DNA from: an uncultured Gemmatimonadales bacterium
GTDB lineage: Bacteria; Gemmatimonadota; Gemmatimonadetes; Gemmatimonadales; GWC2-71-9
Length of the DNA stretch: 64,000 nt
Direction of reading: 5' to 3'
NCBI GenBank assembly: GCA_963722825.1
Contig: CAVROI010000002.1
Coordinates: 634,463-698,462, forward strand
Numbering within the stretch: the stretch's first letter is position 1; the number at the start of each line of letters is the position of its first letter. The translations under genes were made by a program, and so were the position numbers. The notes under the pieces were generated by a model. That model was not told the DNA's origin. It worked only from the letters and a program-made list of their open reading frames with translations, and did no database searches. Below, in pieces: positions 1 to 64,000 of this stretch.

Positions 1-1460
1 TAGCGCTTGATCCGCGCGAACCGGAGCGCCACACCGCCCGGGTACTGTGGACTCGTCTGCACGTCGTTGAACGCGACCTCAACCACCAGCTCTGGCCGGA
101 CGTAGACGGTGTAGGCATCACGCGCCGCCTCGAGCTCGAGCAGCCTCGCGGTTTGCCAAGCCAGTATTTCGTCGGTCATGCCCTTGAACGTCTTTCCCAG
201 CATTACGAAACCGCCGCCCGCCGGGTTCCGTGCGCCGAGGTGCAGGTTGCTGAGCCACCCCTTCCGCCGCCCGTGGCCCCACTCGGCCGCCAGCACCACA
301 AGGTCGAGTGTCCTGGCCGGCTTGATCTTGAGCCAGCGGCGGCCCCGGCGGCCCGCCTCGTACGCGGCGTCCAGCGCCTTGGCCATGATTCCTTCGTGAC
401 CCCGCTCCAGGGCCCGTGCGAGGAAATCGGCGGCCTCTGGCTGCGAGGACGTAATCAGCCGGGGGATCACGAGCGGCGCAGGAACGACGCCGGCGAGCGT
501 CTCGAACCGGCGACGGTATGGTTCGTCGAGCAGCGGGGTCCCGTCGAGATAGAGGAGATCGAAGAGCACCGGGGTGACCGCCAGCGTCTGTCGCGCCCGC
601 TCGACCTCGAGCCGACGGCCAAATCTTGTCATCGTGGTCTGGAACGGATGCGGCCTGCCGTCGTCGCGAAGGGCGAGCACTTCTCCCTCGAGGATGATCT
701 CCCGCGGCTGGAGCGCCCGCGCCATCTCGACCACTTCAGGCACCGCCGCGGTGACGTCGTTGAGGGCGCGGGAATAGACCCGGACGTCGTCGCCGCACTT
801 GTGGATCTGCACTCGCGCCCCGTCGAGCTTCCACTCGAGCGCGGCTTCGCCGAGCTCGGCGAGTGCCTGCGTCTCGTCATCCGCGGAGCCGGCCAGCATC
901 GGCTGCACCGGGCGGAACAGCTGGATGGAGAAGCGCGCGAGCCCCGCCTCGCCTTCCACCATCGCCGCCCGCGCCACCAGCGGTAGATTTCCCGCCATCA
1001 TCACCGCTCGGCGCAGGCTCTCCACGGCAAGCCCCGCCGACCTGGCGACGGCGTCGGTCACGACTCCCTCGAGAGCGCCCTGGCGCACCTCACCTGTGAC
1101 GAGGCCGAAGAGAAAGCGTTGCTCGTCACGAGTGAGGCGCGAGAGGAGTCCTCTCACCAGTCGGCGCTTCTCCGCGGCCGCGCCTTTGCCGCTCGTTCCC
1201 GCCACCTGGCCGAACACCGAGTCGACCTCCGACAGGTCGGCCTCAGGCTCGCTCGCCGCCGAGTCTCCGGCCGCGTCGCGGAGGGCGGCGTAGCCGACGC
1301 CAAGCCGCTGTGGGACGATGCCACAGAGATAGGAGGTGGCGATCTCGATCTCGCCGGGTGGGGTGCGGGAGAGCAGATCGGCGAGCAGCCCAACCTTGTC
1401 GCGGCGGCTGCCGGTTTCGGCGACACGGCGGGAAGTCTCGACCAGGAGACCGAACTTCAT
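1..1460 (-). CDS. ATP-dependent DNA ligase (5' end complete; C-terminus runs off the window start)
   Basis: Absent from the ORF track because no stop lies inside the window. Manual translation from the ATG at 1460 gives MKFGLLVETSRRVAETGSRRDKV... and stays open to base 1. The adenylation motif I (KxDG) reads EWKLDGARVQIH around nt 800-845. The frame was checked at two internal points. Confidence 0.85.
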   Translation of the reverse strand, partial: MKFGLLVETSRRVAETGSRRDKVGLLADLLSRTPPGEIEIATSYLCGIVPQRLGVGYAALRDAAGDSAASEPEADLSEVDSVFGQVAGTSGKGAAAEKRRLVRGLLSRLTRDEQRFLFGLVTGEVRQGALEGVVTDAVARSAGLAVESLRRAVMMAGNLPLVARAAMVEGEAGLARFSIQLFRPVQPMLAGSADDETQALAELGEAALEWKLDGARVQIHKCGDDVRVYSRALNDVTAAVPEVVEMARALQPREIILEGEVLALRDDGRPHPFQTTMTRFGRRLEVERARQTLAVTPVLFDLLYLDGTPLLDEPYRRRFETLAGVVPAPLVIPRLITSSQPEAADFLARALERGHEGIMAKALDAAYEAGRRGRRWLKIKPARTLDLVVLAAEWGHGRRKGWLSNLHLGARNPAGGGFVMLGKTFKGMTDEILAWQTARLLELEAARDAYTVYVRPELVVEVAFNDVQTSPQYPGGVALRFARIKR

Positions 1461-1537
1461 TCAGACGGCCGGAGGCTGTAGGCTGAAGACCAAGAGAGTG
1501 CGCTCACACTGGTGCGAGGACTGGCAAGGATGATCCG

Positions 1538-2320
1538 ATGATAGGCGCATTCTTCTGGAATCGCGAAACCACCCGGGCCATCGACCGGATGGCCGAGCAG
1601 TCGGCTCGGGCCGAGATTCCGCCGAGCGGCTTTACTCGTGAGATGCTCGGTGGACTCCCCGCTCCCGTCGCGCGGTACTTCGACCTGGCCATCACCCAGG
1701 GCCGCCAGCTCGTCCGGCGGGCCAGACTCGGCCAGGGCGGCGAGTTCAGCACCAGGCCCGGTGTCTGGAAGCCGTTCACGGCCATCGAGCATTTCTCGGT
1801 GCATCCTCCGGGATTCGTCTGGGACGCGACCATCCGCACGTCGGCCCTGCTCCCCGTTCGGGTTCGTGACGGCTATCTCGCCGGCCAGGGCTCGACGCGG
1901 GCGGCGATTGCCGGCCTGGTGCCGGTGGTGGACCTGCGCGGCACCCCGGAAATGGCGGCCGGCGCGCTGGTCCGCTATCTCGCCGAGGCGGTCTGGCTGC
2001 CGACGGCACTGCTTCCGTGCGAGGGCGTCCGCTGGACACCGATCGACGAAACCAGTGCGCGTGCCGCGCTCACCGACGGCGCGGTCTCGGTCCACGTCGA
2101 TGTGCATTTCGGCGGCAAGGGCGAGATCGAGTCGGTGTCCACCTTCCGGCACCGTGATGTGAAGGGGACGCCGGTGCTCACACCGTGGCACGGGCGGTTC
2201 AACGGCTACGACCGGAAGGACGGAATGTTGATTCCCGTGCGGGGCGAGGTCGAATGGCTCGTGGACGGCAAGCGCCTCCCTTATTGGCGGGGGGAGATCA
2301 TCGAGGCATCCTATTCTTGA
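1538..2320 (+). CDS. conserved hypothetical protein (260 aa)
   Basis: Track ORF with protein-like composition (MIGAFFWNRETTRAIDRMAEQ...WRGEIIEASYS), unlike the R/P/S-rich overlapping shadow ORFs. No motif recognised. Confidence 0.6.
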   Translation: MIGAFFWNRETTRAIDRMAEQSARAEIPPSGFTREMLGGLPAPVARYFDLAITQGRQLVRRARLGQGGEFSTRPGVWKPFTAIEHFSVHPPGFVWDATIRTSALLPVRVRDGYLAGQGSTRAAIAGLVPVVDLRGTPEMAAGALVRYLAEAVWLPTALLPCEGVRWTPIDETSARAALTDGAVSVHVDVHFGGKGEIESVSTFRHRDVKGTPVLTPWHGRFNGYDRKDGMLIPVRGEVEWLVDGKRLPYWRGEIIEASYS

Positions 2321-2324
2321 CAAC

Positions 2325-3317
2325 CTATTTCTTCGTTCGTGTCCTTCGTACCGGCCGTGGCCGGTACACCAGCACCGGTCGGTCCGAAGCGCGGACCACC
2401 TTGTCGGCGACGCTGCCCAGGAAGGCGCGGCGGAGGCCGCCGTGCCCGTGCGTGGCCACCGCCACCATGCCGACGGCGGGGTCGCGGGCCAGGTCGAGAA
2501 TTCCGGAAACGACACTGGCCGTCAGGCCCACCGCGCTCGTCACCCGGAGCCCGTCCAAGCGGAGCCTGGCGGCCACATTGTCGAGATGGTCCTGCGCCTG
2601 CTCCTCCAGCAGCGCGGTGACCCGCGCGTCGTAGCCCATGAGCCCCGGCGGGAAATCGCTGGGCAGCTCGACCGGAACGACGAGCCGGATAAGACTCAGC
2701 TCCGCGCCGAGCAGTCGCGCCATGGCGGCCGCGGGCGGGAGAATCTGCTCCGAGAGCGGCGACCCGTCGAGGGGTACGAGGATCCGGGAAATCTCGAGGC
2801 CGGCGGCCGCCGGCGCTCCCTCCACGGGGCGGACGAGGAGAATGGGCACGTCTACGGTGCGGACCAGCGCATCTGCTACGCTGCCGAGCCACGCCCGTTC
2901 GAGCAATCCGCGTCCGTGCGTCGTCATGACGACGAGGTCGACCCCGGCCTGGTCTATGTGCTCGCGCAATGTCGGGGCGATCGGGCCGTCGAGAGTCACG
3001 GCCGTGACCCTCGTTCCGGTGAGGTCCTTCACTCGTTTGGCAACAAGTTGGAGATAGCCTCGCTCGGCCTTCAGCGTCGCGAGCCGGGCTTCGGTGGATG
3101 AGCCGTCAGCGCGCGCCTTCCCGGTGGGGAAACGTTGATGGACCAGCACGAGCCGGACGCTCGCCCGGGCTGCTTGGGCGATCTCGATGGCGATCGGGAG
3201 GGCCTGTTCCGCGAATGTCGAGCCGTCGAGTGGGACCAGGAGCGAGCGAAAAACCGTCGTGGCAGGCAAGAACGAACTCCCGAGTGAAGATACGGCGAAC
3301 ACTACGCCCCGCTTCAT
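2325..3317 (-). CDS. tandem universal stress protein (2x UspA domain)
   Basis: Two repeats of the USP pattern: LVPLDGS...A...A and VMTTHGRGLLERAWLGSVADALVR / AVATHGHGGLRRAFLGSVADKVVR. The likely start is the internal ATG at 3317 (MKRGVV...); the track ORF extends to 3446. Confidence 0.8.
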   Translation of the reverse strand: MKRGVVFAVSSLGSSFLPATTVFRSLLVPLDGSTFAEQALPIAIEIAQAARASVRLVLVHQRFPTGKARADGSSTEARLATLKAERGYLQLVAKRVKDLTGTRVTAVTLDGPIAPTLREHIDQAGVDLVVMTTHGRGLLERAWLGSVADALVRTVDVPILLVRPVEGAPAAAGLEISRILVPLDGSPLSEQILPPAAAMARLLGAELSLIRLVVPVELPSDFPPGLMGYDARVTALLEEQAQDHLDNVAARLRLDGLRVTSAVGLTASVVSGILDLARDPAVGMVAVATHGHGGLRRAFLGSVADKVVRASDRPVLVYRPRPVRRTRTKK

Positions 3318-3397
3318 GAAGGAAGCATGAAGAGGCCGGTAAAGACCATTTCCCCTCTCCTTCACGCCGGCTTTACTTCTCAGGCGCATCTTTCGTC

Positions 3398-5296
3398 TTG
3401 GGCACTCGTGTCTGGAGACACTCCGAAGGAGGTCGGCTTGCAGCATCGGATCGAGGCCCGGAAGGTGCCATGACTCGCCGGCGCACGCTCGAGCTTCCCG
3501 CCATCACACTCATCGCGATTCTCGTCGGACTCTCGGTCCGGCTCGCCGGTGACGCGCTGGCGGCGACGATCGCCTGGACCGTTGGGCTCCTCGTCACCGG
3601 TCTGCCGGTGGCGGTCTGGACCTTCCGGAACGCGCTGCGCGGGAAATTCGCCGCCGATCTCGTCGCCGCGCTCGCCATCGTCGGTGCGCTCCTGCTGGCG
3701 CAGCCGCTCGCCGGGCTCGTCGTCGTCCTCATGCAGACCGGCGGTGAGGCGCTCGAGGCGTACGCGGAGGGGAAGGCCTCACGGGCGGTGCGCGAACTGG
3801 AAGCGGCCGCGCCGCGCCAGGCGCACCGGGTGGTGGATGGAGAGGTGGAGGATATCCTCGTCGAGGCGATCGTCGTGGGCGATCTGCTGCTGGTACGGCC
3901 GGGCGAGATGCTGCCGTGCGACGTGGAGGTGGTGAGTGGAAAGAGCGAAGTCGACACGTCCCGTCTCACCGGAGAGCCGCTGCCGGTCAGGGCCGAGCCA
4001 CTCGTACGGTTTCCCAGTGGCAGCGTCAACGGACAGGGGGCGCTCAGGGTGCGCGCCCTCGCCATCGCCGGCGAGAGCCAGTACGCCCGCATCGTGGACC
4101 TGGTCCGTTCGGCGCAAGCGAGCAAGACGCCACTCCAGCGCCTGGCCGACCGCTACGCGGCGTGGTTCACGCCGCTCACACTCGTCGTATGCGGCGCCGC
4201 CTGGCTGGTGTCGCGGGATCCGACGCGGGTCCTGGCGATCCTGGTCGTCGCCACGCCGTGCCCGCTCATCCTGGCTACGCCGATCGCCGTGGTCGGCGGC
4301 ATCAACCGCGCCGCGCGCCGCCAGATCATCTTTCGCCATGGCGGCGCGCTCGAGCAACTCGGCACCGTCACCGTCGGTGTCTTCGACAAGACCGGCACCC
4401 TGACGATCGGCCGGCCCGAGGTGGCTCGAGTGATCCCGCTCGAGCCCTTCACCGAGGATGACATCTTGCGGCTCGCCGGCGCGGTAGAACAGGGATCGGG
4501 GCATCTCCTCGCCCGCACCCTGGTTGCGGCGGCGCAGAGGCGTGACGTGAGCCTCCCCGAAGGCCGGCACATCGTGGACACCCCGGGGCAGGGGGTCGAG
4601 GGAGAGGTGGGCGAGCGCTCCGTGGCGGTCGGCGGCTGGTCGTTCATCGTGGATCATCACCCGTCGGCGGAGAAGGACTTCGCGGGCATCGCGGGCAATG
4701 GGCCGGGCGTGCGTGCCTACGTCGCGGTGGAGGGTCGTGGGGCGGGCGTCGTCGAATACGCCGACGCGATCCGGCCCGCGCTGCCCCAATTTCTCCGGCA
4801 GCTGCATCACTTCGGCGTACGGCGGATCATTCTCCTCTCGGGTGACAACCAGCGGAATGCCGACGCCGTCGCCAGGGCGGTCGGGATCGACGAAGCCAAG
4901 GGCGATCTCCTCCCGGGGGAGAAGCTGGCGTGGGTGCAGACGCTGGTGAAACGCGGCGAGCGCGTGCTCATGGTGGGCGACGGGACCAACGACGCGCCGG
5001 CACTCAGCAGCGCGACCGTCGGCGTGGCCCTGGCGGCTCATGGTGGCGGGGTCACCGCCGAGGCGGCGGATGCCGTCATTCTGGCGGATGATCCGGCCCG
5101 AGTGGCGGAGGCCATCGCCATCAGCCGGGACACGATGCGTATCGCACGGCAGAGCATCTGGGTTGGACTCGGATTCAGCGCCGTGGCGATGGGGTTCGCC
5201 GCGGCGGGCTACGTGCCGCCGGTGATCGGGGCGGCGCTCCAGGAGGTCATCGACGTAGCGGTGATCCTCAATGCGCTTCGGGCGGCCCGGGGGTAA
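3398..5296 (+). CDS. heavy-metal translocating P-type ATPase (P1B, short form without an N-terminal metal-binding domain)
   Basis: Motifs seen: DKTGTLT (VGVFDKTGTLTIGRP), GDGTNDAPAL, TGE actuator motif (LTGEPLPV), and the transmembrane motif ATPCPLILATP (a PCP variant of CPx). The start is uncertain; an alternative is M at ~3470. Confidence 0.9.
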   Translation: MGTRVWRHSEGGRLAASDRGPEGAMTRRRTLELPAITLIAILVGLSVRLAGDALAATIAWTVGLLVTGLPVAVWTFRNALRGKFAADLVAALAIVGALLLAQPLAGLVVVLMQTGGEALEAYAEGKASRAVRELEAAAPRQAHRVVDGEVEDILVEAIVVGDLLLVRPGEMLPCDVEVVSGKSEVDTSRLTGEPLPVRAEPLVRFPSGSVNGQGALRVRALAIAGESQYARIVDLVRSAQASKTPLQRLADRYAAWFTPLTLVVCGAAWLVSRDPTRVLAILVVATPCPLILATPIAVVGGINRAARRQIIFRHGGALEQLGTVTVGVFDKTGTLTIGRPEVARVIPLEPFTEDDILRLAGAVEQGSGHLLARTLVAAAQRRDVSLPEGRHIVDTPGQGVEGEVGERSVAVGGWSFIVDHHPSAEKDFAGIAGNGPGVRAYVAVEGRGAGVVEYADAIRPALPQFLRQLHHFGVRRIILLSGDNQRNADAVARAVGIDEAKGDLLPGEKLAWVQTLVKRGERVLMVGDGTNDAPALSSATVGVALAAHGGGVTAEAADAVILADDPARVAEAIAISRDTMRIARQSIWVGLGFSAVAMGFAAAGYVPPVIGAALQEVIDVAVILNALRAARG

Positions 5297-6743
5297 GCAG
5301 GAGTTGCACGGCGTCGCCCCGACCTATCTCCTCTCCCGCTGGCTCTTTCTGCGGCTGCTTGGCGTCGTCTATCTCATCGCCTTCGCCTCGATCGCGATGC
5401 AGATCACCGGTCTGGTGGGAGAGCACGGGATTCTCCCGGCCGGAGCGTATCTCGCGTGGACCCGGTCCGCGTACGGGTCGGACGCCTACAGGATATTGCC
5501 CACTCTCTTCTGGTTTGGCGCAGGCGACGTCGCGCTCCGTGGTGTGGCGTGGACCGGCGTCGGCCTCGCGATCCTACTGATTTTCGGAATCGCGCCGTGG
5601 GCGTCCCTCCTTCTCTTGTGGGCGCTCTACCTCTCGATCTCGGTGGTTGGACAGGACTTCCTGTCATTCCAATGGGACGTGTTGCTGCTCGAGACGGGGC
5701 TGATCGCCACGCTGTGGGCGCCTCTCCAGTGGCGGCCTCGGTGGCAGGAGCCCCCGCCGTCGCCCGCGGTCCGATGGCTGTTGGTCTTCCTGCTGTTCAA
5801 GCTCGTCTTCCTGTCGGGCGCCACCAAGCTGTCGAGCGGCGATCCAACCTGGCGGTCGGGCACCGCCCTGGACTACCACTTCGAAACCCAACCGCTGCCG
5901 GCCTGGACCGCGTGGTACGCGCACCACCTGCCCGAGATGATCCACCGCGTGATGACGTACGGCTCGCTGGCCACCGAGCTGTTCGTGCCCTGCTTGCTGT
6001 TCCTGCCGCAGCGGTTCCGCCGTGCCAGGCTGTTCGCGTTGATCGCGCTGGCCGGGCTCCAGGTCTCCATCGCCGCCACCGGCAACTATGGCTTCTTCAA
6101 CCTTCTCGCCATCGTACTCTGCATTCCGTCGCTCGACGACGCGGCTCTGCGCCGGGTGATCCCATTGCCCCTCACTGCTCGGAGCGGGGTTGGTGGGCCC
6201 CGTCTCGGCATGGTGGCTGCGATCGCCGTCGTGTTCTTCGTGCCGAGTCTGTTGAGCGGCATACGCGAGCTTTCGTACGCCGCGCCATTCGGGAGCACCA
6301 TTCTTGGCGTGGTTGATCCGCTTCGCTCCTTCAACGGCTACGGGCTCTTCCGCGTGATGACGACCGAGCGCCTCGAGATCGTATTCGAAGGCAGCCGGGA
6401 CGGGGAGCGCTGGAAGGAGTACGAGTTTCGCTTCAAGCCTGGAGACATTCGCCGAAAGCCGGGATTCGTGGCCCCATACCATCCCAGACTCGACTGGCAG
6501 ATGTGGTTCATGGCTCTCGACCCGGCCGGCAATGGTGCGCTGCTGGACGCCCTGGCAGATCGCCTGAGGGAAGGAACGCCGGAGGTGCTTGCCCTTCTGG
6601 GCCCCACGCCGTTCCCGGGATCGCCCCCAAAGTTCCTGCGGGCCATCATTTATGAGTATCGCTTCTCGTCGCCCGATCAACGGAAGCAGACCGGGGCCTG
6701 GTGGACCCGTTCGCCCGTTGCCAAGGTGCCGCTCGGCCCCTAG
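5271..6743 (+). CDS. lipase maturation factor (LMF1/DUF1222)-family polytopic membrane protein
   Basis: 490-aa ORF with many hydrophobic helices. The N-terminal pattern YLLSRWLFLRLLGVVYLIAFASIAMQITGLVGEHGILP and the C-terminal PYHPRLDWQMWF are recalled as typical of the LMF family. The start overlaps the ATPase end and is uncertain. Confidence 0.7.
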   Translation: MRFGRPGGKQELHGVAPTYLLSRWLFLRLLGVVYLIAFASIAMQITGLVGEHGILPAGAYLAWTRSAYGSDAYRILPTLFWFGAGDVALRGVAWTGVGLAILLIFGIAPWASLLLLWALYLSISVVGQDFLSFQWDVLLLETGLIATLWAPLQWRPRWQEPPPSPAVRWLLVFLLFKLVFLSGATKLSSGDPTWRSGTALDYHFETQPLPAWTAWYAHHLPEMIHRVMTYGSLATELFVPCLLFLPQRFRRARLFALIALAGLQVSIAATGNYGFFNLLAIVLCIPSLDDAALRRVIPLPLTARSGVGGPRLGMVAAIAVVFFVPSLLSGIRELSYAAPFGSTILGVVDPLRSFNGYGLFRVMTTERLEIVFEGSRDGERWKEYEFRFKPGDIRRKPGFVAPYHPRLDWQMWFMALDPAGNGALLDALADRLREGTPEVLALLGPTPFPGSPPKFLRAIIYEYRFSSPDQRKQTGAWWTRSPVAKVPLGP

Positions 6744-6801
6744 GGATCCATTTTATCTTTCCAGTCGTTCTGTGGGTGTCCCCGTACTGGAGCGTTTCCT
6801 G

Positions 6802-7485
6802 ATGCGCCGTTCGATCCTCGGATTCACTGGCTTGGCCGTCACCGGCGTCCTCGCCGTTCTGGCACTCGGTACCCATATGGCGGGGGCATCCCCGCGTCCG
6901 GCATCTGCTCGCGGCGAAAATCCCCGACCCACAGCGCTGCAACGGGTTGCGATCTTTGCCGGGGGCTGCTTCTGGTCGATGCAGAAGGCCTTCGACGGCG
7001 TTGCCGGCGTGGTGAGCACGACGGCCGGATATGCCGGCGGCAAGCGGGCGAACCCGACCTACGAGCAGGTGGAAGAGGCGAACACCGGGCACGCTGAATC
7101 GGTGAAGGTGATCTACGATCCCGACAAGATCACCTACGAGAAGCTTCTCGATATCTACTGGCATCACATCGATCCGCTCACGCCGAACGCCGCATTCTGC
7201 GATCACGGTCCCCAGTACCGCTCGATCATCTTCTACGGCGACAGCGCGCAGCGGCGGACCGCGGAGGCATCGAAGAAGGCCCTCGACGAATCGCATCGCT
7301 TTCCGACGCCGATCGTCACCGCCATCGAGCCGGCCACGCCATTCTATCCGGCGGAGGAGTACCACCAGCAGTTCTATAAGAAGAACCCGGCACACTACGA
7401 GGCGTACCGTATCGGATGCCGGCGAGACGAGCGGACCCGCCAGCTCTGGGGCGAGGTCGCGATGACGAAGGAGTCGGCGAAATGA
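6802..7485 (+). CDS. msrA: peptide-methionine (S)-S-oxide reductase MsrA with N-terminal signal peptide
   Basis: The catalytic GGCFWS motif is present ([14 protein letters not shown]), and a hydrophobic signal-like N-terminus ([23 protein letters not shown]). The in-frame ATG at 6802 was chosen over the longer track ORF (6589). Confidence 0.9.
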
Positions 7486-8030
7486 AGGCGATCAAGATTC
7501 TGGGAATTGCGCTGGCGGCCTTGCTGCTTTCAGGCGGGGCGGCGATGGCACAGACCCACAACACGGGATGGAACGCGATGACGTTCAAGAAGCCCTCGGA
7601 GGCGGAGCTCAAGCAGCGGCTCACTCCGGATCAATACGCGGTGACTCAGAAGGATGCCACCGAGCGTCCTTTCCATAACGCCTACTGGGACAATCATTCG
7701 GAGGGGATCTACGTGGACGTGGTCTCCGGCGAACCGCTGTTCAGCTCGCGCGACAAATACGAATCGGGCACGGGCTGGCCCAGCTTCGTCCGGCCGCTCG
7801 AGCCCGCCAACGTCCAGACCCACACCGACCGGACGCTCGGCATGGAGCGTACCGAAGTGCGGTCGGCCCATGCCGACTCCCATCTGGGGCATGTGTTCGA
7901 CGACGGCCCCAAGCCGACCGGTTTGCGCTACTGCATGAACTCCGCGGCGATGCGGTTCATTCCGGTGGATAAGCTCGAGGCGGAAGGGTATGGGCAGTAT
8001 CTCTCGTTGTTCAAGAAGGCCGGAACCTGA
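7482..8030 (+). CDS. msrB: peptide-methionine (R)-S-oxide reductase MsrB with N-terminal signal peptide
   Basis: SelR/MsrB signature GTGWPSF and the C-terminal RYCMNS catalytic Cys motif. Signal-like [23 protein letters not shown]. The ATG at 7482 overlaps the msrA stop (ATGA). Confidence 0.9.
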
Positions 8031-8039
8031 GCCCGGACT

Positions 8040-8804
8040 TCAACGAGGTGGTGTTCGTGAAGCTCCCGTGAGCATCCGGCGGAGGAGAATCGCGTCCTCG
8101 ACGGCATGCCCCCCGAGGTCGTTGTTGAAATAAACGTACACGTCCTTTCCGGCCCTGGTCAGCGCGCGAAGACGCGCCGACCAGGGCCGAAGTCCTTCCT
8201 CGCCGAGAAAACCGGTATCCCGGACGCCACGATGCACGCGAATGTAGGTGAACGGCGCCGTGGTGACGAGATCCGCCTGAACGGTGCCGCCGACGGGGAT
8301 GCACAGGGCGACGCCACCCCGGGCGAGAGCGTCGTAGACCCCCGGCGTCTGCCAGCTCGGGTGCCTGAACTCGACGACCCATCGGTGGCTATCCGGCAGG
8401 ACGGAGAGGAACTGCTCCAGCCGGGTGAGATCCAGGTGGAGTGTCGGCGGGAGCTGCACGAGCAGCGGCCCGAGCTTGGGCCCGAGTCGAGAGGCGAGAT
8501 CGAGAAATTCGCGAACCGGTTCCTCGACCTGGTGGAGCCGGCGCACGTGGCTGACGACCCGGGTCATCTTCACGGCGAAGAGGAAGTCCTCGGGAGTCAC
8601 ATCCCGCCACCGCTCGAACGTTTCGGCAGTCGGCACCCGATAGAAGGGACTGTTGAGCTCGACCGTGCGGAAGTTGCCCGCATAGTAGGCGAGCTCGTCG
8701 CGCGCACGGAGGCCTTCGGGGTAGAAGACGCCCTTTCGCCAGTGGGGATAGACGTAGCCCGAGGTACCGATCCAGACGGTGGCCATCGCTCCTCTCGTCT
8801 GCAC
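8040..8804 (-). CDS. DUF72 (YecE-like) family protein, paralog 1
   Basis: N-terminal [18 protein letters not shown], then [17 protein letters not shown] and [10 protein letters not shown]. This pattern also occurs in the second copy at 36381-37100. Confidence 0.8.
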
Positions 8805-8854
8805 TTACCGCTCGCGCACGCCAGCGATGCGGGACTATTGCCCGGCAGCAGGCC

Positions 8855-10192
8855 GTGCCGCAAGTTGATGGGGACCTCAACCCGGCCCTCTCGTTGCCGC
8901 TCCGAACTCGCCTAGTCCTCGCCTTGCTTGCGGCGATTTCCTCGCCGCTCACCGCGCAACGTTCCGCCACGGCGGACTCCACCGCGACGCCCGTTCTGCT
9001 TCTCCCCGATGCGGTCTGGGACGGTATCGCCGAGACGCCCCATCGCGGCTGGGCGGTGGTGGTGCGGGGGTCCAGGATCGAGGCGGTCGGCCCGGCCGAC
9101 CGGATCGGCACAGGGGTGGCGACGCGAAAGGAGCTCAAGGGCACAACGCTCATTCCCGGTCTGATCGAAGGCCACTCGCACCTCTTCCTTCACCCATACA
9201 GCGAAACCCTCTGGGACGACCAGGTGCTCAAGGAGCCGCTGGCTCTCCGGATGGCCCGGGCAGTGGCGGCAGCCGCAGCAACGCTGCGCGCCGGCATCAC
9301 CACCGAGCGCGACCTCGGCACCGAGGGCGCCTTCGATTCGGACGTCCAGCTCCGGCGCGCGATCGCGGAAGGAATCGTCCCGGGACCGCGCCTCCTCGCC
9401 GTGACCCGTGCCATCGTCGCCACCGGAAGCTACGGGCCGCGGCGGTCCCGGTATGCCTTCGATCCGCCGCAGGGCGCGGAGGAGGCTACCGGCGCCGAGC
9501 AGATCGCCCGGGTGACCCGGAGCCAGATCGGTCACGGCGCCGACTGGGTCAAGGTCTACGCTGACTACAGCTGGGGGCCGGATGGCAAGGCTCGCCCGAC
9601 CTTTACGCTGGACGAGCTCAAGGTGCTCGTGGAGACTGCACACGGAAGCGGCCGGCCCGTCGCCGCCCACGCGACGACGGCCGAAGGAATGCGCCGCGCC
9701 ATCCTCGCAGGCGTGGAGACCATCGAGCACGGCGACGAGGGGACGCCCGAGGTGTTCCGGCTCATGCGGCAGCACGGGGCCACGCTCTGCCCGACCATCG
9801 CCGCCTCCGAGGCCTACGCGACGTACTTCGACGGATGGGTGAAAGGGAAGGGCGAGCTGCCGCCGGGCCTCGTCGCCAAGCGGGCCTCCTTCAAGGCGGC
9901 CCTCGCGGCGGGGGTCGACATCTGCTTCGGCGGGGACGTCGGAGTTTTCGCGCACGGCGACAACGTGCGCGAGCTCGAGGCCATGGTGGAATACGGCATG
10001 ACGCCGGTTGCCGCGCTCCGATCGGCCACCAGCGGCAACGCCAAGACCTTTCGTCTGGCCGACCAGGTGGGCCGGATCGCGCCGGGGCTGCTGGCCGATC
10101 TCGTCGCGGTGGAGGGAGACCCCACGCGGAACATCGGCGCCCTGCGCAAGATCAGGCTGGTGATGAAGGAAGGCGTGACCTATGGGCCTTGA
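8855..10192 (+). CDS. secreted amidohydrolase-family metallohydrolase
   Basis: Metal-binding HxH ([10 protein letters not shown]), later HAT...EHGD and a C-terminal DLV pattern typical of the amidohydrolase superfamily. N-terminal signal-like [15 protein letters not shown]. Confidence 0.75.
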
Positions 10193-11393
10193 GCTTGTCG
10201 CCATGAGCCGTGAATCGGAATTCTCACATGCAGAAGCCCATCGCTCGAAGCCCTTGGCCCATGGCTGGGTGCTCTACGCCGTTCTCATCTCTTCGGCATG
10301 CATTGTCGTCGGCTTGCTCTGGGATATTTCGTGGCACAGCACGATAGGGCGCGACACCTTCTGGAGCCCGCCGCACCTCCTCGAGCAGCTCGGGGCGGTG
10401 GTGGCCGGACTGAGCTGCGGGTGGCTCGTCCTCCGCATTACCTTCGGCGCCGCGGCGGGGCCGAGGCGGGCGTCGGTGCGCTTCTGGGGCTTCTCGGGGC
10501 CGCTCGGCGCATGGGTCGCCATCTGGGGGACCATGGTGATGATCGCGTCCGCGCCGTTCGACAACTGGTGGCACAACGCGTATGGGCTCGATGTCAAGAT
10601 CGTGAGCCCACCGCACATGGTACTCGCGATGGGGATGATCGCCATCCAACTCGGGGCCATGCTGATGGCGCTCGCCACCCAGAACCGCGCGAGCGACGCC
10701 TCGGAGGCGCGGGCGCTCGGCTGGGCCTACGCCATCTCCGGCGGCGTGCTCGTCACTATGGTAGCCACGGTGATCACCGAGTATGCGAGCCGGCCCAACC
10801 AGATGCACAATCCCCTCTTCTATCAAGTGGCCGGCGGTGTCTTTCCGGTCTTCCTGGCCGCGTTCGCGCGTTCGGGCCGGCTCCGCTTTCCGGCCACGAT
10901 TGCCGCGGCGATCTACATGGCCATTATCCTCGCGATGATCTGGATCCTCCAGCTGGTCCCGGCGCGCCCCAAGCTCGCGCCGATCTACAACGCCGTCACC
11001 CAAATGGTGCCGCCGCACTTCCCGTTGCTGCTCGTCATCCCCGCCCTCGGCATCGATCTGCTGCTCCGGCCTCGCGCCGGGCGGAGCGATTGGTGGCTCG
11101 CCGTCCTCGCGGGCGTCAGCTTCGTCGCGCTGCTCTTCGTGGTGCAGTGGTTCGTCGGCGAGTTTCTCCTCACCCCCGCCGCGCGTAATTTTTTCTTCGG
11201 CGCCGACCAGTGGCCCTACTTCATCAAGCCAGGGGCCTGGCAGTATCGCTTCTGGGGCGTGCCGAAGGACGCCACGGGCAACACCAACCTGCCCGCCATC
11301 GCGACGGGACTGGGAGTCGCGGCGCTCATCGGCGTCGGATCCGCCCGCCTCGGGATCTGGTGGGGGAACGGCATGTCGCGGGTAATGAGGTGA
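10182..11393 (+). CDS. polytopic integral membrane protein, unknown function
   Basis: 403-aa ORF with about 10 hydrophobic segments. It ends in a TGA that overlaps the GTG of the next gene (GTGA at 11390-11393). Confidence 0.65.
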
Positions 11394-12832
11394 GATCGTC
11401 ACGGCTCAGGCTGGCTGGTCTCGCGTCACTGATGGTGCTCGGCGTGGCCCATGTCGGCAGCCCCGACGTCTGGTACGAGGGTGAAGCGGGCCCGTACCAC
11501 ATCCTCGTCTACATCCGCGTCCCCGGCGTGATTCCCGGAATCGCCGACATCAACGTGCGCGTTGCGTCCGAGACGCCACGACGGGTCACGGCGGTGGTGA
11601 ACCTGTTCAACGCCACGGCCGGCACTCCACCCCCCGATATCGCGACGCCGACCGGATCCAGCGGCTGGTACGAGACCCGGCTCTGGATCATGGCCCCGGG
11701 ATCGAATAGCGTGACCCTCACGGTTGATGGCACCCGGGGCGTGGGGACCGTGGTCGTTCCCGTCGCGGCGGTGGCCAATCGGCGGCTGGCCCTCGATCGG
11801 CCGCTCGGCCTGACCCTCGCCGGGGTCGGTGTCTTCCTCTTTGCGGGGATGATCACGATCGCCGGCGCCGCCGTGCGGGAGGGCGTTCTGCCGCCGGGCG
11901 AGCTGCCGGGCGCGGCGCGAGTGCGATCCGCACGATGGGTGATGGCTGGGAGCGCCGTGTTCTTCGGGTCACTCTTCTATGGCGGCAAGACATGGTGGGA
12001 CGGGGAAGACCGGGCATTCCGCGAGCGGATGTATCGCCCATTCAGCACCGTCGCCTCGGTGAGCGACTCGGGCAGGGCCGGCGTCTTCCACCTCGACATC
12101 ACCGACTCGACGTGGTTGATGCGCGGCGACTCGGCGTGGCTCCGCGAGCGCAATCTCGAGGCCTGGACCCCGCTCGTGCTCGACCACGGGAGGCTGATGC
12201 ACCTCTTTCTCATACGAGAAGACATGGGAGCGTTCGCGCACCTTCATCCCGTAACCGGCGATTCGGTGCATTTCATCGACACTCTTCCGGCCCTCCCGAC
12301 TGGCCGATACCGCGTCTTCGGCGATATCGTGCACGCGAGCGGGTTCGCGAAGACGCTCGTGGCGACGGTGGACGTGCCCGGGCCTGCATCGGACAGCGCG
12401 GTCCCGTCCGGTGACGACGGAGTCTATGTCGGCGGTGGCAATGCCGGCCTCGATACGCTCCCGGACGGAGCGACAGTCGGCTGGCGTCGTGCGGCGTTGC
12501 CGCTGCTCGAGGGACGGCCGGCGATGTTGAGCTTCGACCTCCGGGAACCTGGTGGCTCGCCCGCGCGCCTCGAGCCCTACCTCGGCATGGCCGCGCACGG
12601 CGTGGTGGCGCGGGACGACGGGAAGGTCTTCGTCCATCTGCATCCCATGGGAACGGTGGCCGCCTCGCAGTCGACGTTCGCCATGCCTCCCATGCCCTCG
12701 AACGGGCGGGTGACGTTTCCCTACGCCTTCCCCCGTCCGGGACACTACAGAATCTGGGTGCAGGTCAAGCGGAAGGGAGTCGTGGAGACGGCGGCCTTCG
12801 ACGCCAACGTCGGAGCCGTGGTCACAAAGTAA
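11390..12832 (+). CDS. secreted protein with two HLHP-containing repeat modules, unknown function
   Basis: The GTG at 11390 gives [25 protein letters not shown] (signal-like). Two similar modules are present: FAHLHPVTGDSVHF...GRYRVFGDIV and FVHLHPMGTVA...GHYRIWVQVK. The track ORF start (11210) lies inside the upstream gene. Confidence 0.6.
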   Translation: MRSSRLRLAGLASLMVLGVAHVGSPDVWYEGEAGPYHILVYIRVPGVIPGIADINVRVASETPRRVTAVVNLFNATAGTPPPDIATPTGSSGWYETRLWIMAPGSNSVTLTVDGTRGVGTVVVPVAAVANRRLALDRPLGLTLAGVGVFLFAGMITIAGAAVREGVLPPGELPGAARVRSARWVMAGSAVFFGSLFYGGKTWWDGEDRAFRERMYRPFSTVASVSDSGRAGVFHLDITDSTWLMRGDSAWLRERNLEAWTPLVLDHGRLMHLFLIREDMGAFAHLHPVTGDSVHFIDTLPALPTGRYRVFGDIVHASGFAKTLVATVDVPGPASDSAVPSGDDGVYVGGGNAGLDTLPDGATVGWRRAALPLLEGRPAMLSFDLREPGGSPARLEPYLGMAAHGVVARDDGKVFVHLHPMGTVAASQSTFAMPPMPSNGRVTFPYAFPRPGHYRIWVQVKRKGVVETAAFDANVGAVVTK

Positions 12833-12917
12833 AAGGGCGGTTGTCCTCGAGGGGTCGTCAGGGTTAGGTTAGGTGGGCAAGGCGGGGTAGCGCACCCCCA
12901 CAGTCGACTCGCATGCA

Positions 12918-12950
12918 GGGGCTGGCTCACCGCCGGCCCCTTCTTTTTTT
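12918..12950 (+). terminator. intrinsic terminator candidate downstream of the 11390-12832 gene
   Basis: GGGGCTGG (12918-12925) pairs with CCGGCCCC (12933-12940), including one G.U pair, over a 7-nt loop. It is followed by TTCTTTTTTT (12941-12950). Confidence 0.7.
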
Positions 12951-12968
12951 CGCCACACCGGAGCAATC

Positions 12969-13847
12969 ATGATCCTCCTCGCCCTTGCCCTCCTGGGGTC
13001 GGCCGACAGCGCCGTCATTCGAAACATTCAGGTAGGGCCCGGAGAGACGATCCGGACAACCACCATCGGCACGGGCGAGCCGCTCGTCCTCATCCCCGGA
13101 ATCTTCGGGGCGGCCTTCGGTTACCGGATGATCACCGGTCCGCTGGTGGCACGTGGGTACCAGTGCATCATCGTCGAGCCGCTCGGATACGGCTGGTCTT
13201 CTCATCCCGCCAATGCCGACTACTCGTTCGGAGCGCAGACGAGCCGAGTGGCGCGGGCGCTCGACAGCCTGGGAGTCACGCGGGCGCTCTTCGTCGCCCA
13301 ATCGAGCGGTTCCGCCATCGCCTTCCGGCTCGCCGTCGTCCGGCCCACGCTGGTGCGCGCTCTGCTTTCGATCGACGGCGGCCCCGCGGAAAGCGCCTCC
13401 ACTCCAGGTATGCGAAAGGCGTTCAAGTTCGGCGGCTTCCTGGCGAAGATGGCGGTGGACGAGGAGAAGCTGCGGCATGATGTGCGGAAGGAGATCGTCC
13501 GCAACTCCGGCGACAGTACCTGGGTGACTGATGCCGTGGTCAGAGGCTATACCGCCGGCCAGACGGCCGATATGCACGGATCGATCGACGCGTTCCAGCG
13601 GATGTCCAAGTCCAAGGAAACCGGGTCCCTCGCCGACCGACTCCATGAATGCGTGGCGCCCGTGCGGCTCCTGGTGGGAACGGTGCGGCATCCGAGCGAG
13701 ATACCCGCCGACCAGCGGGAGCTTCTGCAGGAGAAGCTGCCGAATTTCGAGACCGACAGCGTTCCAGGCTCCGGCCAGTATATCCATGAGGAGCAGCCGG
13801 CCGCTGTCGTCGAAGCGGTGTCACGCCTCGACGCGGCGGCGAGTTGA
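12969..13847 (+). CDS. alpha/beta-fold hydrolase
   Basis: PLVLIPGIFG oxyanion region, nucleophile elbow VAQSSGS, and a C-terminal GSGQYIHEEQP (His region). Confidence 0.75.
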   Translation: MILLALALLGSADSAVIRNIQVGPGETIRTTTIGTGEPLVLIPGIFGAAFGYRMITGPLVARGYQCIIVEPLGYGWSSHPANADYSFGAQTSRVARALDSLGVTRALFVAQSSGSAIAFRLAVVRPTLVRALLSIDGGPAESASTPGMRKAFKFGGFLAKMAVDEEKLRHDVRKEIVRNSGDSTWVTDAVVRGYTAGQTADMHGSIDAFQRMSKSKETGSLADRLHECVAPVRLLVGTVRHPSEIPADQRELLQEKLPNFETDSVPGSGQYIHEEQPAAVVEAVSRLDAAAS

Positions 13848-13860
13848 GCAGTCGCGCGCG

Positions 13861-14604
13861 CTAATGGTGCCCGGCAGTCACCCGCTCCTCGGCGGTGACC
13901 CGGGCCAGCTCGGCATGATCGGTCAGGTCGAGCCGCAGGGGAGTGAGTGCCACGTAGCCTTCCCGCACCGCCCACCGATCGGTTCCCTCCTCGGTCTCCT
14001 CGATCGCACGGACCGTCAGCCAGAAGTGCTTCCGCCCCATCGGGTCTTCTCCTGGTACAACTTCGCCATCATACTGGCGCACCGCCTGCCGCGTCCATCG
14101 AAGCCCGCGCGGGTCCCGCGGCAGGTTCACATTCACCAGTTTGAGTGAGTCGTCGGGGAGGAGGGTCTCGAGCGTTCTGCGGACCCACGGCGCCAGTTTG
14201 TCGAACGCCGGCTCGGTGCGGCCGGCTGGTGTGCTGAGGGCGATGCCGCGGAGCCCCAGCAGGGCCGCCTGCTTGGCGCCGGCGAGGGTGCCCGAGTGCC
14301 ACACGGAGTTGCCGAGGTTCGAGCCGAGATTGATCCCCGACAGCACGAGATCGACATGCTTCCAGTTGTACGCGCCGAGCGCGACGCAATCGGCGGGCGT
14401 GCCGTTCACCCGGTACGCCTCGAAGTCTCCGAGGGTCGTCGTCTTGACCGAGAGGGGCCGCGTGGCGGTGATGGCGTGGCCCATCGAGGACTGCTCCACG
14501 TCCGGCGCGACCAGTCGTACGTCACCGAAGTGGGCTGCCGCCTTTGCGAGCGCGGCGATACCGGGGCTATAGATTCCATCATCGTTCGTGATGAGTATTC
14601 GCAT
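13861..14604 (-). CDS. surE: 5'/3'-nucleotidase SurE
   Basis: MRILITNDDGIYSPGI N-terminal signature. GGAGG lies upstream of the ATG at 14604; the track ORF starts 5 codons earlier. Confidence 0.9.
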   Translation of the reverse strand: MRILITNDDGIYSPGIAALAKAAAHFGDVRLVAPDVEQSSMGHAITATRPLSVKTTTLGDFEAYRVNGTPADCVALGAYNWKHVDLVLSGINLGSNLGNSVWHSGTLAGAKQAALLGLRGIALSTPAGRTEPAFDKLAPWVRRTLETLLPDDSLKLVNVNLPRDPRGLRWTRQAVRQYDGEVVPGEDPMGRKHFWLTVRAIEETEEGTDRWAVREGYVALTPLRLDLTDHAELARVTAEERVTAGHH

Positions 14605-14642
14605 CTCACCTCCGATCATCCACCGACTGATTCGATTCCAGC

Positions 14643-15548
14643 ATGCATGTGACTCTGCTGCACAACCCGAAAGCCGGCGATGGAGACTTGGGGCGCGAGG
14701 CCCTCGTCGGCGCGCTCATGGCCGCGGGGCACGTGGCCACGTACCGGTCCACCCGCGACCTGGGCTTTGAGAAGGCCCTCGACAATCCGGGAGACGTGGT
14801 GCTGGTGGCGGGCGGAGATGGCACGGTGAGGAAGGTGGCCGGGTATCTCATCGGACGCGGCATTCCCATCGCGCTGCTCCCCCTGGGCACGGCGAACAAC
14901 ATTTCCAAGACTCTCCATCTCGGCGCGTCGGTCGAGGCGGTGATTTCGCGGATCGCCACGGCGCCGCGCGTCAGGTTCGACGCCGGCATCGCGAAAGGGG
15001 CGTGGGGCCAGACCCACTTTCTGGAAGGCGTCGGCGTCGGGGTCTTCCCGGTGACGATGGGCCTGACGGCGACGCGGGTCGATAATCGCGAGTCCCGCAC
15101 CAACCATCACGATCGCGGCATCACCCGGGACCTTCGATATCTCAGCACGGTGCTCGGCCGGATGAAGCCGCAGACGTGGCAGATCGAGGCCGACGGAAAG
15201 GATCTCTCGGGGGAGTACTACCTCTGCGAGGCAATGAACATCCGGAGCCTCGGGCCCAACCTGCAGCTCGCCCCCGAGGCGGACCCTTCGGACGGCTACC
15301 TCGACCTGGTGCTCATGACCGAGAACGAGCGTCCCAGGCTGCAGCACTATCTCTCGGCGCGCGTTGCCGGACACGACGCGAAGCTTTTTCTTCCGACCCA
15401 CCGCGTCAAGCGGCTCACCATCGTCGCGGCCGGCGCCGACGTGCACATCGACGACCGCATCGAGCGCCCTCACGAGAAGCCCTCCGCGGTGGGAGGGCAC
15501 GTGGAACTCGGCCTGCTCGAGGGCGCGATCGAGTTTCTCGCCGTCTGA
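14643..15548 (+). CDS. diacylglycerol/lipid kinase family protein (YegS/BmrU-like)
   Basis: DAGK catalytic-domain pattern: HNPKAG...VVLVAGGDGTVRKVA...LPLGTANN. Confidence 0.8.
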   Translation: MHVTLLHNPKAGDGDLGREALVGALMAAGHVATYRSTRDLGFEKALDNPGDVVLVAGGDGTVRKVAGYLIGRGIPIALLPLGTANNISKTLHLGASVEAVISRIATAPRVRFDAGIAKGAWGQTHFLEGVGVGVFPVTMGLTATRVDNRESRTNHHDRGITRDLRYLSTVLGRMKPQTWQIEADGKDLSGEYYLCEAMNIRSLGPNLQLAPEADPSDGYLDLVLMTENERPRLQHYLSARVAGHDAKLFLPTHRVKRLTIVAAGADVHIDDRIERPHEKPSAVGGHVELGLLEGAIEFLAV

Positions 15549-15558
15549 CGCTCCCCTG

Positions 15559-16227
15559 TCAGGTCGTGGGATTCAACCGCTTCTGAATCGCCATCGCCTG
15601 TTCCAGGTGACCGCGGATGACGGGTATTGCGTTCTGAATCAGCTCCTTGACCTCCGGGGTCTGGGTGCTCACACGCGCCATATTGACCGCGTCGATCACC
15701 GCCTGATGCACGGTGACCTCGTTGTCGATGTAGGTCCGGTCGAAGTCCTCCCCCTTCTTCGCCTTCTGAAGCGCCGCCAACTCGGCCGCTGCGTATCCAG
15801 CGACCGGATCCTTGGCCGGGGGCTTCGGCGTGACGCCGAGCTTCTTGGCCAGCGCCTCACCGCTGACGCGAAGCTCGTGATGGTCCTTCTTCATCATGCT
15901 GGCGAAGGTCTTCACTTCGGGATCGGTGGCCTTCACGCCTGCCAGCACTCCGGCAGTGCTGTCGGCCTGGTTCGCACGGTCGAGCATGCCGAGGATCGTC
16001 TCATCGTTGAGACCGGCCTTGGGGGCTCCGTTCGAATCCGTGGACCCGCCGCTCTTGGCGGCCGAATCCGACGGGGCCGCGCTGCTTTCCGCGACCGTTC
16101 CGGTGTCTCGCGCGGCGCTCTCGGTCGCGCCGCCGCCGTTGGCTGGCCTGCCCTGACAGGCCCCAGCGGCCAGTGCGAGCATGAGAGACCACGCCAAGGC
16201 CGGTCGTCCCGTCGCGTCGATCTGCAT
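15559..16227 (-). CDS. DUF4142-family lipoprotein
   Basis: MQIDATGRPALAWSLMLALAAGAC (lipobox-like AGAC). C-terminal DFDRTYIDNEVTVHQAVID pattern recalled for DUF4142. GGAGGA lies upstream of the ATG at 16227. Confidence 0.7.
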   Translation of the reverse strand: MQIDATGRPALAWSLMLALAAGACQGRPANGGGATESAARDTGTVAESSAAPSDSAAKSGGSTDSNGAPKAGLNDETILGMLDRANQADSTAGVLAGVKATDPEVKTFASMMKKDHHELRVSGEALAKKLGVTPKPPAKDPVAGYAAAELAALQKAKKGEDFDRTYIDNEVTVHQAVIDAVNMARVSTQTPEVKELIQNAIPVIRGHLEQAMAIQKRLNPTT

Positions 16228-16407
16228 ATGGTCGTCCTCCATAAGGTGGCCAGGTTCCTTATCATACGTTGCCAATCTAGCATCGACGCGGCTGTGACTG
16301 CGGTCACCCGGCGCCCCATGCGTCTCCTCGTCTTGCCCCCGTCTCCCGCTGTTCACGCCAGGATCGAAGGTAGCCTTTCCGGCGCGCTTGGCTAGCAGGG
16401 CCGGCTT

Positions 16408-18914
16408 TCAGGCCATCTGCCCCGCCAGGCATTCCCGAACGGCCTTCACGACTCCATTCGGCGTGAAAGGCTTCTGAAGAAAAATCGCGTCGGGCGCAAG
16501 CAGCCCGCGTCGAACGATTTCGCTGTCGGTGTACCCGGAGGTAAAGAGCACCGGGGTGCCCGGCATCAATTCCGTGATGCTCGCGGCAAGTTCTCTTCCG
16601 CCGATTCCCGGCATGACGACGTCGGCGAGCACCAGCGCGACGCGATCGCCCCTCGCCGTCAGCATCTCGAGTGCTTGGCGGCCGCTCTCCGCCTCGCACA
16701 CACGGAACCCGGCGTCCTTGAGCGCGCGGCCCGCGATGCTCCGCACCTCGGCTTCATCTTCCACGATGAGAATGAGCTCTCCCGACCCTCGACCGTCTCC
16801 AGCCTCCCCTGAGATCATGGCTTCCGGAGATTCGGTTGAGAATGGGAGATGGATCTTGAATGTCGCTCCATGGCCAGGCTCGCTGATCGCCCAGATGTAG
16901 CCCCCGGACTGCTTGACGATTCCATACACCGTCGAGAGCCCAAGGCCGGTGCCCTGTCCGACCTCTTTGGTCGTGAAGAACGGGTCGAAGATATGGCTCA
17001 GTGTGTTCGGATCCATGCCGTGACCAGTGTCGCTCACGGCGAGCACCGCATACCGGCCGGGTTGTAGGGCGAGGCTCGCATCGAGCCCCGGCGGAGGCGC
17101 GGTGAGATCGGCGGCGAAGGTCTCTATCGTGAGGGCGCCGCCGCGCGGCATGGCGTCACGGGCGTTGAGGGCAAGGTTGAGGAATACCTGCTCGAGCTGG
17201 CCGGGATCGGCCTTCACCGGCCGAATGCTCTCGCTCAGCCGCAGCGTGACGGTGCAGTCTTCGCCCATGACCCGCCGCACCGCCGGCTCGAATCGTCTGA
17301 GCACGCCGTTCAGATCGATCACCTCCGGTTTCAACACCTGACGCCTGCTGAAGGCCAGGAGCTGCGCGGTGACCGCGGCCGTGCGCTCGGCCGCCCTCTG
17401 GATGTACTCCATGTCTGCTCTCACGGTCTCGGGCACGTCGTGGCGCCGCAAGACGAATTCAGCGGCACCGAGCACCACCGACATCTGGTTGTTGGCCTCG
17501 TGGGCCACGCCGCCAGCGAGCCGTCCAACCGACTCCATACGGTGTGCATGACGCAATTGCTCTTCCGTTGCCCGCCGTTCCGTCACGTCCATGCAGACAC
17601 CGCTCATCGCCACCGGGCCATCCGGCCCGGTGGCGATGATGCGTCCCTGGTCGGCGATCCAGCGGATCCGTCCATCGGGCAGCACGATCCTGAACTCGTA
17701 GTCGAGCCGGCCGCGATCGCTCATCGCGCGGCGGACAGTCCCTTCCACGAAGTCGCGATCCTCGGGGTGGACACGGGAAAGGAAGTCCTGGTAGGCGGCG
17801 ACCCGGTCGCCGGGGCCCAGGCCATAGAGGCGGCGGAGTGCCCCGTCCCATACCAGACGGTTGTCCGCCGCCGACCACGACCAGATCCCCATCCCGGCCG
17901 CGTCCAGGGCGACTTGGAGCTGTTCGTCGCGCTGCCGGATCGCCTCCGTAGCCGATTCGCGTTCACGAGACACCGCCGCGGCGAGCGCGAGTCCGGTGAT
18001 CGCTACCACGCCGAGGTACCAGGCCACGGCCACCAGAGTGCCCGCCGACGAGGGGCCCACAAAGGGCCCGGCCCCGCGCGTCGTGTGCCACACGGCGACG
18101 ATCGACACTGTCAACGTCGTGAGTGAAGCTCCGCGCGCGCCGAAACGAAGGGCGGCCCAGATGACGAATGGGAAGAGGAGATAGAGGTAGTCGACGTCGC
18201 CGAGGAGCGGGAGGCGCACGTCCTGGCCGATCGCGAGCTCCGCGACTCCGACGGTCCCGAGACAGAGAAGCGTGATCTCGAGCACGCCGCGCGGAATCCC
18301 GCGCATCTCACGCGACGCTCCCCAGGCAAGAAGCACCGGTGCGACGACGAGTGCACCGAGCAGATCTCCCGTCCACCAGACCGCGATGGCATGGGAGATC
18401 CCGTTGGCAGGAATCTCGCTCGCCATCCACAGCACGGTCGCGCCGACCGTGGCGCTCACCAGGGCCCCTGCCGGGGCGGCCGCGCAGACCAGCGCTCGCA
18501 CCGGCCGAGCGGCGCATCGAGGCGGAGATGCGGTCCTCCCAGGCGGCGGAGGAGAAAGGCGGCGATCAGACCTTCGAGGGTGTTTCCGGCGGCGATGCCC
18601 GCCGCGGCCAGGAGCGGCACCGGAGTGGCGGCATTCGCGAGGAAGGCGCCGAGTGCGATGCCCGGCCAGTACCTGTACCCTAGAATGGCGAGGGCGGCGA
18701 TGGCGATGCCGGTGGGTGGCCAGACCAGCGAAACACTATGGCCGATCGATGCGTAACGCAGTCCCACGCGCGCCATGAGGGTGTAGACGGCGGCAAGCGT
18801 GATGACGGTAAGTAGATACGTGAGCGCAGGTGCTGAACGACTCGCGGCTCTGGGCAGAATTTCGACCCTTGAACGGGTTGACCGATACAAGGCGCCTGTA
18901 TGCAGATAGTACAC
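16408..18914 (-). pseudogene. MASE1-PAS hybrid sensor histidine kinase / response regulator; reading frame broken once near 18500
   Basis: ORF 18456-18914 encodes the first MASE1 helices. ORF 16408-18501, in a different frame, continues MASE1 and then has PAS, an H-box (GGVAHEANNQMSVVLG), HATPase (GTGLGLS) and REC (LILIVEDE...LADVVMPG). The two frames join at ...RLDAPLGR / VRALVCAAAPAG with a 1-nt offset. Confidence 0.75.
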
Positions 18915-19111
18915 CGGCGACGGCGGGAAGCAACGGCCTCGCCCAGCCCCCGGCCTGGGCTAGCCTGACCGGCGCTCGGCTCGTAAAATCCAACCGTCCC
19001 TATGAAACTGCCTGGCTATAACGGCTGACCGGGGACCAGAGTACGGCCACCTTGCGTTTCCGACAATTTCGTGACATCGCATTCGGAAACTGGCGATCCG
19101 CCTGACGCCGG

Positions 19112-20929
19112 TCATCTGTTCCGCGTCGCGGGTTTGATCATCGGGCCCAGCACCTTCAGGATCTCCTCGCAGAAGCGACGGTCGAGCGGATGAGGCGGCG
19201 CGAGGCGAGACTGCGCCTGCGCGTCCTTTCCATATGGGTCTCCCCGGAAGTTGACTCCTCCGTCCCGCATGTACGCCGTCAGATACAGAATGTAGACCGG
19301 CACTTTCTGCTTCAGGCGCACGGTGGGGCCTGGCAGCGAATCCCCGACAGGCAGCTGCGAATCCGCCATTCCCACCAGCCGTGCCATGGTATCCGGCGGC
19401 ATCATCGCCGCTCGGATGGTCGAGTCGTTCCAGCCGTCCTGGCCGGCCAGAAGGAAGTCCGCGAGCTCGACCGGGCGCTGCACCCGCACGCACCCGTGAC
19501 TCAGCGTTCGGTGCGGCTGCTGAAAGAGCCAGGCCGCTGGCGTATCGTGCAGGTAAACGGAAAATTGATTGGGGAACATGAATTTCACGCGGCCGAGCGG
19601 GTTGGCGGAGCCCGATTTCTGTCGCACGTGAAAGCCCGGTTTGGCCGTGTCCACCGCCCACCAGTCGATCGTCGCCGGATCGATCACTCTGAACGGCCGC
19701 TTGGACCGCACCACCTCGAAGCCGTGATCGGCCAAGTACGGGATGTTTCCCCGGGCCTGTGGAATGACCTCATCCACCAGGATCCGCCGCGGCACGTACC
19801 ACTGTGGACGAAAGACGATATAGCTCATCGAGTCGGCAAAGACCGGAGTGGCGTTGTCGTATTCCTGTCCGACGATCACGCGCATGTTCAGTACCGGCTT
19901 CCCTTCGTCGAACGCGAACAGGTGATAGTCGGGAATGTTGACGATGACGTACTTGCTGCCGAACGTCGGAGGGAGCCATCGATAGCGCTCGAGATTGATC
20001 TCGATCTGCCGGATCCAGTACTCCACGGGCGTGTTGAGCGCCAGCAGCGTCTGTGGAGTCACGGTGCTGTCCACCGCGATGCCGTGTCGCAGCTGGAAGC
20101 GGGCGACGCCTCCGGCCACGGCATCGTCGTAGACGGGCCTGGCGCCGGACCGCCCGGGGAGATCGCCACCGATCTCGAGTCGGCGGCGGAGCGCGGCGAT
20201 GGCAGGCCCCCGGCTGCCCCGCTTCAATACGACGTTGCCCGGCACCCTGGGCCAGCCGCCCTTCTCTTGAATCGTCCGGTAGACGGCGAGGGCCTTGGCC
20301 AGCTCGTCGTAATCCGCCCGCTTCGGTCGCAGTATCGATGTCATACCCGCGAAATCTCCGCCACGAGCGGCGAGCCGGAGAACACTGTCGGCGCCGGAGC
20401 GGCGCGCGGTGATGAACCAGCCGCTGTCCACTGCCGCCGGGGCCAGTCGGCCCACCAGGAGATCCGCGCCGTAGTTGACGAATCGCGACGTGAGCTCGAG
20501 GTCGAAGGTGGCGAGGGCGCCGGGAGTCTCCCGTTCCGATCCTGCGAATGTTCGCTCAATAGCCTTCTTCAGGCTCGCGATCCCGTAATCGCCAGGACGC
20601 AGTCCGTCGCGCTCCGCTCCGCAGAGCGCGATGATGAGCTGTCGAGCGTCCTCTCGCGGCCTTCCATCGGTGGTCCAGAGCGGCTGGAAATCACGGTCGG
20701 CGTAAATCTGCCGCACCACGTTCCAGCGGTCGCTCCGGAGGTTCGGCGGCTGTCTCGGTGCCGACAAGACTTCGTGAATCTCGTTGCCCACGGCGCGGTC
20801 CTTCCGCTGGCAGGAAGCAAGGCCGAGGGCGATTCCGATGAGCGCGACACTTCGCAAGGCGCCACGACGAACCGTTGCGATCACTATGGGTGCGCCTCCA
20901 CGTTGCCGACTCTGCGGGGGAACCTTCAA
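19112..20929 (-). CDS. L,D-transpeptidase (YcbB/LdtD-like) lipoprotein with a peptidoglycan-binding domain
   Basis: YkuD catalytic motif LHDTP...SHGCVRV. PG-binding-like GVARFQLRHGIAVDSTVTPQTLLALN. N-terminal IGIALGLASC lipobox. Confidence 0.85.
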   Translation of the reverse strand: MKVPPQSRQRGGAPIVIATVRRGALRSVALIGIALGLASCQRKDRAVGNEIHEVLSAPRQPPNLRSDRWNVVRQIYADRDFQPLWTTDGRPREDARQLIIALCGAERDGLRPGDYGIASLKKAIERTFAGSERETPGALATFDLELTSRFVNYGADLLVGRLAPAAVDSGWFITARRSGADSVLRLAARGGDFAGMTSILRPKRADYDELAKALAVYRTIQEKGGWPRVPGNVVLKRGSRGPAIAALRRRLEIGGDLPGRSGARPVYDDAVAGGVARFQLRHGIAVDSTVTPQTLLALNTPVEYWIRQIEINLERYRWLPPTFGSKYVIVNIPDYHLFAFDEGKPVLNMRVIVGQEYDNATPVFADSMSYIVFRPQWYVPRRILVDEVIPQARGNIPYLADHGFEVVRSKRPFRVIDPATIDWWAVDTAKPGFHVRQKSGSANPLGRVKFMFPNQFSVYLHDTPAAWLFQQPHRTLSHGCVRVQRPVELADFLLAGQDGWNDSTIRAAMMPPDTMARLVGMADSQLPVGDSLPGPTVRLKQKVPVYILYLTAYMRDGGVNFRGDPYGKDAQAQSRLAPPHPLDRRFCEEILKVLGPMIKPATRNR

Positions 20930-20956
20930 GCGGGAACCACGCTCTCCGCTCGCGCA

Positions 20957-21328
20957 CTATGGGGAGGTCTTCGGCGGTGGCTCTGTGCCCTCAATCACAC
21001 GGGTAGCGCCGTCCCTCTTCGTGAGAACAGGCCGGACCACGGCCACGGCAAGTCCGACCACGCTCGTCACGAAGGTCTTCCAGATGAGCGCGAGGCCCGC
21101 GCCGTCGACCTTGACGACCTCGACGGCGGCGAGGATCCCGATGGTGCCCGTTGCGGCGAAGAAGACGAGCAGCACCCAGAGGAGGACCCGCATGAACTGG
21201 TGCGGGAGCCGCTCGTCGGCCGCCCCGGCCAGCGTCTGTCGGATGGCCTCGTCGTAATAGCGCTTGAGGCGGGGATTGCCGCACTCCTCGCGCATCCGCT
21301 GGAGATCGGGAAGCTGGCTGAGGTTCAT
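20957..21328 (-). CDS. small membrane protein (123 aa, two predicted TM helices), unknown function
   Basis: MNLSQLPDLQRMREECGNPRLKRYYDEAIRQ..., then FMRVLLWVLLVFFAATGTIGILAAV and LALIWKTFVTSVVGLAVAVV. The ATG at 21328 overlaps the upstream stop (ATGA). Confidence 0.6.
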   Translation of the reverse strand: MNLSQLPDLQRMREECGNPRLKRYYDEAIRQTLAGAADERLPHQFMRVLLWVLLVFFAATGTIGILAAVEVVKVDGAGLALIWKTFVTSVVGLAVAVVRPVLTKRDGATRVIEGTEPPPKTSP

Positions 21329-21642
21329 CGGAGGACCCGGAAGACGAGCTCGACGTTCTCGGGACCGATGGTGATCCGGTCGCCGAACTCGTCGGTGACT
21401 GCGGCCGGCACCTCGGGCAGGGAGCCGTACGAGGCGACCTCTCTCCCGTGCCGATCCACCACCCTCAGCTCGAGGCGGCCCTCGTTCTTCCTGGCCAGCA
21501 CCTGCAGCAGCGCGATCGTCGGGCCGAGTGGGAGACGGACCAGCTCGGCCACGACTTGGGGATCGAGCGCCGTTCCCCGCGATGCTCGGCGCACCACCTC
21601 CCGTACACGAATGAGGTCCCTGGCCCACGCGACGTCCACCAC
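21325..21642 (-). CDS. small cytoplasmic protein (~104 aa), unknown function
   Basis: The C-terminal part of track ORF 21325-21822 is protein-like (VVDVAWARDLIRVREVV...NVELVFRVLR). GTG candidates at 21642 and 21639 sit just after the upstream stop (21647-21649), with GAGGA adjacent. The start is uncertain. Confidence 0.5.
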   Translation of the reverse strand: MVDVAWARDLIRVREVVRRASRGTALDPQVVAELVRLPLGPTIALLQVLARKNEGRLELRVVDRHGREVASYGSLPEVPAAVTDEFGDRITIGPENVELVFRVLR

Positions 21643-21646
21643 GTCC

Positions 21647-22600
21647 TCAGGCGTGCGCCTGGATCTGGCCAAGCACGTACCGGACTTCCTGCACCAGCGA
21701 ATCGCGAGTGAAGCGCACCATGCTGGTCGAGGCGTAGATGTCCGTAGGGATCTCGCGCAGCAGATGGGGCGCGCCGTTGCCGGGCTGGCCTCCCGGCAGC
21801 CACACATAGCGGCCCGAGTCACGCACGGCGATGCTGGGCTTGACCGCCTGGAAGACTCGCATCGCCCGCACGTCGAGGCCGAGAGCCACGATGTCCACCC
21901 GGCCGTCGAGGGTCGAGCCTCGACCCTGCTGGAGTCGGACCAGATCGCCCGACTCCAGCTCGAGGAGCGCCTGGTGGAGGGGAAACGGAGCCAGCGGCCC
22001 GCCGAGGAGGGCCTCCGCCCTGGCCCGATAATGGGCGAAATAGTCGAGCGGCCGGTGCCCGTGCGGATGAATCCGGCCAGGCGAGTCGTAGCTCAGCGTC
22101 ACGAACCCGCTCTGCCGATCGACGTCGAGCACGATCACCTTGCCCACCCGGCGCCACCCGACCCGCTCCTCCGCCAGTCTGACGGCGGGATGCCGGTGCG
22201 TCTCGCTGAAGGTGACGCGGATGTGGCGGGGGTCTACGTAAGCGTAGTTCTGCCGAGGGGATTCGGGCTGTGCTTCGATCCTGGCCTCCGACCACCGGCC
22301 GATCCGGTGGGTGAATGGGGCCTCGTCCAGCCGCTCGAGCGTGGCCCGGTCCGCCTTGAACAGGTAGACTCGCTTGTTCCGGTACTCGAGGAACTCGACG
22401 ATGGCGCGGTCGACCGTTTCGGCGGTGAGCGCGCCGCGGTCGACATAATCGAGCACTCGTTGGATCACCTGCGCTCGACCATCGTTCATACCGGCTGGGA
22501 GCCGGTGGTAGCGGAGGAAATACTTGAGCTGCACACCGCTGGCGAGCCTGAGGCCGGCGTAGCGGGTGCGGCGTGGGGACGACGAATCTCTGGTTGACAT
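21647..22600 (-). CDS. hypothetical protein (317 aa), no recognisable domain
   Basis: The in-frame ATG at 22600 (MSTRDSSSPRRTRYAGLRLASGVQLKYFLRYHRL...) gives balanced, protein-like composition through ...VRYVLGQIQAHA. The upstream part of the track ORF (to 22807) looks non-coding. Confidence 0.6.
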   Translation of the reverse strand: MSTRDSSSPRRTRYAGLRLASGVQLKYFLRYHRLPAGMNDGRAQVIQRVLDYVDRGALTAETVDRAIVEFLEYRNKRVYLFKADRATLERLDEAPFTHRIGRWSEARIEAQPESPRQNYAYVDPRHIRVTFSETHRHPAVRLAEERVGWRRVGKVIVLDVDRQSGFVTLSYDSPGRIHPHGHRPLDYFAHYRARAEALLGGPLAPFPLHQALLELESGDLVRLQQGRGSTLDGRVDIVALGLDVRAMRVFQAVKPSIAVRDSGRYVWLPGGQPGNGAPHLLREIPTDIYASTSMVRFTRDSLVQEVRYVLGQIQAHA

Positions 22601-22667
22601 CAGGGTATCCTCGGACCTTTTCTTACCCGAACATATCCCGAAGCTGCGATCTCCGCCAGCCTCCCCG

Positions 22668-23351
22668 GTGACTATCGGCACCGCGGCTGAATTCCGAGGC
22701 CGCCAGATTTCCATCGTGCTCATCGATCCCGCTCCCGACGCCCCCGTTGCCCGCGTCTTTCTCCTCTCCCCGGCCCACTGCGGTGGCAAGCGAGCCGGGT
22801 TCCTCATGCGAGGCGAGGCCCGGTTCCCTCTGGCGGAACGCCTGCGGATTGGGGACTCGGTAAGCCTGGGCGAGGCCTTCAGCTTTCTCAGCGGGCTCTA
22901 CTTTCGGGGCAAGCTCGCGTACGCCGAACGGTTTGCCGCACCCGATCTCGGCGCGTCCGCCATCCAGGTGATCACGACCAATCGCGGCCTGGTGACGGCC
23001 GCGACGACGATCGGCGTGAGCGATCTGCGGGAGTTCGGCAGCGGCGAGATCAGCGTCGACGATGCCCGATACCGCCTGCCGCTGGAGCGCGACCTGGCTC
23101 CGCTGGCTGCTCGCCGGGCGCTCGAAGTCGTCCTTCTCGGCAGTGTCGCGACCGGGAAATACGTGGACATCCTTGTGGAGGCCTTCGGCGACCGGCTGTT
23201 GTTTCCGTCGTCCTTCGTGGGGCGGGGAGACATGAGTCGTGGGGCGCTCCTCCTTCGCGCCGCGCGCGAAGGGACGGAGCTCGACTACGAGCGAGTGATG
23301 ACCGCCGTGAGGCGCGGGCCCCGCGCCGGGAAGATCGGAGTGTCGGAATGA
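22668..23351 (+). CDS. conserved hypothetical protein (~227 aa) coupled to the LigD-PE gene
   Basis: Protein-like sequence with LLSPAHCGGKRAGFL, VVLLGSVATGKYVDIL and FPSSFVGRGDMSRGALLLRAA. The start is uncertain (GTG at 22668 proposed). The stop overlaps the next ATG (ATGA at 23348-23351). Confidence 0.6.
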   Translation: MTIGTAAEFRGRQISIVLIDPAPDAPVARVFLLSPAHCGGKRAGFLMRGEARFPLAERLRIGDSVSLGEAFSFLSGLYFRGKLAYAERFAAPDLGASAIQVITTNRGLVTAATTIGVSDLREFGSGEISVDDARYRLPLERDLAPLAARRALEVVLLGSVATGKYVDILVEAFGDRLLFPSSFVGRGDMSRGALLLRAAREGTELDYERVMTAVRRGPRAGKIGVSE

Positions 23352-23947
23352 GAAAGAAGGAGAAGCTCACCGAATACCGGCGGAAGCGGGACTTCACGAA
23401 GACGAAGGAGCCATCGGGCGGCCGTGCGGCAAGGACGAAGAAGTTGGCGTTCGTCATCCAGAAGCACGCTGCCCGCAACCTGCACTTCGACTTGCGCCTC
23501 GAGCTCGACGGCGTGATGAAGAGCTGGGCGGTGCCCAAGGGTCCGAGTCTCGATCCCGCCGTCAAGCGGCTGGCCATGCAGGTCGAAGACCATCCCATCG
23601 AATACAACGCGTTCGAGGGGACCATTCCCGCGGGCGAATACGGTGGAGGGACGGTGATGGTCTGGGACCGTGGCACGTACAAGTACGGCGGCGACGATCC
23701 CGATCCGGTCGAGGGTCTCCGGCGCGGCTACGAGAAGGGCGACTTCAAATTCGTGCTCCAGGGCAAGCGGCTCAAGGGATCATGGGTACTCGTGCGAACC
23801 CGGCGGGGCGATCCGAAGCGCGCCCAATGGCTCCTCATCAAGCACCGGGACGATCATGCCGACCCCGGATCCGACGTGGTGGCGGAAAACACGACGTCGG
23901 CCGTGACCGGCCGGACCATGGAGGAGATCGCGGACACTCAATCGTGA
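23348..23947 (+). CDS. stand-alone LigD-type 3'-phosphoesterase (PE) domain protein
   Basis: YRRKRDFTKTKEP...FVIQKHAARNLHFDLRLELDGVMKSWAVPKGPSLDP...VEDHPIEY..FEGTIPAGEYGGG. This aligns by eye with the N-terminal PE domain of the LigD at 38101. Confidence 0.9.
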   Translation: MRKKEKLTEYRRKRDFTKTKEPSGGRAARTKKLAFVIQKHAARNLHFDLRLELDGVMKSWAVPKGPSLDPAVKRLAMQVEDHPIEYNAFEGTIPAGEYGGGTVMVWDRGTYKYGGDDPDPVEGLRRGYEKGDFKFVLQGKRLKGSWVLVRTRRGDPKRAQWLLIKHRDDHADPGSDVVAENTTSAVTGRTMEEIADTQS

Positions 23948-23954
23948 GCCTCGC

Positions 23955-24854
23955 TCACGCCGACACCGTGTGCGTCTCCAGCTCTCTCATGGTGCGATCG
24001 TCCAGGGTGATCGACCCGGCGGCGCAGTTTTCCTCCAGGTGCTCCACCTTCGATGTCCCCGGAATCGGGAGCATCACGGGCGACCTGCGAAGCAGCCAGG
24101 CGAGCGCGATCTGCGATGGCTGCGCGCCCAGCCGCACCGCCGCCCGGGCGAGCGGGCCCCCCGGCTTGGCCAGACTTCCGGTTCCGAGCGGGTACCAGGG
24201 GATGAAGCCGATGTCTTCCCGCGTGCAGTAATCGACGACGTCCTCCGACCCTCGATCCACCAGGCTGTAGCGGTTCTGTACCGACGCGATGGGCGTGTGG
24301 CGGCGCACCGCCTCGATCTGCGGCACCTTCACTTCCGAGAGCCCGATGTAGCGAATCTTCCCCTCTCGCTGAAGATCGAGCAGCGTGGCGATCTGGTCGT
24401 CCAGTGGCACGTTGGGGTCGATCCGGTGAAGTTGAAAGAGGTCGATGCGCTCGAGTCTGAGCCGTTGAAGACTGCCATCGCACGCCTCACGCAGGTGCTC
24501 CGGACGTCCGTCCTCGACCCACTTGCCGGGGCCAGGCCGCTGAAAGCCCGCCTTGGTGGCGATCACCAGGTCCTTGGGATACGGATACAGAGCCTCGGCG
24601 ACGAGGCGTTCGGCCACCTCGGGGCCGTAGGAATCGGCGGTGTCCAGCAGGGTGACACCGAGCTCGACGGCCCGGCGCAGGACGGCGATGGCCTCCGACC
24701 GATCGGCCGGTTCGCCCCAGACGCCGGTGCCGGTCAGGCGCATGGTGCCGAAACCGAGCCGGCGGACGGGAAGATCGCTGCCAAGGTAGAAGGTCCCGCT
24801 GTCGATGACAGGACGTGATCCGGGGGGGCGGGAAGAGGAAGGTATGGACGTCAT
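23955..24854 (-). CDS. aldo/keto reductase
   Basis: LGFGTMRLTG..., LLDTADSYG, IRYIGLSE and PIPGTSKVEHLEEN motifs. The start is the ATG at 24854. Confidence 0.85.
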   Translation of the reverse strand: MTSIPSSSRPPGSRPVIDSGTFYLGSDLPVRRLGFGTMRLTGTGVWGEPADRSEAIAVLRRAVELGVTLLDTADSYGPEVAERLVAEALYPYPKDLVIATKAGFQRPGPGKWVEDGRPEHLREACDGSLQRLRLERIDLFQLHRIDPNVPLDDQIATLLDLQREGKIRYIGLSEVKVPQIEAVRRHTPIASVQNRYSLVDRGSEDVVDYCTREDIGFIPWYPLGTGSLAKPGGPLARAAVRLGAQPSQIALAWLLRRSPVMLPIPGTSKVEHLEENCAAGSITLDDRTMRELETHTVSA

Positions 24855-24964
24855 GGTCGAGCGCTCCGTGGGTTCGAATGTTCGTTCGAATGTTCTACGG
24901 AGTATGTTAGCCCCGTCGACCGGCCCGAGGCGAGGCGGGTTCCACACTCAACCCTGGTGGATTC

Positions 24965-25549
24965 ATGCCGACTGATTTCCCCTCGAGCCGCCCCTACCTG
25001 CTCACGGCGCTCCTCTGGCTCGCCGTCGCGATCGGGCTCAGCGCCTCGGGCAGGATCGCGCATCTTCGGCCGCCGACCCCCCAGCTTATTGTCGCCAGCC
25101 TGACGATCGCCGTCACCATGGCCGGCGTTTTTCTGCCGGGGTTCCGCGCCTGGCTGAGCTCGATCCGCCCGCGGGCATTCATCGCCTTTCACGTCACCCG
25201 GTTTGCGGGCGCCTATTTTCTGGTTCTGTACTCGCGGGGCCAGCTGCCGTACGCGTTCGCGGTGCCAGGTGGCTGGGGAGATATCGTGGTGGCCACACTG
25301 GCACTCGTGCTCGTGCTCTTCGTGTCCGATCTGCAGCGCGCCCGCCCCGTCGTTCTGGCGTGGAATCTCCTCGGACTGGCCGACATCATTTTCGTCGTGG
25401 CCACCGCAACGAGGCTGGGGCTCGCGGACCCATCGTCCATGGCGGCACTCCTGCATCTGCCGTTGAGCCTGCTGCCGACCTTTCTGGTGCCCCTCATCAT
25501 CGCGAGCCACCTGCTGATCTTCTCCCGCTTCCTGCAACGGCAGCCCTGA
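24965..25549 (+). CDS. integral membrane protein (194 aa), unknown function
   Basis: About 5-6 hydrophobic helices; no motif recognised. Confidence 0.55.
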   Translation: MPTDFPSSRPYLLTALLWLAVAIGLSASGRIAHLRPPTPQLIVASLTIAVTMAGVFLPGFRAWLSSIRPRAFIAFHVTRFAGAYFLVLYSRGQLPYAFAVPGGWGDIVVATLALVLVLFVSDLQRARPVVLAWNLLGLADIIFVVATATRLGLADPSSMAALLHLPLSLLPTFLVPLIIASHLLIFSRFLQRQP

Positions 25550-25553
25550 CCTC

Positions 25554-26813
25554 ATGGAATTCGACGCCTTCATCGCGCTCACGGTAGGCCTCATCTTCGG
25601 TGCCGGCCTTGCCTGGCTCGTCCTCCGGGGCCGTCTCGCGCGGCTCGAGGAACGGGTGGCAGCGGAACGGCGGGCCTCATCCGAGAAGCTCGACCTGCTC
25701 GCCGGCGACGAGGGCAGGCTCCGGGAAGCGTTCGGCGCGTTGTCGGCCGAAGCGTTGCGGCAGAACAACCAATCGTTTCTCGAGCTGGCGCGGACCAAGC
25801 TGGGCGAGTTTCAGCAGACTGCCGCGTCGGATCTGGAGAAGCGTCGTCATGCGGTGGAGGAGTTGGTGAGTCCCCTTCACGAGGCGCTTGTGCGGGTAGA
25901 TCTGAGGATTCGGGAGGTCGAAAAGGAGAGGGTAGCGTCCTACGCTGGTCTGGTCGAGCAGGTGAAGGCAATGGCGCTCACCCAGCAGGCGCTCCAGGCC
26001 GAGACCGGGAATCTGGTCAAGGCCCTCCGCGCGCCACAGGTACGCGGACGCTGGGGCGAGATTCAGCTCCGCCGGGTGGTGGAAATGGCGGGGATGCTCG
26101 ACTACTGCGATTTCGAGGAGCAAGCGACCACCGTCGGCGAGGATGGCCGGTTGCGGCCCGACCTCGTGGTTCGGCTACCCGGCGGGAAGACGGTCGTCGT
26201 GGATGCCAAGGCGCCGCTTGCCGCCTATCTCGATGCCGTCGACGGCAATCTCGATGACGGGGCCCGGGAAGTCCTGCTCAGGGATCACGCGCGCCAGGTG
26301 CGCGACCACATGGTGAGCCTCGGCAGCAAGGCGTACTGGAACCAGTTCCAGCCGGCACCCGATTTCGTGGTCATGTTCCTGCCGGGCGAGACGTTCTTCA
26401 GCGCCGCCTGCCAGCACGATCCGTCGCTCATCGAGTTCGGGGTGTCGCAGCAGGTGATCCCCGCCAGTCCCACGACGCTCATCTCGCTGCTGCGGGCGAT
26501 AGCCTATGGCTGGCGCCAGGAGCGGATCGCCCGGAATGCCCTGGAGATCAGCGAGCTGGGTCGTGTGCTCTACGAGCGGCTCGGCACGATGGCGGGGCAT
26601 TTCGACGAGCTGCGGCGCGGGCTCGACCGCGCGGTCGAGAGCTACAACAACGCCGTGGGATCGCTCGAGACCCGGGTGCTCGTGTCGGCTCGGCGGTTCA
26701 GGGACCTCGGAATCCCGGGGGAGGAACTGCCGGAAATCGGGGCACTGGATCACGTCGCTCGCAGTCTCCAGGCGCCCGAGATGACCGAAGGGCAGTCCAC
26801 AGCTGATACCTGA
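25554..26813 (+). CDS. rmuC: DNA recombination protein RmuC
   Basis: N-terminal TM helix and coiled coil, then RGRWGEIQLRRVVEMAGM...PDLVVRLPGGKTVVVDAKAPL and PDFVVMFLPGE, a typical RmuC nuclease-like core. Confidence 0.85.
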   Translation: MEFDAFIALTVGLIFGAGLAWLVLRGRLARLEERVAAERRASSEKLDLLAGDEGRLREAFGALSAEALRQNNQSFLELARTKLGEFQQTAASDLEKRRHAVEELVSPLHEALVRVDLRIREVEKERVASYAGLVEQVKAMALTQQALQAETGNLVKALRAPQVRGRWGEIQLRRVVEMAGMLDYCDFEEQATTVGEDGRLRPDLVVRLPGGKTVVVDAKAPLAAYLDAVDGNLDDGAREVLLRDHARQVRDHMVSLGSKAYWNQFQPAPDFVVMFLPGETFFSAACQHDPSLIEFGVSQQVIPASPTTLISLLRAIAYGWRQERIARNALEISELGRVLYERLGTMAGHFDELRRGLDRAVESYNNAVGSLETRVLVSARRFRDLGIPGEELPEIGALDHVARSLQAPEMTEGQSTADT

Positions 26814-26831
26814 CAGCTGGTAGCTGACGCC

Positions 26832-27191
26832 TCATTTCCTCCGGCTTCCCGACTGCACCCCTCCCGACAACCGCTCTCTCTCGAATTCGGCCATCTTCTC
26901 GGTGTCCACGTCGTGATGGCCGGTCATCCGGTGCCAGGCGTCCTTGACTGCATCCTTGATGTCCTCCCACTTGGCACCACCAGGGCCCCTCCCCTCGAAC
27001 TTGTCCCATCCGGTCCTCAGATCGGCTTCGACGTCGTTCCACATGCGCCCGAGATGATGATTCGCCGATTCGTAGCCGTATTGGAATGCCGGCCGGAACT
27101 CTTCGTACTCGCGACCCGCGGCGTACCGGCGCGAGGAAAAATTCTGGCGCCACCACGCGTCCTCCTCATTCCAGCTTCGATAGTCGGACAT
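26832..27191 (-). CDS. small W/E/D-rich hypothetical protein (119 aa)
   Basis: MSDYRSWNEEDAWWRQNF...GWDKFEGRGPGGAKWEDIKDAVKDAW. The composition contrasts with the overlapping shadow ORFs. Confidence 0.55.
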   Translation of the reverse strand: MSDYRSWNEEDAWWRQNFSSRRYAAGREYEEFRPAFQYGYESANHHLGRMWNDVEADLRTGWDKFEGRGPGGAKWEDIKDAVKDAWHRMTGHHDVDTEKMAEFERERLSGGVQSGSRRK

Positions 27192-27428
27192 TGCTACCTC
27201 CGTAATTTCCAGGAGCTCGATGGAGCCGCTCGAGATCAGGTTAGGCCGTTCGCATGGGAATCGAAGTGATCTCCCTCACTCGGCTCTGAAGTGACCTTCC
27301 TCACCCGGCTCTGAGGTTCGTCTCGTGCAGGGGTGTGACGCCCGTCATAGTGGGGCCAAGTCCGTTCGGCGACACTGAAGCGGGACTTCATGCCGGCATG
27401 CTTCGCGACCCCCTGACACGGAGTTCGA

Positions 27429-30400
27429 TTGCCCTCCCCACCGCCGGCCCGCCGGTTTCGGCGCACACGTATCGCCATGGCGTGCCTGCTGATGCTCGTC
27501 GTTGCCGTCGTAGGGCTGCTTCAGCTTCCGTCGGTTGCCACGTGGGTGGTGCGGCGGCTGGCCGGTCTCGTTCCGCTCAATCCGGGATATCGGCTGGAAG
27601 TCGCGCGGGCCAGTGGCAACTGGTTCGGCGGGCTGGCGCTCCAGGGAGTCGTGCTGGTGAGCAATGGCCGCGAGCTGGCGCGGGTGGATCGGCTGACCGC
27701 CCGCTACTCTATTGGCGAGCTTCGCGGTTCTCCAATGCACCTGCGTGAGATCGACGTCGAGGGAGTCAGGGCCACAGCGCGGCGCCAGGGAAAGACGTGG
27801 GATCTCGCCGAGGCGCTTCGGAAGTCCACCGATACCACCGGTGGTGAGGGGTTCGGCGTCGGGGTGATCGAGGTCAGTGACGCCGAACTCGCCGCCCAAT
27901 TCTCACCGGATTCCCTCTTGCGGGTACGGGGGCTCACCGCGCGCGTTCGTGACCTCCAGGTGGGGGACCAGGTGACGGCCGGAGTCGAGCGCCTCAACCT
28001 GGCGGTCGCGCCACCGGCGAGCCCGGTATGGTTTGCCGTGGCGACTCGGGGCGAGGTCTCCGCCGACTTCTACCACTTCGATCCGATCAGAATCCAGACG
28101 GAGCGCACCACCGTCGCGGGGCGCGTGATGCTGCCGCGGCGGTTCGACGACGCGCGCCTGCTCGAGCGATTGGACTTTCGCCTCGAGGCGTCCCCCCTCG
28201 CATTGGCCGACATCGCTCCGATGGTGCCGTCGGTGGCCAGGCGTGGCGCCCTCGAGCTGAATGCCAGGGCGGACGCTCGAGACAACGTCGTCACCGCACA
28301 TCTCCATGCCGGCATCGGGAAGGGAACGCTGGCGCTCACGGGGAGCACCGAGCTGGACAGGGGGAAGGCACGGGGACTCCGGCTCGACGGCACCGTGCGG
28401 CGTCTCGATCCGTCGACACTATCGAGCGATGGGCCGGCCGGCAGCATCGACGGGACCGTACGAGCCGATTTGCGGGGACCCCTCGACAGCGCCTTGGGCA
28501 CCGCGGACATGCGGGTCACCGAGTCCCGTGTCGGCACGACTTCGCTCCGGAGGCTCGATCTGCACAGCGACGTCGCTCGCGGCCGGGCCCTGGTGAAGCT
28601 GCGAGGTGCCGCCGATGCGGGAACGTTGGCCCTCGACGGATGGATCAGGCCGTTCGACTCGATACCCTCCTATCGGTTCTCCGGCTCCGCCACCCGGATC
28701 CCGGGCACGGCTGCGGTGGCGCGGACGCTCGCCGGCGCCCAGTCCGACTCGACGCTGGATGTCCGATTCGCCGTCGCCGGTCGTGGATTTGCTGTTGAAG
28801 CGGCCGATCTCACGGGGCGGCTCGATATCGCGGCGGTCCGCCAGTCGGGCGAGCGGCTCCCGGTCGGGCGTGCGACGATCTCGCTCGGCGCCGGCCGTCT
28901 GATCGCCCAGCCCGATCTGACCGTCGGCGGTGGACGCATTACCGCTTTGGCCACGGCCCATCTCGGTGATACCGTGACCTACCGTGTTACCAATGGCACC
29001 ATTGCCGGCGTCGATCTCGGCCGGCTGCTCGGGGACACCCTGGCCGCGCCGCTCAACGGCCGCTTCTCGCTCAGCGGCAGTGGCACCACTCCCGGCGAGG
29101 TGGTGGGGGTCGCCGACGTGAGGCTCGACGAGCTTCGCTACGGACACCGGCGGGTGGATAGCCTTGCCGCCGTTGCCCGGCTCGAGCGGGGGACGGCGAA
29201 GGTCGCCATGCGGGGCGGGATTCAAGGCGGCCGTGTCGTCGCCGACCTCGTGGCCCGCCCGTTTGATTCCACGGCATCGTATACGCTCAACCGGGTTGTC
29301 GCCGACAGCGTGGACCTCGGCTCTTTGATGGAGCGTGCCGGCCCCGTTCTCATTCACGGCACGCTCAAAGCCGCGCTCAACGGGCAGCGGCTCACCTACG
29401 AAGCCGCGATGAACACCAACGGCGGCACGATCGAGGTGGCGGGAGACGGCACGCCCCTCGCCGAATCGCCGGTCTTCTCGGTCAGGAAGGGCCGGGCCGA
29501 CTCTCTCGACCTCGGCGCCCTTCTAGGTCGCGCGGGGCTGCACAGCGATCTCAACGCCACCTTCACGGCCACCGTCGCCGGCGCCGGTGACAGCAGCCGA
29601 ACCCGGGTGGATCTCCAGCTCACACCTTCGAGCGTGAACGACGCCTCACTGACCGGTGGCCGGCTCGCTCTCGCGATGGAGCGGAAGGAGCTGCGTGGGC
29701 AGCTCACGCTCGAAGGGCCCGATGGAAGGGTCGGGGCCACCGCCCATGGCAGCATGGCGAAGGAAGCCACGGCGCTGCACACCGAGGGCACGCTGCTGCT
29801 CGAGCATCTCGCCAAATGGATCGGGCGGAAGGGTGCCGATGGAAGGATCGAGGGGAAATTCGCGCTCGATGCCAAGACCGATAGCGCCGGGCTCCGATCG
29901 ATCGGCGGTACCGTCGATGCGATCGGTGGCATGGGCGAGGCCCGACTCCTCGGCGCCCATCTCGTGCTGGGTGCCAGGGAAGGCACGATCAAGGTCGATA
30001 CTCTGGAAATTCGCTCGAACGTCGCGCAACTGGACGGCCATGGGACGGTCGCTCTCCGGAAAGGCGTGCCTCCGGGACTTCTCCGGATCGCGGGCCGCGT
30101 CGGCGATCTTGCGCCGCTCACCTCGCTCATCGGTGACACTGTCTCGATGGACTCGGCGCGCGTGGCCCTGAATCTCAAGGGACCGGCTTACGAGTGGCAG
30201 TTCGGCGGACAGGGCGAGGCGCACAGCGTGGTGTACGCGGGCACCCTCATGGAAAAGGTCGCCCTCGCGGCCAGCGGCACGATGGACAGCACCCGTCTCA
30301 GCGGAGTCCGCGGCGAGCTGCATGTCGCCGGCGCCGCCCTCGGCAAGGTGTCGGTTCCGATCTTTCGGGCGGTCGCACGATACGACTCCGTCGTCGCTCT

Positions 30401-32366
30401 CGATGCCGACGCCCAGTTCGGCGACAGCATCCATTTGGCGACGAGGCTTCGGGGCACCGTCGCTGGCGACACGATCCGCGCCGCCTTGCAGCGTCTCGAT
30501 CTGAAAGAGGGGAGCCGGGCGTGGTCCCTCGATCGGACGGCCAAACTCGAGCTTGGGCCGCGCGTGCTGGTCGATCGACTCGCGCTCACCGCCGGGAATC
30601 GCCAGATCACCGCTGACGGGATATTCGATCTCAAGCATTCGAGCGATATCACCCTCGGGATCCAGGGGCTCGATCTCGACGCCTTCCGCTCGGCGGGTCT
30701 CATTCCCATTGGCGGGCAGCTCGACGGCAAGTTCCATCTCTCCGGGCGCGCCAGTGACCCCACCCTTCAGGGGAAAGCAGGTCTCGCCGTCATCGACCGG
30801 GACGGAAAAGTGGCGGGGCGGGTGGGGGCGAATCTCGACTGGAAGAGCACCGGACTCTTCATCGATGCCGAGGCGGCGCCCACTGCCGGCGGGCGGGTGA
30901 CGATCGCCGGAACGCTTCCCTACAAGCTCACCCTTGCTCCGGCCGATACCTCGGAGGCGTTCGGGGTCGATCGGGCCAGTGTGGATACCCTCGGCCTGCG
31001 CGTCCGCGCCGACAGTTTCAACCTCGCGCTGTTTCAGCCCCTCCTTCCGCCCGACGCCGCGACGGACCTCGCCGGCACCCTGACCGCAAATGCGGAAGTC
31101 GCCGGTAAGCTCGACGCCCCGCGCGCGAAGGGAACGATCGCGCTCGGCGGATTGAATCTCACGTTGCCGTCGCTCGGGGTGAGCTATCAGGGCGGCGAGC
31201 TCTCCGGCCGGGTCGAAGGCGAGGATCTTCGCATCGATCGCCTGCGACTGACGACCGGCAAGAAGGAAGTGCTTGACGGACAGGGGGTCATTCACCTTCG
31301 CCCGCTCACCGATCCCGGCGTCGAGCTTACGGCCACGCTCGACAACTTCCGCGTCTCCGACTCCCCTACGCTCAGGAGCTCCGCTTCCGGAAAGCTTCAG
31401 ATCACCGGTTCGGTGAACCGGCCGTCCGTGACCGGTGGGCTCAACCTCGGACCGACCGATGTCTTCGTCGGCGCCGAGGCCGCCGCGGCAAAGGTGGAGC
31501 GCGTGGAGCTCTCGGCCGAGGACATGAGGCGATTGGCGCGGGACTTCGGGCCGGCCGTCCTCGCCAGGACAACGGAAACACCAGGCCTGATGAGCCGGAT
31601 TCGCATGGACATCGAGCTGCGGCTCCCGCGCAGGGTGTGGATTCGCCGTCGCAAGTCGCCCGAGGCCGACATCGAGCTGGCCGGCAACATGCGACTCCGG
31701 CAGGAGCCCGGAGGTGACATGCAGTTCGTCGGCAAAGTCAGCCCGGTCCCTGGCCGGGGCACCCTCGATCTGTCGGGACGCACCTTCCGGCTCACCGGCG
31801 GAGAGATCGACCTGAACGGTCCCGTGGACTCCACGAGACTCGACGTGAGGGCCGAATATCAGGTTCCGACGCAGGGCAGTGGACAGGATGAAGGCGTGGT
31901 GATCACGGTTGCCGCCAAGGGACGGCTGGACAGCCTCGCGCTCGAATTCACGTCCGATCCCACGATGAGCCAGGAGGACGTGCTCTCCTACATCGTCACC
32001 GGTCACCCCGCGTCCGACAACGCATTGCTGGAGGGTGGAGGCCAGGGCACGTCGGGCAAACAGGTCGCCTTCGGCCAGCTCTCGCAGGCCATCTCGGGCG
32101 CGGCCGGCCGAAGCCTCGGGTTCGACGTGTTCCAGATCAAGCAGGACGGCACGAGTGGATTCAACCTGACCGCCGGCCGATACATCTCAGACCGCTTCTT
32201 CCTCAATCTCAAGCTGCCGCTCGGCAGCGGTTCGACGAGTACTCCCGGCGAGAACCTCGGACCGGGCTTCGAGCTGGAGTACGCGGCACGCAGGTGGCTT
32301 CGCGCGAATCTTCGCGGGGGGAGTCTGCCGTCGGGCATCTCGTTCCGTGGCCGGTATGCGTATTAG
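27429..32366 (+). CDS. tamB: translocation and assembly module protein TamB (DUF490 family)
   Basis: 1645 aa with an N-terminal anchor (MACLLMLVVAVVGLLQL), a long repetitive beta-rich body and a C-terminal DUF490-like end (GRYISDRFFLNLKLP...). An Omp85 partner follows directly. Confidence 0.85.
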   Translation: MPSPPPARRFRRTRIAMACLLMLVVAVVGLLQLPSVATWVVRRLAGLVPLNPGYRLEVARASGNWFGGLALQGVVLVSNGRELARVDRLTARYSIGELRGSPMHLREIDVEGVRATARRQGKTWDLAEALRKSTDTTGGEGFGVGVIEVSDAELAAQFSPDSLLRVRGLTARVRDLQVGDQVTAGVERLNLAVAPPASPVWFAVATRGEVSADFYHFDPIRIQTERTTVAGRVMLPRRFDDARLLERLDFRLEASPLALADIAPMVPSVARRGALELNARADARDNVVTAHLHAGIGKGTLALTGSTELDRGKARGLRLDGTVRRLDPSTLSSDGPAGSIDGTVRADLRGPLDSALGTADMRVTESRVGTTSLRRLDLHSDVARGRALVKLRGAADAGTLALDGWIRPFDSIPSYRFSGSATRIPGTAAVARTLAGAQSDSTLDVRFAVAGRGFAVEAADLTGRLDIAAVRQSGERLPVGRATISLGAGRLIAQPDLTVGGGRITALATAHLGDTVTYRVTNGTIAGVDLGRLLGDTLAAPLNGRFSLSGSGTTPGEVVGVADVRLDELRYGHRRVDSLAAVARLERGTAKVAMRGGIQGGRVVADLVARPFDSTASYTLNRVVADSVDLGSLMERAGPVLIHGTLKAALNGQRLTYEAAMNTNGGTIEVAGDGTPLAESPVFSVRKGRADSLDLGALLGRAGLHSDLNATFTATVAGAGDSSRTRVDLQLTPSSVNDASLTGGRLALAMERKELRGQLTLEGPDGRVGATAHGSMAKEATALHTEGTLLLEHLAKWIGRKGADGRIEGKFALDAKTDSAGLRSIGGTVDAIGGMGEARLLGAHLVLGAREGTIKVDTLEIRSNVAQLDGHGTVALRKGVPPGLLRIAGRVGDLAPLTSLIGDTVSMDSARVALNLKGPAYEWQFGGQGEAHSVVYAGTLMEKVALAASGTMDSTRLSGVRGELHVAGAALGKVSVPIFRAVARYDSVVALDADAQFGDSIHLATRLRGTVAGDTIRAALQRLDLKEGSRAWSLDRTAKLELGPRVLVDRLALTAGNRQITADGIFDLKHSSDITLGIQGLDLDAFRSAGLIPIGGQLDGKFHLSGRASDPTLQGKAGLAVIDRDGKVAGRVGANLDWKSTGLFIDAEAAPTAGGRVTIAGTLPYKLTLAPADTSEAFGVDRASVDTLGLRVRADSFNLALFQPLLPPDAATDLAGTLTANAEVAGKLDAPRAKGTIALGGLNLTLPSLGVSYQGGELSGRVEGEDLRIDRLRLTTGKKEVLDGQGVIHLRPLTDPGVELTATLDNFRVSDSPTLRSSASGKLQITGSVNRPSVTGGLNLGPTDVFVGAEAAAAKVERVELSAEDMRRLARDFGPAVLARTTETPGLMSRIRMDIELRLPRRVWIRRRKSPEADIELAGNMRLRQEPGGDMQFVGKVSPVPGRGTLDLSGRTFRLTGGEIDLNGPVDSTRLDVRAEYQVPTQGSGQDEGVVITVAAKGRLDSLALEFTSDPTMSQEDVLSYIVTGHPASDNALLEGGGQGTSGKQVAFGQLSQAISGAAGRSLGFDVFQIKQDGTSGFNLTAGRYISDRFFLNLKLPLGSGSTSTPGENLGPGFELEYAARRWLRANLRGGSLPSGISFRGRYAY

Positions 32367-34503
32367 CCGGTGGGCCCCGATTGCGCTGTCCCTGCTGGGC
32401 GCGACCCGGGCGCTCCCGGCACAGGAGTCGTTGACGCGGATCGGCTCCAAGACCGAGGTGCGCTCGATTTCCTTTGAGTTCGAGGATAAGAGCGGACTCC
32501 GCGAGGACGATCTCAGAAGTCGCATTTCTCTGACTCCGCGAGGCAGCCTGGCGGGTCTCCGGAATTTCTTCGGCTTTCTTCCCTTCGTCTCGCCGGTGGG
32601 CGCGCATCCCTTCGACCCGCTCGAGCTGCAGCGTGACGTCATCCGGCTCCGGAATCGGTACCACAACGCCGGATATCCGAGGGCACAGGTCCACTACGAC
32701 GTGCAGTACTACGCCAAGCCCGACGTCGTCGACGTGACCTTCGTCGTGAAAGAGGGTCCGCCCGTCGTGATCGATTCGATCCGATTCACCGGAGATCCCG
32801 ATCGGTTGACGATCCCGCCGGATGCGCGAAGGGACTGGGAGGAATTTCTGAAGCACGAAGGACAAACAAAGGGGCGACTCGGGCAGGACGAACGTCGGGC
32901 GCTTGCCGACACCACGACGCGCTGGTTTCGGGAGCACGGCTATCCCTTCGCCACGGCACGGACCATCGCGACCGTGGACACCTCCGCCAACACCGCCGAT
33001 GTGACGGTGCAGACTCGGACGGAGAACCGTGCCCGGATCCGGGCGATCGAGGTCACGGGCAACGAGACCGTGCCTGCTCGAGACTATATCCGCCAGCTTC
33101 CCCTCGGCCGGGGCGATTGGTACGACGGCAAGCTGCTCGAGCAGGGTCGCCAGCAACTGACGCAGATGGACATCGTGCGCCTGGCCCTGCTGGATGTCCC
33201 GCGCAATGAGGCCGACGATTCGAGTGTCGCCCTCCGGCTCAAGGTGACGGAAAATCCCCCGCATCTCATTCGTGGCGAAGTCGGGGTGCAGGCGGGCGGC
33301 GGTCTTTCCACTCAGACTGATTGGACCGATCGGAGCGTATTTGGCGGCCTCCGCACATTCACCGCCACGGCCACCGCTCAGACGGGCCTCCTGGCGCTCG
33401 AGAGCCCCTCGGAGCAGCTCTATCGGCTGAGCTTGACCCTGTTCCAACCGTATGTCGGCAACCGCAGTCTCTCCGCCGCGGGCGGGCCGTTCACCGAGTA
33501 CCGAAACGACATCCGGGATCGCTCACTTGCCGCGGGCCTGGAGGGTACACTGGCGTATTCGCCTGAGCCGTTGCGAGCGATTTCCCTGGGCTATGCCATC
33601 TCGTATCGCCGGATCTACAGTTACGGATTCGGGGAGAACCTCGACCCTATCCAATTTCTCCCGCTGCTCGGCCTGGCGCCCCCGGGGGCGGCCGGAGCAT
33701 TGGAGACGAGCAGGAATCGCAGCGCCCTCAGCCTCGAAGGGACCTACGGGCGCCTCGACCGGATTGCCAACCCGCGGCAGGGGTACGTAGTGCGCCCGCG
33801 CGTCGAGATCACCACTCCCTTCTTCAATACGAGCGAGTATCTGCTGCTCGACATGAGCGCGTCGGCCTTCGTGCCGCTCACCCAGAAAGTGGGGTTCACC
33901 TTCCGGGGTGGGGCGGGCCGGATCTTCCCGTACGGCAACAGTCTGACGGGCATCGGAAGCGAATCGCCATTCGTGTCGATGCTGCGGTTGCGGGACGTGA
34001 CTTTCACGGCCGGTGGAACCCGTGACGTGCGGGGGTGGGGAAGCCAGCTCGTCGGGCCCAAGCTTCCCGAAGTGCGGCTCGAGTCCCAGAATGGTGGCGT
34101 GGTCGACACGGTGGCCGACCGTTATGCGCCGGTGGGCGGGCTCGCGCGCCTGATCGGCAGTGCCGAATTGCAGCTGCCGATCCCCGGCTTCGGCGAAGCC
34201 TGGCGGGGGTTTCTCTTTCTCGATGCCGGCAAGATCTGGACGCCCGACAGTCGGTTCGCCCTGAACGCGGGAGAGCTGGACCAGGAAGACCTCTTCGCCG
34301 CTGCCGGCGTGGGATTCGGTTATCAGACCGCGGTGGGAGCGCTCGAGGTGGCCGTCGGGTACAAACTCAATCCCTCACCCCTCGATCTCCGCTCGCCCCA
34401 GGACGTGCTCGGGGCCCTTTCGCACGGCGACCCGATCGACCCACTGGCCACCAGCGGCCGGCGGCGCCTGCACCTCCACTTCTCGATCGGCTCCACTTTC
34501 TGA
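32347..34503 (+). CDS. Omp85/BamA-family outer-membrane protein (TamA-like)
   Basis: Signal peptide (WAPIALSLLGATRALPAQE), POTRA-like repeats, and a C-terminal beta-barrel ending ...LHLHFSIGSTF (aromatic terminus). The start is GTG 32347 or ATG 32356; both overlap the tamB end (stop 32364-32366). Confidence 0.85.
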   Translation: MAGMRISRWAPIALSLLGATRALPAQESLTRIGSKTEVRSISFEFEDKSGLREDDLRSRISLTPRGSLAGLRNFFGFLPFVSPVGAHPFDPLELQRDVIRLRNRYHNAGYPRAQVHYDVQYYAKPDVVDVTFVVKEGPPVVIDSIRFTGDPDRLTIPPDARRDWEEFLKHEGQTKGRLGQDERRALADTTTRWFREHGYPFATARTIATVDTSANTADVTVQTRTENRARIRAIEVTGNETVPARDYIRQLPLGRGDWYDGKLLEQGRQQLTQMDIVRLALLDVPRNEADDSSVALRLKVTENPPHLIRGEVGVQAGGGLSTQTDWTDRSVFGGLRTFTATATAQTGLLALESPSEQLYRLSLTLFQPYVGNRSLSAAGGPFTEYRNDIRDRSLAAGLEGTLAYSPEPLRAISLGYAISYRRIYSYGFGENLDPIQFLPLLGLAPPGAAGALETSRNRSALSLEGTYGRLDRIANPRQGYVVRPRVEITTPFFNTSEYLLLDMSASAFVPLTQKVGFTFRGGAGRIFPYGNSLTGIGSESPFVSMLRLRDVTFTAGGTRDVRGWGSQLVGPKLPEVRLESQNGGVVDTVADRYAPVGGLARLIGSAELQLPIPGFGEAWRGFLFLDAGKIWTPDSRFALNAGELDQEDLFAAAGVGFGYQTAVGALEVAVGYKLNPSPLDLRSPQDVLGALSHGDPIDPLATSGRRRLHLHFSIGSTF

Positions 34504-34554
34504 TATCGACGGTTGTCACCGCGGGCCCGCCGCCCTTAGCTTGGCACAATCCCG

Positions 34555-36396
34555 ATGAGTCCCCCAGAGCGCATCCGCACCGTCATCGTGGACGATCACG
34601 ACGACATCGGCCGCCACGCAGCGCGGCGGATCGTCGAGGTCATCCGGAACTCCGCGCTCATCGGCCGCCGCCCGGTACTCGGCCTCGCTACCGGCTCCAC
34701 TCCGATCGGCGCCTATCGCGAGCTGGTCCGCCTGCACCGCGAGGAGGGACTCAGCTTCGCCAATGTCATCACGTTCAATCTCGACGAGTATTACCCGATG
34801 GACCCGGGGAGCCTCCACTCCTACCACCGGTTCATGTGGGAGAATCTCTTCTCCCAGCTCGACATCCTTCCCGAGAACGTCCACATCCCCAGAGGCGATG
34901 TCCCGCGCGACCGGGTCGAGGCCGACTGCCGGCGCTATGAAGAGGCGATCACGGCGGCCGGCGGGATCGATCTTCAGCTCCTCGGCATCGGCCGTACCGG
35001 TCACATCGGCTTCAACGAGCCGGGCTCGGGGCTCGAGAGCCGCACCCGGCTCGTGACGCTCGATCTGGTGACGCGAAAGGACACGGCCGCTGATTTCTTC
35101 GGTGAGGACAATGTGCCGCGCGAGGCCATCACGATGGGGGTGGCGACCATTCTCGACGCGCGGGAGATTCTGATTCTCGCCACCGGAGAGCACAAGTCGG
35201 CGATCGTGCGCCGGGCCGTCGAGGGAGAAGTGGACCACGAGGTGGCCGCCACTTTCCTTCAGACCCACGCCGAGACCACGGCCTATCTCGATCGGGCCGC
35301 GGCCGCGGCGCTCACACGAGTCGCCACACCCTGGCTCCTCGGACCCGTCGAGTGGACGCCGGATCTCAAGGTGCGAGCGGTGGCGTGGCTCTCCCGCCAG
35401 ACCGGCAAGGCGATCCTCAAGCTGACCCAGGCGGACTACGCGGAGCACCGGCTCTCGTCCCTGGTGGCCCGCTCCGGCACTCCCGGAGCCTTGAACGGCG
35501 AGGTGTTCAACGCGCTCGGTGCCAAGATCCGGGGACGATCCAAGCTCCCGCGCGATCAGCGGATCATCTGCTTTTCGCCGCACCCCGACGACGACGTCAT
35601 CTCGATGGGCGGCATCCTTCACAAGCTGGTGGAGAACGGTAACGAGATCACCGTTGCGTACATGACCAGCGGCAATCTGGCCGTATTCGACCACGACGTG
35701 CGCCGTCATCTGGACTTCCTGAGACGGCTGGCGCGAGAGCGCCGCATCGGTACCGACGCCGTCGACCGGCTCGGCGCGAGGCTCGACGAGTTCCTCGCGC
35801 GGAAGCATCCAGGTGACGTGGATATCGAGGAGGTCCAGGATATCAAGCGCATGATCCGCGAGTCCGAGGCGGTGGCCGGTGTTCGCACCCTGGGCCTCGA
35901 TGATCGTGCCGCCCGATTCCTCGATCTGCCCTTCTATCAGACCGGCAAGGTCAAGAAGGATCCAGTCGGTCCGGCGGACGTGGCCATCGTGCGGGCCCTG
36001 CTCGAGGAGATCGAGCCGTCCATCATTTTCGTCGCGGGGGATCTCTCCGATCCGCATGGCACGCATCGGATGTGCAAGGAGGCCATCGACCGCGCCCTGG
36101 CCGAGCTGGTGTCGGCGGGCCACGAGCGGCCGGAGGTATGGCTGTATCGGGGCGCCTGGCAGGAATGGCCGGTGACGGAGGCCACCTATCTCGTGCCGCT
36201 GGCGCAGGAAGAACTGCGGCTCAAGGTCCAGGCGATCTTCAAGCACCAGTCACAGAAAGACACGGCGCCCTTCCCGGGCCCGGACGAGCGGGAGTTCTGG
36301 CAGCGGGTCGAGGCGCGGAACACGGGCACCGCCGCCGAGCTGGACCGCCTCGGACTCGCGGAATATTTCGCCATGGAAGCTTACGTGGTGGAGTAG
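34555..36396 (+). CDS. nagB: glucosamine-6-phosphate deaminase (NagB) fused to a PIG-L/LmbE-type deacetylase domain
   Basis: N-terminal NagB pattern (LGLATGSTP...FNLDEYYP...LLGIGRTGHIGFNEPGS). The C-terminal half has FSPHPDDDVISMGG and DPHGTH, characteristic of PIG-L/LmbE. Confidence 0.85.
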   Translation: MSPPERIRTVIVDDHDDIGRHAARRIVEVIRNSALIGRRPVLGLATGSTPIGAYRELVRLHREEGLSFANVITFNLDEYYPMDPGSLHSYHRFMWENLFSQLDILPENVHIPRGDVPRDRVEADCRRYEEAITAAGGIDLQLLGIGRTGHIGFNEPGSGLESRTRLVTLDLVTRKDTAADFFGEDNVPREAITMGVATILDAREILILATGEHKSAIVRRAVEGEVDHEVAATFLQTHAETTAYLDRAAAAALTRVATPWLLGPVEWTPDLKVRAVAWLSRQTGKAILKLTQADYAEHRLSSLVARSGTPGALNGEVFNALGAKIRGRSKLPRDQRIICFSPHPDDDVISMGGILHKLVENGNEITVAYMTSGNLAVFDHDVRRHLDFLRRLARERRIGTDAVDRLGARLDEFLARKHPGDVDIEEVQDIKRMIRESEAVAGVRTLGLDDRAARFLDLPFYQTGKVKKDPVGPADVAIVRALLEEIEPSIIFVAGDLSDPHGTHRMCKEAIDRALAELVSAGHERPEVWLYRGAWQEWPVTEATYLVPLAQEELRLKVQAIFKHQSQKDTAPFPGPDEREFWQRVEARNTGTAAELDRLGLAEYFAMEAYVVE

Positions 36397-37100
36397 CTCA
36401 TCACCTTGAGCATCTCGCCGGCCGCTCCCGGCCCGGTCTCCTTGCCCTCCTCGTGCTTGACGAAGACGTATGCCTCCGCCCACGGTTGCTCGCCGATTCG
36501 CCGCGCCCACGACTCCAGCTCCGCCTCGGTGTACGCCCCCCGCCGCATCCGGATGTAGCCCCACGAGGCCGTCGGTACCAGCGGAGCGCCGGGCCCTTCC
36601 TCCGCGTCCTCGTCCACCGCCACGAGCGCCACATTGCGGGCCCGAAGCGCGTCGTACACATCGTCCGCGAACCAGGTGGCATGCCTGAACTCCATCGCCG
36701 CGGTCCATTCCCGCGGGAGTCTGCCGAGAAACTCCTGGAGTCGACCGAGGTCCTTCTTGAGGCTGGGGGGGAGCTGGAACAGGGTCGGACCCCGACGGTC
36801 GCCCAGGACATTCGCGATCCGGAGGAAATAGTCGAGCGAATCGTCCGCGGCGGTCAGGCGATTGATGTGGGTGATGCGCCGAGAGGCCTTGAGCACGAAC
36901 CGGAACTCGGCCGGCACTTGCTCCGCCCACTGCATCAGCATGCGCTCGCTCGGCACCCGATAGAACGAGTTGTTGACTTCTACGGCCGGGAAGCGTCCGG
37001 CGTAGTACTGCAGCATACCATCCGCGGAGAGCTCAGACGGATAAAAGCTCCCCTTCCATTCCTTGTACGACCATCCGCTGGTGCCCACGAAGGCGCGCAT
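36381..37100 (-). CDS. DUF72 (YecE-like) family protein, paralog 2, co-operonic with ku
   Basis: VGTSGWSYKEWKGSFYP, YYAGRFPAVEVNNSFYR and GPTLFQLPPS. The ATG at 37100 lies 3 nt after the ku stop (37104-37106). Confidence 0.85.
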   Translation of the reverse strand: MRAFVGTSGWSYKEWKGSFYPSELSADGMLQYYAGRFPAVEVNNSFYRVPSERMLMQWAEQVPAEFRFVLKASRRITHINRLTAADDSLDYFLRIANVLGDRRGPTLFQLPPSLKKDLGRLQEFLGRLPREWTAAMEFRHATWFADDVYDALRARNVALVAVDEDAEEGPGAPLVPTASWGYIRMRRGAYTEAELESWARRIGEQPWAEAYVFVKHEEGKETGPGAAGEMLKVMSYSTT

Positions 37101-37103
37101 CGT

Positions 37104-37958
37104 CTACGAGGCCTTGCGGGCCCTCTTCTTGGCTGGCTTGGTGGTTTCGGAGGAGGATGACTTGGCGGACTTCTTCTCGGCGCCGCCCTTCTTGCCGAGG
37201 CTCGCCTTGAGTGCTTCCATCAGGTCGAGGATCTTCGTCTCCGGCTGTTCGCTGACCTCCGCCGTGATTTCCTGACCGTCGACCTTCTGCTGGATGGCGT
37301 CGAGCACGCGCTCCCGGACCGTGTCGCGATAGTTCTCCGGATGGAACTCGTCGGTAGCCGTCTGCTCGATGAGCTGCCGCGCCAGTGCCAGCTCGCCCTC
37401 CTTGACGGGCACGTCGGGGATCGGGACGTCTGCCGCGCTGCGAAGCTCCGCCTGATAGTGGAGCTGCTCCATCACGAGCACGCCGTCCATGGGGCGCACC
37501 AGCACCAGATACTGCTTGCCACGTGCGGAATACTGTCCCACCGCCGCGCGGCCGGTCTCTTCCAGCGCCTTGCTCAGCAGCCGGTAGGCCCGCTCGCCAC
37601 CCTTGTCCGGGCCGAGGAAGTAGGCCTTCTCGAGATAGAGACGGTCTACCTCGGAGAGAGGGACGAATTCGTTGACGTCGATGGTGTTAGTGGCCTTCTC
37701 GTCGAGCGCCTTCAATTCCTCCGGCGAGAAGACGACATATTGCCCCTTGGCGAACTCGTAGCCTTTCGCCATCTCGTCCCTCTCCACCACTTCCCCGTCC
37801 TTGGGGCAGATGTACTGCTGCTTCAGGCGAGTTCCGTCCTTCTTGTGCACCAAATTGAAGCTGATACTGGCGGCGGACTCGCTGGTGGAAAACAGGTTGA
37901 CTGGGACCGAGACCAGTCCGAAGGAAATCGTGGCGGAGGCCATCGAGCGGGCAGGCAT
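37104..37958 (-). CDS. ku: NHEJ DNA-end-binding protein Ku
   Basis: ATISFGLVSVPVNLFS..., KGYEFAKGQYVVFSPEEL and a basic Lys-rich C-terminal tail. The start is ATG 37958 or 37943. Confidence 0.9.
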   Translation of the reverse strand: MPARSMASATISFGLVSVPVNLFSTSESAASISFNLVHKKDGTRLKQQYICPKDGEVVERDEMAKGYEFAKGQYVVFSPEELKALDEKATNTIDVNEFVPLSEVDRLYLEKAYFLGPDKGGERAYRLLSKALEETGRAAVGQYSARGKQYLVLVRPMDGVLVMEQLHYQAELRSAADVPIPDVPVKEGELALARQLIEQTATDEFHPENYRDTVRERVLDAIQQKVDGQEITAEVSEQPETKILDLMEALKASLGKKGGAEKKSAKSSSSETTKPAKKRARKAS

Positions 37959-37997
37959 ACGATTGACAATAACGCGGGGAGGGCGTCACGCAAGCGA

Positions 37998-38062
37998 GTC
38001 GAGGGTCGAAGGTCCAAAGTCGAGGGTCGAGGGTCGAGAGTCGAACGTCGAGACCCTCGACC
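37998..38062. repeat. 8 tandem heptads (GTCGAGG-like) plus an inverted terminal copy, in the ku/ligD divergent intergenic region
   Basis: Read directly from the sequence, 37998-38053: GTCGAGG GTCGAAG GTCCAAA GTCGAGG GTCGAGG GTCGAGA GTCGAAC GTCGAGA. CCCTCGACC follows at 38054-38062 and is the complement of GGTCGAGGG. Confidence 0.9.
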
Positions 38063-38100
38063 TTAGACCCTGGACTCCGGACCCCCTAACTTTCACCCTC

Positions 38101-40635
38101 ATGGCTACCAAGAAGCCCGATCCTCTCGCCGCATACCGAGCCAAGCGTGAGCTGGCTCGCACCCCCGAGCCGGCCGGCGCGGTCGCGAAGAAACCCGCCG
38201 CGCCGGCTGGCGGCCTCTTCGTCGTTCACAAGCACGCCGCGAGGCGCCTGCATTACGACCTCCGCCTCGAGATGGGCGGCGTCCTGCAATCCTGGGCCGT
38301 GCCCAAGGGACCGTCGTACGACACCGCGGACAAGCGGCTCGCCGTCCACGTTGAGGATCACCCGCTCGAGTACGGTGATTTCGAGGGACTCATTCCCGAG
38401 GGGAATTACGGCGCGGGGGCTGTGATCGTCTGGGATCGCGGCCAGTGGGTCCCCGTGGGCGATCACGCCGATGGACTGGAGAAGGGAAAGCTGCTCTTCG
38501 AGCTGCGGGGGCGAAAGCTCCACGGCGTATGGACGCTCGTGAAGATCAAGAAGAGCGACCGCGACTGGCTGCTGATCAAGGAGCGGGACGCATACGCCGG
38601 CGCCGATGTTCCCGAGCCGCCGGAGGAGTCGGTACTCTCCGGACTCACCGTCGAGGAGCTGAAGGCCGGCCAGAGCCCGGCCGACGCCGTGCGGAAGGAG
38701 TTGACCAGGCTCGGGGCGCCGCGGAAGCCCCCGCGCCCCGAGACAGTGAAGCTCATGCTGGCCGAGACGCGCGACGAGCCGTTCTCCGCGGAGGGGTGGC
38801 TCTTCGAGCTCAAGCTCGACGGGTATCGCCTGCTCGCGGTGCGCGAAGGCCACGATGCCCGGCTCATCTCGCGCAACGGGAACGACCTCTCGTCCCAGTT
38901 TCCCGAGGTGATTCGCTCCCTCGCCGCGTTGCCGTTCGACCGGCTGCTCCTCGACGGCGAGGTGCTCGCGCTCGACGCCGCCGGGCGGCCCAGCTTCCAG
39001 CGGCTTCAGCAGCGGGCCCGTCTGAGCAGGGCGCTCGATATCCGCCGAGCGACGGTGGAGAACCCCGTTACGTTTTTCTCGTTCGATCTTCTGGCGTTCG
39101 AGGACTTCGATCTGCGCCCGCTGCCGCTCAAGCAACGGAAACCGATTCTCGAACGGCTGCTTCCGCCCGCGGGCGCCATCCGGTATCTCGAGCACTTCAA
39201 GCGCGACGGCATGGCGCTCTACGAGCAGGTGCGGCGCCTCGGCCTCGAGGGCATCGTCGCCAAACGGGCCGACGCGCCCTACCGCGCGGGTCGAGGGCCG
39301 GCCTGGCTCAAGATCCGCACCCGCCGCACGGACGATTTCGTCATCGTCGGGTACACCAGGCCCAAGGGGTCTCGCGGCGGATTCGGCGCGCTCTATCTGG
39401 CACAATACGTGGGCAAGGAGCTCGTCTTTTCCGGCAGCGCCGGTACCGGATTCAGCGACAAGCAGCTCGCCGACCTGCGCTCGCGCCTCGAAAGCATGCG
39501 GCGGGACGACCCGCCGTGTATCGGTCCGATTCCGAAGGAGAAGGGCGCCATCTGGGTCGAGCCACGACTCGTGTGCGAAGTGGAGTTCACCGAGCGAACC
39601 GACGATGGGTTGCTCCGCCAGCCGGTCTTCCTGCGTGAGCGGGACGACAAGGAGCCCGAGGAGTGCATCCGTCAGGAAGACGAGTCGCCCCGTGACACCG
39701 ACGCGGTCGATCCTGCCGGCGAGTCACTGGAACCACCGGAGCCGGAGCCGATCGTTCAGCGCTTCTCGAACCTCGACAAGGTCTTCTGGCCAGAGGAGGG
39801 ATACACCAAGGGCGACCTGATCGAGTACCATCGTTCGATCGCCCGGTGGATCCTGCCGTACCTGAAGGACCGGCCGGTGGTGCTTACCCGGTACCCCGAC
39901 GGCATCGAAGGGAAGTCGTTCTTCCAGAAGGACGCTCCGCCCTTCATTCCCGACTGGGTCCGGACCGAACGGAAATGGAGCGAACAGGCGCAGCGTGAGA
40001 TCGATTACTTCATATGCGACGACGAAGCCACCCTACTCTACATCATCAATCTCGGCACGGTCCCGCTGCACATGTGGGCGAGCCGCGTCGCGAGCATCGA
40101 CCGGCCGGATTGGTGCGTCCTCGATCTTGATCCCAAGGAGGCCTCATTTTCCGACGTCGTGCGGGTGGCAGAGGCCACGTACGCGCTGTGCCGGAGCCTC
40201 GGCCTCCCCAGCTTCATCAAGACCAGCGGCTCCTCGGGTCTCCACGTGCTCGTGCCGCTCGGGCGCCAGTGCGCGTACGACGAGGCCCGCGCCCTGGGTG
40301 AGCTGCTCGCCAGAGTAGTCGTCGCGGAGTTGCCGGACATCTCGACCATCACCCGGCAGGTCTCCCGCCGTGGCGGAAAGGTCTACGTCGACTACGTTCA
40401 GAACGGAGCCGGCCGCCTTCTCGCGTCACCCTTCTGCGTCCGGCCGCTGCCCGGCGCGCCGGTTTCCACGCCGCTCAAGTGGAGCGAAGTCAACGACTCG
40501 CTCGATGTCACCAGGTTCACCATCCGGACGGTCCCTCAGCGCATGCGGAAGTTGAAGGCCGATCCGCTGGTCGAGGTCCTCCGGCTCGCTCCGGATCTCG
40601 ACGAGGCCCTCGATCTGATCAGGGGGCGACTCTGA
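38101..40635 (+). CDS. ligD: multidomain DNA ligase D (PE - ligase - polymerase/primase order)
   Basis: PE domain (HKHAARRLHYDLRLE...VEDHPLEY), ligase KxDG (FELKLDGYRLLA) and a primase-polymerase domain (SGSSGLHVLVPL). The start is the ATG at 38101; the track ORF start (37801) reads through the heptad repeat and the ku 5' end. Confidence 0.92.
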   Translation: MATKKPDPLAAYRAKRELARTPEPAGAVAKKPAAPAGGLFVVHKHAARRLHYDLRLEMGGVLQSWAVPKGPSYDTADKRLAVHVEDHPLEYGDFEGLIPEGNYGAGAVIVWDRGQWVPVGDHADGLEKGKLLFELRGRKLHGVWTLVKIKKSDRDWLLIKERDAYAGADVPEPPEESVLSGLTVEELKAGQSPADAVRKELTRLGAPRKPPRPETVKLMLAETRDEPFSAEGWLFELKLDGYRLLAVREGHDARLISRNGNDLSSQFPEVIRSLAALPFDRLLLDGEVLALDAAGRPSFQRLQQRARLSRALDIRRATVENPVTFFSFDLLAFEDFDLRPLPLKQRKPILERLLPPAGAIRYLEHFKRDGMALYEQVRRLGLEGIVAKRADAPYRAGRGPAWLKIRTRRTDDFVIVGYTRPKGSRGGFGALYLAQYVGKELVFSGSAGTGFSDKQLADLRSRLESMRRDDPPCIGPIPKEKGAIWVEPRLVCEVEFTERTDDGLLRQPVFLRERDDKEPEECIRQEDESPRDTDAVDPAGESLEPPEPEPIVQRFSNLDKVFWPEEGYTKGDLIEYHRSIARWILPYLKDRPVVLTRYPDGIEGKSFFQKDAPPFIPDWVRTERKWSEQAQREIDYFICDDEATLLYIINLGTVPLHMWASRVASIDRPDWCVLDLDPKEASFSDVVRVAEATYALCRSLGLPSFIKTSGSSGLHVLVPLGRQCAYDEARALGELLARVVVAELPDISTITRQVSRRGGKVYVDYVQNGAGRLLASPFCVRPLPGAPVSTPLKWSEVNDSLDVTRFTIRTVPQRMRKLKADPLVEVLRLAPDLDEALDLIRGRL

Positions 40636-40657
40636 TGTATTGGTGCAAACGAAAGAA

Positions 40658-43600
40658 TTACCGGCCTGTAACCTTCGGGTCCTGGTCGAACCGGGTCCTC
40701 ACGTATTCTCGCGCGCTCTCAGCCGGAAGCTTCACAGTGCCCGGACCACTCCTCACGAAGAAGTCGCCGTCCGGCACAGATTCCATGCCCTTCCACTTGA
40801 GGAAAACCGGCTCCGGGCTCCGCTGACAGCTGACGACGCATACGGTCTTCCCCTGGACGATCTGCGTCTTGGGATCGATGCACGTTCCGGCCCGATCACC
40901 GAGTCCATTGCGCACCACCTGGGCCAAGTGGCGCATGAACTTGTCGTCGCTCTCCAGCCGGTCCTGCTCGATGCCGACGATCGAACCGTCGTCGCCCACC
41001 CCGATCAGCAGGTCGCCGCCCTCGGTGTTGAGGAACGCGGCTACGGTCTTGAGCGCTGCGTGTGTCACCAGCTTATCGTCCTGGCGATCCTCCTTGAGAC
41101 TCCATCGTAGGGTGGACTTGAACTCGAGCGTCTTCGACTCGCCCCGCTTGATCAACTCCTCCGCGTTGCGGTGGGCGCGGAAGTATTGGTCGAACAGAAA
41201 GGTCTTCACCGCCTCACCGAAGGCCCGGTCATCGGTGATGCGTTTGTACAGCTCGAAGTTCGAGTCCACGATCTCCTGGATCACGTGCTCCACCTTCTGG
41301 TCGAAGGTGAGCCGGACGTTCTCCCGGGTATTGACACGTGCCGCGGCATCCAGGCCCGCATCGTCGTCGAGTTTCTCCATTATCTGGCCCAGCGTGACCC
41401 GGTGCTCGGGCCCGAGGTTGACTCCGAAGCGCTCGTTGAGTTCGGCGATGATCCGGGACAGCGACTCGAGCTCTTCCGGACCGGTCTGATAGCCGCTCCC
41501 GGCGCTGACCGGGTTGAGCGTACCGGGCCGGCGCTCGAGCGGGATCTTCCCGCTGCTCGTCTGCTGGAGACGATACGACTCCATGTCGATGTTCTGTTGT
41601 ACCTCGCGCGGCAGCTCGACGCGGTCTCTGGGAGGAGCCGCCGAAGATAGCGGGCGAACACGTAGAGCTTTTCCAGGTCAATGTCGGAAAAGGTCAGCAC
41701 CTGCGCCAAGAACGTATAGAGCCGGATGTACTCCATGAGTTGGCTGCGGAACTCCTGCCGCTCGTCCCGCGCCAGGCCCTGAAACCGGTCGACCAGCGGC
41801 CCGAGCACGGCGTAGAGCCGGTCCTGGGTGGCCTTGGCGTCGAAGTACACCTTCGCGAAGGCATCTACGTCGGCTTCGGTGTAGACCGGGAACGCGGCCA
41901 GACGGGTCTGAATCTCGTACAACAGGTTGGGGTCGGTGGCCTCGGACAGCAACGTGGTCTCGTAGTACGGCTCGAAGGCAGCCCGGATCTCGTCGGCGCC
42001 GTTGGCGAAGTCCAGCACGGTGGTGCCGGTCTTCCCGGGTGCGTCCGGTTGAGCCGCGAGAGCGTCTGCACGGCGTTGACCCCCCGAGCTTCTTGTCCAC
42101 GTACATGGTGTGCAGCAGCGGCTGATCGAACCCGGTCTGGAACTTGTTTGCCACCACCAGAAACCGGTGTTCCGGCTGGTCGAAGGTCCTGCGCGCGTCT
42201 GCGTCTCTGGGCAGCGCCGTTCATTCCCGCCTCGGTGTAGGACTTGCCCGCGGTCCTGCACCGTGCCCGAGAACGCCACCAGCGCCTTGAAGGGGATATC
42301 CGCGCTCGGCAAGATACGTGGTCCAGGGCACGCCGGTAGCGCACAGCGTGCAGGCGCGAGCGGGTCACAATCATCGCTTTCGCCTTGCCGCCTATCTCGC
42401 GCTTGGATCTGCGCCGCGAAGTGCTCGACCATGAGCTTCACCTTCTCCCCGATCGCGTGCGGGTGCAGCTCCACGAAAGACTTGAGCAGGTATTCCGCCT
42501 TCTTCCGGTCGTAGTGCGGGTCGTTCTCGATCTTCTTGAGTAGCCGCCAGTAGGCGGTGTACGTGGTGTAGCTTGCGAGGACGTCCAGGATGAATCCCTC
42601 CTCGATCGCCTGCCGCATGCTGTAGAGATGGAACGGGATCAAACCTCCCGTCAGGGCGTTTCGTGCCGAACAGCTCCAGCGTCTTCTGCTTCGGCGTCGC
42701 GGTGAACGCGAAGGTGGACAGGTTGGGCAAGCGCCCGCGCTGCTCCATCTTCGGCCACGATGCGTGTCTCTCCAGCTCCTCCTCCGGACTCTCGGCCTCG
42801 CCTCCTCGCTCTCCGCCTCTTCTAGGTCTTCGGAAGCGAGCACGGCCTTGAGGCTCTTGGTGCTCTCGCCAGACTGGCGACGAATGGGCCTCGTCCACGA
42901 TGAGCGCGAAGCGCTTCCCCGGCAGCTCCCCGATCTCCTCGGCGATCACGGGGAACTTCTGGAGGGTGGTGACGATGATGGTTTTGCCCGACTCCAGCGC
43001 CTCCTTGAGCTGGCGGCTCGTCGTGTCGATGTTCTCCACCACGCCGAGGGTCTGCTCGAACTGCCGCATCGTGATCTGGAGCTGGCGGTCGAGCACCCGG
43101 CGGTCGGTCACAATGATGATCGAGTCGAATACCCGCTCGTCGGCGGCATTGTGGAGCGTGGAGAGCTGGTGGGCCAGCCAGGCGATAGTGAAGCTCTTCC
43201 GCTTCCCGCCGAGTGCTGAATCAGGTATCGGTGCCCGGTCCCGTTAGTCCGGGCGTCGGCCACCAGGCGGCGGACCGCATCGAGCTGCTGGTAGCGTGGG
43301 AAGACGAGGAACGCTTGCGGTCTTCGGCCCTTGTCGTCCTCTCGTCTATCTCGTGGATGAACTGGCGAACGAGATCGAGCACGCTGTCCCGTGCCCACGT
43401 TTCCTCCCACAGATACGCCGTGGCGAAAGCCCGCCTGCGTGGGATGATACGGGCGGGTTCCGGCACCGCCGAACTTGCCCTGGTTGAACGGAAGGAATCG
43501 GGTCTTGAGTCCCTCGAGCCGGGTGGTGACGTACACGAGGTCCGGGTCCACGGCGAAGTGCGCCAGGCAGCGGCCTTTGGCGAGGAGCGGCTCTCGCGGA

Positions 43601-44198
43601 TCGCGATCGGTCTTGTACTGCCGGATCGCGTCCTCGACCGTCCTGACCATTGAGGGGGTTCTTGAGCTCGGCGGTGAAGATTGGGATGCCGTTCAGGAAT
43701 AGGACCAGGTCGAGGCAGCTTCTCATTCTTGGTGCTGTACCGCACCTGCCTGACCACCGAGAACAGGTTCGCGGCATAGAGCCGGCGGGTCTCTTCATTG
43801 AGTCCGCTTGCGGGACGGAAGTAGGCCAGCCGGATCTTCACCCCGGAGTCCTTGAGCCCATTCCGCAGCACCTCGAGCGCGCCGCGCCGCTCGATCTCGG
43901 ACGCCATACGCTCGAGGAATCGGTCTTTGCACCCGCCGCCGTGGTGCTGGGCCAGCCTCTGCCACTCCTTTGGTTGTGTGGCCAGGACAAAGTCCACCAC
44001 GTCGCGCGGCAGGAGACAGAGCGTGCGGTCGTAGTCCTCCGGGCGCCGCTTGCCGTAACCGCCGGGGGGAGTCTCGCCGTAGGGCGGTGGTGTCTCGCGA
44101 ATGACCGCTGTCTCGCGAGCGCAGGCATCGGGGCCGTGCCGCAGCAGGCCGCACTCGATCGCGTCCTCGAAGGAGCGTTCGGAGATCTCGGGACTCAT
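40658..44198 (-). pseudogene. hsdR: type I restriction endonuclease subunit HsdR with a C-terminal AlbA_2/Schlafen-like domain; multiply frameshifted
   Basis: HsdR-like peptides are scattered over all three minus-strand frames in at least 9 track ORFs. Examples: FEDAIECGLL; LDLVLFLNGIPIFTAELKNPLNGQ; TVEDAIRQYKTDRD; FATAYLWEETW; YLIQHSAGSG (frame lost inside the Walker A); VDEAHSS (frame lost just after); NLSTFAFTATPK; ANKFQTGFDQPLLHTMYVDKKL; VNAVQTLSRLNRTHPG. I traced about 17-18 frame switches by hand. The C-terminal ORF (40658-41584) ends with GESKTLEFKSTLRW... (AlbA_2-like). Confidence 0.85.
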
Positions 44199-45239
44199 GC
44201 CGGATCACCCGGATCCGCAATCGGCGATCTCCCCCGGCCCCTTACGTCCCTACGTTGCCGGTCGATGGCACCTTTGAACGAGTTGTGGTCGGTGATCGAG
44301 CGCGAGCGACATTCTATCATGGCGACTCGCACGTTCTCCCCTCCGTGCTCGTCACCTTCAACCCAACCTTCGTGGGCCTTGTATGCATCGGCCTGTTTGG
44401 CCAACAAGACTCGGAAAGCGCTCGAGCCGCGGGGGCCCGGGATCCAAGCCGCTTACACGCAACCACAGTGTAGAATTGGGCCAGTCCCTCGATGATCTCG
44501 AGGTCGGTCCCCGCGAAGGCTTCCGTATCCCATTTTTCGTTGTCGATATCGCGGCCAAGGTGGGTATAGGCGTGTGCCAGCTCATGGGCCAACACGACGA
44601 TGGTCAGTGCTTCAACCTGCAAGCTGAGCGCCGCCATGATGCCGATCACCATCCGATAGAGCCGGATCTCCGGGACTCGAAAATAGTAAGCTCCCAGGAC
44701 GTCCTCTCTTATGCCGGCGAGGCGCCCGACTGCCTTCGTTTCGTCGAGTTCCTTCAGGAGGCCATATGCCATCCGGTACACGCTGTCGATCTCGCTCAAA
44801 TCGGCAAGATGCCCGGACGTTGTCCATGGTCCAGGAGGTGTGGGCAAGCGTTCCTTGAAGAAGGCTGTACCGTGAAGGATGGCTTCGATAGCAGGTCGGT
44901 GGAGCAGAAGCCATTCGAGACCGGAGAGCTGCTGGAGCAGGTCGCCAAACGCTCGGGGCATGCCACCGACTACATGGACCGGCACTGCTTGCGTCTCATT
45001 GCCGACGGTCAGGCGCAGCGCGGTCTCGGTGCGGATGAGGTCCCTAAGCGCCCCGTTCCACTGTCGGTAGGTTCTCTCCACGGTTGCCCGTACCCCTGGC
45101 GATTCCTGCTCCAGAAGCGCTGCCCGCGCCGCTCCAGATCAGGTGACCGTCCCGAGCGGGCACTGTGCGGCCCGTCCCCTGAGGGCTGGGCGTAGTGCCG
45201 CGTCGCATCTCCCCACGGCACATCAGAGATGGGGGTCAT
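44195..45239 (-). pseudogene. HExxH zinc-metallopeptidase-like protein (ImmA/IrrE-like?), apparently frameshifted twice
   Basis: Central ORF 44317-45081 contains VVLAHELAHAYTHLG. The ATG at 45239 overlaps the hsdS stop (ATGA) but is in another frame. The 3' continuation (...LLAKQADAYKAHEGWVEG..., ORF 44195-44407) is in the third frame, and its TGA overlaps the hsdR ATG (ATGA at 44195-44198). Confidence 0.55.
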
Positions 45240-46606
45240 GCCGCCGGCTCTTGTGTGGTGGCGCATTCTCGTACGTCGATTTTGCCAGTCACGGCGGCGG
45301 AGATGAGGGTCTTCCGCAGCTCTCTTAGGGATTCAATGGCAACACGGACCTTGGCCACAAGGGCATGGTGTTTCATCCCCTCTCGGTCGAGAGCATTCAC
45401 GATGACTTGCTGCTCCTTGACCGACGGAAACGCCACCTTCCTACTCGCAGTGGTCGTCAAATTCATTCTTGCTCTCGTCGCTCCGGACGCAAGCGATCCC
45501 GCAGCCGCCGAAGCAGTAGCAGACAGTTGGAATGCGAGGAAGCGTGGTAGGACCTTTCTCCGCTCGAGCCGGAACCGGAAGCAATCCGCCTTCACCATCG
45601 CTGGTTCGATCCCCCCGGGAGCAACACAGGCTCGACCGACCGGGTTCCGCTCGTCGCCAAGCCCAGCGATGAGAAGATCTCCGGCTTGGACTCTGTGGTC
45701 GCCGAGTTGACGAGCGTACGCCTCGTCGAGGTAGACTTGGTCTTCGTCCAGGAATTCGGTCCAGCCGATGTTCTGGAGACGTATGACCCGAACGCCAGAT
45801 GCGGAATAGTGCTCTGACTTCAGCCCGCTCCCGAAAGGCCCGTCGCACCTCGACAGTGTCACGCGGGCCAGTGAGAGGTTTTCCCAGTGTTCCGGAATCT
45901 CCCCTAGCCACTCGACGCCCGACTCCTTCATCGTGACATCTGTGTCGAGGCCCTTGGTTACAGTCCGGGTGATGAGCGCCGAGCGTTTTTCGTGCAGGAG
46001 CTCGATCAGCCGCTCCTTCTTCGCGATCAACGCATCGACTCGTGCCGTCTCAGTGTTCAGGAAGGCAGCGATAGAGCACTGCTCGTGGTCGGGAGGCAGC
46101 GCCAATTCGTATGTCGCCATTTCGCTGTCAGTGATGGCGGGGAAACTCACGCCCTTCGAGTTCGCCACCACCCGCTCCACGAAGTACGGTGCTCGCAGCG
46201 CATACGCCGCATAGTCGGTCTTGAACTCTTCGCCTGGACGCACGACCGCGAAACCGGTAGAGACGACTGTATGGGGTTCCGGCTCTCTAATCTGGGCAAT
46301 CGCGCGGAGGTACGTGCGGACGGTAGACACGATCACGTCGCCGTCTCGAACAAGCCGTCGGGCACGCGATGGCGCCGAACCAAAAGTGAGCGGCTCCCGT
46401 TCGATGACGCGACCAAGGCCATCGACTCCCCCGATGTCCACGTAAGACATCTCAAAGGTTGGATCCGTGTCTTCAGGCAGGGTTTCCACGTTGAGCGTTA
46501 CCAAGTCCTTCAGTCGCTTCACGCTCCAATGTGCTGGAATCTCCCCGAGCCACTCGACACCGGAGTCCTTGTAGGCTGGATACGGCTTGTATCGTCGTGC
46601 GCTCAT
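45236..46606 (-). CDS. hsdS: type I restriction-modification specificity subunit HsdS (two target-recognition domains)
   Basis: Duplicated pattern SGVEWLGEIPAHW / SGVEWLGEIPEHW, each followed by a variable TRD and conserved coiled-coil spacers (ARVDALIAKKERLIELLHEKRSALI; ...LRELRKTLISAAVTGKIDV). The ATG at 46606 overlaps the abiEii stop (ATGA). Confidence 0.9.
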   Translation of the reverse strand: MSARRYKPYPAYKDSGVEWLGEIPAHWSVKRLKDLVTLNVETLPEDTDPTFEMSYVDIGGVDGLGRVIEREPLTFGSAPSRARRLVRDGDVIVSTVRTYLRAIAQIREPEPHTVVSTGFAVVRPGEEFKTDYAAYALRAPYFVERVVANSKGVSFPAITDSEMATYELALPPDHEQCSIAAFLNTETARVDALIAKKERLIELLHEKRSALITRTVTKGLDTDVTMKESGVEWLGEIPEHWENLSLARVTLSRCDGPFGSGLKSEHYSASGVRVIRLQNIGWTEFLDEDQVYLDEAYARQLGDHRVQAGDLLIAGLGDERNPVGRACVAPGGIEPAMVKADCFRFRLERRKVLPRFLAFQLSATASAAAGSLASGATRARMNLTTTASRKVAFPSVKEQQVIVNALDREGMKHHALVAKVRVAIESLRELRKTLISAAVTGKIDVRECATTQEPAA

Positions 46607-47490
46607 CGCCACGGTCCTCCGGGTTCCCAACCGTTTTCGAAGGGCGCCACCGCCATGATGCTCTCCCGCACAGGGCCGAGAAACCGGATGATCTGCTCGC
46701 CAATGACCTCGAACCTGACAGGGGGTGAAACGAGCACGGCACCTGCGGTGAGATAAGCCCGCCATCGCGCCTCGATCTCTGGGATCAGGTAGAAGGCGGG
46801 GGTCAGGGGGCGTGGCCTCTCCGCGGCCCATGGGGTCCGCCGCCGGTCGAAACAGGCGCCGACGGCACGTTGGAGCGCCGCGCCTCCAAACGAAAACGCG
46901 GTCGAAAGCGCCCAGACGTCATGAAAGTCCTTCATCCGGCTGTTCCGAGTGTCCAGCGAGATTATCGCCTCGAATTTCTCCGCCACGCTCGCCTCTCGCG
47001 GGTAGGCGCAAAGACGCGGCGCGGGCAGACCGCTCAGCATGAGCGGGTATTCGATCTCTTCGGGTCCGGTCACCAGCGCGTCGCCGAATCCGAAGTCCAT
47101 CTGAACTCGGATGCGCGCAGCGCCGAGGAAGGCCAGAAAGCGAGCGCGCTTACCCGGATACTGCTCCGGCCCCCGAGTGTCCTCGATAGTCAGGCCGGTG
47201 AGGTCGAACCGCAGGCCGTCCTCAGGACACGGAACCGCGCAAATCTCCCCCACCAGCGCGCGGATCGCTGCATCGTCCGTCGAGCCGAAGGTCAGGACAT
47301 CCACGTCCCGCGTGGCACGGTAGGGATCGGGCATCCATGCGGTCAGCAGGCTGGCCCCTTTGAGAACGCACCGTTCGCGCGCCGCCGAGGCGCCGAGCCG
47401 GTAGAGCAGCCGCTCGTCGGCATAGCGGACCAGTGTCCGCTCGAATTCTTCCCCCCGTTTCTTGGCCTGGGTGAGAAGGCGCGCCTGCAC
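46603..47490 (-). CDS. abiEii: nucleotidyltransferase AbiEii/AbiGii-family toxin (type IV TA)
   Basis: ...FERTLVRYADERLLYRLG...CVLKGASLLTAWMPDPYRATRDVDVL...SRMKDFHDVWAL. The start is uncertain: GTG at 47490, or a non-canonical codon near 47520. The 525-aa track ORF is an out-of-frame read-through of abiEi. Confidence 0.8.
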   Translation of the reverse strand: MQARLLTQAKKRGEEFERTLVRYADERLLYRLGASAARERCVLKGASLLTAWMPDPYRATRDVDVLTFGSTDDAAIRALVGEICAVPCPEDGLRFDLTGLTIEDTRGPEQYPGKRARFLAFLGAARIRVQMDFGFGDALVTGPEEIEYPLMLSGLPAPRLCAYPREASVAEKFEAIISLDTRNSRMKDFHDVWALSTAFSFGGAALQRAVGACFDRRRTPWAAERPRPLTPAFYLIPEIEARWRAYLTAGAVLVSPPVRFEVIGEQIIRFLGPVRESIMAVAPFENGWEPGGPWR

Positions 47491-47510
47491 TGACGCTGCG
47501 ACGTCGGGGC

Positions 47511-48142
47511 TCAGATCAACCTCGCGTCGAGGGCAGCGCGCAGGCGACGGGAGGGGAGGACCTCCTCCACGCGCGCGAGCTCGGCCACGGTGACCTTCCG
47601 CTGCCGCAGCGCGTCCGTCAGCGCCTCCATCGCGGTTTCTGCTCCCACGAGACGCTCGAATCGGAAACAGTCGGCGACGGTTCGCGCCGGGCTCGTGATC
47701 CTGCCAGGCACTCCTTCGAATTCGACGTCCCTGACACCGAATATCCTGGCCGGCCCGCTGAAGCGCACGATGCGCAGCCTCAGCTGGGGCACGCGCGGGA
47801 CACGCGCCTTGTGCGGAATGGCGAGCCAGGTTTCCGCGGGCGCCTGGGTGCCGATGCCGTGAACGCGGAGAGCGGAAAGCAGGCAGACGACGCTGGTGGG
47901 AACGCGGGCGCACGCCAGTGCCAGGGAGTAATCTTCTGTCGGTTCGGCATCCACCAATCGGTAGAGTCCTCGGCCGGCGTGCTCGACCATCCCGGAGCGG
48001 ACAAGGGCTGGGAGCTGGTCCCGCGTCAGCCCAGCCGCTTCGAGCTGGCTCGGCCGAAAAAAGCTCCCAGCTTGGCCGCCCGAAGCTGTTTGAGAGGCGT
48101 CGGTACCTTCTGGCGCGATTTGTCGGCATTGGTCGCTGGCAT
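47511..48142 (-). CDS. abiEi: AbiEi-family antitoxin; 5' wHTH region separated from the body by a 1-nt frame offset at an A6/T6 run
   Basis: ORF 47511-47990 (MVEHAGRGLYRLVD...). The same frame stays open upstream, reading ...RPSQLEAAGLTRDQLPALVRSG. ORF 48026-48214 contains MPATNADKSRQKVPTPLKQLRAAKLGAF from the ATG at 48142. The two frames meet at the homopolymer at 48057-48062. Confidence 0.7.
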
Positions 48143-48181
48143 GCCTGCAACTTGGGTCGCCGGAACCTTGGTGTCAACACG

Positions 48182-48216
48182 AAATGTCGGCATATATGAT
48201 ATGAATGCCGACATTT
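48182..48216. promoter_or_regulatory. 12-bp perfect inverted repeat with an AT-rich 11-nt spacer between the hsdM stop and the abiEi start (operator and/or terminator candidate)
   Basis: AAATGTCGGCAT (48182-48193) and ATGCCGACATTT (48205-48216) flank ATATGATATGA. A minus-strand TTGACA lies at 48177-48172, just downstream in the direction of transcription. Confidence 0.6.
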
Positions 48217-48220
48217 TGTG

Positions 48221-50383
48221 TCAGGGAGAATTCGACCCCGTTACCTCCGCCAGCATCCGGACGATATCGCCCTCGATCGTGCGGATGTCCGCCTCGATCT
48301 CCTCAACCGGCCGCGGCAGCTTGTAGCGGTAGAAGTGCCGGTTGAAGTTGATCTCGTAGCCTACGACGCCTACCAGACCGTCCTTGTCGTCCCGGCGTCC
48401 AGTGTCGATCCACGCGTCGGGAACGTGGGGTCTCACCTCCTGGTCGAAGAACGCCCGCACGCTGGCGGGCACGCCTTCAGTGTCGGCGGGATCGTCTCCC
48501 GGAGGTAGCGGAACGCTCTCGGAGTCGCGCAGCTCGGGATCGGACTCGGGATTGCCATCCCGGTCGCGGCAGATGGCGGCCGCCTCGTCCCGTTCCGAGA
48601 GCGCCGAAAGAATGGCCTTCCGGGCTTGCGCCGGAATCTTGATACCCGTCAGCGTCGCGGCGCCGTCGAGGACGTGCTCGAACTCGTTGCGGTCCTTGAC
48701 GAGCGTGGCTGGGAGACCGTTCAGCAGTTGCTTGAGGGCCTCCTGGAGCTCCCGGCCTTGAGCCTCCTCTCTGGCGCCCGCGGCGCCCTTCTTCTTCGAC
48801 TGTACCAGCCCCTGGAAGCCCTTTTCCTCGTCGAGCCGCGCGATCCGTTCCGGGCTTGCCTGGAAGTTGAGACGTAGCGGCCGCTCCACCGTGATCTTGC
48901 GGAAGCCGAAGTTGGTGGTCGGGAAGATGCGACTGACCGTGATTGCTTCCTCCTCCCCGTCCTTACTGGCCCGGCGGGTGTCGCCGTCCTTGAAGCCGGC
49001 GAGCAGCTCGAGAATATCCCGTGCCTTTTCGGGCGGGATCTCGCGCCGCTTGGCGCCCATATTCTTGCGCATCAACATCCAGAAAGCTTGCGAGGATGCG
49101 TCGATGAGTTGGACCTGGCCTTTTCGCGCCGCCGCCTTGCGGTTGGTGATCACCCAGACGTAGGTGGCAATCCCGGTGTTGTAGAAGAGTTCCTCGGGGA
49201 GGGCGACCAGCGCCTCGAGCAGGTCGTGCTCCATGACGAACCGCCGTATCTCGCTCTCGCCGCTGCCCGCATCTCCTGTGAAGAGTGGCGAGCCGTTCAT
49301 GATGATGGCGATGCGTGCGCCGCCCTCCTTCGGTCCTTTTGCGTGGGCCAGCATATGCAGCAGGAAGAGCAGCTGGCCGTCGCTGATCCGGGGCAGTCCG
49401 GGCCCGAAGCGACCAGCCGCGCCGCGCTCGTTCTCGCTCCGGACGGCATCCTCGTCCCGCTTCCAGTCCTTGCCGTAGGGAGGATTGGCGATGAGGTAGT
49501 CGAACCTCTGGCCCCCATGACGGTCGTTCGAGAGCGTGCTTCCGTACGCGATACTATCGGCGTCGCGCCCGGTCGGGTCTTTCATGAAGAGGTCCGACTT
49601 GGACACGGCCCAGGTCTCCGGATTCACCTCCTGCCCGAACAGGTGGATCTCCGCTTCGGGGTTGATCGGAGGGCTCAATTGATCTCCGTTCTTCCGCCGC
49701 CCGACCGTGATGTGCTCCTTAGTGATCATCAGCATGCCCCCGGAGCCGCAGCACGGGTCATAGACGGTGCACACCACCCCGCGGCGTCGAACCCTGGACT
49801 GGTCGCCGGCGAGCATCAGGTCCACCATCAGGTGGACGACGTCTCGCGGAGTAAAGTGCTCACCGGGGTTCTCGTTCAGCGCCTCATTGAACTTCCGGAT
49901 CAGCTCCTCGAAGATGGTTCCCATCGTGGGGTTGTCGATCCTGTCCGGGTGCACATCTACCTGCTTGAACCGCTCGAGAACCTTGAACAGGAGGCCGGCT
50001 TCGTCAAGCTTGCTGATCGTGTTGTCGAAGTCGAACTTCTCGAGCACTTCGCGCATGTTCGGGCTGAAGCCGGCGATGTAGTTTCGAAGATTGGCGGCCA
50101 CATGCGGTGCGTCGCTCAGAAGCTTCTCGAAGTCGTAGCGCGAGGTGTTGTAGAAGGCGAAACCCGAGGCCCGGCGCAGCTGCGCGTCGAGATCCTGGAG
50201 ACCCTTGCCACGCAGTTCCGCCTGTCGCCGGAGCACTCGCTCCTTGGTATCTGCGAGAACGCAGTCGAGCCGGCGGAGCACCGTGAGGGGAAGGATCACG
50301 TCCTGGTACTTGCCGCGTTTGAACGTGTCGCGGATGAGATCTGCCACTCCCCAGAGCCAGCTTACGATTTCGCTATGATTCAC
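48221..50383 (-). CDS. hsdM: type I restriction-modification DNA methyltransferase subunit HsdM (N6-adenine, long form)
   Basis: HsdM N-terminal pattern (LWGVADLIRDTFKRGKYQDVILPLTVLRRLD), SAM motif (VYDPCCGSGGML) and catalytic LIANPPYG. The likely start is the GTG at 50383, 7 nt after GGAGG; the track ORF starts at TTG 50428. Confidence 0.92.
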   Translation of the reverse strand: MNHSEIVSWLWGVADLIRDTFKRGKYQDVILPLTVLRRLDCVLADTKERVLRRQAELRGKGLQDLDAQLRRASGFAFYNTSRYDFEKLLSDAPHVAANLRNYIAGFSPNMREVLEKFDFDNTISKLDEAGLLFKVLERFKQVDVHPDRIDNPTMGTIFEELIRKFNEALNENPGEHFTPRDVVHLMVDLMLAGDQSRVRRRGVVCTVYDPCCGSGGMLMITKEHITVGRRKNGDQLSPPINPEAEIHLFGQEVNPETWAVSKSDLFMKDPTGRDADSIAYGSTLSNDRHGGQRFDYLIANPPYGKDWKRDEDAVRSENERGAAGRFGPGLPRISDGQLLFLLHMLAHAKGPKEGGARIAIIMNGSPLFTGDAGSGESEIRRFVMEHDLLEALVALPEELFYNTGIATYVWVITNRKAAARKGQVQLIDASSQAFWMLMRKNMGAKRREIPPEKARDILELLAGFKDGDTRRASKDGEEEAITVSRIFPTTNFGFRKITVERPLRLNFQASPERIARLDEEKGFQGLVQSKKKGAAGAREEAQGRELQEALKQLLNGLPATLVKDRNEFEHVLDGAATLTGIKIPAQARKAILSALSERDEAAAICRDRDGNPESDPELRDSESVPLPPGDDPADTEGVPASVRAFFDQEVRPHVPDAWIDTGRRDDKDGLVGVVGYEINFNRHFYRYKLPRPVEEIEADIRTIEGDIVRMLAEVTGSNSP

Positions 50384-50502
50384 TGCTATGCCTCCGGTGC
50401 TTGCCGGGAGAAACGAAATGTTCGTCAAAGTAACATCATGGATCGTTACAGATTAGCCGTGTGGTGTGACATCGGTCCGGTGAGACGATCGGACAAGGGT
50501 CA

Positions 50503-51144
50503 TTGATGCCGGACCTCCTGGTGCGCCCGCCCGATGCCTGGCTTCTCTTCGTTCTGGCGCACGGGGCCGGAGCCGGGATGAACCATCGTTTCCTCGAGGC
50601 CGCGGCGCTGTCCCTCGCGGAGCGGGGGATCGCGACCTTCCGCTATCAGTTCCCATACATGGAAAACGGCGGTGGCCGGCCCGATCCGCCCAGTGTGCTG
50701 GAAAGCTCCGTCCGCGGCGCCGTGGAAAGGGCCATCGGCGCCGCGCCGGGCCTGCCCACGGTTGCTGGCGGCAAGTCGCTGGGCGGCCGGATGACGTCGT
50801 CCGCGGCGGCGGCGGCACCCCTGCCCGGCGTTCGAGGCCTCGTTTTTCTCGGCTTCCCCCTTCACCCACCCGGACAACCCGGCACCCGCCGCGCCGACCA
50901 TCTCGATCGCGTAGACTTGCCCATGCTCTTTCTGCAGGGCACCCGCGATTCCTTCGCGCCTCTCGATTCCATCACTCAGGTTTGCCGACATCTCGGCGAC
51001 CGCGCGACTCTCCACGTGGTGGAGGGGGGAGATCATTCGTTCGGAGTCCTCAAGCGATCCGGCCGCACGCCGGGCGAGGTGATGGATGAGCTGGCGGATG
51101 CCGTTGCCGGCTGGGCTCGACCGCTGGCGGGCGTCGCAGCGTGA
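50503..51144 (+). CDS. alpha/beta hydrolase-fold protein (KANL3/Tex30-like small hydrolase)
   Basis: [16 protein letters not shown]..., GGKSLGGR nucleophile elbow and [10 protein letters not shown]...GGDHSF. The likely ATG is at 50506. The stop overlaps the next gene's GTG (GTGA at 51141-51144). Confidence 0.75.
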
Positions 51145-54044
51145 GCGCTGACCCGACGGCACAGCAGCGGAAGGCCATCGAAGCCCCACTCGGTCCTGTT
51201 CTCGTCCTGGCCGGCCCCGGTGCGGGGAAGACGTACTGTCTCATCGGACGCATCCAGCACCTCATCGAGCGCCTCGAGCTGGCCCCCAACCGCATCTGCG
51301 CGGTCACGTTCACCAACAAGGCAGCGGAGGAGATCGGGTCACGACTCAAGACCTCGGTAGGCGTGGCCGACGGCCAGCTCACCGGCGGTACCATCCACGC
51401 ACTCTGCCTCTCGATCCTGCGGGAGTTCTCCCGAGAGGCCGGCCTCCGCCCCGGGTTCGGCGTCGCGGACGATGACTACCAGCGGCGCCTGCTCCGCCAG
51501 CTTCGGGTCCGCACCGAGCGTCAGGGGCAGGTGCTCGGACTCTTCGGCCAGCACCGTCTCCAGGGAAGCCCGCTCACCGGTGGCGATCACGAGTTGTTCG
51601 AGCGGTACATCGAAGCGCTGCGCGGCCGCAATCTGGTGGACTTCGACGATCTGATCGGTCTCACCGGAAGGCTGCTCCGCACCAGTGAGACGGTGGCGCA
51701 GACGCTTCGGTGTCGGTGGGACTACGTTCTGGTCGACGAGTTCCAGGATCTCAACTTCGCCCAGTATGGAATCCTCAGGGCGCTGGTCGCCAACCACCGC
51801 AACCTCTTCGGGGTGGGAGACGACGAGCAATCCATCTTCTCCTGGACCGGAGCGGATCCCGCGATCCTGGGCCGGTTCTGCGAGGACTTCGGAATCGAGA
51901 AGCCGATTGTCATCGATCAGAATCGGCGATGCTCGGTGCAGATCTTCGATGCGGCGAGGCGGTTGATCGCCAACAATCCGGCACGCTTCGCCAAATGCAT
52001 CGAGGCACAGCGAGAATCCCCGTTCGAAGTCGAGATCAGGATCTTCCCCGACGAAGATGCCGAAGCCGAGTGGCTGATCCGTGACGTGATGGAGGACCGC
52101 CGGCGCGATGGCCCGGGCTGGGGAGACTACGCGGTGCTCTATCGCTACCACCGCGACGGGCAGCTGCTCGAGGGAAAGTTGCTTCGCGAGGGCGTGCCCT
52201 GCCGGCTCGCCCGCGGTCAGGCGCTCATGGACGACGAAGTCGTGGCCTACGTCATCACGTCGCTCCGGGTGGCTCGGTCGCCGGGCAATCCCCTGCTGAT
52301 GGATGCACTCGCCGAAATGCTGTTGCCTGAGCCGCTCCTTCAGGATGTGCGCGCCGACTGCACTCCGGCCGACGATCTCGTCACCAGCCTGCGCCGCTTC
52401 GCCCGGCAGCGACACAAGGGCGACGCCGATGCCAAGAAGGCCTGGCGCTTCGTTTTTCACGCCGAGAATCTGCGCGCCATGGAGCGATCCCACGGCTCGG
52501 TGGAGAGCATGGTGGCCGAGCTGCTCTCGCAGCGCGTCGGCCCGGCGCGGAACCCGCTCGAGGAGCGCCACCAGGATCTGACCGACCCCGCCGCCTACCC
52601 AGGCGCTCGCGTCCTCGCGGAGCGGCTCCGGTCGGCCATGGCGACGGGCTCGCCGGTATGGCTCGAGCCCGACCGGGGTGTCGACATCGCGCTCCTCGGC
52701 ATGCTCCGCGGCGGCGGAGTGGCCACCGCCGTCCGGCTCGGCCCCGGTGACGAGCCGGCGCTTGCGGACCTCGTACTTCGACCCGCCGGCATCGGCCAGG
52801 GCGGGTGGCCGCTGCTGGTGTTCAAGGCCCTCCAGCTGCTCCACCCACCCGTGCAGCGGGGAGAATTCCGTGATTACGTCACGTTCGATCTCGAGACCAC
52901 CGACCTGGACGTCGGGACCTGCGAAATAATCGAGATCGCTGCCGTGCGGGTGCGTGAAGGCAGGGTAGTGGAGCGGTTCAGGTCGCTGGTCGGCTGCACC
53001 CGTCCCATCAGCGCCGGCGCCCGGCAGGCCCACGGCTACTCCGAGGCCGACCTGCGCGGGGCGCCAGCGTTCGGAGAAGTCTGGCGGCAATTCCGCGAGT
53101 TCGTGGGGACGGACGTGCTTGTCGCCCACAACGGCCAGTACTTCGACGTGCCCGTGCTTCGCCGCGCCGCCGAGCCGTTCGGCGGGACGGACGATCTGGT
53201 CTTCTACGACACCCTCCCCCTCAGTCGCTCTCTGAGCGAGGAGAGTGCCAAGCTCGCCGACCTGGCCCGCCGCTTCGGGGTAGACGTGGGCAGGTCGCAC
53301 CACGCGCTCGACGACGCGCTGATGCTGGCGGCGCTGCTACCGCACCTCAAGACGCTGGAAGCGATGCGGGCCCGGAAGGCCGCCCAGGTCCATCTCCTCG
53401 ATTTCCTGGGACTGGCGCTGGCGCTGGACTCGGCGCCCGATCCCGTTCCGGAAGTGCGCCTGCTCGCGGATCTGTGCCGGCCTTATTCGCTGGGGCGTTA
53501 CAGCGACTGTCTCGATTTCTATGCTGCCGAGCGCGGGCCGGGGTTGCCGGGTGCGCCCAGCCTCGAGGACGTCATCGAGCGACTGGGAGGGCGTGCCCTC
53601 ATGGAACGGATTCGGGTCGAGCGATCGCCGGCCGATCGGTTCCCCGCGGCGGTAGCCCGGCTGGGCCTCTTGCTGGCGGCGAGCCGGGGCGAGACCATAG
53701 TCGACCGCCTCGATGACATGCTCGGTCGGGCCACGCTGTCGAGCAGCGCGGAGGTCGACACCGATCCCCATCGGCTCAATCTTCTCACCCTGCATTCGAC
53801 CAAGGGACTCGAGTTCTCCCGTGTCTATATCGTCGGCGTGGAGGATCAGCAGATCCCGGGCTGGAGGGCGATTCAGGACGGTCGAGAGGACGAGATTCAG
53901 GAGGCGCGCCGGCTGTTGTACGTGGGCATGACCCGGGCGAAAGACCGGCTCGTGCTGACTCGCGCCGAGCGGCGAGGCGGGAGACCCTCGGGCGGAAGCC
54001 TTTTTCTGGTGGAGGCCGGCCTGATGTCGCTCATTCGGACGTGA
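51141..54044 (+). CDS. UvrD/Rep-family superfamily-1 helicase with an embedded DnaQ-like DEDDh 3'-5' exonuclease domain
   Basis: Helicase motifs: AGPGAGKT (Walker A), [18 protein letters not shown], and late LHSTKGLEF and [11 protein letters not shown]. Between them are ExoI FDLETTD, Exo[15 protein letters not shown] and Exo[14 protein letters not shown]. Confidence 0.88.
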
Positions 54045-54285
54045 CAGTATTCTGCCCGGACCCTCGCAGCTCACGACGATCCGGGCATCCGCTGGCCTTC
54101 GGTCACCAAAGAGCCGATCGAGAGATCAACCGGGATCTCCCGATCCACCAGCAGGTTGGGGTCCTGCTCGATCACCGGTGAATCCGGTTCCGTCCTCTCC
54201 CGCCTTCGGGCACATCCGTTGCATCCCCGCATCAAGTCCCCCGACAGCAGTTCCTACACGCCGCATCATTCTGGAGTGCCTCATC

Positions 54286-56868
54286 ATGGTGACGTTCCTG
54301 AGAGGCCGTCGGAGTACCGACGGCGACGCGACGATCGCTATCGAAAACGCCAATCGCGCCAACGCCGCCGCGGCGCTCGACCCGCTGGTGACTCGCGCGG
54401 AGGCGGCAGCCGAACAACTGCGATCCCTCGCCTCGCTGCTGGACCGCTCATCGGAAATCGACGCCCTCCGGGAACGCTGTATCGCCGCCGAGGAGAAGCT
54501 CGCGGGGTTTGAGCAACTCGCAGCCCGCTTCACTTCGGCCGAAGAGAAGGCCGACCGCGTCGAGCAGCTCGGTGAACAAATGGGTCCGCTGGGCGAGAAG
54601 GCCGACGCCGCCCTCAAGCTTCACGGCCAGCTCCAGGAATTCCTTAGCCTCGAGAGCCCGGTCGCCCAGCTGCGCGAGGAGTCGGAGGCGCTTCGCGGCC
54701 AGCTCGCCGAGCTGACCGAGAACGTCGGCCGGATGCGCGGCCAGGCCGATGATGCGCTCAGCGCCCACCGCCATGCTACCTCCCGCCTCGAGGCCTTCGA
54801 CCAGGACAACCAGGCAGCCACGTCGCGTCTCGAGGATGTCGTCCGCCGGGTCCAGAGCGTCGAACGCGCTCTCGAGCCGGTCGGCCAGGCGATTTCCGCG
54901 GTGCCCGATCTTCAGCACCGTCTCGCCGTGCTCCAGTCCCTCGCCGAGCAGGTGGCCCAGAAGAGCGGCCTGCTGGAGCAGCAGCGCGAGGCGGTCGAGC
55001 GCGCCTCCACCCAGATCTCCCAGCTCACCAGGCTCGACCGCGAGCTCGATGCCTGGCTCCGCCGGCAGGAGGAGCAGATCCGCCGCTTCGGGGCGATCGA
55101 AGCCAAGATCCAGGAGGTTCAAGGCATCCAGACCAAGGTCATCGCCCGGAGCGAGGAGCTTTCGGCGACTTCCCTTCAGAACGAGCACACCTACCAGGCG
55201 GCCAAGCAGGCGCTCACCGATCTCCGCGAGCAGATGCGGAAGAGCAGCGAGGGCTTCGAGCTGGAGAACCGGGGTCTCCATGCCGTGAGCGAGCGGGTGG
55301 CCGACCTGCGGAACGCCGTGAAGGAATGCGAGGTCCGGTTCGCGGTGCTCGACGCCGCCAGCCAGGGCGCCGCCGCCGTGCAGGCCCAGGTCCGGGCCCT
55401 TGGCGACCACTCGACTCAGCTCTCCGCCGAGCTTGCGCGTCTCGCCGACGAGGCGACTCGGCTGGCGGCGCTCAGGCAGGATGTCGAGCGCATCGGGGCC
55501 GTTACGGAGGAAGTCACCGGCCGCATGGACCGGATCTATCAGCTCAAGCCCGATGTGGACGAGGCGGTGCAGAACCTGGTCGCTCTCAAGGGGACCCACG
55601 AGCTGGTGGCCGACGGTCTCGAGCGGATGCGGGTGGCCTACGAGGAGATGTCGCGGCTGCGTGAGAACCATGCCGAGGCGCAGACCCGCCTCGCGGCGGG
55701 CGACACCTGGCTCCGGAAAGTCGAGGCCGAGGTGAAGGAGCTCGGCGCCATGGAGCCGGAGGTTGCGCGGATCCGGGACGAGATCGAGCAGGTGAAGGGC
55801 GCCATGGCGGAGATCGCGGCTCGCGGCGAGACGGTCGCCGAGCTGGGACGCCGACTCGAGGAGGTCGGCGCCAGCGGTGGGGCGCTCGCCGACAGGATGA
55901 AGGGTCTCGAGGGCCGCGTCGAAGGGGCGGAGTCGCGCTTCGTACGGCTGGCCAAGAAGTCGGACGAGGCCGAGCGCGTCGCGGAGACGGTTGCCACGGT
56001 GGTCGAATCGGTGGCCGAGGCGGATCGCCGGATCGGAGTGGTGGACTCATCGGTGCGTGCCCTCGAGAGCCGCACCGGCCAGCTCGATGAGATCGAAGGC
56101 CGCATTCGTCTCCTGGGACAGGAGCTGGAGCAGCGCCGTGGCGCCCTGGACAAGGCCAGTGAGCACCTCACGCAGGCCACCCAGCTGCGGAAGCAAAGCG
56201 CCGAAGCCGCCCACCGGCTGGAAGAGGTGTCGCGCTCGATCACGGCGACGCTCGCCGAGGCCGAGCAGCGCTCGGACAAGCTGCAGCGCACCGCCACCGA
56301 TCTCGAGGGCCGGGCCTCCGCGCTCAAGGCGATCGAGCGTCCGGTGGCGCGCTTCGAGGAATTGCTGGGCACCTGGGAGTCCGCGCAGGCCGAAGCGGCT
56401 CGCGCGCTCGAGCAGACCCTCGCCCGGCAGGCCACGGTCGACGCGCTCGAGGCACAGGTGAAGCATGTCTACGAGCTGGCGGAGCGCGCCGTCGCCGACG
56501 TGCAGACGATTGGTGCCGCGCGGCACGAGATCGAGGAGACCCGCGAGCTGCTCGAGAGCACCCATGAGCAGTTCAAGGCGACCGAAGGCGCCCTCGAGCA
56601 GTTCGAGACGCGCAAGCGCCAGCTCGATCGCGCCGAGCAGCGGCTCGCTCGGGCGGAAGCCCTCGCTCTCGGCATGCGCTCGACGGTCGAGGCGCTCACC
56701 GCGCAACGCACGGTGGTGGATCACGCCATGGAGTCGGCCAGCAATCTGGCCTTGCAGATGAAGCAGGCGGAGGCGCTGATCGCCGCGTTCCGGAAGGAGC
56801 GCACGCTCGCCTGCGAGCTCAAGGCCGCCCTCGCCTTCGAGGAAGATATCGAGGAGCCGCGCAAGTAA
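54286..56868 (+). CDS. large coiled-coil-rich protein (~860 aa), no enzymatic motif seen
   Basis: Continuous A/E/L/R/Q heptad-like sequence from MVTFLRGRRSTDGDATIAIEN... to the end. I found no Walker A, signal peptide or TM segment. The start is the ATG at 54286. Confidence 0.7.
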   Translation: MVTFLRGRRSTDGDATIAIENANRANAAAALDPLVTRAEAAAEQLRSLASLLDRSSEIDALRERCIAAEEKLAGFEQLAARFTSAEEKADRVEQLGEQMGPLGEKADAALKLHGQLQEFLSLESPVAQLREESEALRGQLAELTENVGRMRGQADDALSAHRHATSRLEAFDQDNQAATSRLEDVVRRVQSVERALEPVGQAISAVPDLQHRLAVLQSLAEQVAQKSGLLEQQREAVERASTQISQLTRLDRELDAWLRRQEEQIRRFGAIEAKIQEVQGIQTKVIARSEELSATSLQNEHTYQAAKQALTDLREQMRKSSEGFELENRGLHAVSERVADLRNAVKECEVRFAVLDAASQGAAAVQAQVRALGDHSTQLSAELARLADEATRLAALRQDVERIGAVTEEVTGRMDRIYQLKPDVDEAVQNLVALKGTHELVADGLERMRVAYEEMSRLRENHAEAQTRLAAGDTWLRKVEAEVKELGAMEPEVARIRDEIEQVKGAMAEIAARGETVAELGRRLEEVGASGGALADRMKGLEGRVEGAESRFVRLAKKSDEAERVAETVATVVESVAEADRRIGVVDSSVRALESRTGQLDEIEGRIRLLGQELEQRRGALDKASEHLTQATQLRKQSAEAAHRLEEVSRSITATLAEAEQRSDKLQRTATDLEGRASALKAIERPVARFEELLGTWESAQAEAARALEQTLARQATVDALEAQVKHVYELAERAVADVQTIGAARHEIEETRELLESTHEQFKATEGALEQFETRKRQLDRAEQRLARAEALALGMRSTVEALTAQRTVVDHAMESASNLALQMKQAEALIAAFRKERTLACELKAALAFEEDIEEPRK

Positions 56869-57031
56869 TCGCGCCATCGCCGCTCTCCGGCTTCACGCAC
56901 TCGTCACGGGCCCCTAACTGGGGCCCGTGCCGCTTCTTGCACTCTCCTCCTCGCCCGGCTCTTGCTCCGCTTGGCGCCGACCGCAGCCCAGCCCCGACTC
57001 AGCCAATCTTCTCATGACGGACGAGGTCAGC

Positions 57032-59431
57032 ATGCAAGGTCAACTGGCGAATTGCGCACGCCTGAGCGTGCTCGCTCTTGCACTCTTCGCATGCAGCGCC
57101 GACGACTCGACCGCACCGACCGGCGGCGGGCCTGATCAGCCACCCATTGCGGTCACCAGCCGATGGTCCGAGACGTCCACCTGGGCCGACGGCGTCGTTC
57201 CTGCCGCGGGCGCCGCCGTCACGATTCCCGCCGGCAAGGCGGTGCTTCTCGACGTCAGTCCCCCGGCACTCGCGAGCCTCAAGATCGACGGTGCGCTGGT
57301 CGTCGACGAGCAGGACGTCAGCCTTACCGCCGGGTCGATCGTCGTCGCCGGCACGCTGCGCATCGGCACGAGTGGGTCACCCTTCGCACACAACGCCACG
57401 ATCACTCTTACGGGAGCCTCCGACGCCCCCGACGTCCTGGGCATGGGCAGCAAGGTGCTCGGCGTGCTTCCCGGCGGGACGCTCGATCTGCACGGCGAGG
57501 CGCGGACCGGCTGGACCCGCCTTGCCGCGACGGCGCCGTCCGGCTCGACGCAGCTCGCCCTCCTGACGGCGCCCGGCTGGCGCGCCGGCGACCGCATCGT
57601 GGTCGCATCCACCGAGTTCGACCCCAACCGCGCTGAAGTGGCCATCGTGCAGAGCATCAGCGGCGCGAGCGTGACGCTCACCCAGCCGCTCCTCTATTCG
57701 CACTACGGGCAATTGCAGACGTACGCCGGCGTGACGGTGGACGAGCGCGCCGAAGTGGGACTGCTGACGCGCAACATCGTGATTCAGGGAGACAGCGCGT
57801 CGAGCGCCGGAGGTTTCGGGGGCCACATGATGGGCATGGGCGGCACACTACGGGTCGAGGGGGTGGAGCTGCACTTCATGGGACAGAAGGGGGTCGTGGC
57901 GCGATATCCAATGCACTGGCACATGATGGGGCCAGTGGACGGGCAGTACTTTGCGAACAGCAGCGTGTGGAAGAGCTTCAACCGCTGTGTCACCGTGCAC
58001 GGGACCGACAACGCGCGCGTGGAAGGCAACGTCTGTTACGACCACCTCGGCCATGGGTACTTCATGGAGGACGGGGCCGAAACGGGCAACACCATCGCCG
58101 GCAACCTCGGACTCGGCACCAAGGTGACCCTCGAGGGTGAAGGCGTGCTGCCGACCGATACCAGGGCGGCGACGTTCTGGATCACCAACCCGGACAACAT
58201 GATCCACGACAACGTCGCGGCGGGCTCGCAGGGATTCGGCTTCTGGTTTGCCCTCCCAGCGTCGCCCACCGGTCTCTCGACCGGTCAGCCGGACCTGCCG
58301 CGCACCAATCCGCTTCGTCAGTTCAGCGACAACGTCGCCCACTCCAACAAGCGCGGCGGGCTCCAGGTTGACGATGGGCCGATGCCGGACGGAAACACCC
58401 AGACCACGTACTACAGTCCCCGCTCGGACCCCAACGATGGCGCCAGTGCGGTCGAGGCCGAATTCAAGAACTTTGTTGCGTGGAAGCATTCCGGCCGGGC
58501 CGTGTGGCTACGCGGCGCGTATCTCCGGCTCACTGGGGCCGTGCTGGCCGACAACGCCATCGGCGCCACGTTTGCCTCGTATCAGACGTCGGTGAGCGAT
58601 GCGGTCTTCGTGGGCGAGACGGCCAACAACACCAGTACCCTTTCGCCGGGAACGCCGCGCCGCGGCTACGAGTTCTACGACGGCACCGTAGGCGCCGACC
58701 GGGTGACGTTCGTCAACTACACCGCCGCGGGTTCCATCCCATCGAGCGCGCTCGGCTTTCTCCGGAACAACGGCTTCTCGGTCAGCACCGCGAACTTCGC
58801 CGGGATGCTCTCGTTCACCAACGCCAACCCGTACTATCTGGAAACCCCACATCCGGACAAGGATGGTGACAAGGCGGCAGTGTTCCTCGATCGCGATGGC
58901 GCCGTGACCGGGAACGCGGGATCCTATGTCGTGCCCAACTCCCCGTTTCTGATCACCGGCTCGTGCACCCTGAGAACCGAGTGGAACGCCTATGTCTGTC
59001 CCAACCGCTACGTCGGGTTCAGCGTCCGGAGCGACGTGGGGAACGTCGCGCCGCTGACCGTAGCTCGCGATGACGCGGCATCGCTCGACCTGGTCGGAGT
59101 CCCCGGAAATCCTGACGCCGCCTTCGCGTCGGTGCTGCCCGGCCGGCAGTACACCCTGGCGTTCGGCGGCGCGGCGCCGGGCAAGCCCAAGTTTTATCTC
59201 GACGACGTGGCGGCGGGCGAATGGGTGCGGGTCACGCTCCCGTATCCGCAGGCGCCGGTCAAGATGGTGCGCGATTACTGGGCGGGAAATTCGATGAGCT
59301 CGGCGGCGAGTCTCGCCGAGCTCGACGCGAGCACCGGCGACAGGTACTACTACGATGCGGGGGCCGGGCAGCTGCACCTCAAGCTGATGCCGATGCAGGA
59401 CCGGGACTGGGCGACGGTGTTCGTCGACTAG
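57032..59431 (+). CDS. secreted lipoprotein with a G8 domain and right-handed beta-helix (CEMIP/TMEM2-like architecture)
   Basis: MQGQLANCARLSVLALALFAC (lipobox). G8-like WSETSTWADGVVPAAGAAVTIPAGKAVLLD...LKIDGALV. Then MHWHMMG and PbH1-like repeats (NVCYDHLGHGYFMEDG, HDNVAAGSQGFGFWF, NVAHSNKRGG). The alternative start is ATG 57014. Confidence 0.7.
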   Translation: MQGQLANCARLSVLALALFACSADDSTAPTGGGPDQPPIAVTSRWSETSTWADGVVPAAGAAVTIPAGKAVLLDVSPPALASLKIDGALVVDEQDVSLTAGSIVVAGTLRIGTSGSPFAHNATITLTGASDAPDVLGMGSKVLGVLPGGTLDLHGEARTGWTRLAATAPSGSTQLALLTAPGWRAGDRIVVASTEFDPNRAEVAIVQSISGASVTLTQPLLYSHYGQLQTYAGVTVDERAEVGLLTRNIVIQGDSASSAGGFGGHMMGMGGTLRVEGVELHFMGQKGVVARYPMHWHMMGPVDGQYFANSSVWKSFNRCVTVHGTDNARVEGNVCYDHLGHGYFMEDGAETGNTIAGNLGLGTKVTLEGEGVLPTDTRAATFWITNPDNMIHDNVAAGSQGFGFWFALPASPTGLSTGQPDLPRTNPLRQFSDNVAHSNKRGGLQVDDGPMPDGNTQTTYYSPRSDPNDGASAVEAEFKNFVAWKHSGRAVWLRGAYLRLTGAVLADNAIGATFASYQTSVSDAVFVGETANNTSTLSPGTPRRGYEFYDGTVGADRVTFVNYTAAGSIPSSALGFLRNNGFSVSTANFAGMLSFTNANPYYLETPHPDKDGDKAAVFLDRDGAVTGNAGSYVVPNSPFLITGSCTLRTEWNAYVCPNRYVGFSVRSDVGNVAPLTVARDDAASLDLVGVPGNPDAAFASVLPGRQYTLAFGGAAPGKPKFYLDDVAAGEWVRVTLPYPQAPVKMVRDYWAGNSMSSAASLAELDASTGDRYYYDAGAGQLHLKLMPMQDRDWATVFVD

Positions 59432-59563
59432 AGTTCGCGACGCCGGGCTGGTGGCCGGGGCGCGCGAAGTTGGCTAACCAGACCGCGCGCCGCTGATCTC
59501 GCGTCCCGAGGGCACCGTACCCTTGCCCACTGCAGGCCGCCGTTAAGGTCCCGGTGCAAGGCC

Positions 59564-59658
59564 CGGCCATCGCTCGGCCTGACGTGGTCTGCGGGTACAA
59601 TGCCCTCGGGAGCGCTCGCCCGGCGCGCGGAGTCGGGCCGCAGGCCGAGCGATGGCCG
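59564..59658. repeat. 18-bp perfect GC-rich inverted repeat enclosing a 59-nt loop, in a 580-bp non-coding region
   Basis: CGGCCATCGCTCGGCCTG (59564-59581) and CAGGCCGAGCGATGGCCG (59641-59658) are exact reverse complements. Confidence 0.85.
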
Positions 59659-60010
59659 CGCCTGGACCCCGGGCCCCTGAAGGTGGCCTGCGGCGCCGCG
59701 AGCGAGACGGTCCCGCCCGGAGCGCAAGCCCGGCGTCGACGGAACCAGCGCGCCTCGAGCGCAAGCCCGGCGTCATCGCGCTGCGAGGCGCCTCCCCTTG
59801 CCCGATTGACCACCACCCGCTACATTGACGGCCATCATCGGGGCACGCTTACGCCGCCGATGTGGGTCAGGAGGGACCGGCGTTAGCGCTGGTTCCTTTT
59901 TTGTTGGCCGATGGACCCAGCGTGAGGGTTCGAGTCACGCAACACTACGTAGTCGGGCGGTGCGGCAATTCCGTACTCCGATTACACCAATGATCAAGGA
60001 GTAGGGAACA

Positions 60011-60223
60011 ATGCGCACCACAGGGACGGTAAAGTGGTTCAATGACGCCAAAGGGTTTGGCTTCATCACCCCCGAAGGCGGACAGAAGGACTGCTTCGTC
60101 CATCATTCGGCGATCCAGGCCGAAGGGTTCAAGAGCCTCGCCGAAGGCGACCGGGTAGAGTTCGACATCGTCCAGGGCCAGAAGGGCCCCGCGGCGGAAA
60201 ACGTCGTCAAGCTCGGCCGGTAG
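60011..60223 (+). CDS. cspA: cold-shock protein, CspA family
   Basis: [17 protein letters not shown] (RNP1) and DCFVHHSAI (RNP2). AAGGAG at 59996-60001 lies 9 nt upstream of the ATG, preceded by a long lower-GC leader. Confidence 0.95.
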
Positions 60224-60237
60224 TCAGCAGAAAACGG

Positions 60238-60264
60238 GCGGCGGTCGAGATACTCGGCCGCCGC
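60238..60264. terminator. 12-bp hairpin between convergent cspA and the hydrolase gene (bidirectional terminator candidate)
   Basis: GCGGCGGTCGAG (60238-60249), ATA loop, CTCGGCCGCCGC (60253-60264), with one G.U pair. The AAAA run on the 5' side gives a U-run for the minus-strand transcript. There is no T-run on the plus side. Confidence 0.55.
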
Positions 60265-60296
60265 TCGGTTACATCACCTCTCCACGATAGACGCAG

Positions 60297-61280
60297 TTAC
60301 AGCGCCCTCCCTTTCGGTGGGGGCTCCCGTAGACCGTCGGCAAAATCGAACACATTCTGAAGCAGCTCGCCGGGCGCATCGAGCGAGAGAAAATGTCCAG
60401 CCCCGGGGACGATTTTCGTTCGCGCCCCCCGTATGGCTCTCTGATTTCCTTCCCGCTCCGGCTCCCTCGACCAGTCATACTCACCGTACAGCAGGAGTAC
60501 CGGGCAATCGATGTTCCCATACTCCGACCGCACCCGCTCCCACTCGGGCCAGTGGCGGACGAGTGACATGAACGCCTTGTAGTATCCCGGCCGATTGGCC
60601 ACCCTGTCCATTTCACGTATCAACGCGGACGGCAGTGCGTCTCTTCGGCGAACACCGCCCTCGAAGACATGCTTGTGGACCGGATAGCTCCGCAGCCTCA
60701 TGAAGGTTCCGCCCAGGATCGGCACGTTATTGAGCCCGAACAGGACGTTCGCAAGCGGGGAACTCCTCCTGAGCCCGCGTCCACGGTCGTAGTCGTATGG
60801 GTTGATCGCGACGACCGCTCGAACCCTGGGGTGGTGGCGGGCGGCCAGCACGAGCCCCACGGTGGCACCGATGGATTCCCCTACGACTATGGCATCCGCG
60901 ATGTCCAGGGCGTCGAGAAAGCCGGCCGCCGCGGTCACGAAGACCTCCGGGGAGTATTCCGTCCTGGGAATGTCGGAGTAACCATGCCCGGGGAAGTCCA
61001 TCGCGTAAACCCGGAAACGCCCGGCGAGGGTGGAGATGACCTTCTGATACATGTCGAGCTGGGTGCGGAGCGTGTGCAGCAGGACCAGCGACGGACCGGC
61101 GCCGGCGGTGATGTACCGCAGTTTGGTGCCGTGGACGTCGACCCAGCGCACCGCAACTCCCGGTGCCCAGTCGACGCCCTGTGGCACGGTGGGCGGAGAG
61201 CGGAACGCCTCGACGAGATAGGAGAGAGCCGGAACGGCGGCCAGGCCGGCCAGCACTGAGACTTCGACAGGCAGCGCCAT
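60297..61280 (-). CDS. alpha/beta-fold hydrolase
   Basis: SLVLLHT oxyanion region, nucleophile elbow VGESIGA, and a C-terminal GAGHFLSLDAP His region. Confidence 0.8.
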   Translation of the reverse strand: MALPVEVSVLAGLAAVPALSYLVEAFRSPPTVPQGVDWAPGVAVRWVDVHGTKLRYITAGAGPSLVLLHTLRTQLDMYQKVISTLAGRFRVYAMDFPGHGYSDIPRTEYSPEVFVTAAAGFLDALDIADAIVVGESIGATVGLVLAARHHPRVRAVVAINPYDYDRGRGLRRSSPLANVLFGLNNVPILGGTFMRLRSYPVHKHVFEGGVRRRDALPSALIREMDRVANRPGYYKAFMSLVRHWPEWERVRSEYGNIDCPVLLLYGEYDWSREPEREGNQRAIRGARTKIVPGAGHFLSLDAPGELLQNVFDFADGLREPPPKGRAL

Positions 61281-61381
61281 GGGATCCTCCCTGGTACCAC
61301 GCTCGATTGGACAATAGATGTATATGCATGTATTTTTACCGCGTCAACTCCGCCTCGATTCCCTCGGCTATTCTTGATCCC

Positions 61382-63874
61382 ATGTCCCTCCCCGTCTCGC
61401 CTCTGCCGATCGAGCCAGCCATCCCATCGCTCCGGGTCGCGCTCCGGAATCTGGGCGTCGCCGTGCTCCAGGCGCCGCCCGGGGCGGGGAAAACTACTCG
61501 GGTGCCCCTCGCCCTCCTCGATGAGCCATGGGCGGCTGGCTGCCGGATCGTCATGCTCGAGCCCCGTCGTCTCGCTACTCGTGCTGCCGCGGGACGGATG
61601 GCATCGCTCCTCGGGGAAGCGGTCGGTGGCACGGTGGGGTACCGGATTCGTCATGACACTCGGGTCGGTCCGCGCACGCGGATCGAGGTGGTGACCGAGG
61701 GCATCCTCACCAGAATGATCCAATCGGACCCCGCGCTCGATGGCGTGGGGCTGGTGATCTTCGACGAGTTTCACGAGCGAAACCTCCATGGCGATGTTGG
61801 TCTCGCGCTCACCCTCCAATCGAAGGCCATCCTCCGAGACGATCTTCGCGTGCTCGTGATGTCCGCGACGCTCGACGGTGGTCCGGTCGCTGCTCTCCTG
61901 GGTGGTGCGCCGATCGTGACCAGCGAGGGGAGAAGCTGGCCGGTAGAGACCCGTTATCTGCCGCGCCGCGTGGATATTCGGCTGGAAGCGGCCGCCACGT
62001 CGGCGATACATCATGCCCTCGACAGCGAAACGGGCGATGTTCTCGTGTTCCTCCCGGGAGCGGGTGAAATCCGGCGGGTGGCGGGGATGCTGGGGGAAGG
62101 GCTGGATGCCGACGTCATTCCGCTGCACGGCAACCTCCCGCCGGAGATCCAGGATCGGGCTATCAGGCCTAGCGGCGCGGGGCGGCGAAAGGTCGTGCTC
62201 GCCACCTCCATCGCCGAAACCAGCCTGACCATCGAAGGTATTCGAGTGGTCGTGGACTCCGGCCTGTCTCGCTTGCCCCGGTATTCGCCGAGATCGGGCA
62301 TGACCCGGCTCGCAACGGTGCGGGCGTCGCGAGCCTCGGCTGATCAGCGCCGGGGAAGGGCAGGTCGCCTCGCTCCGGGAGTCTGCTACCGGCTCTGGGC
62401 GGCGGTCGAGGACACCCAGCTTCTTCCCAGCACTCCGCCCGAAATCCTCGAGTCGGATCTCGCGCCGCTCGCGCTTGATCTCGCCGCGGCGGGCGTCTCC
62501 GATCCCAGTGACCTGGCCTGGCTGGATCCACCGCCACCCGGCGGCTTCGCCGGGGCCCGAGGCCTCCTCGCGCAGCTCGGCGCGGTCGACCTGGACGGTC
62601 GAATCACCAGCCACGGTCGCGCGATGACCAGGTTCGCGCTCCACCCCCGTCTCGCCCACATGGTCCTTCGGGCCACCGAAATGGGTGGCGGTCGAACCGC
62701 CTGTGCGCTCGCGGCGATTCTCACCGAGCGGGACCTGGTGCCTTGGCGCGGCGGCACCCCCGATGTGGATCTGGGCCTCCGCCTCGACCTGCTCCATGGC
62801 ACGATCGAGCGGCACGACGTCGATCGGGAAGCACTGCGCCGCGCACGTGCGGAGGCGAGGAGCTGCGAGAAGGGCCGCGCGCCAGGTGCGGACCATGTCT
62901 CTCTCGGGGTGCTGGCCGCACTTGCATACCCCGATCGGGTAGCCCGGCGCCGCAAAGGCGAGGGGGGGCGATACCTCCTGCGTAACGGTCAGGGCGCGTC
63001 GCTCGATCCTCAGCCTCTGGCCCGCGAGGAATTCCTGGTGGCTGCCGATCTCGATCTCCGCTTGGGCAGGACCCGCATTCTGCTGGCGGCTCCTCTGGAG
63101 ATCGCCGAGATCGAGGAGTACTTCGCCAACGATATAGAGCGTGAGGATGTAATCGAGTGGGATCCGGAATCACGGGCAGTGATAGCCCGGCGTCGCCACC
63201 GGCTCGGTGCCATCATCTTGCGCGATGCACCACTTCAGGAGCCGGATCCCGAGCGTGTGACGGCGGCGCTGGTGGCTCATATCCGAGAGCAGGGACTCGG
63301 CCTGCTCCCCTGGAATCCGGGTAGTCTCAGCCTTCGGGCCCGGCTCGCCTTTCTCCACGGGCTGGACGACGCCTGGCCCGACGTTTCGGATGTGGCGCTC
63401 CTCGACGCCATGGACGAATGGCTCACGCCGAGTCTCCGTGGCATCCGCCGGTCAGAGGATTTGTCGAGGCTGGATCTCGAGGGATTGCTCCGAGGCCGGC
63501 TGGCCTGGGAGTGGCGCGCCAGGCTCGAGGAATGGGCACCTAAGCACATCCAGGTGCCGAGCGGCTCGCGAATTCTGGTGGATTATGGCGATCCGGATGC
63601 CCCCGTACTGGCGGTCCGGCTCCAGGAATTGTTCGGGCTCACGGATACCCCGCGTGTGGGTTTGGGGCGTGTGCCCGTCACCCTACACCTGCTTTCTCCG
63701 GCTCACCGGCCGGTCCAGGTGACGCGCGACCTCGCGGGATTCTGGCGGAGCACCTATTTCGAGGTGAGGAAGGATTTGAAGGGCCGTTATCCCAAGCACT
63801 CCTGGCCCGACGATCCTGTTCAGGCCGAGCCGACCCGCCGGCCAAGGCGGCGGGAAACGCCGCCGGGAACATAG
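61382..63874 (+). CDS. hrpB: ATP-dependent DEAH-box helicase HrpB
   Basis: LQAPPGAGKTTRVPLAL (Walker A), VIFDEFHERN (DEFH box), VFLPG..EI, LATSIAETSLTIEGIRVVVD and QRRGRAGR, plus the HrpB C-terminal domain. The start is the ATG at 61382. Confidence 0.92.
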   Translation: MSLPVSPLPIEPAIPSLRVALRNLGVAVLQAPPGAGKTTRVPLALLDEPWAAGCRIVMLEPRRLATRAAAGRMASLLGEAVGGTVGYRIRHDTRVGPRTRIEVVTEGILTRMIQSDPALDGVGLVIFDEFHERNLHGDVGLALTLQSKAILRDDLRVLVMSATLDGGPVAALLGGAPIVTSEGRSWPVETRYLPRRVDIRLEAAATSAIHHALDSETGDVLVFLPGAGEIRRVAGMLGEGLDADVIPLHGNLPPEIQDRAIRPSGAGRRKVVLATSIAETSLTIEGIRVVVDSGLSRLPRYSPRSGMTRLATVRASRASADQRRGRAGRLAPGVCYRLWAAVEDTQLLPSTPPEILESDLAPLALDLAAAGVSDPSDLAWLDPPPPGGFAGARGLLAQLGAVDLDGRITSHGRAMTRFALHPRLAHMVLRATEMGGGRTACALAAILTERDLVPWRGGTPDVDLGLRLDLLHGTIERHDVDREALRRARAEARSCEKGRAPGADHVSLGVLAALAYPDRVARRRKGEGGRYLLRNGQGASLDPQPLAREEFLVAADLDLRLGRTRILLAAPLEIAEIEEYFANDIEREDVIEWDPESRAVIARRRHRLGAIILRDAPLQEPDPERVTAALVAHIREQGLGLLPWNPGSLSLRARLAFLHGLDDAWPDVSDVALLDAMDEWLTPSLRGIRRSEDLSRLDLEGLLRGRLAWEWRARLEEWAPKHIQVPSGSRILVDYGDPDAPVLAVRLQELFGLTDTPRVGLGRVPVTLHLLSPAHRPVQVTRDLAGFWRSTYFEVRKDLKGRYPKHSWPDDPVQAEPTRRPRRRETPPGT

Positions 63875-64000
63875 ATATGGCTGGAGTTGTTTTTGATCGG
63901 TGCAACGATCACCTGACACCGATCATCAGAGCCAGAGATGCAGAGGTCGTGAGCGGAAGAACCAGATCGTTAGCTAAGTCATTTAATCGGTGATAGATAG

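Follow-up and report, generated by a model that had tools for sequence, protein, structure and literature searches.

The central 2.1 kb of the type I restriction subunit gene hsdR contain about 21 indels that, judging from the sequence, are likely to be consensus errors of a long-read metagenome assembly in a strain-variable defense island. The analysis concerned the window, that is, the whole stretch of 64 kb of DNA, which was compared with related loci, among them the sister contig L082 (ERZ25039533 contig_57890). The indels and their positions, their confinement to one tract of hsdR, the absence of stop codons and of extra substitutions, and the lack of the island's other frameshifts in L082 were established directly. 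The original prediction had listed three causes without ranking them. Assembly error and population heterogeneity fit best, because the damage consists of indels only, the frameshifts of the island outside hsdR are missing from a near-identical independent contig, and the island is strain variable, whereas recent inactivation is disfavored.

The defense island and its genes

The island separates ligD from a hydrolase/uvrD-exo pair. Its genes are given below, together with the kinase gene in which the sole frame break beyond the island was found.

40617..50503, defense island hsdM-abiEi-abiEii-hsdS-HExxH-hsdR, 9.9 kb, between ligD and the hydrolase/uvrD-exo pair
48221..50383 (-), hsdM, methyltransferase subunit, intact (PADLOC MTase_I, 4e-256)
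47511..48142 (-), abiEi, antitoxin and repressor, with a 1-nt deletion at 48057 (T6, where L082 has T7)
46603..47490 (-), abiEii, nucleotidyltransferase toxin, intact (PADLOC AbiEii, 5.8e-89; single-frame tblastn matches to relatives)
45236..46606 (-), hsdS, specificity subunit, intact, 456 aa (PADLOC Specificity_I, 5.6e-109; gapless against L082; identical entry among public proteins)
44195..45239 (-), HExxH gene (motif HELAH), with two 1-nt deletions at ~45126 and ~44424
40658..44198 (-), hsdR, type I restriction subunit, readable only with 16 frame switches
16408..18914 (-), MASE1-PAS-HisKA-HATPase-REC sensor kinase gene, with one frame break at ~18500

The hsdR gene lies on the same strand as hsdM and hsdS, and the three form one locus. 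HsdM residues 1-719 match relatives as one segment, the best match among those listed being 83% identical. The long neighboring genes ligD, hsdM, uvrD-exo, and tamB are unbroken, as had been claimed, and the same is true of hsdS and abiEii; within the island, hsdM, hsdS, and abiEii (4.5 kb) are untouched by frame breaks. The further breaks that had been reported in the HExxH gene, abiEi, and the MASE1 kinase gene are also real, with three in the island and that of the kinase outside it. The abiEi break was placed by frame-aware alignment to AbiEi of L001, L007, L019, and L038. As for the kinase, positions 3-104 of the MASE1 Pfam profile match the ORF at 18456-18914 and positions 111-299 the ORF at 16408-18501, and a codon-usage hidden Markov model (HMM) switches frame at 18494/18495. 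When hsdR is set aside, 3 frameshifts in 6.3 kb of the island compare with 1 in the 54 kb of flanks, and this enrichment points to a generally poorer consensus over the strain-variable island.

The stop codon of the HExxH gene overlaps the hsdR start (ATGA). The gene belongs to a family of hypothetical proteins of about 345 aa, of which P0251 to P0256 share 57-60% identity with its product in frame-aware alignment. Searches of Pfam, NCBIfam, and PADLOC gave no match for this product, and no homolog was found by tblastn in 81 related loci.

In the related Gemmatimonadales contig L084, the segments that match 29357-40616 and 50504-59425 adjoin each other directly, without the island. Convincing direct repeats or attachment-like sites were not found at the island borders. 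A Ku/LigD end-joining locus adjoins the island. Type I systems with an AbiE pair between hsdM and hsdS are exemplified by L001, in which the order is hsdM-abiEi-abiEii-(extra gene)-hsdS-hsdR, as in the window, and homologs of AbiEi and AbiEii were matched by tblastn across related loci. The HsdR of these AbiE-bearing systems likewise combines HSDR_N, SWI2_SNF2, T1R_D3, and SLFN_AlbA_2. L001 differs in having GmrSD before hsdS, whereas in the window the HExxH gene stands between hsdS and hsdR.

hsdR reads as one gene across 16 frame switches

The intact homologs P0001, P0002, P0004, and P0013 were aligned with positions 44230..40640 of the minus strand by a frame-aware dynamic program. Each of the four gave a single full-length colinear path that starts from the ATG at 44198, needs 16 net frame switches, and meets no in-frame stop before the natural one at 40658-40660. 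A 17th switch, in the variable C-terminal tail, was rejected as an artefact of the alignment. The frame breaks are confirmed in the sequence, and the interpretation of the fragments as one HsdR, colinear end to end with single homologs, is borne out. The estimate of 15-18 frameshifts in the original prediction agrees with the number of net switches but falls short of the roughly 21 underlying indels. As given, the sequence does not hold one uninterrupted frame of about 1,180 codons.

The threaded HsdR is 83-84% identical to the intact proteins of 1,178-1,185 aa (984/1185 for P0001). It violates 12 of 523 conserved columns, and 5 of these violations are mis-threaded junction residues. Compared with the TIGR00348 hsdR model, it reached 208.7 bits (E value of 1.6e-61), which is below the curated cut-off of 284.55. 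Pfam matches on the fragments identified an HSDR_N nuclease, an SF2 motor, T1R_D3, and a C-terminal SLFN/AlbA_2 domain. The order of an N-terminal nuclease, an SF2 motor with Walker A and DEAH, and then T1R_D3 is that of the type I family, and the GSG(K)S and DEAH motifs are readable in the alignment. Among the matches listed from a search of 5.8 billion proteins, there was no HsdR more than 84% identical to that of the window. The family is conserved at 82-90% across phyla and counts thousands of metagenome proteins. By these sequence comparisons, hsdR appears to be ordinary and probably functional, belonging to a highly conserved and very widespread family whose members carry a SLFN/AlbA_2 domain at the C terminus.

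Indels in hsdR are confined to its central part

Alignment at the DNA level with 11-14 intact hsdR genes yielded 22 indels private to the window, 21 of them with a length that is not divisible by 3. They are distributed as follows.

41628..43722 (-), tract of 2.1 kb to which every one of the 21 frame-breaking indels is confined, roughly one in 100 nt (DNA alignment, leave-one-out control, and HMM)
1-nt insertions: ~43720, 43639, 43444, ~43430, 42877, 42634, 42401, 42321, 42296, 42245
2-nt insertions: 42218, 42197
3-nt insertion: 42767, which may be natural
1-nt deletions: 43460, 43342, 43312, 43199, ~42798, 42084, ~42036, ~41630
2-nt deletion: 43319

The three breaks that had been singled out by eye all correspond to indels in this list: the one between GSG and K of the Walker A motif is the 1-nt deletion at 43199, the one just past DEAHSS the 1-nt insertion at 42877, and the one in the C6 run the 1-nt deletion at 42084. 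Large deletions are absent, as had been noted; 21 of the 22 events measure 1-2 nt, and none exceeds 3 nt. The 13 insertions and 9 deletions are intermixed and show no deletional bias. The slight excess of insertions is atypical for nanopore data. Compensating pairs are present, namely, 43460/43444, separated by 16 nt, and 43319/43312, which add up to a net change of -3 nt. No events lie in the first 477 nt of hsdR or in its last ~970 nt.

In the leave-one-out control, 11 intact hsdR homologs had 0-1 private indels each, all of them multiples of 3. The same method applied to hsdM, which has the same nucleotide identity to relatives (78-80%), gave 2 private indels, both multiples of 3. The codon-usage HMM, run over the whole 64 kb, found 15 same-strand frame switches without a nearby stop codon, all within hsdR, and for every one of the remaining same-strand switches a stop was present within 39 nt. 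At otherwise invariant nucleotide columns, the rate of private substitutions in the tract is 5.0%, double the mean of the homologs, and by the same measure it is 4.8% in the intact hsdM (2.08 times the mean). The relative amino acid divergence of HsdR is 1.32 in the core versus 1.42 in the clean N terminus.

Comparison with the sister contig and other assemblies

Much of the island is shared with L082 as a nearly identical cassette.

44032..49450, cassette 99-100% identical to L082 (binned blastn identity, gap and mismatch list)

Beyond the cassette, the 5' part of hsdM and hsdR are only 75-86% identical to L082. The 5' part of hsdM likewise diverges from L082, yet it is clean. Within the cassette, L082 has the frame-preserving base at all three frameshifts of the window (48057, 45126, and 44424); conversely, at the nine indels that are L082's own, it is the window that has the base preserving the frame. 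The hsdR gene of L082 contains 38 frameshifts and no stops, with 913/1175 identities to P0001, so that the same kind of data yields the same pattern; its hsdM and abiE genes are also broken. Over the hsdR tract, which is only ~78% identical between the two contigs, 19 of the 21 events are missing in L082 and 2-3 positions are common. Three +1 events of the window (43720, 43639, and ~43434) match L082 events in position and sign (rough p of ~0.01), and these coincident events could reflect common ancestry instead of common error.

L082 and L084 have neighboring ENA accessions (ERZ25039533 and ERZ25039564), Flye-style names of the form "contig_N," and many broken genes; in L084, tamB is split and the ligD and DUF72 genes are truncated. 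Of the 55 relatives listed, a broken hsdR was found in 4/18 long-read-style versus 1/37 short-read-style loci.

Origin of the indels

From the contig names and the fragmentation, we infer that the window originates from a nanopore project, in which case it would be part of the genome of a Gemmatimonadales-like bacterium assembled from long metagenome reads. The consensus of the tract may have been built from very few reads or from mixed, divergent hsdR alleles, that is, at low or mixed coverage, and the result would be a sequence of about raw-read quality with ~1% indels. When the idea of mixed alleles was checked, the tract yielded no patches of identity with the L082 allele, which shares 2 identical runs of at least 30 bases with the window there, no more than some unrelated homologs do. 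Nanopore consensus indels that cause frameshifts have been described, and the modal read accuracy of R10.4 is 99% (PMC9262707). A soil workflow for metagenome-assembled genomes consisted of Flye and one round of Medaka (PMC12313526). The window resembles known long-read assembly errors in several respects: conserved genes carry single-base indels without a substitution load, near-identical DNA shows different error sets in independent assemblies, and long-read-style relatives are broken more often than short-read ones. It differs in that such errors are usually genome-wide and mostly in homopolymers, whereas here ~21 fall into 2.1 kb and the 54-kb flanks contain one. Also at odds with error is how strikingly the events cluster: all fall within 2.1 kb, and the gene hit is the one that bacteria can commonly do without. 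Moreover, homopolymers of at least 5 bases, of which the tract has two in all, hold 1 of the 21 events (42084), which is atypical of a polished nanopore consensus; the detail of the original prediction that homopolymer errors were involved thus finds no support.

The foremost alternative, although an unlikely one, is a real and very recent loss of restriction, in which a burst of single-base indels in hsdR, such as one round of error-prone repair synthesis over its core, left an orphan HsdM-HsdS methyltransferase working. The limitation of the damage to hsdR next to intact hsdM and hsdS, the location of most events outside homopolymers, the three positions in common with the sister allele of L082, and the adjoining Ku/LigD locus would all be compatible with this. 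Some 20 indels would, however, have to become fixed without substitutions, stops, or larger deletions, and we know of no bacterial process that places ~21 indels of 1-2 nt within 2.1 kb in this way. In addition, L082 shows the same pattern at other sites along with broken hsdM and abiE genes, which speaks for data quality, and the other frameshifts of the island are missing from this near-identical contig. Loss of HsdR with methylation kept does occur naturally, as in PG2-type strains of Mycoplasma agalactiae, in which the restriction subunit is likewise unreadable and the methylation and specificity genes are intact (PMC9465063). However, that documented knock-out consists of one homopolymer indel, a 2-nt insertion in a poly(A) tract that causes a premature stop and is common to several strains (PMC9465063), whereas the ~21 indels of the window are of both signs, and nothing suggests that they are common to a population. 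Somewhat less likely again is one localized shower of one-base indels in the motor core of hsdR, for example, in the course of error-prone repair synthesis at a break, beside the Ku/LigD locus; it would have switched restriction off and left the methyltransferase intact, and 2-3 of the lesions would be common to a sister allele in another population.

A chimeric join, in which reads of another organism with a homologous gene would have supplied the hsdR core and the locus would not be one gene of a single genome, is considered very improbable. The conservation of the family across phyla (82-90%), with its thousands of metagenome proteins, would make such a join conceivable, and the comparison with L082 does reveal differing hsdR and hsdM backbones around an identical cassette. 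However, the threaded HsdR is colinear end to end with single homologs, and the hsdR of L082 is a sister allele: its unique C-terminal tail is that of the window, and 64 nucleotides, spread over the whole gene, are common to these two alone. The nearest neighbor is unchanged at the tract borders, no single homolog shares long identical runs with the window, and a join by itself would not make frameshifts.

Even less credible is an old hsdR pseudogene that decayed neutrally after restriction was lost, although many breaks in one gene beside intact methylation genes might suggest it. In mutation-accumulation studies, spontaneous indels in bacteria are commonly about 1/10 as frequent as base substitutions. 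At this ratio, one would expect ~20 indels to be accompanied by ~200 substitutions over the 2.1 kb and by several in-frame stops, whereas there are no stops and the substitution load equals that of the intact hsdM and of the clean N terminus. Slow neutral decay would not yield such damage, which is of indels only, of mixed signs, and with compensating pairs, without deletional bias or any indel of more than 3 nt, and is accompanied by neither stops nor excess substitutions. Programmed recoding or phase variation of hsdR can practically be dismissed: phase-variable type I systems exist (PMC9465063), but the 16 net switches are of both signs, lie at non-repetitive sites in a tract with two runs of at least 5 bases, and are common to no intact homolog.

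Implications

Were the indels real, they would be the trace of an unknown process of localized indel mutagenesis that acts on a defense gene. If they are consensus errors, as is favored here, the finding is a caution rather than biology: annotation should treat the locus as an intact type I system, and surveys of defense decay should count it neither as an orphan methyltransferase nor as a restriction pseudogene. Long-read metagenome assemblies would then be able to hold dense patches of non-homopolymer indels in strain-variable, horizontally shared genes, and such patches would escape genome-wide quality scores.

The hsdR frame breaks

The frame breaks in hsdR are real in the sequence as given, and they fall within a single gene:

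44198 to 40658, minus strand: hsdR, type I restriction subunit, from domain matches and frame-aware alignment

Its ORF fragments match HSDR_N, SWI2_SNF2/ResIII, T1R_D3, and a C-terminal SLFN_AlbA_2 domain. A protein search with the hand-stitched hsdR translation as the query scored 8,000 relatives, of which the top ones were intact proteins of 1,169-1,202 aa from Gemmatimonadota, Acidobacteriota, Eisenbacteria, Burkholderiales, and others, with 82-84% identity to the stitched translation. Frame-aware protein-to-DNA alignment with four intact relatives as references yielded a full-length, colinear path from the ATG at 44198 that contains 16 real frame switches; compared to one of these relatives, P0001, the threaded gene showed 984 of 1185 identities and no in-frame stops. 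The original prediction had assigned the segments to one hsdR gene with about 15-18 frameshifts, and the colinear path and its 16 switches therefore confirm both the single-gene reading and the count.

For a defence gene, the HsdR family that carries a C-terminal SLFN/AlbA_2 domain (P0001-P0120; related loci L001-L081) shows unusual conservation. Its members share 82-90% protein identity across phyla and groups, namely, Gemmatimonadota, Acidobacteriota, Eisenbacteria, Burkholderiales, and cyanobacteria, which suggests a recent wide horizontal spread. Matches to AbiEi and AbiEii homologs were found by tblastn across the L001-L081 loci.

DNA alignment of the window with 11-14 intact hsdR genes identified 22 window-private indels, 21 of which are not multiples of three: ten 1-nt and two 2-nt insertions, as well as eight 1-nt deletions and a single 2-nt deletion. 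The remaining event, a 3-nt insertion at 42767, may be natural. Frame counting is blind to some of these events, which compensate each other: a deletion at 43460 and an insertion at 43444 are separated by 16 nt, and the deletions at 43319 and 43312 amount to a total loss of 3 nt. The indels are confined to a tract at 41628-43722, with the initial 477 nt and the final ~970 nt of the gene being clean. This tract contains two runs of at least five identical bases, and only the event at 42084 is inside one. The same procedure applied to hsdM, which has 78-80% nucleotide identity to the same relatives, revealed two private indels, both multiples of three; every intact hsdR homolog had 0-1, all multiples of three. 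In a codon-usage HMM run over the whole 64 kb, the 15 same-strand frame switches that lack a nearby stop all fall inside hsdR, and the remaining same-strand switches all have a stop codon at most 39 nt away, like an ordinary gene boundary.

Private substitutions at nucleotide columns invariant among intact homologs
Region; private substitutions; ratio to homolog mean
hsdR frameshift tract; 5.0%; 2.0
Intact hsdM; 4.8%; 2.08
Clean hsdR 5' end; 6.3%; 2.0

The hsdR damage is indel-only. The relative protein divergence of the window HsdR from other family members was 1.32 in the core, 1.42 at the N terminus, and 1.14 at the C terminus. It breaches 12 of the 523 columns that are at least 98% conserved (homolog mean, 3.9), and 5 of these 12 breaches are mis-threaded junction residues. 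In bacteria, indels are commonly about one-tenth as frequent as base substitutions, and about 20 neutral indels should therefore bring about 200 substitutions and several stops. Slow neutral decay was rejected because nothing of this kind was seen, and an old neutral pseudogene is contradicted by the absence of stops and of excess substitutions.

Island setting and other frame breaks

L084, a related contig of 265 kb (ENA ERZ25039564 contig_5342, an accession close to that of the sister contig described below), shows synteny with the window to the left and right of the locus but lacks 40617-50503, with the hydrolase and uvrD-exo genes coming straight after ligD. It follows that the locus is a strain-variable island acquired by insertion. 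The best named relatives of the ligD product are Gemmatimonadales. No integrase was found in 40617-50503, nor were flanking direct repeats. Two further features belong to the island:

44195 to 45239, minus strand: HExxH gene (HELAH motif) between hsdS and hsdR, its stop overlapping the hsdR start
48177 to 48221: 17-nt inverted repeat, 94% complementary, 11-nt spacer (ACACGAAATGTCGGCAT / ATGCCGACATTTTGTGT), just upstream of abiEi

The inverted repeat is a candidate AbiEi operator. Nothing in Pfam, NCBIfam, or PADLOC matched the HExxH gene, and none of the 81 related type I loci contained a homolog; the family of this gene consists of ~345-aa hypothetical proteins (889 matches, with 45-60% identity among the matches listed).

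Single-nucleotide deletions interrupt abiEi (48057) and, twice, the HExxH gene (~45126 and ~44424). Outside the island, a single break was found; at ~18500, it splits a MASE1-PAS-histidine kinase-receiver gene (16408-18914, minus strand) and has no homopolymer at the site. No interruption was found in hsdM, hsdS, abiEii, ligD, tamB, or uvrD-exo. The large neighbours (hsdM, hsdS, ligD, tamB, and uvrD-exo) are thus intact, and the breaks in genes other than hsdR lie mostly in the island (three inside, one outside), both as originally predicted. Of the 25 frame-breaking indels in the window, 24 are inside the island; with hsdR left out, there are 3 breaks per 6.3 kb of island versus 1 per 54 kb of flanks (calculated chance, ~0.004).

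Comparison with a sister contig

The window HsdS falls into one 90% cluster with a protein encoded by the sister contig L082 (ENA ERZ25039533 contig_57890; 9,858 bp). Both sequences are 99-100% identical from ~49450 to ~44032, a 5.4-kb cassette that runs from the 3' part of hsdM through abiEi, abiEii, hsdS, and the HExxH gene into the initial ~170 nt of hsdR. Outside it, identity falls to 75-86% in the 5' part of hsdM and in the remaining hsdR. The pattern resembles a specificity cassette exchange through recombination in the conserved genes hsdM and hsdR, or else assembly chimerism. Within the cassette, the two differ by single-base indels, and each time one of them keeps the homolog-supported frame: L082 at the three window breaks (48057, where it has T7 versus T6; 45126; and 44424), and the window at all nine L082 breaks. 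Since the supported frame alternates, the island frameshifts appear from this comparison to be private to each assembly.

The L082 hsdR is a sister allele: it and the window gene have a unique C-terminal tail in common and uniquely share 64 nucleotides (1-15 for other homologs). The L082 allele carries 38 frameshifts and no stops at 913 of 1175 identities to P0001, an indel-only pattern like that of the window, at mostly different positions. Three +1 insertions (43720, 43639, and ~43434) match in position and sign, in a region of ~78% identity; for instance, GAC[G]GTC has an additional G. These coincidences (rough chance estimate, p ~0.01) could result from systematic error, shared reads, or shared ancestry. 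A search for L082-like sequence patches inside the tract found none.

Origin of the frame breaks

The "contig_N" names hint at Flye-type long-read assemblies, as do the frequent single-base breaks. In L084 (1-12049), tamB is present as two ORFs, ligD lacks its N-terminal domain, and the DUF72 gene is shortened, whereas all three are intact in the window; these broken genes suggest that L084 is a frameshift-prone assembly. Nanopore consensus indels cause frameshifts, and modal R10.4 read accuracy is 99% (PMC9262707); a soil MAG workflow used Flye followed by one Medaka round (PMC12313526). Among the relatives' loci listed, hsdR was broken in 4 of 18 long-read-style versus 1 of 37 short-read-style loci.

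Read support that was very low or came from mixed alleles in this part of the strain-variable island would have left the tract unpolished, at about raw-read quality (~1% indels), within an otherwise well-polished contig. We consider this origin likely, with hsdR itself probably intact. Several observations do not fit this origin: the confinement to 2.1 kb, given the lack of L082-like patches in the tract and the clean hsdM 5' part, although it is also divergent from L082; the three insertions that coincide with L082 events; and the hsdR events themselves, which are mostly outside homopolymers, with slightly more insertions than deletions. A genuine recent indel burst that abolished restriction, leaving the methyltransferase as an orphan, is nevertheless unlikely: it has no known mechanism, and it contrasts with the documented natural case, in which Mycoplasma agalactiae hsdR has one 2-nt insertion within a poly(A) tract (PMC9465063). 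A chimeric join at hsdR is contradicted by the colinear, full-length path, and programmed recoding by the many frame-breaking indels, none of which is shared by an intact homolog.

The underlying biology is most probably ordinary: a type I system that is intact and has an AbiE pair embedded in it.

Follow-up and report, generated by a model that had tools for sequence, protein, structure and literature searches.

The window, as we call the whole stretch of 64,000 nucleotides analysed here, comes from a Gemmatimonadales genome and contains, besides genes for Ku and LigD, a gene for a small hydrolase that overlaps a gene for a helicase with an internal exonuclease domain. The features are listed below.

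36381..37100, minus strand: DUF72 gene (Pfam PF01904, E 3.6e-56)
37104..37958, minus strand: Ku, divergent from ligD (Pfam PF02735, E 1.2e-48)
38101..40635, plus strand: LigD with phosphoesterase, ligase and primase-polymerase domains (Pfam LigD_N, DNA_ligase_A_M, DNA_ligase_A_C, LigD_Prim-Pol)
40638..50503, genes all on the minus strand: inserted island with Schlafen/AlbA_2, a fragmentary HsdR-like region, HsdS, AbiEii and HsdM (Pfam)
50506..51144, plus strand: Abhydrolase_11 lid-less alpha/beta serine hydrolase, 212 aa (Pfam PF20408, E 1.2e-51)
51141..51144, plus strand: GTGA overlap of hydrolase stop and helicase start (sequence; identical 4-base overlap in the gene calls of five relatives)
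51141..54044, plus strand: SF1A UvrD/PcrA/Rep-type helicase with a nested DEDDh exonuclease, 967 aa (Pfam, NCBIfam)
52299..53681, plus strand: expanded segment at the 2B position, aa 387-847 (phmmer against PDB; hhalign)
52872..53381, plus strand: DEDDh (DnaQ/RNase T-like) exonuclease domain, aa 578-747 (Pfam RNase_T, PolC exonuclease domain 2p1j)

Ku and a LigD with all three domains (PE, LIG and POL) were encoded together in the window, as in an NHEJ cluster. The Ku shared 85% identity with that of the related locus L001, and the true ATG of LigD was set at 38101 by comparison with L179. Between ligD and the hydrolase gene lay the type I R-M/AbiE/Schlafen island of 9.87 kb, which splits their junction exactly at TGATG; this motif was read from the sequence at both island ends (40633-40637 and 50504-50508). 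A repeat search at these ends returned only an unrelated 8-mer, with no inverted repeat above 7 bases, and neither an integrase nor a tRNA was seen. The island did not co-occur with the pair in any of seven related loci (L001, L082, L084, L086, L179 and the metagenome loci L093 and L094), where ligD abuts the hydrolase gene. Thus, the island is an insertion found only in this genome among the relatives examined and is not part of the system. The original prediction that the pair directly flanks an R-M island holds for this genome only, since ligD and the hydrolase gene are contiguous in relatives. More generally, adjacency to a defence island can reflect recent insertion rather than functional association. 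Scans of the regions around 50250-50650 and 53950-54250 for promoters and terminators yielded nothing useful.

The hydrolase was assigned to Abhydrolase_11 (KANSL3/TEX30-type) by a PF20408 match spanning aa 15-205, with 175.6 bits against a cut-off of 27, and by a Ser-Asp-His triad (S91, D148 and H177) located on the alpha/beta fold. An oxyanion motif, HGAG, was found at aa 19-22. The triad was invariant both in a set of homologs with 37-100% identity and in alignment A5, and the AF2 model (pLDDT 88.4) matched the lid-less esterases 2o2g, 2fuk and 3trd in Foldseek searches. Judged from these residues, the hydrolase is catalytically competent. The protein had been described as 213 aa long with a TTG start at 50503; the open reading frame stands, but the true start is the ATG one codon later at 50506, where relatives also begin with MPDL. 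Within Gemmatimonadales, the hydrolase was 71-82% identical and thus better conserved than the helicase. Homologs recurred beside 3'-5' nucleases, namely the helicase-exonuclease fusion here, Xth in Sinorhizobium and TatD in Variovorax, where the TatD-family gene overlaps the start of the hydrolase homolog. The nearest proteobacterial homologs, from Caballeronia and Rhizobium, were located in unrelated metabolic contexts.

The second protein matched Pfam UvrD-helicase (E 6e-61) and UvrD_C (E 6e-34, in two stretches) and contained the SF1A motifs Q, I, Ia, II, III, IV, V and VI. The residues K30, D199, E200, Q202, R263 and R932 were invariant in alignment A1, as were K30, D199, E200, R263 and R932 in alignment A2. 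Its AF2 model (pLDDT 85.7, pTM 0.73) had the four-subdomain 1A/1B/2A/2B fold, and the best Foldseek matches were DrUvrD, PcrA, Rep and MtUvrD1 (for the first three, E 1e-30 and TM normalised to the target 0.61-0.71). These results agree with the original prediction with respect to both open reading frames and to the GTGA overlap that couples them, and all of the helicase and exonuclease motifs quoted there were located (aa 24-31, 199-203, 226-233, 582-588, 663-671, 720-725, 884-892 and 928-937). The NCBIfam equivalogs of Rep, PcrA, UvrD and HelD missed their cut-offs (rep 324 against 951, pcrA 311 against 911, uvrD 274 against 1144). The helicase-exonuclease is, by sequence, a distinct subfamily of the SF1A UvrD/PcrA/Rep group. 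No C-terminal Tudor-like tail, the element that binds partners such as RNA polymerase or Ku, was found, as the UvrD alignment stops at aa 945 of 967 with no further domain.

The exonuclease lies in the position of subdomain 2B. In phmmer comparisons against PDB, aa 9-386 aligned to residues 17-413 of Deinococcus radiodurans UvrD and aa 848-945 to residues 530-630, with aa 387-847 left unaligned between the two halves of 2A. This position is filled by 461 aa rather than the usual 120-170 aa or so. In hhalign against 67 ordinary UvrD/Rep sequences, the first helices of the segment fell on the start of 2B and the remainder appeared as an insertion, in which helical and small alpha/beta parts flank the exonuclease (approximately aa 578-747). 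The domain anatomy had been described correctly, although the exonuclease is nested in the larger segment rather than being a simple replacement of the central region, and the distance between motifs III and V, given as about 400 aa, was measured as ~650 aa. The domain matched RNase_T over aa 580-733 (E 7.5e-28, 98.6 bits against a cut-off of 24) and the PolC exonuclease domain 2p1j (E 8e-18). It carried the ExoI D-x-E, ExoII D and ExoIII H-x4-D motifs of the DEDDh type; the catalytic residues D583, E585, D669, H720 and D725 were invariant in A1 (50 homologs) and invariant or at least 90% conserved in A2 (53 sequences, to 24% identity). A scan of a genome collection with A2, based on the generic patterns of Walker A and DExQD, yielded 78 loci of the ordinary UvrD/Rep type, from which the hhalign reference was taken, and the insert was present only in L002 and L003. 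The helicase homologs among the matches listed formed at least 119 clusters with 59-81% identity and near-constant length. Literature on UvrD with a nested DnaQ exonuclease, Abhydrolase_11/COG3571/TEX30, DUF72 and NHEJ neighbourhoods contained no description of this architecture or operon.

The gene order was compared across related loci, the NJ tree of which carries no support values. In clade A, comprising Gemmatimonadales contigs with 60-81% identity and two metagenome contigs, DUF72 and ku on the minus strand are followed by ligD, the hydrolase gene and the helicase-exonuclease gene on the plus strand. The divergent ku and the contiguous ligD, hydrolase and helicase genes were found in the seven loci named above, and all eight clade A loci with readable upstream sequence, the window included, showed NHEJ linkage. 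The ligD stop and the hydrolase start share bases in L001 and L179. DUF72 adjoined ku in all Gemmatimonadales loci and was not separated from the cluster by rearrangements. In clade C, which is more basal (42-50% identity), the five genes were kept together in differing orders: helicase-exonuclease, hydrolase, DUF72 (minus), ku (minus) and ligD in L143; helicase-exonuclease, DUF72 (minus) and ku (minus), divergent from ligD and hydrolase, in L157; the same order with 3 kb between in L156; and hydrolase, helicase-exonuclease and DUF72 in L162. The hydrolase gene lay 66-111 bp downstream of the helicase gene in L143, L147, L149, L150, L153, L164 and L167. The gene immediately downstream of the helicase in the window encodes a coiled-coil protein and differs among relatives.

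Conserved proximity of the hydrolase and helicase genes to ku and ligD across rearrangements was thus seen in clades A and C, but not in clade B or in distant phyla. In the sister clade B (50-59% identity), just 3 of the 43 informative loci had any of Ku, LigD, the hydrolase or DUF72 in the vicinity, and none of the four was within the flanks of the distant members L002, L003, L088, L089, L090 and L170. Therefore, an association with NHEJ is not obligatory for the helicase-exonuclease. The same architecture also occurred in Acidobacteriota, Calditrichota (including Caldithrix abyssi), KSB1, Planctomycetota and Poribacteria. Its context in Calditrichota was holC, helicase-exonuclease, recJ, DUF494, topA and xerC, and the gene stood alone in Blastocatellia and P0241. 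An ATP-dependent ligase was observed near clade B helicases, in one syntenic block of related contigs, and constitutes weak evidence. The hydrolase-helicase pair was chromosomal, and the helicase insert had no full-length homolog among 72,556 plasmids.

A parallel arrangement was found on Sinorhizobium pSymA, where ligD and ku are followed by a TPR gene, a hydrolase gene and xth. This hydrolase was 40% identical to that of the window and had the same motifs, and clusters of this type were present in 87 plasmid records, including those of S. fredii. As in the window, the S. meliloti locus combines an Abhydrolase_11 homolog with a 3'-5' exonuclease (here the exonuclease/AP endonuclease xth) downstream of ku; it differs in that the nuclease is ExoIII and there is no helicase. 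The Sinorhizobium and Gemmatimonadales TPR proteins were considered as possible homologs and rejected, as their likeness is confined to the TPR repeats. The additional genes go unmentioned in a genetic study of S. meliloti NHEJ, which contains no match to "hydrolase", and its ligD2/ku2 pair may not be the pSymA locus.

The gene neighbourhood suggests that the hydrolase and the helicase-exonuclease probably form the distal part of an extended Gemmatimonadales NHEJ operon, with ku divergent from ligD, hydrolase and helicase-exonuclease and with DUF72 beside ku. The start/stop overlaps of ligD with the hydrolase gene (L001, L179) and of the latter with the helicase gene argue for a single transcript. 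Furthermore, the linkage of Ku, LigD, hydrolase and DUF72 was kept through several independent order changes in clades A and C, which suggests selection for co-expression and would otherwise be hard to explain. These observations weigh against the possibility that the helicase-exonuclease is a housekeeping UvrD/PcrA-like paralog for fork, gap and flap processing in replication and repair, its adjacency to ligD being lineage-specific and the hydrolase a passenger, as does the independent recruitment of the hydrolase into the Sinorhizobium ligD-ku cluster. We consider a housekeeping role somewhat unlikely, although the wide distribution of the architecture from Acidobacteriota to Poribacteria, the holC/recJ/topA context in Calditrichota, the solitary genes in Blastocatellia and P0241 and the largely unlinked clade B are all in its favour. 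The low linkage in clade B and the six distant members likewise speak against an assignment to NHEJ, as do the metabolic contexts of the Caballeronia and Rhizobium hydrolases, the absence from the helicase of the C-terminal Tudor tail that UvrD1 uses to bind Ku, and a tree without support values. A further alternative is that the helicase-exonuclease serves the NHEJ locus while the hydrolase is an unrelated small-molecule esterase that is simply co-transcribed. Its fold does match generic feruloyl esterases, dienelactone hydrolases and monoglyceride lipases, and close proteobacterial homologs lie among catabolic genes (pca, tannase, SDR). Nevertheless, this explanation appears improbable given that the hydrolase is more conserved than the helicase in Gemmatimonadales, stays beside the helicase or LigD after rearrangement (L143, L156, L157 and L162) and recurs in the Sinorhizobium cluster.

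The original prediction had favoured a defence effector on the basis of the adjacent R-M island, that is, an anti-phage module of helicase-nuclease and hydrolase belonging to or acting with the R-M/AbiE island. The pair does abut a type I R-M/AbiEii/Schlafen island in this genome, and the available part of a 2026 paper ties mycobacterial NHEJ to phage resistance (PMC12848934). The PADLOC GajB (E 9e-90) and DRT-helicase models also scored high, but these matches were rejected as defence evidence, as all of them cover the generic UvrD core only, and the hydrolase matched no PADLOC model. Like Gabija GajB, the window protein has a UvrD-like helicase core; however, an exonuclease insert is missing from GajB, its chains in PDB matched the window helicase only over aa 10-72, and conservation within defence islands was not observed. 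Neither GajA (an ATPase-TOPRIM/OLD-family nuclease) nor another such partner was adjacent, the neighbours being Abhydrolase_11 upstream and the coiled-coil protein downstream. In addition, relatives with readable upstream sequence had no island and carried ligD directly before the hydrolase gene, no full-length plasmid homolog of the insert was found, and conservation of the helicase was high and vertical-looking. A defence function is therefore highly improbable: the island is an insertion between ligD and the hydrolase gene in this genome only, the pair is chromosomal, and distant orthologs lie among holC/recJ/topA or alone. The evidence instead favours the fallback offered at the time, namely that the protein may equally be a repair enzyme. 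Two kinds of finding had been named as contrary to the original prediction, and these were borne out by half: orthologs occur in conserved non-defence contexts, but they have kept the partner hydrolase, and the catalytic residues of the exonuclease are conserved.

Descriptions of end joining in bacteria usually present a minimal system of Ku and LigD, and to our knowledge the nuclease that trims 3' ends or flaps in this pathway has not been identified so far. From their gene context, the hydrolase and the helicase-exonuclease are best read as accessory end-processing factors of bacterial NHEJ, and an operon that adds them to ku and ligD offers concrete candidates for the missing end-processing step. 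In such a scheme, Ku would bind the broken end, and the SF1A motor, a 3'-5' translocase by family, could fray or unwind the end or clear bound proteins. The DEDDh domain, carried on the regulatory 2B domain by the duplex junction, might then trim flaps and mispaired or damaged nucleotides from 3' ends, specifically those beyond the reach of the LigD phosphoesterase, before LigD fills and then seals the break. The serine hydrolase would act in the same pathway as the helicase-exonuclease; our guess, made with low confidence, is that it removes an ester- or acyl-type blocking adduct at the ends or deacylates a repair partner. Extending this, NHEJ in some bacterial lineages could be a four- to five-protein machine of Ku, LigD, a Ku-coupled SF1A helicase with a 3'-5' proofreading exonuclease in 2B (a convergent WRN analogue), an Abhydrolase_11 hydrolase for an end-cleaning or partner-deacylating step and possibly DUF72, with the hydrolase also partnering Xth and TatD in Proteobacteria. 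We regard this broader proposal as unlikely in its entirety; if true, it would be the first time that a biochemical role is assigned to the family of the eukaryotic TEX30 and KANSL3. The cluster also offers a first lead to the function of Abhydrolase_11 and DUF72, two uncharacterised families that accompany it, and the parallel cluster in Sinorhizobium, a genetically tractable organism, allows the hydrolase part to be tested directly.

Comparison with known systems places the window protein among several helicase-nuclease combinations. WRN combines an SF2 RecQ helicase with an N-terminal DEDD 3'-5' exonuclease and is stimulated by Ku70/80. As a 3'-5' helicase and a DnaQ-like 3'-5' exonuclease in one chain at Ku-bound ends, it is the closest functional analogy, although the window motor is SF1A, its exonuclease is nested in 2B and the two fusions do not share common descent. 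By this analogy, the helicase-exonuclease would be a bacterial equivalent of WRN that works with Ku and arose by convergence, and the operon suggests a bacterial version of the WRN-Ku partnership. Mycobacterial UvrD1 is likewise an SF1A UvrD-family motor tied to Ku/LigD end joining, a link that the window protein shows by gene context. According to the accessible part of a preprint, Ku of Mycobacterium tuberculosis stimulates UvrD1 unwinding and is bound by UvrD1 via its C-terminal Tudor domain (bioRxiv 10.1101/2023.09.29.560180). In contrast to the window protein, UvrD1 has this tail, has no exonuclease domain and is encoded outside a ku/ligD operon.

AddAB, AdnAB and RecBCD resemble the window protein in fusing UvrD-like SF1 motors to a nuclease for the processing of double-strand break ends, as reflected in fold matches and sub-threshold NCBIfam matches. 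However, they are hetero-oligomers of homologous recombination with a C-terminal PD-(D/E)XK nuclease, as opposed to an internal DEDDh domain in a Ku/LigD context; the window helicase had no Pfam match to a PD-(D/E)XK (RecB-type) domain and scored far under the NCBIfam addA and recB cut-offs. Fusions of a DnaQ exonuclease to DinG (TIGR01407, PRK08074) also join a DnaQ-like exonuclease to a repair helicase, and their models matched the exonuclease domain. Unlike the window protein, these fusions have an SF2 (XPD-like) motor with the exonuclease at the N-terminus, and the window protein scored far under the family cut-offs. Finally, one bacterial operon, the repair role of which is undefined, likewise combines an ATP-dependent ligase with a helicase, a nuclease and an enzyme of hydrolase type, but it is without Ku and each of its components comes from a different protein family than those described here.

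The two overlapping genes described in the original prediction were both present in the window (G+C 66%), which belongs to Gemmatimonadales by the database names of its nearest homologs, and the GTGA overlap between the hydrolase stop and the GTG start of the helicase (51141–51144) was confirmed in the sequence. A 4-base overlap at the same junction was also found in the gene calls of five relatives. The hydrolase start was corrected from TTG to ATG 50506, one codon later, where the relatives' proteins (MPDL...) begin. The pair lies on the far side of an R-M island from genes of bacterial NHEJ, as follows:

36381–37100, minus strand, DUF72, upstream of the R-M island
37104–37958, minus strand, Ku, upstream of the R-M island
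38101–40635, plus strand, three-domain LigD, upstream of the R-M island
40638–50503, all genes on the minus strand, R-M island of 9.87 kb, exactly between the ligD stop and the hydrolase start
50506–51144, plus strand, hydrolase (212 aa)
51141–54044, plus strand, helicase-exonuclease (967 aa)

Mechanical ORF calling had started LigD at TTG 37801 (37801–40635, 944 aa), overlapping the Ku start. Comparison with relatives moved the start to ATG 38101 (844 aa), thus leaving a divergent ku/ligD control region of 142 bp. On a relative's 3.7-Mb contig (helicase 69% identical), the order was DUF72(−), Ku(−), LigD(+), hydrolase(+) and helicase-exonuclease(+), with the LigD stop and hydrolase start merged as TAATG. 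This contig and the window shared outer genes on one side (TamB, Omp85 and a PIG-L protein) and on the other (a coiled-coil protein, a G8/CEMIP protein and HrpB). In the window, TGATG occurs both at the LigD stop (40633–40637) and at the hydrolase start (50504–50508). The island is an insertion into this operon junction, seen in this genome only; its adjacency is uninformative on the function of the pair, and the defence link that the original prediction had drawn from it was not supported.

The island contains Schlafen/AlbA_2, a fragmentary HsdR-like region, HsdS, AbiEii and HsdM, AbiEii lying between hsdS and hsdM. Neither an integrase or tRNA gene nor long repeats at the termini were found there. 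Within 41380–45081 (minus strand), the type I HsdR was represented only by a SWI2_SNF2/ResIII fragment (42392–43111), and the surrounding ORFs overlapped in different frames, lacked Pfam matches and were less G+C-rich at third codon positions. Possibly, the restriction subunit has decayed, with the methylase and specificity genes intact.

The five-gene module was also present in the closest relative found (L179, helicase 81% identical), in three further contigs at 65, 62 and 60% identity with different outer neighbours, and in two metagenome contigs (L093, L094). DUF72, a family of unassigned function, adjoined Ku in every Gemmatimonadales locus, stayed with the helicase, Ku, LigD and hydrolase set after rearrangements (loci L143, L156, L157, L159, L162 and L163), and is a candidate fifth component. 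A MerR-HTH/TPR gene lay between DUF72 and Ku in L084 (4729–5559), L086 (4847–5671), L095 and L163, and not in the window. Downstream of the helicase, 54178–59431 encodes an 896-aa coiled-coil protein with weak BLOC1_2-type matches only and an 834-aa G8/CEMIP beta-helix protein. Since both genes were conserved in the two closest relatives and not in others, neither is likely to belong with the repair module.

The helicase, annotated in databases merely as 'UvrD-helicase domain-containing protein', matched UvrD-helicase, UvrD_C (two pieces) and RNase_T (aa 580–733) in Pfam. Its NCBIfam equivalog scores were far under the Rep, PcrA and UvrD cut-offs, and it thus represents a separate subfamily. 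In a phmmer search against the PDB, aa 9–386 aligned with Deinococcus radiodurans UvrD 17–413 and aa 848–945 with 530–630. Because only these flanking parts aligned, the 461 residues between them (aa 387–847) were assigned to the 2B position. A confident AlphaFold2 model (50 homologs as input; pLDDT 85.7, pTM 0.73) divided the 2B-position segment as follows:

aa 384–505, helices
aa 506–567, small alpha/beta unit
aa 578–747, exonuclease fold
aa 750–864, further helices

Profile–profile alignment with 67 ordinary UvrD/Rep sequences matched the first helices past aa 386 to the beginning of 2B and left the rest mostly unmatched up to aa 857, apart from scattered low-confidence columns. The expected exonuclease in the helicase centre was found; based on phmmer, the model and this alignment, however, it is nested in an enlarged 2B domain, and the central region is not replaced. 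The top Foldseek matches were DrUvrD, PcrA, Rep and Mycobacterium tuberculosis UvrD1, and no solved chain had the complete architecture. The DEDDh residues (D583, E585, D669, H720 and D725), Walker A K30, D199/E200 and motif VI R932 were invariant in 50 Gemmatimonadales homologs (59–100% identity). Across 53 sequences with identities down to 24%, the DEDDh and helicase motif residues were invariant or at least 90% conserved.

The hydrolase, annotated merely as 'alpha/beta family hydrolase', matched Abhydrolase_11 (PF20408, E 1.2e-51). Its nucleophile elbow GGKSLGGR (S91), GTRD (D148), DHSF (H177) and oxyanion HGAG were invariant both in 21 locus-derived sequences (37–100% identity) and in 38 database homologs. 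The predicted structure (pLDDT 88.4) was a lid-less alpha/beta serine hydrolase, closest to esterases and proteins of unknown function (e.g., 2o2g, 2fuk and 3trd); a PDB sequence search gave weak partial matches only, and PADLOC models gave none. Together, the motifs and model show a catalytic site predicted to be competent.

When metagenomes were scanned with a C-terminal alignment specific to the family, 80 loci were obtained. These were searched by tblastn with the window Ku, LigD, hydrolase and DUF72, and their ORFs were clustered. A neighbour-joining tree of the helicases, without support values, gave three clades:

Clade A (the window's), helicase identity at least 60%, LigD-hydrolase-helicase at every locus with upstream sequence
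Clade B (sister to A), identity 50–59%, any of the four genes nearby in 3 of 43 informative loci
Clade C (more basal), identity 42–50%, the same genes together in differing orders

Clade C orders included helicase-hydrolase-DUF72(−)-Ku(−)-LigD (L143), helicase-DUF72(−)-Ku(−)|LigD-hydrolase (L157, and L156 with 3 kb in between), hydrolase-helicase-DUF72 (L162) and DUF72...helicase...Ku|LigD (L163); in seven short contigs, the hydrolase lay 66–111 bp 3′ of the helicase.

The active sites of both proteins are intact and conserved, overlaps are operon-like, and in two clades the pair repeatedly co-localises with Ku/LigD despite changes in gene order. We infer that the hydrolase and helicase-exonuclease are accessory NHEJ end-processing factors. 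UvrD-type motors travel 3′–5′ along a single strand, with a 2B domain that contacts the duplex and regulates unwinding. With a 3′–5′ exonuclease mounted on 2B, flaps and 3′ termini that are mismatched or damaged could be trimmed at ends bound by Ku, after which LigD would fill and seal. The closest functional analogy would be eukaryotic WRN with Ku. According to a preprint, a mycobacterial UvrD-family helicase is activated by Ku (bioRxiv 10.1101/2023.09.29.560180); that Ku contact needs a Tudor tail, whereas the window protein has no C-terminal Tudor-like tail.

The chief alternative is that the helicase-exonuclease is a housekeeping enzyme of general function, with a lineage-specific ligD linkage. 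It is kept alive by clade B and by distant phyla, where architecture and catalytic residues are kept in a different genomic setting. A member at 49% identity stood alone beside a TetR/ABC cluster, and a Blastocatellia member also stood alone; Planctomycetota and Poribacteria loci lacked Ku, LigD and hydrolase within their flanks. In the Calditrichota bacterium LG25 (L089, 9538–14837), an ortholog ca. 30% identical lay in a replication/repair housekeeping neighbourhood, holC(chi)-helicase/exonuclease-recJ-DUF494-topA-xerC. In ten clade B loci, a ligase-only ATP-dependent ligase lay downstream of the helicase in one syntenic block, taken as weak evidence. This block, 3′ of the helicase-exonuclease in L097, L098, L099, L105, L111, L128, L129, L148 and L154, comprised a ligase of ca. 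490 aa matching the LigD ligase domain only, an Ogt/MGMT-like gene (PCHRV motif) and a gene judged NUDIX-like by eye only; Ku was absent from it. A defence module, as originally proposed, is unlikely, as neither defence islands nor plasmids were associated with the pair, and the helicase insert had no full-length homolog among 72,556 plasmids. The locus is classed as an extended Ku/LigD system and is not a new defence system. The literature searched contained no description of a DnaQ-like exonuclease nested in a UvrD-family helicase, no repair role for Abhydrolase_11 or DUF72, and no report of the hydrolase, helicase-exonuclease or DUF72 as NHEJ neighbours. The locus offers a testable lead on the end-processing enzymes of bacterial NHEJ.

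For the hydrolase, plasmids gave a separate, independent line of evidence. Searched by tblastn, it matched 237 plasmid records, for the most part rhizobial megaplasmids. A full-length homolog on Sinorhizobium meliloti pSymA (40% identical, same motifs) lay in a co-directional ligD-ku-TPR protein-hydrolase-xth (exodeoxyribonuclease III) cluster (L172, CP090105.1 1089920–1095862). This 5.9-kb cluster was covered to 80% or more by 87 plasmid records, S. fredii among them (80% nucleotide identity). The word 'hydrolase' does not occur in a genetic study of S. meliloti NHEJ. The TPR protein between ku and hydrolase (L172, 5887–6972) was not counted as homologous to the Gemmatimonadales TPR protein, the likeness being confined to the repeats. 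Counting against a repair link, the Caballeronia, Paraburkholderia, Sphingobium and Rhizobium homologs lay among unrelated genes; the family is therefore not exclusively repair-linked. In Variovorax paradoxus CP063167.1 (L174, 6102–7618), the end of a TatD-family gene overlapped the start of a homolog that shares 54% identity with the window hydrolase; this is the third instance in which the hydrolase adjoins a 3′–5′ nuclease. Speculatively, recurrence beside three different 3′–5′ nucleases suggests a step coupled to 3′-end cleaning. On a Sphingomonas plasmid, an annotated xth adjoined ligD.
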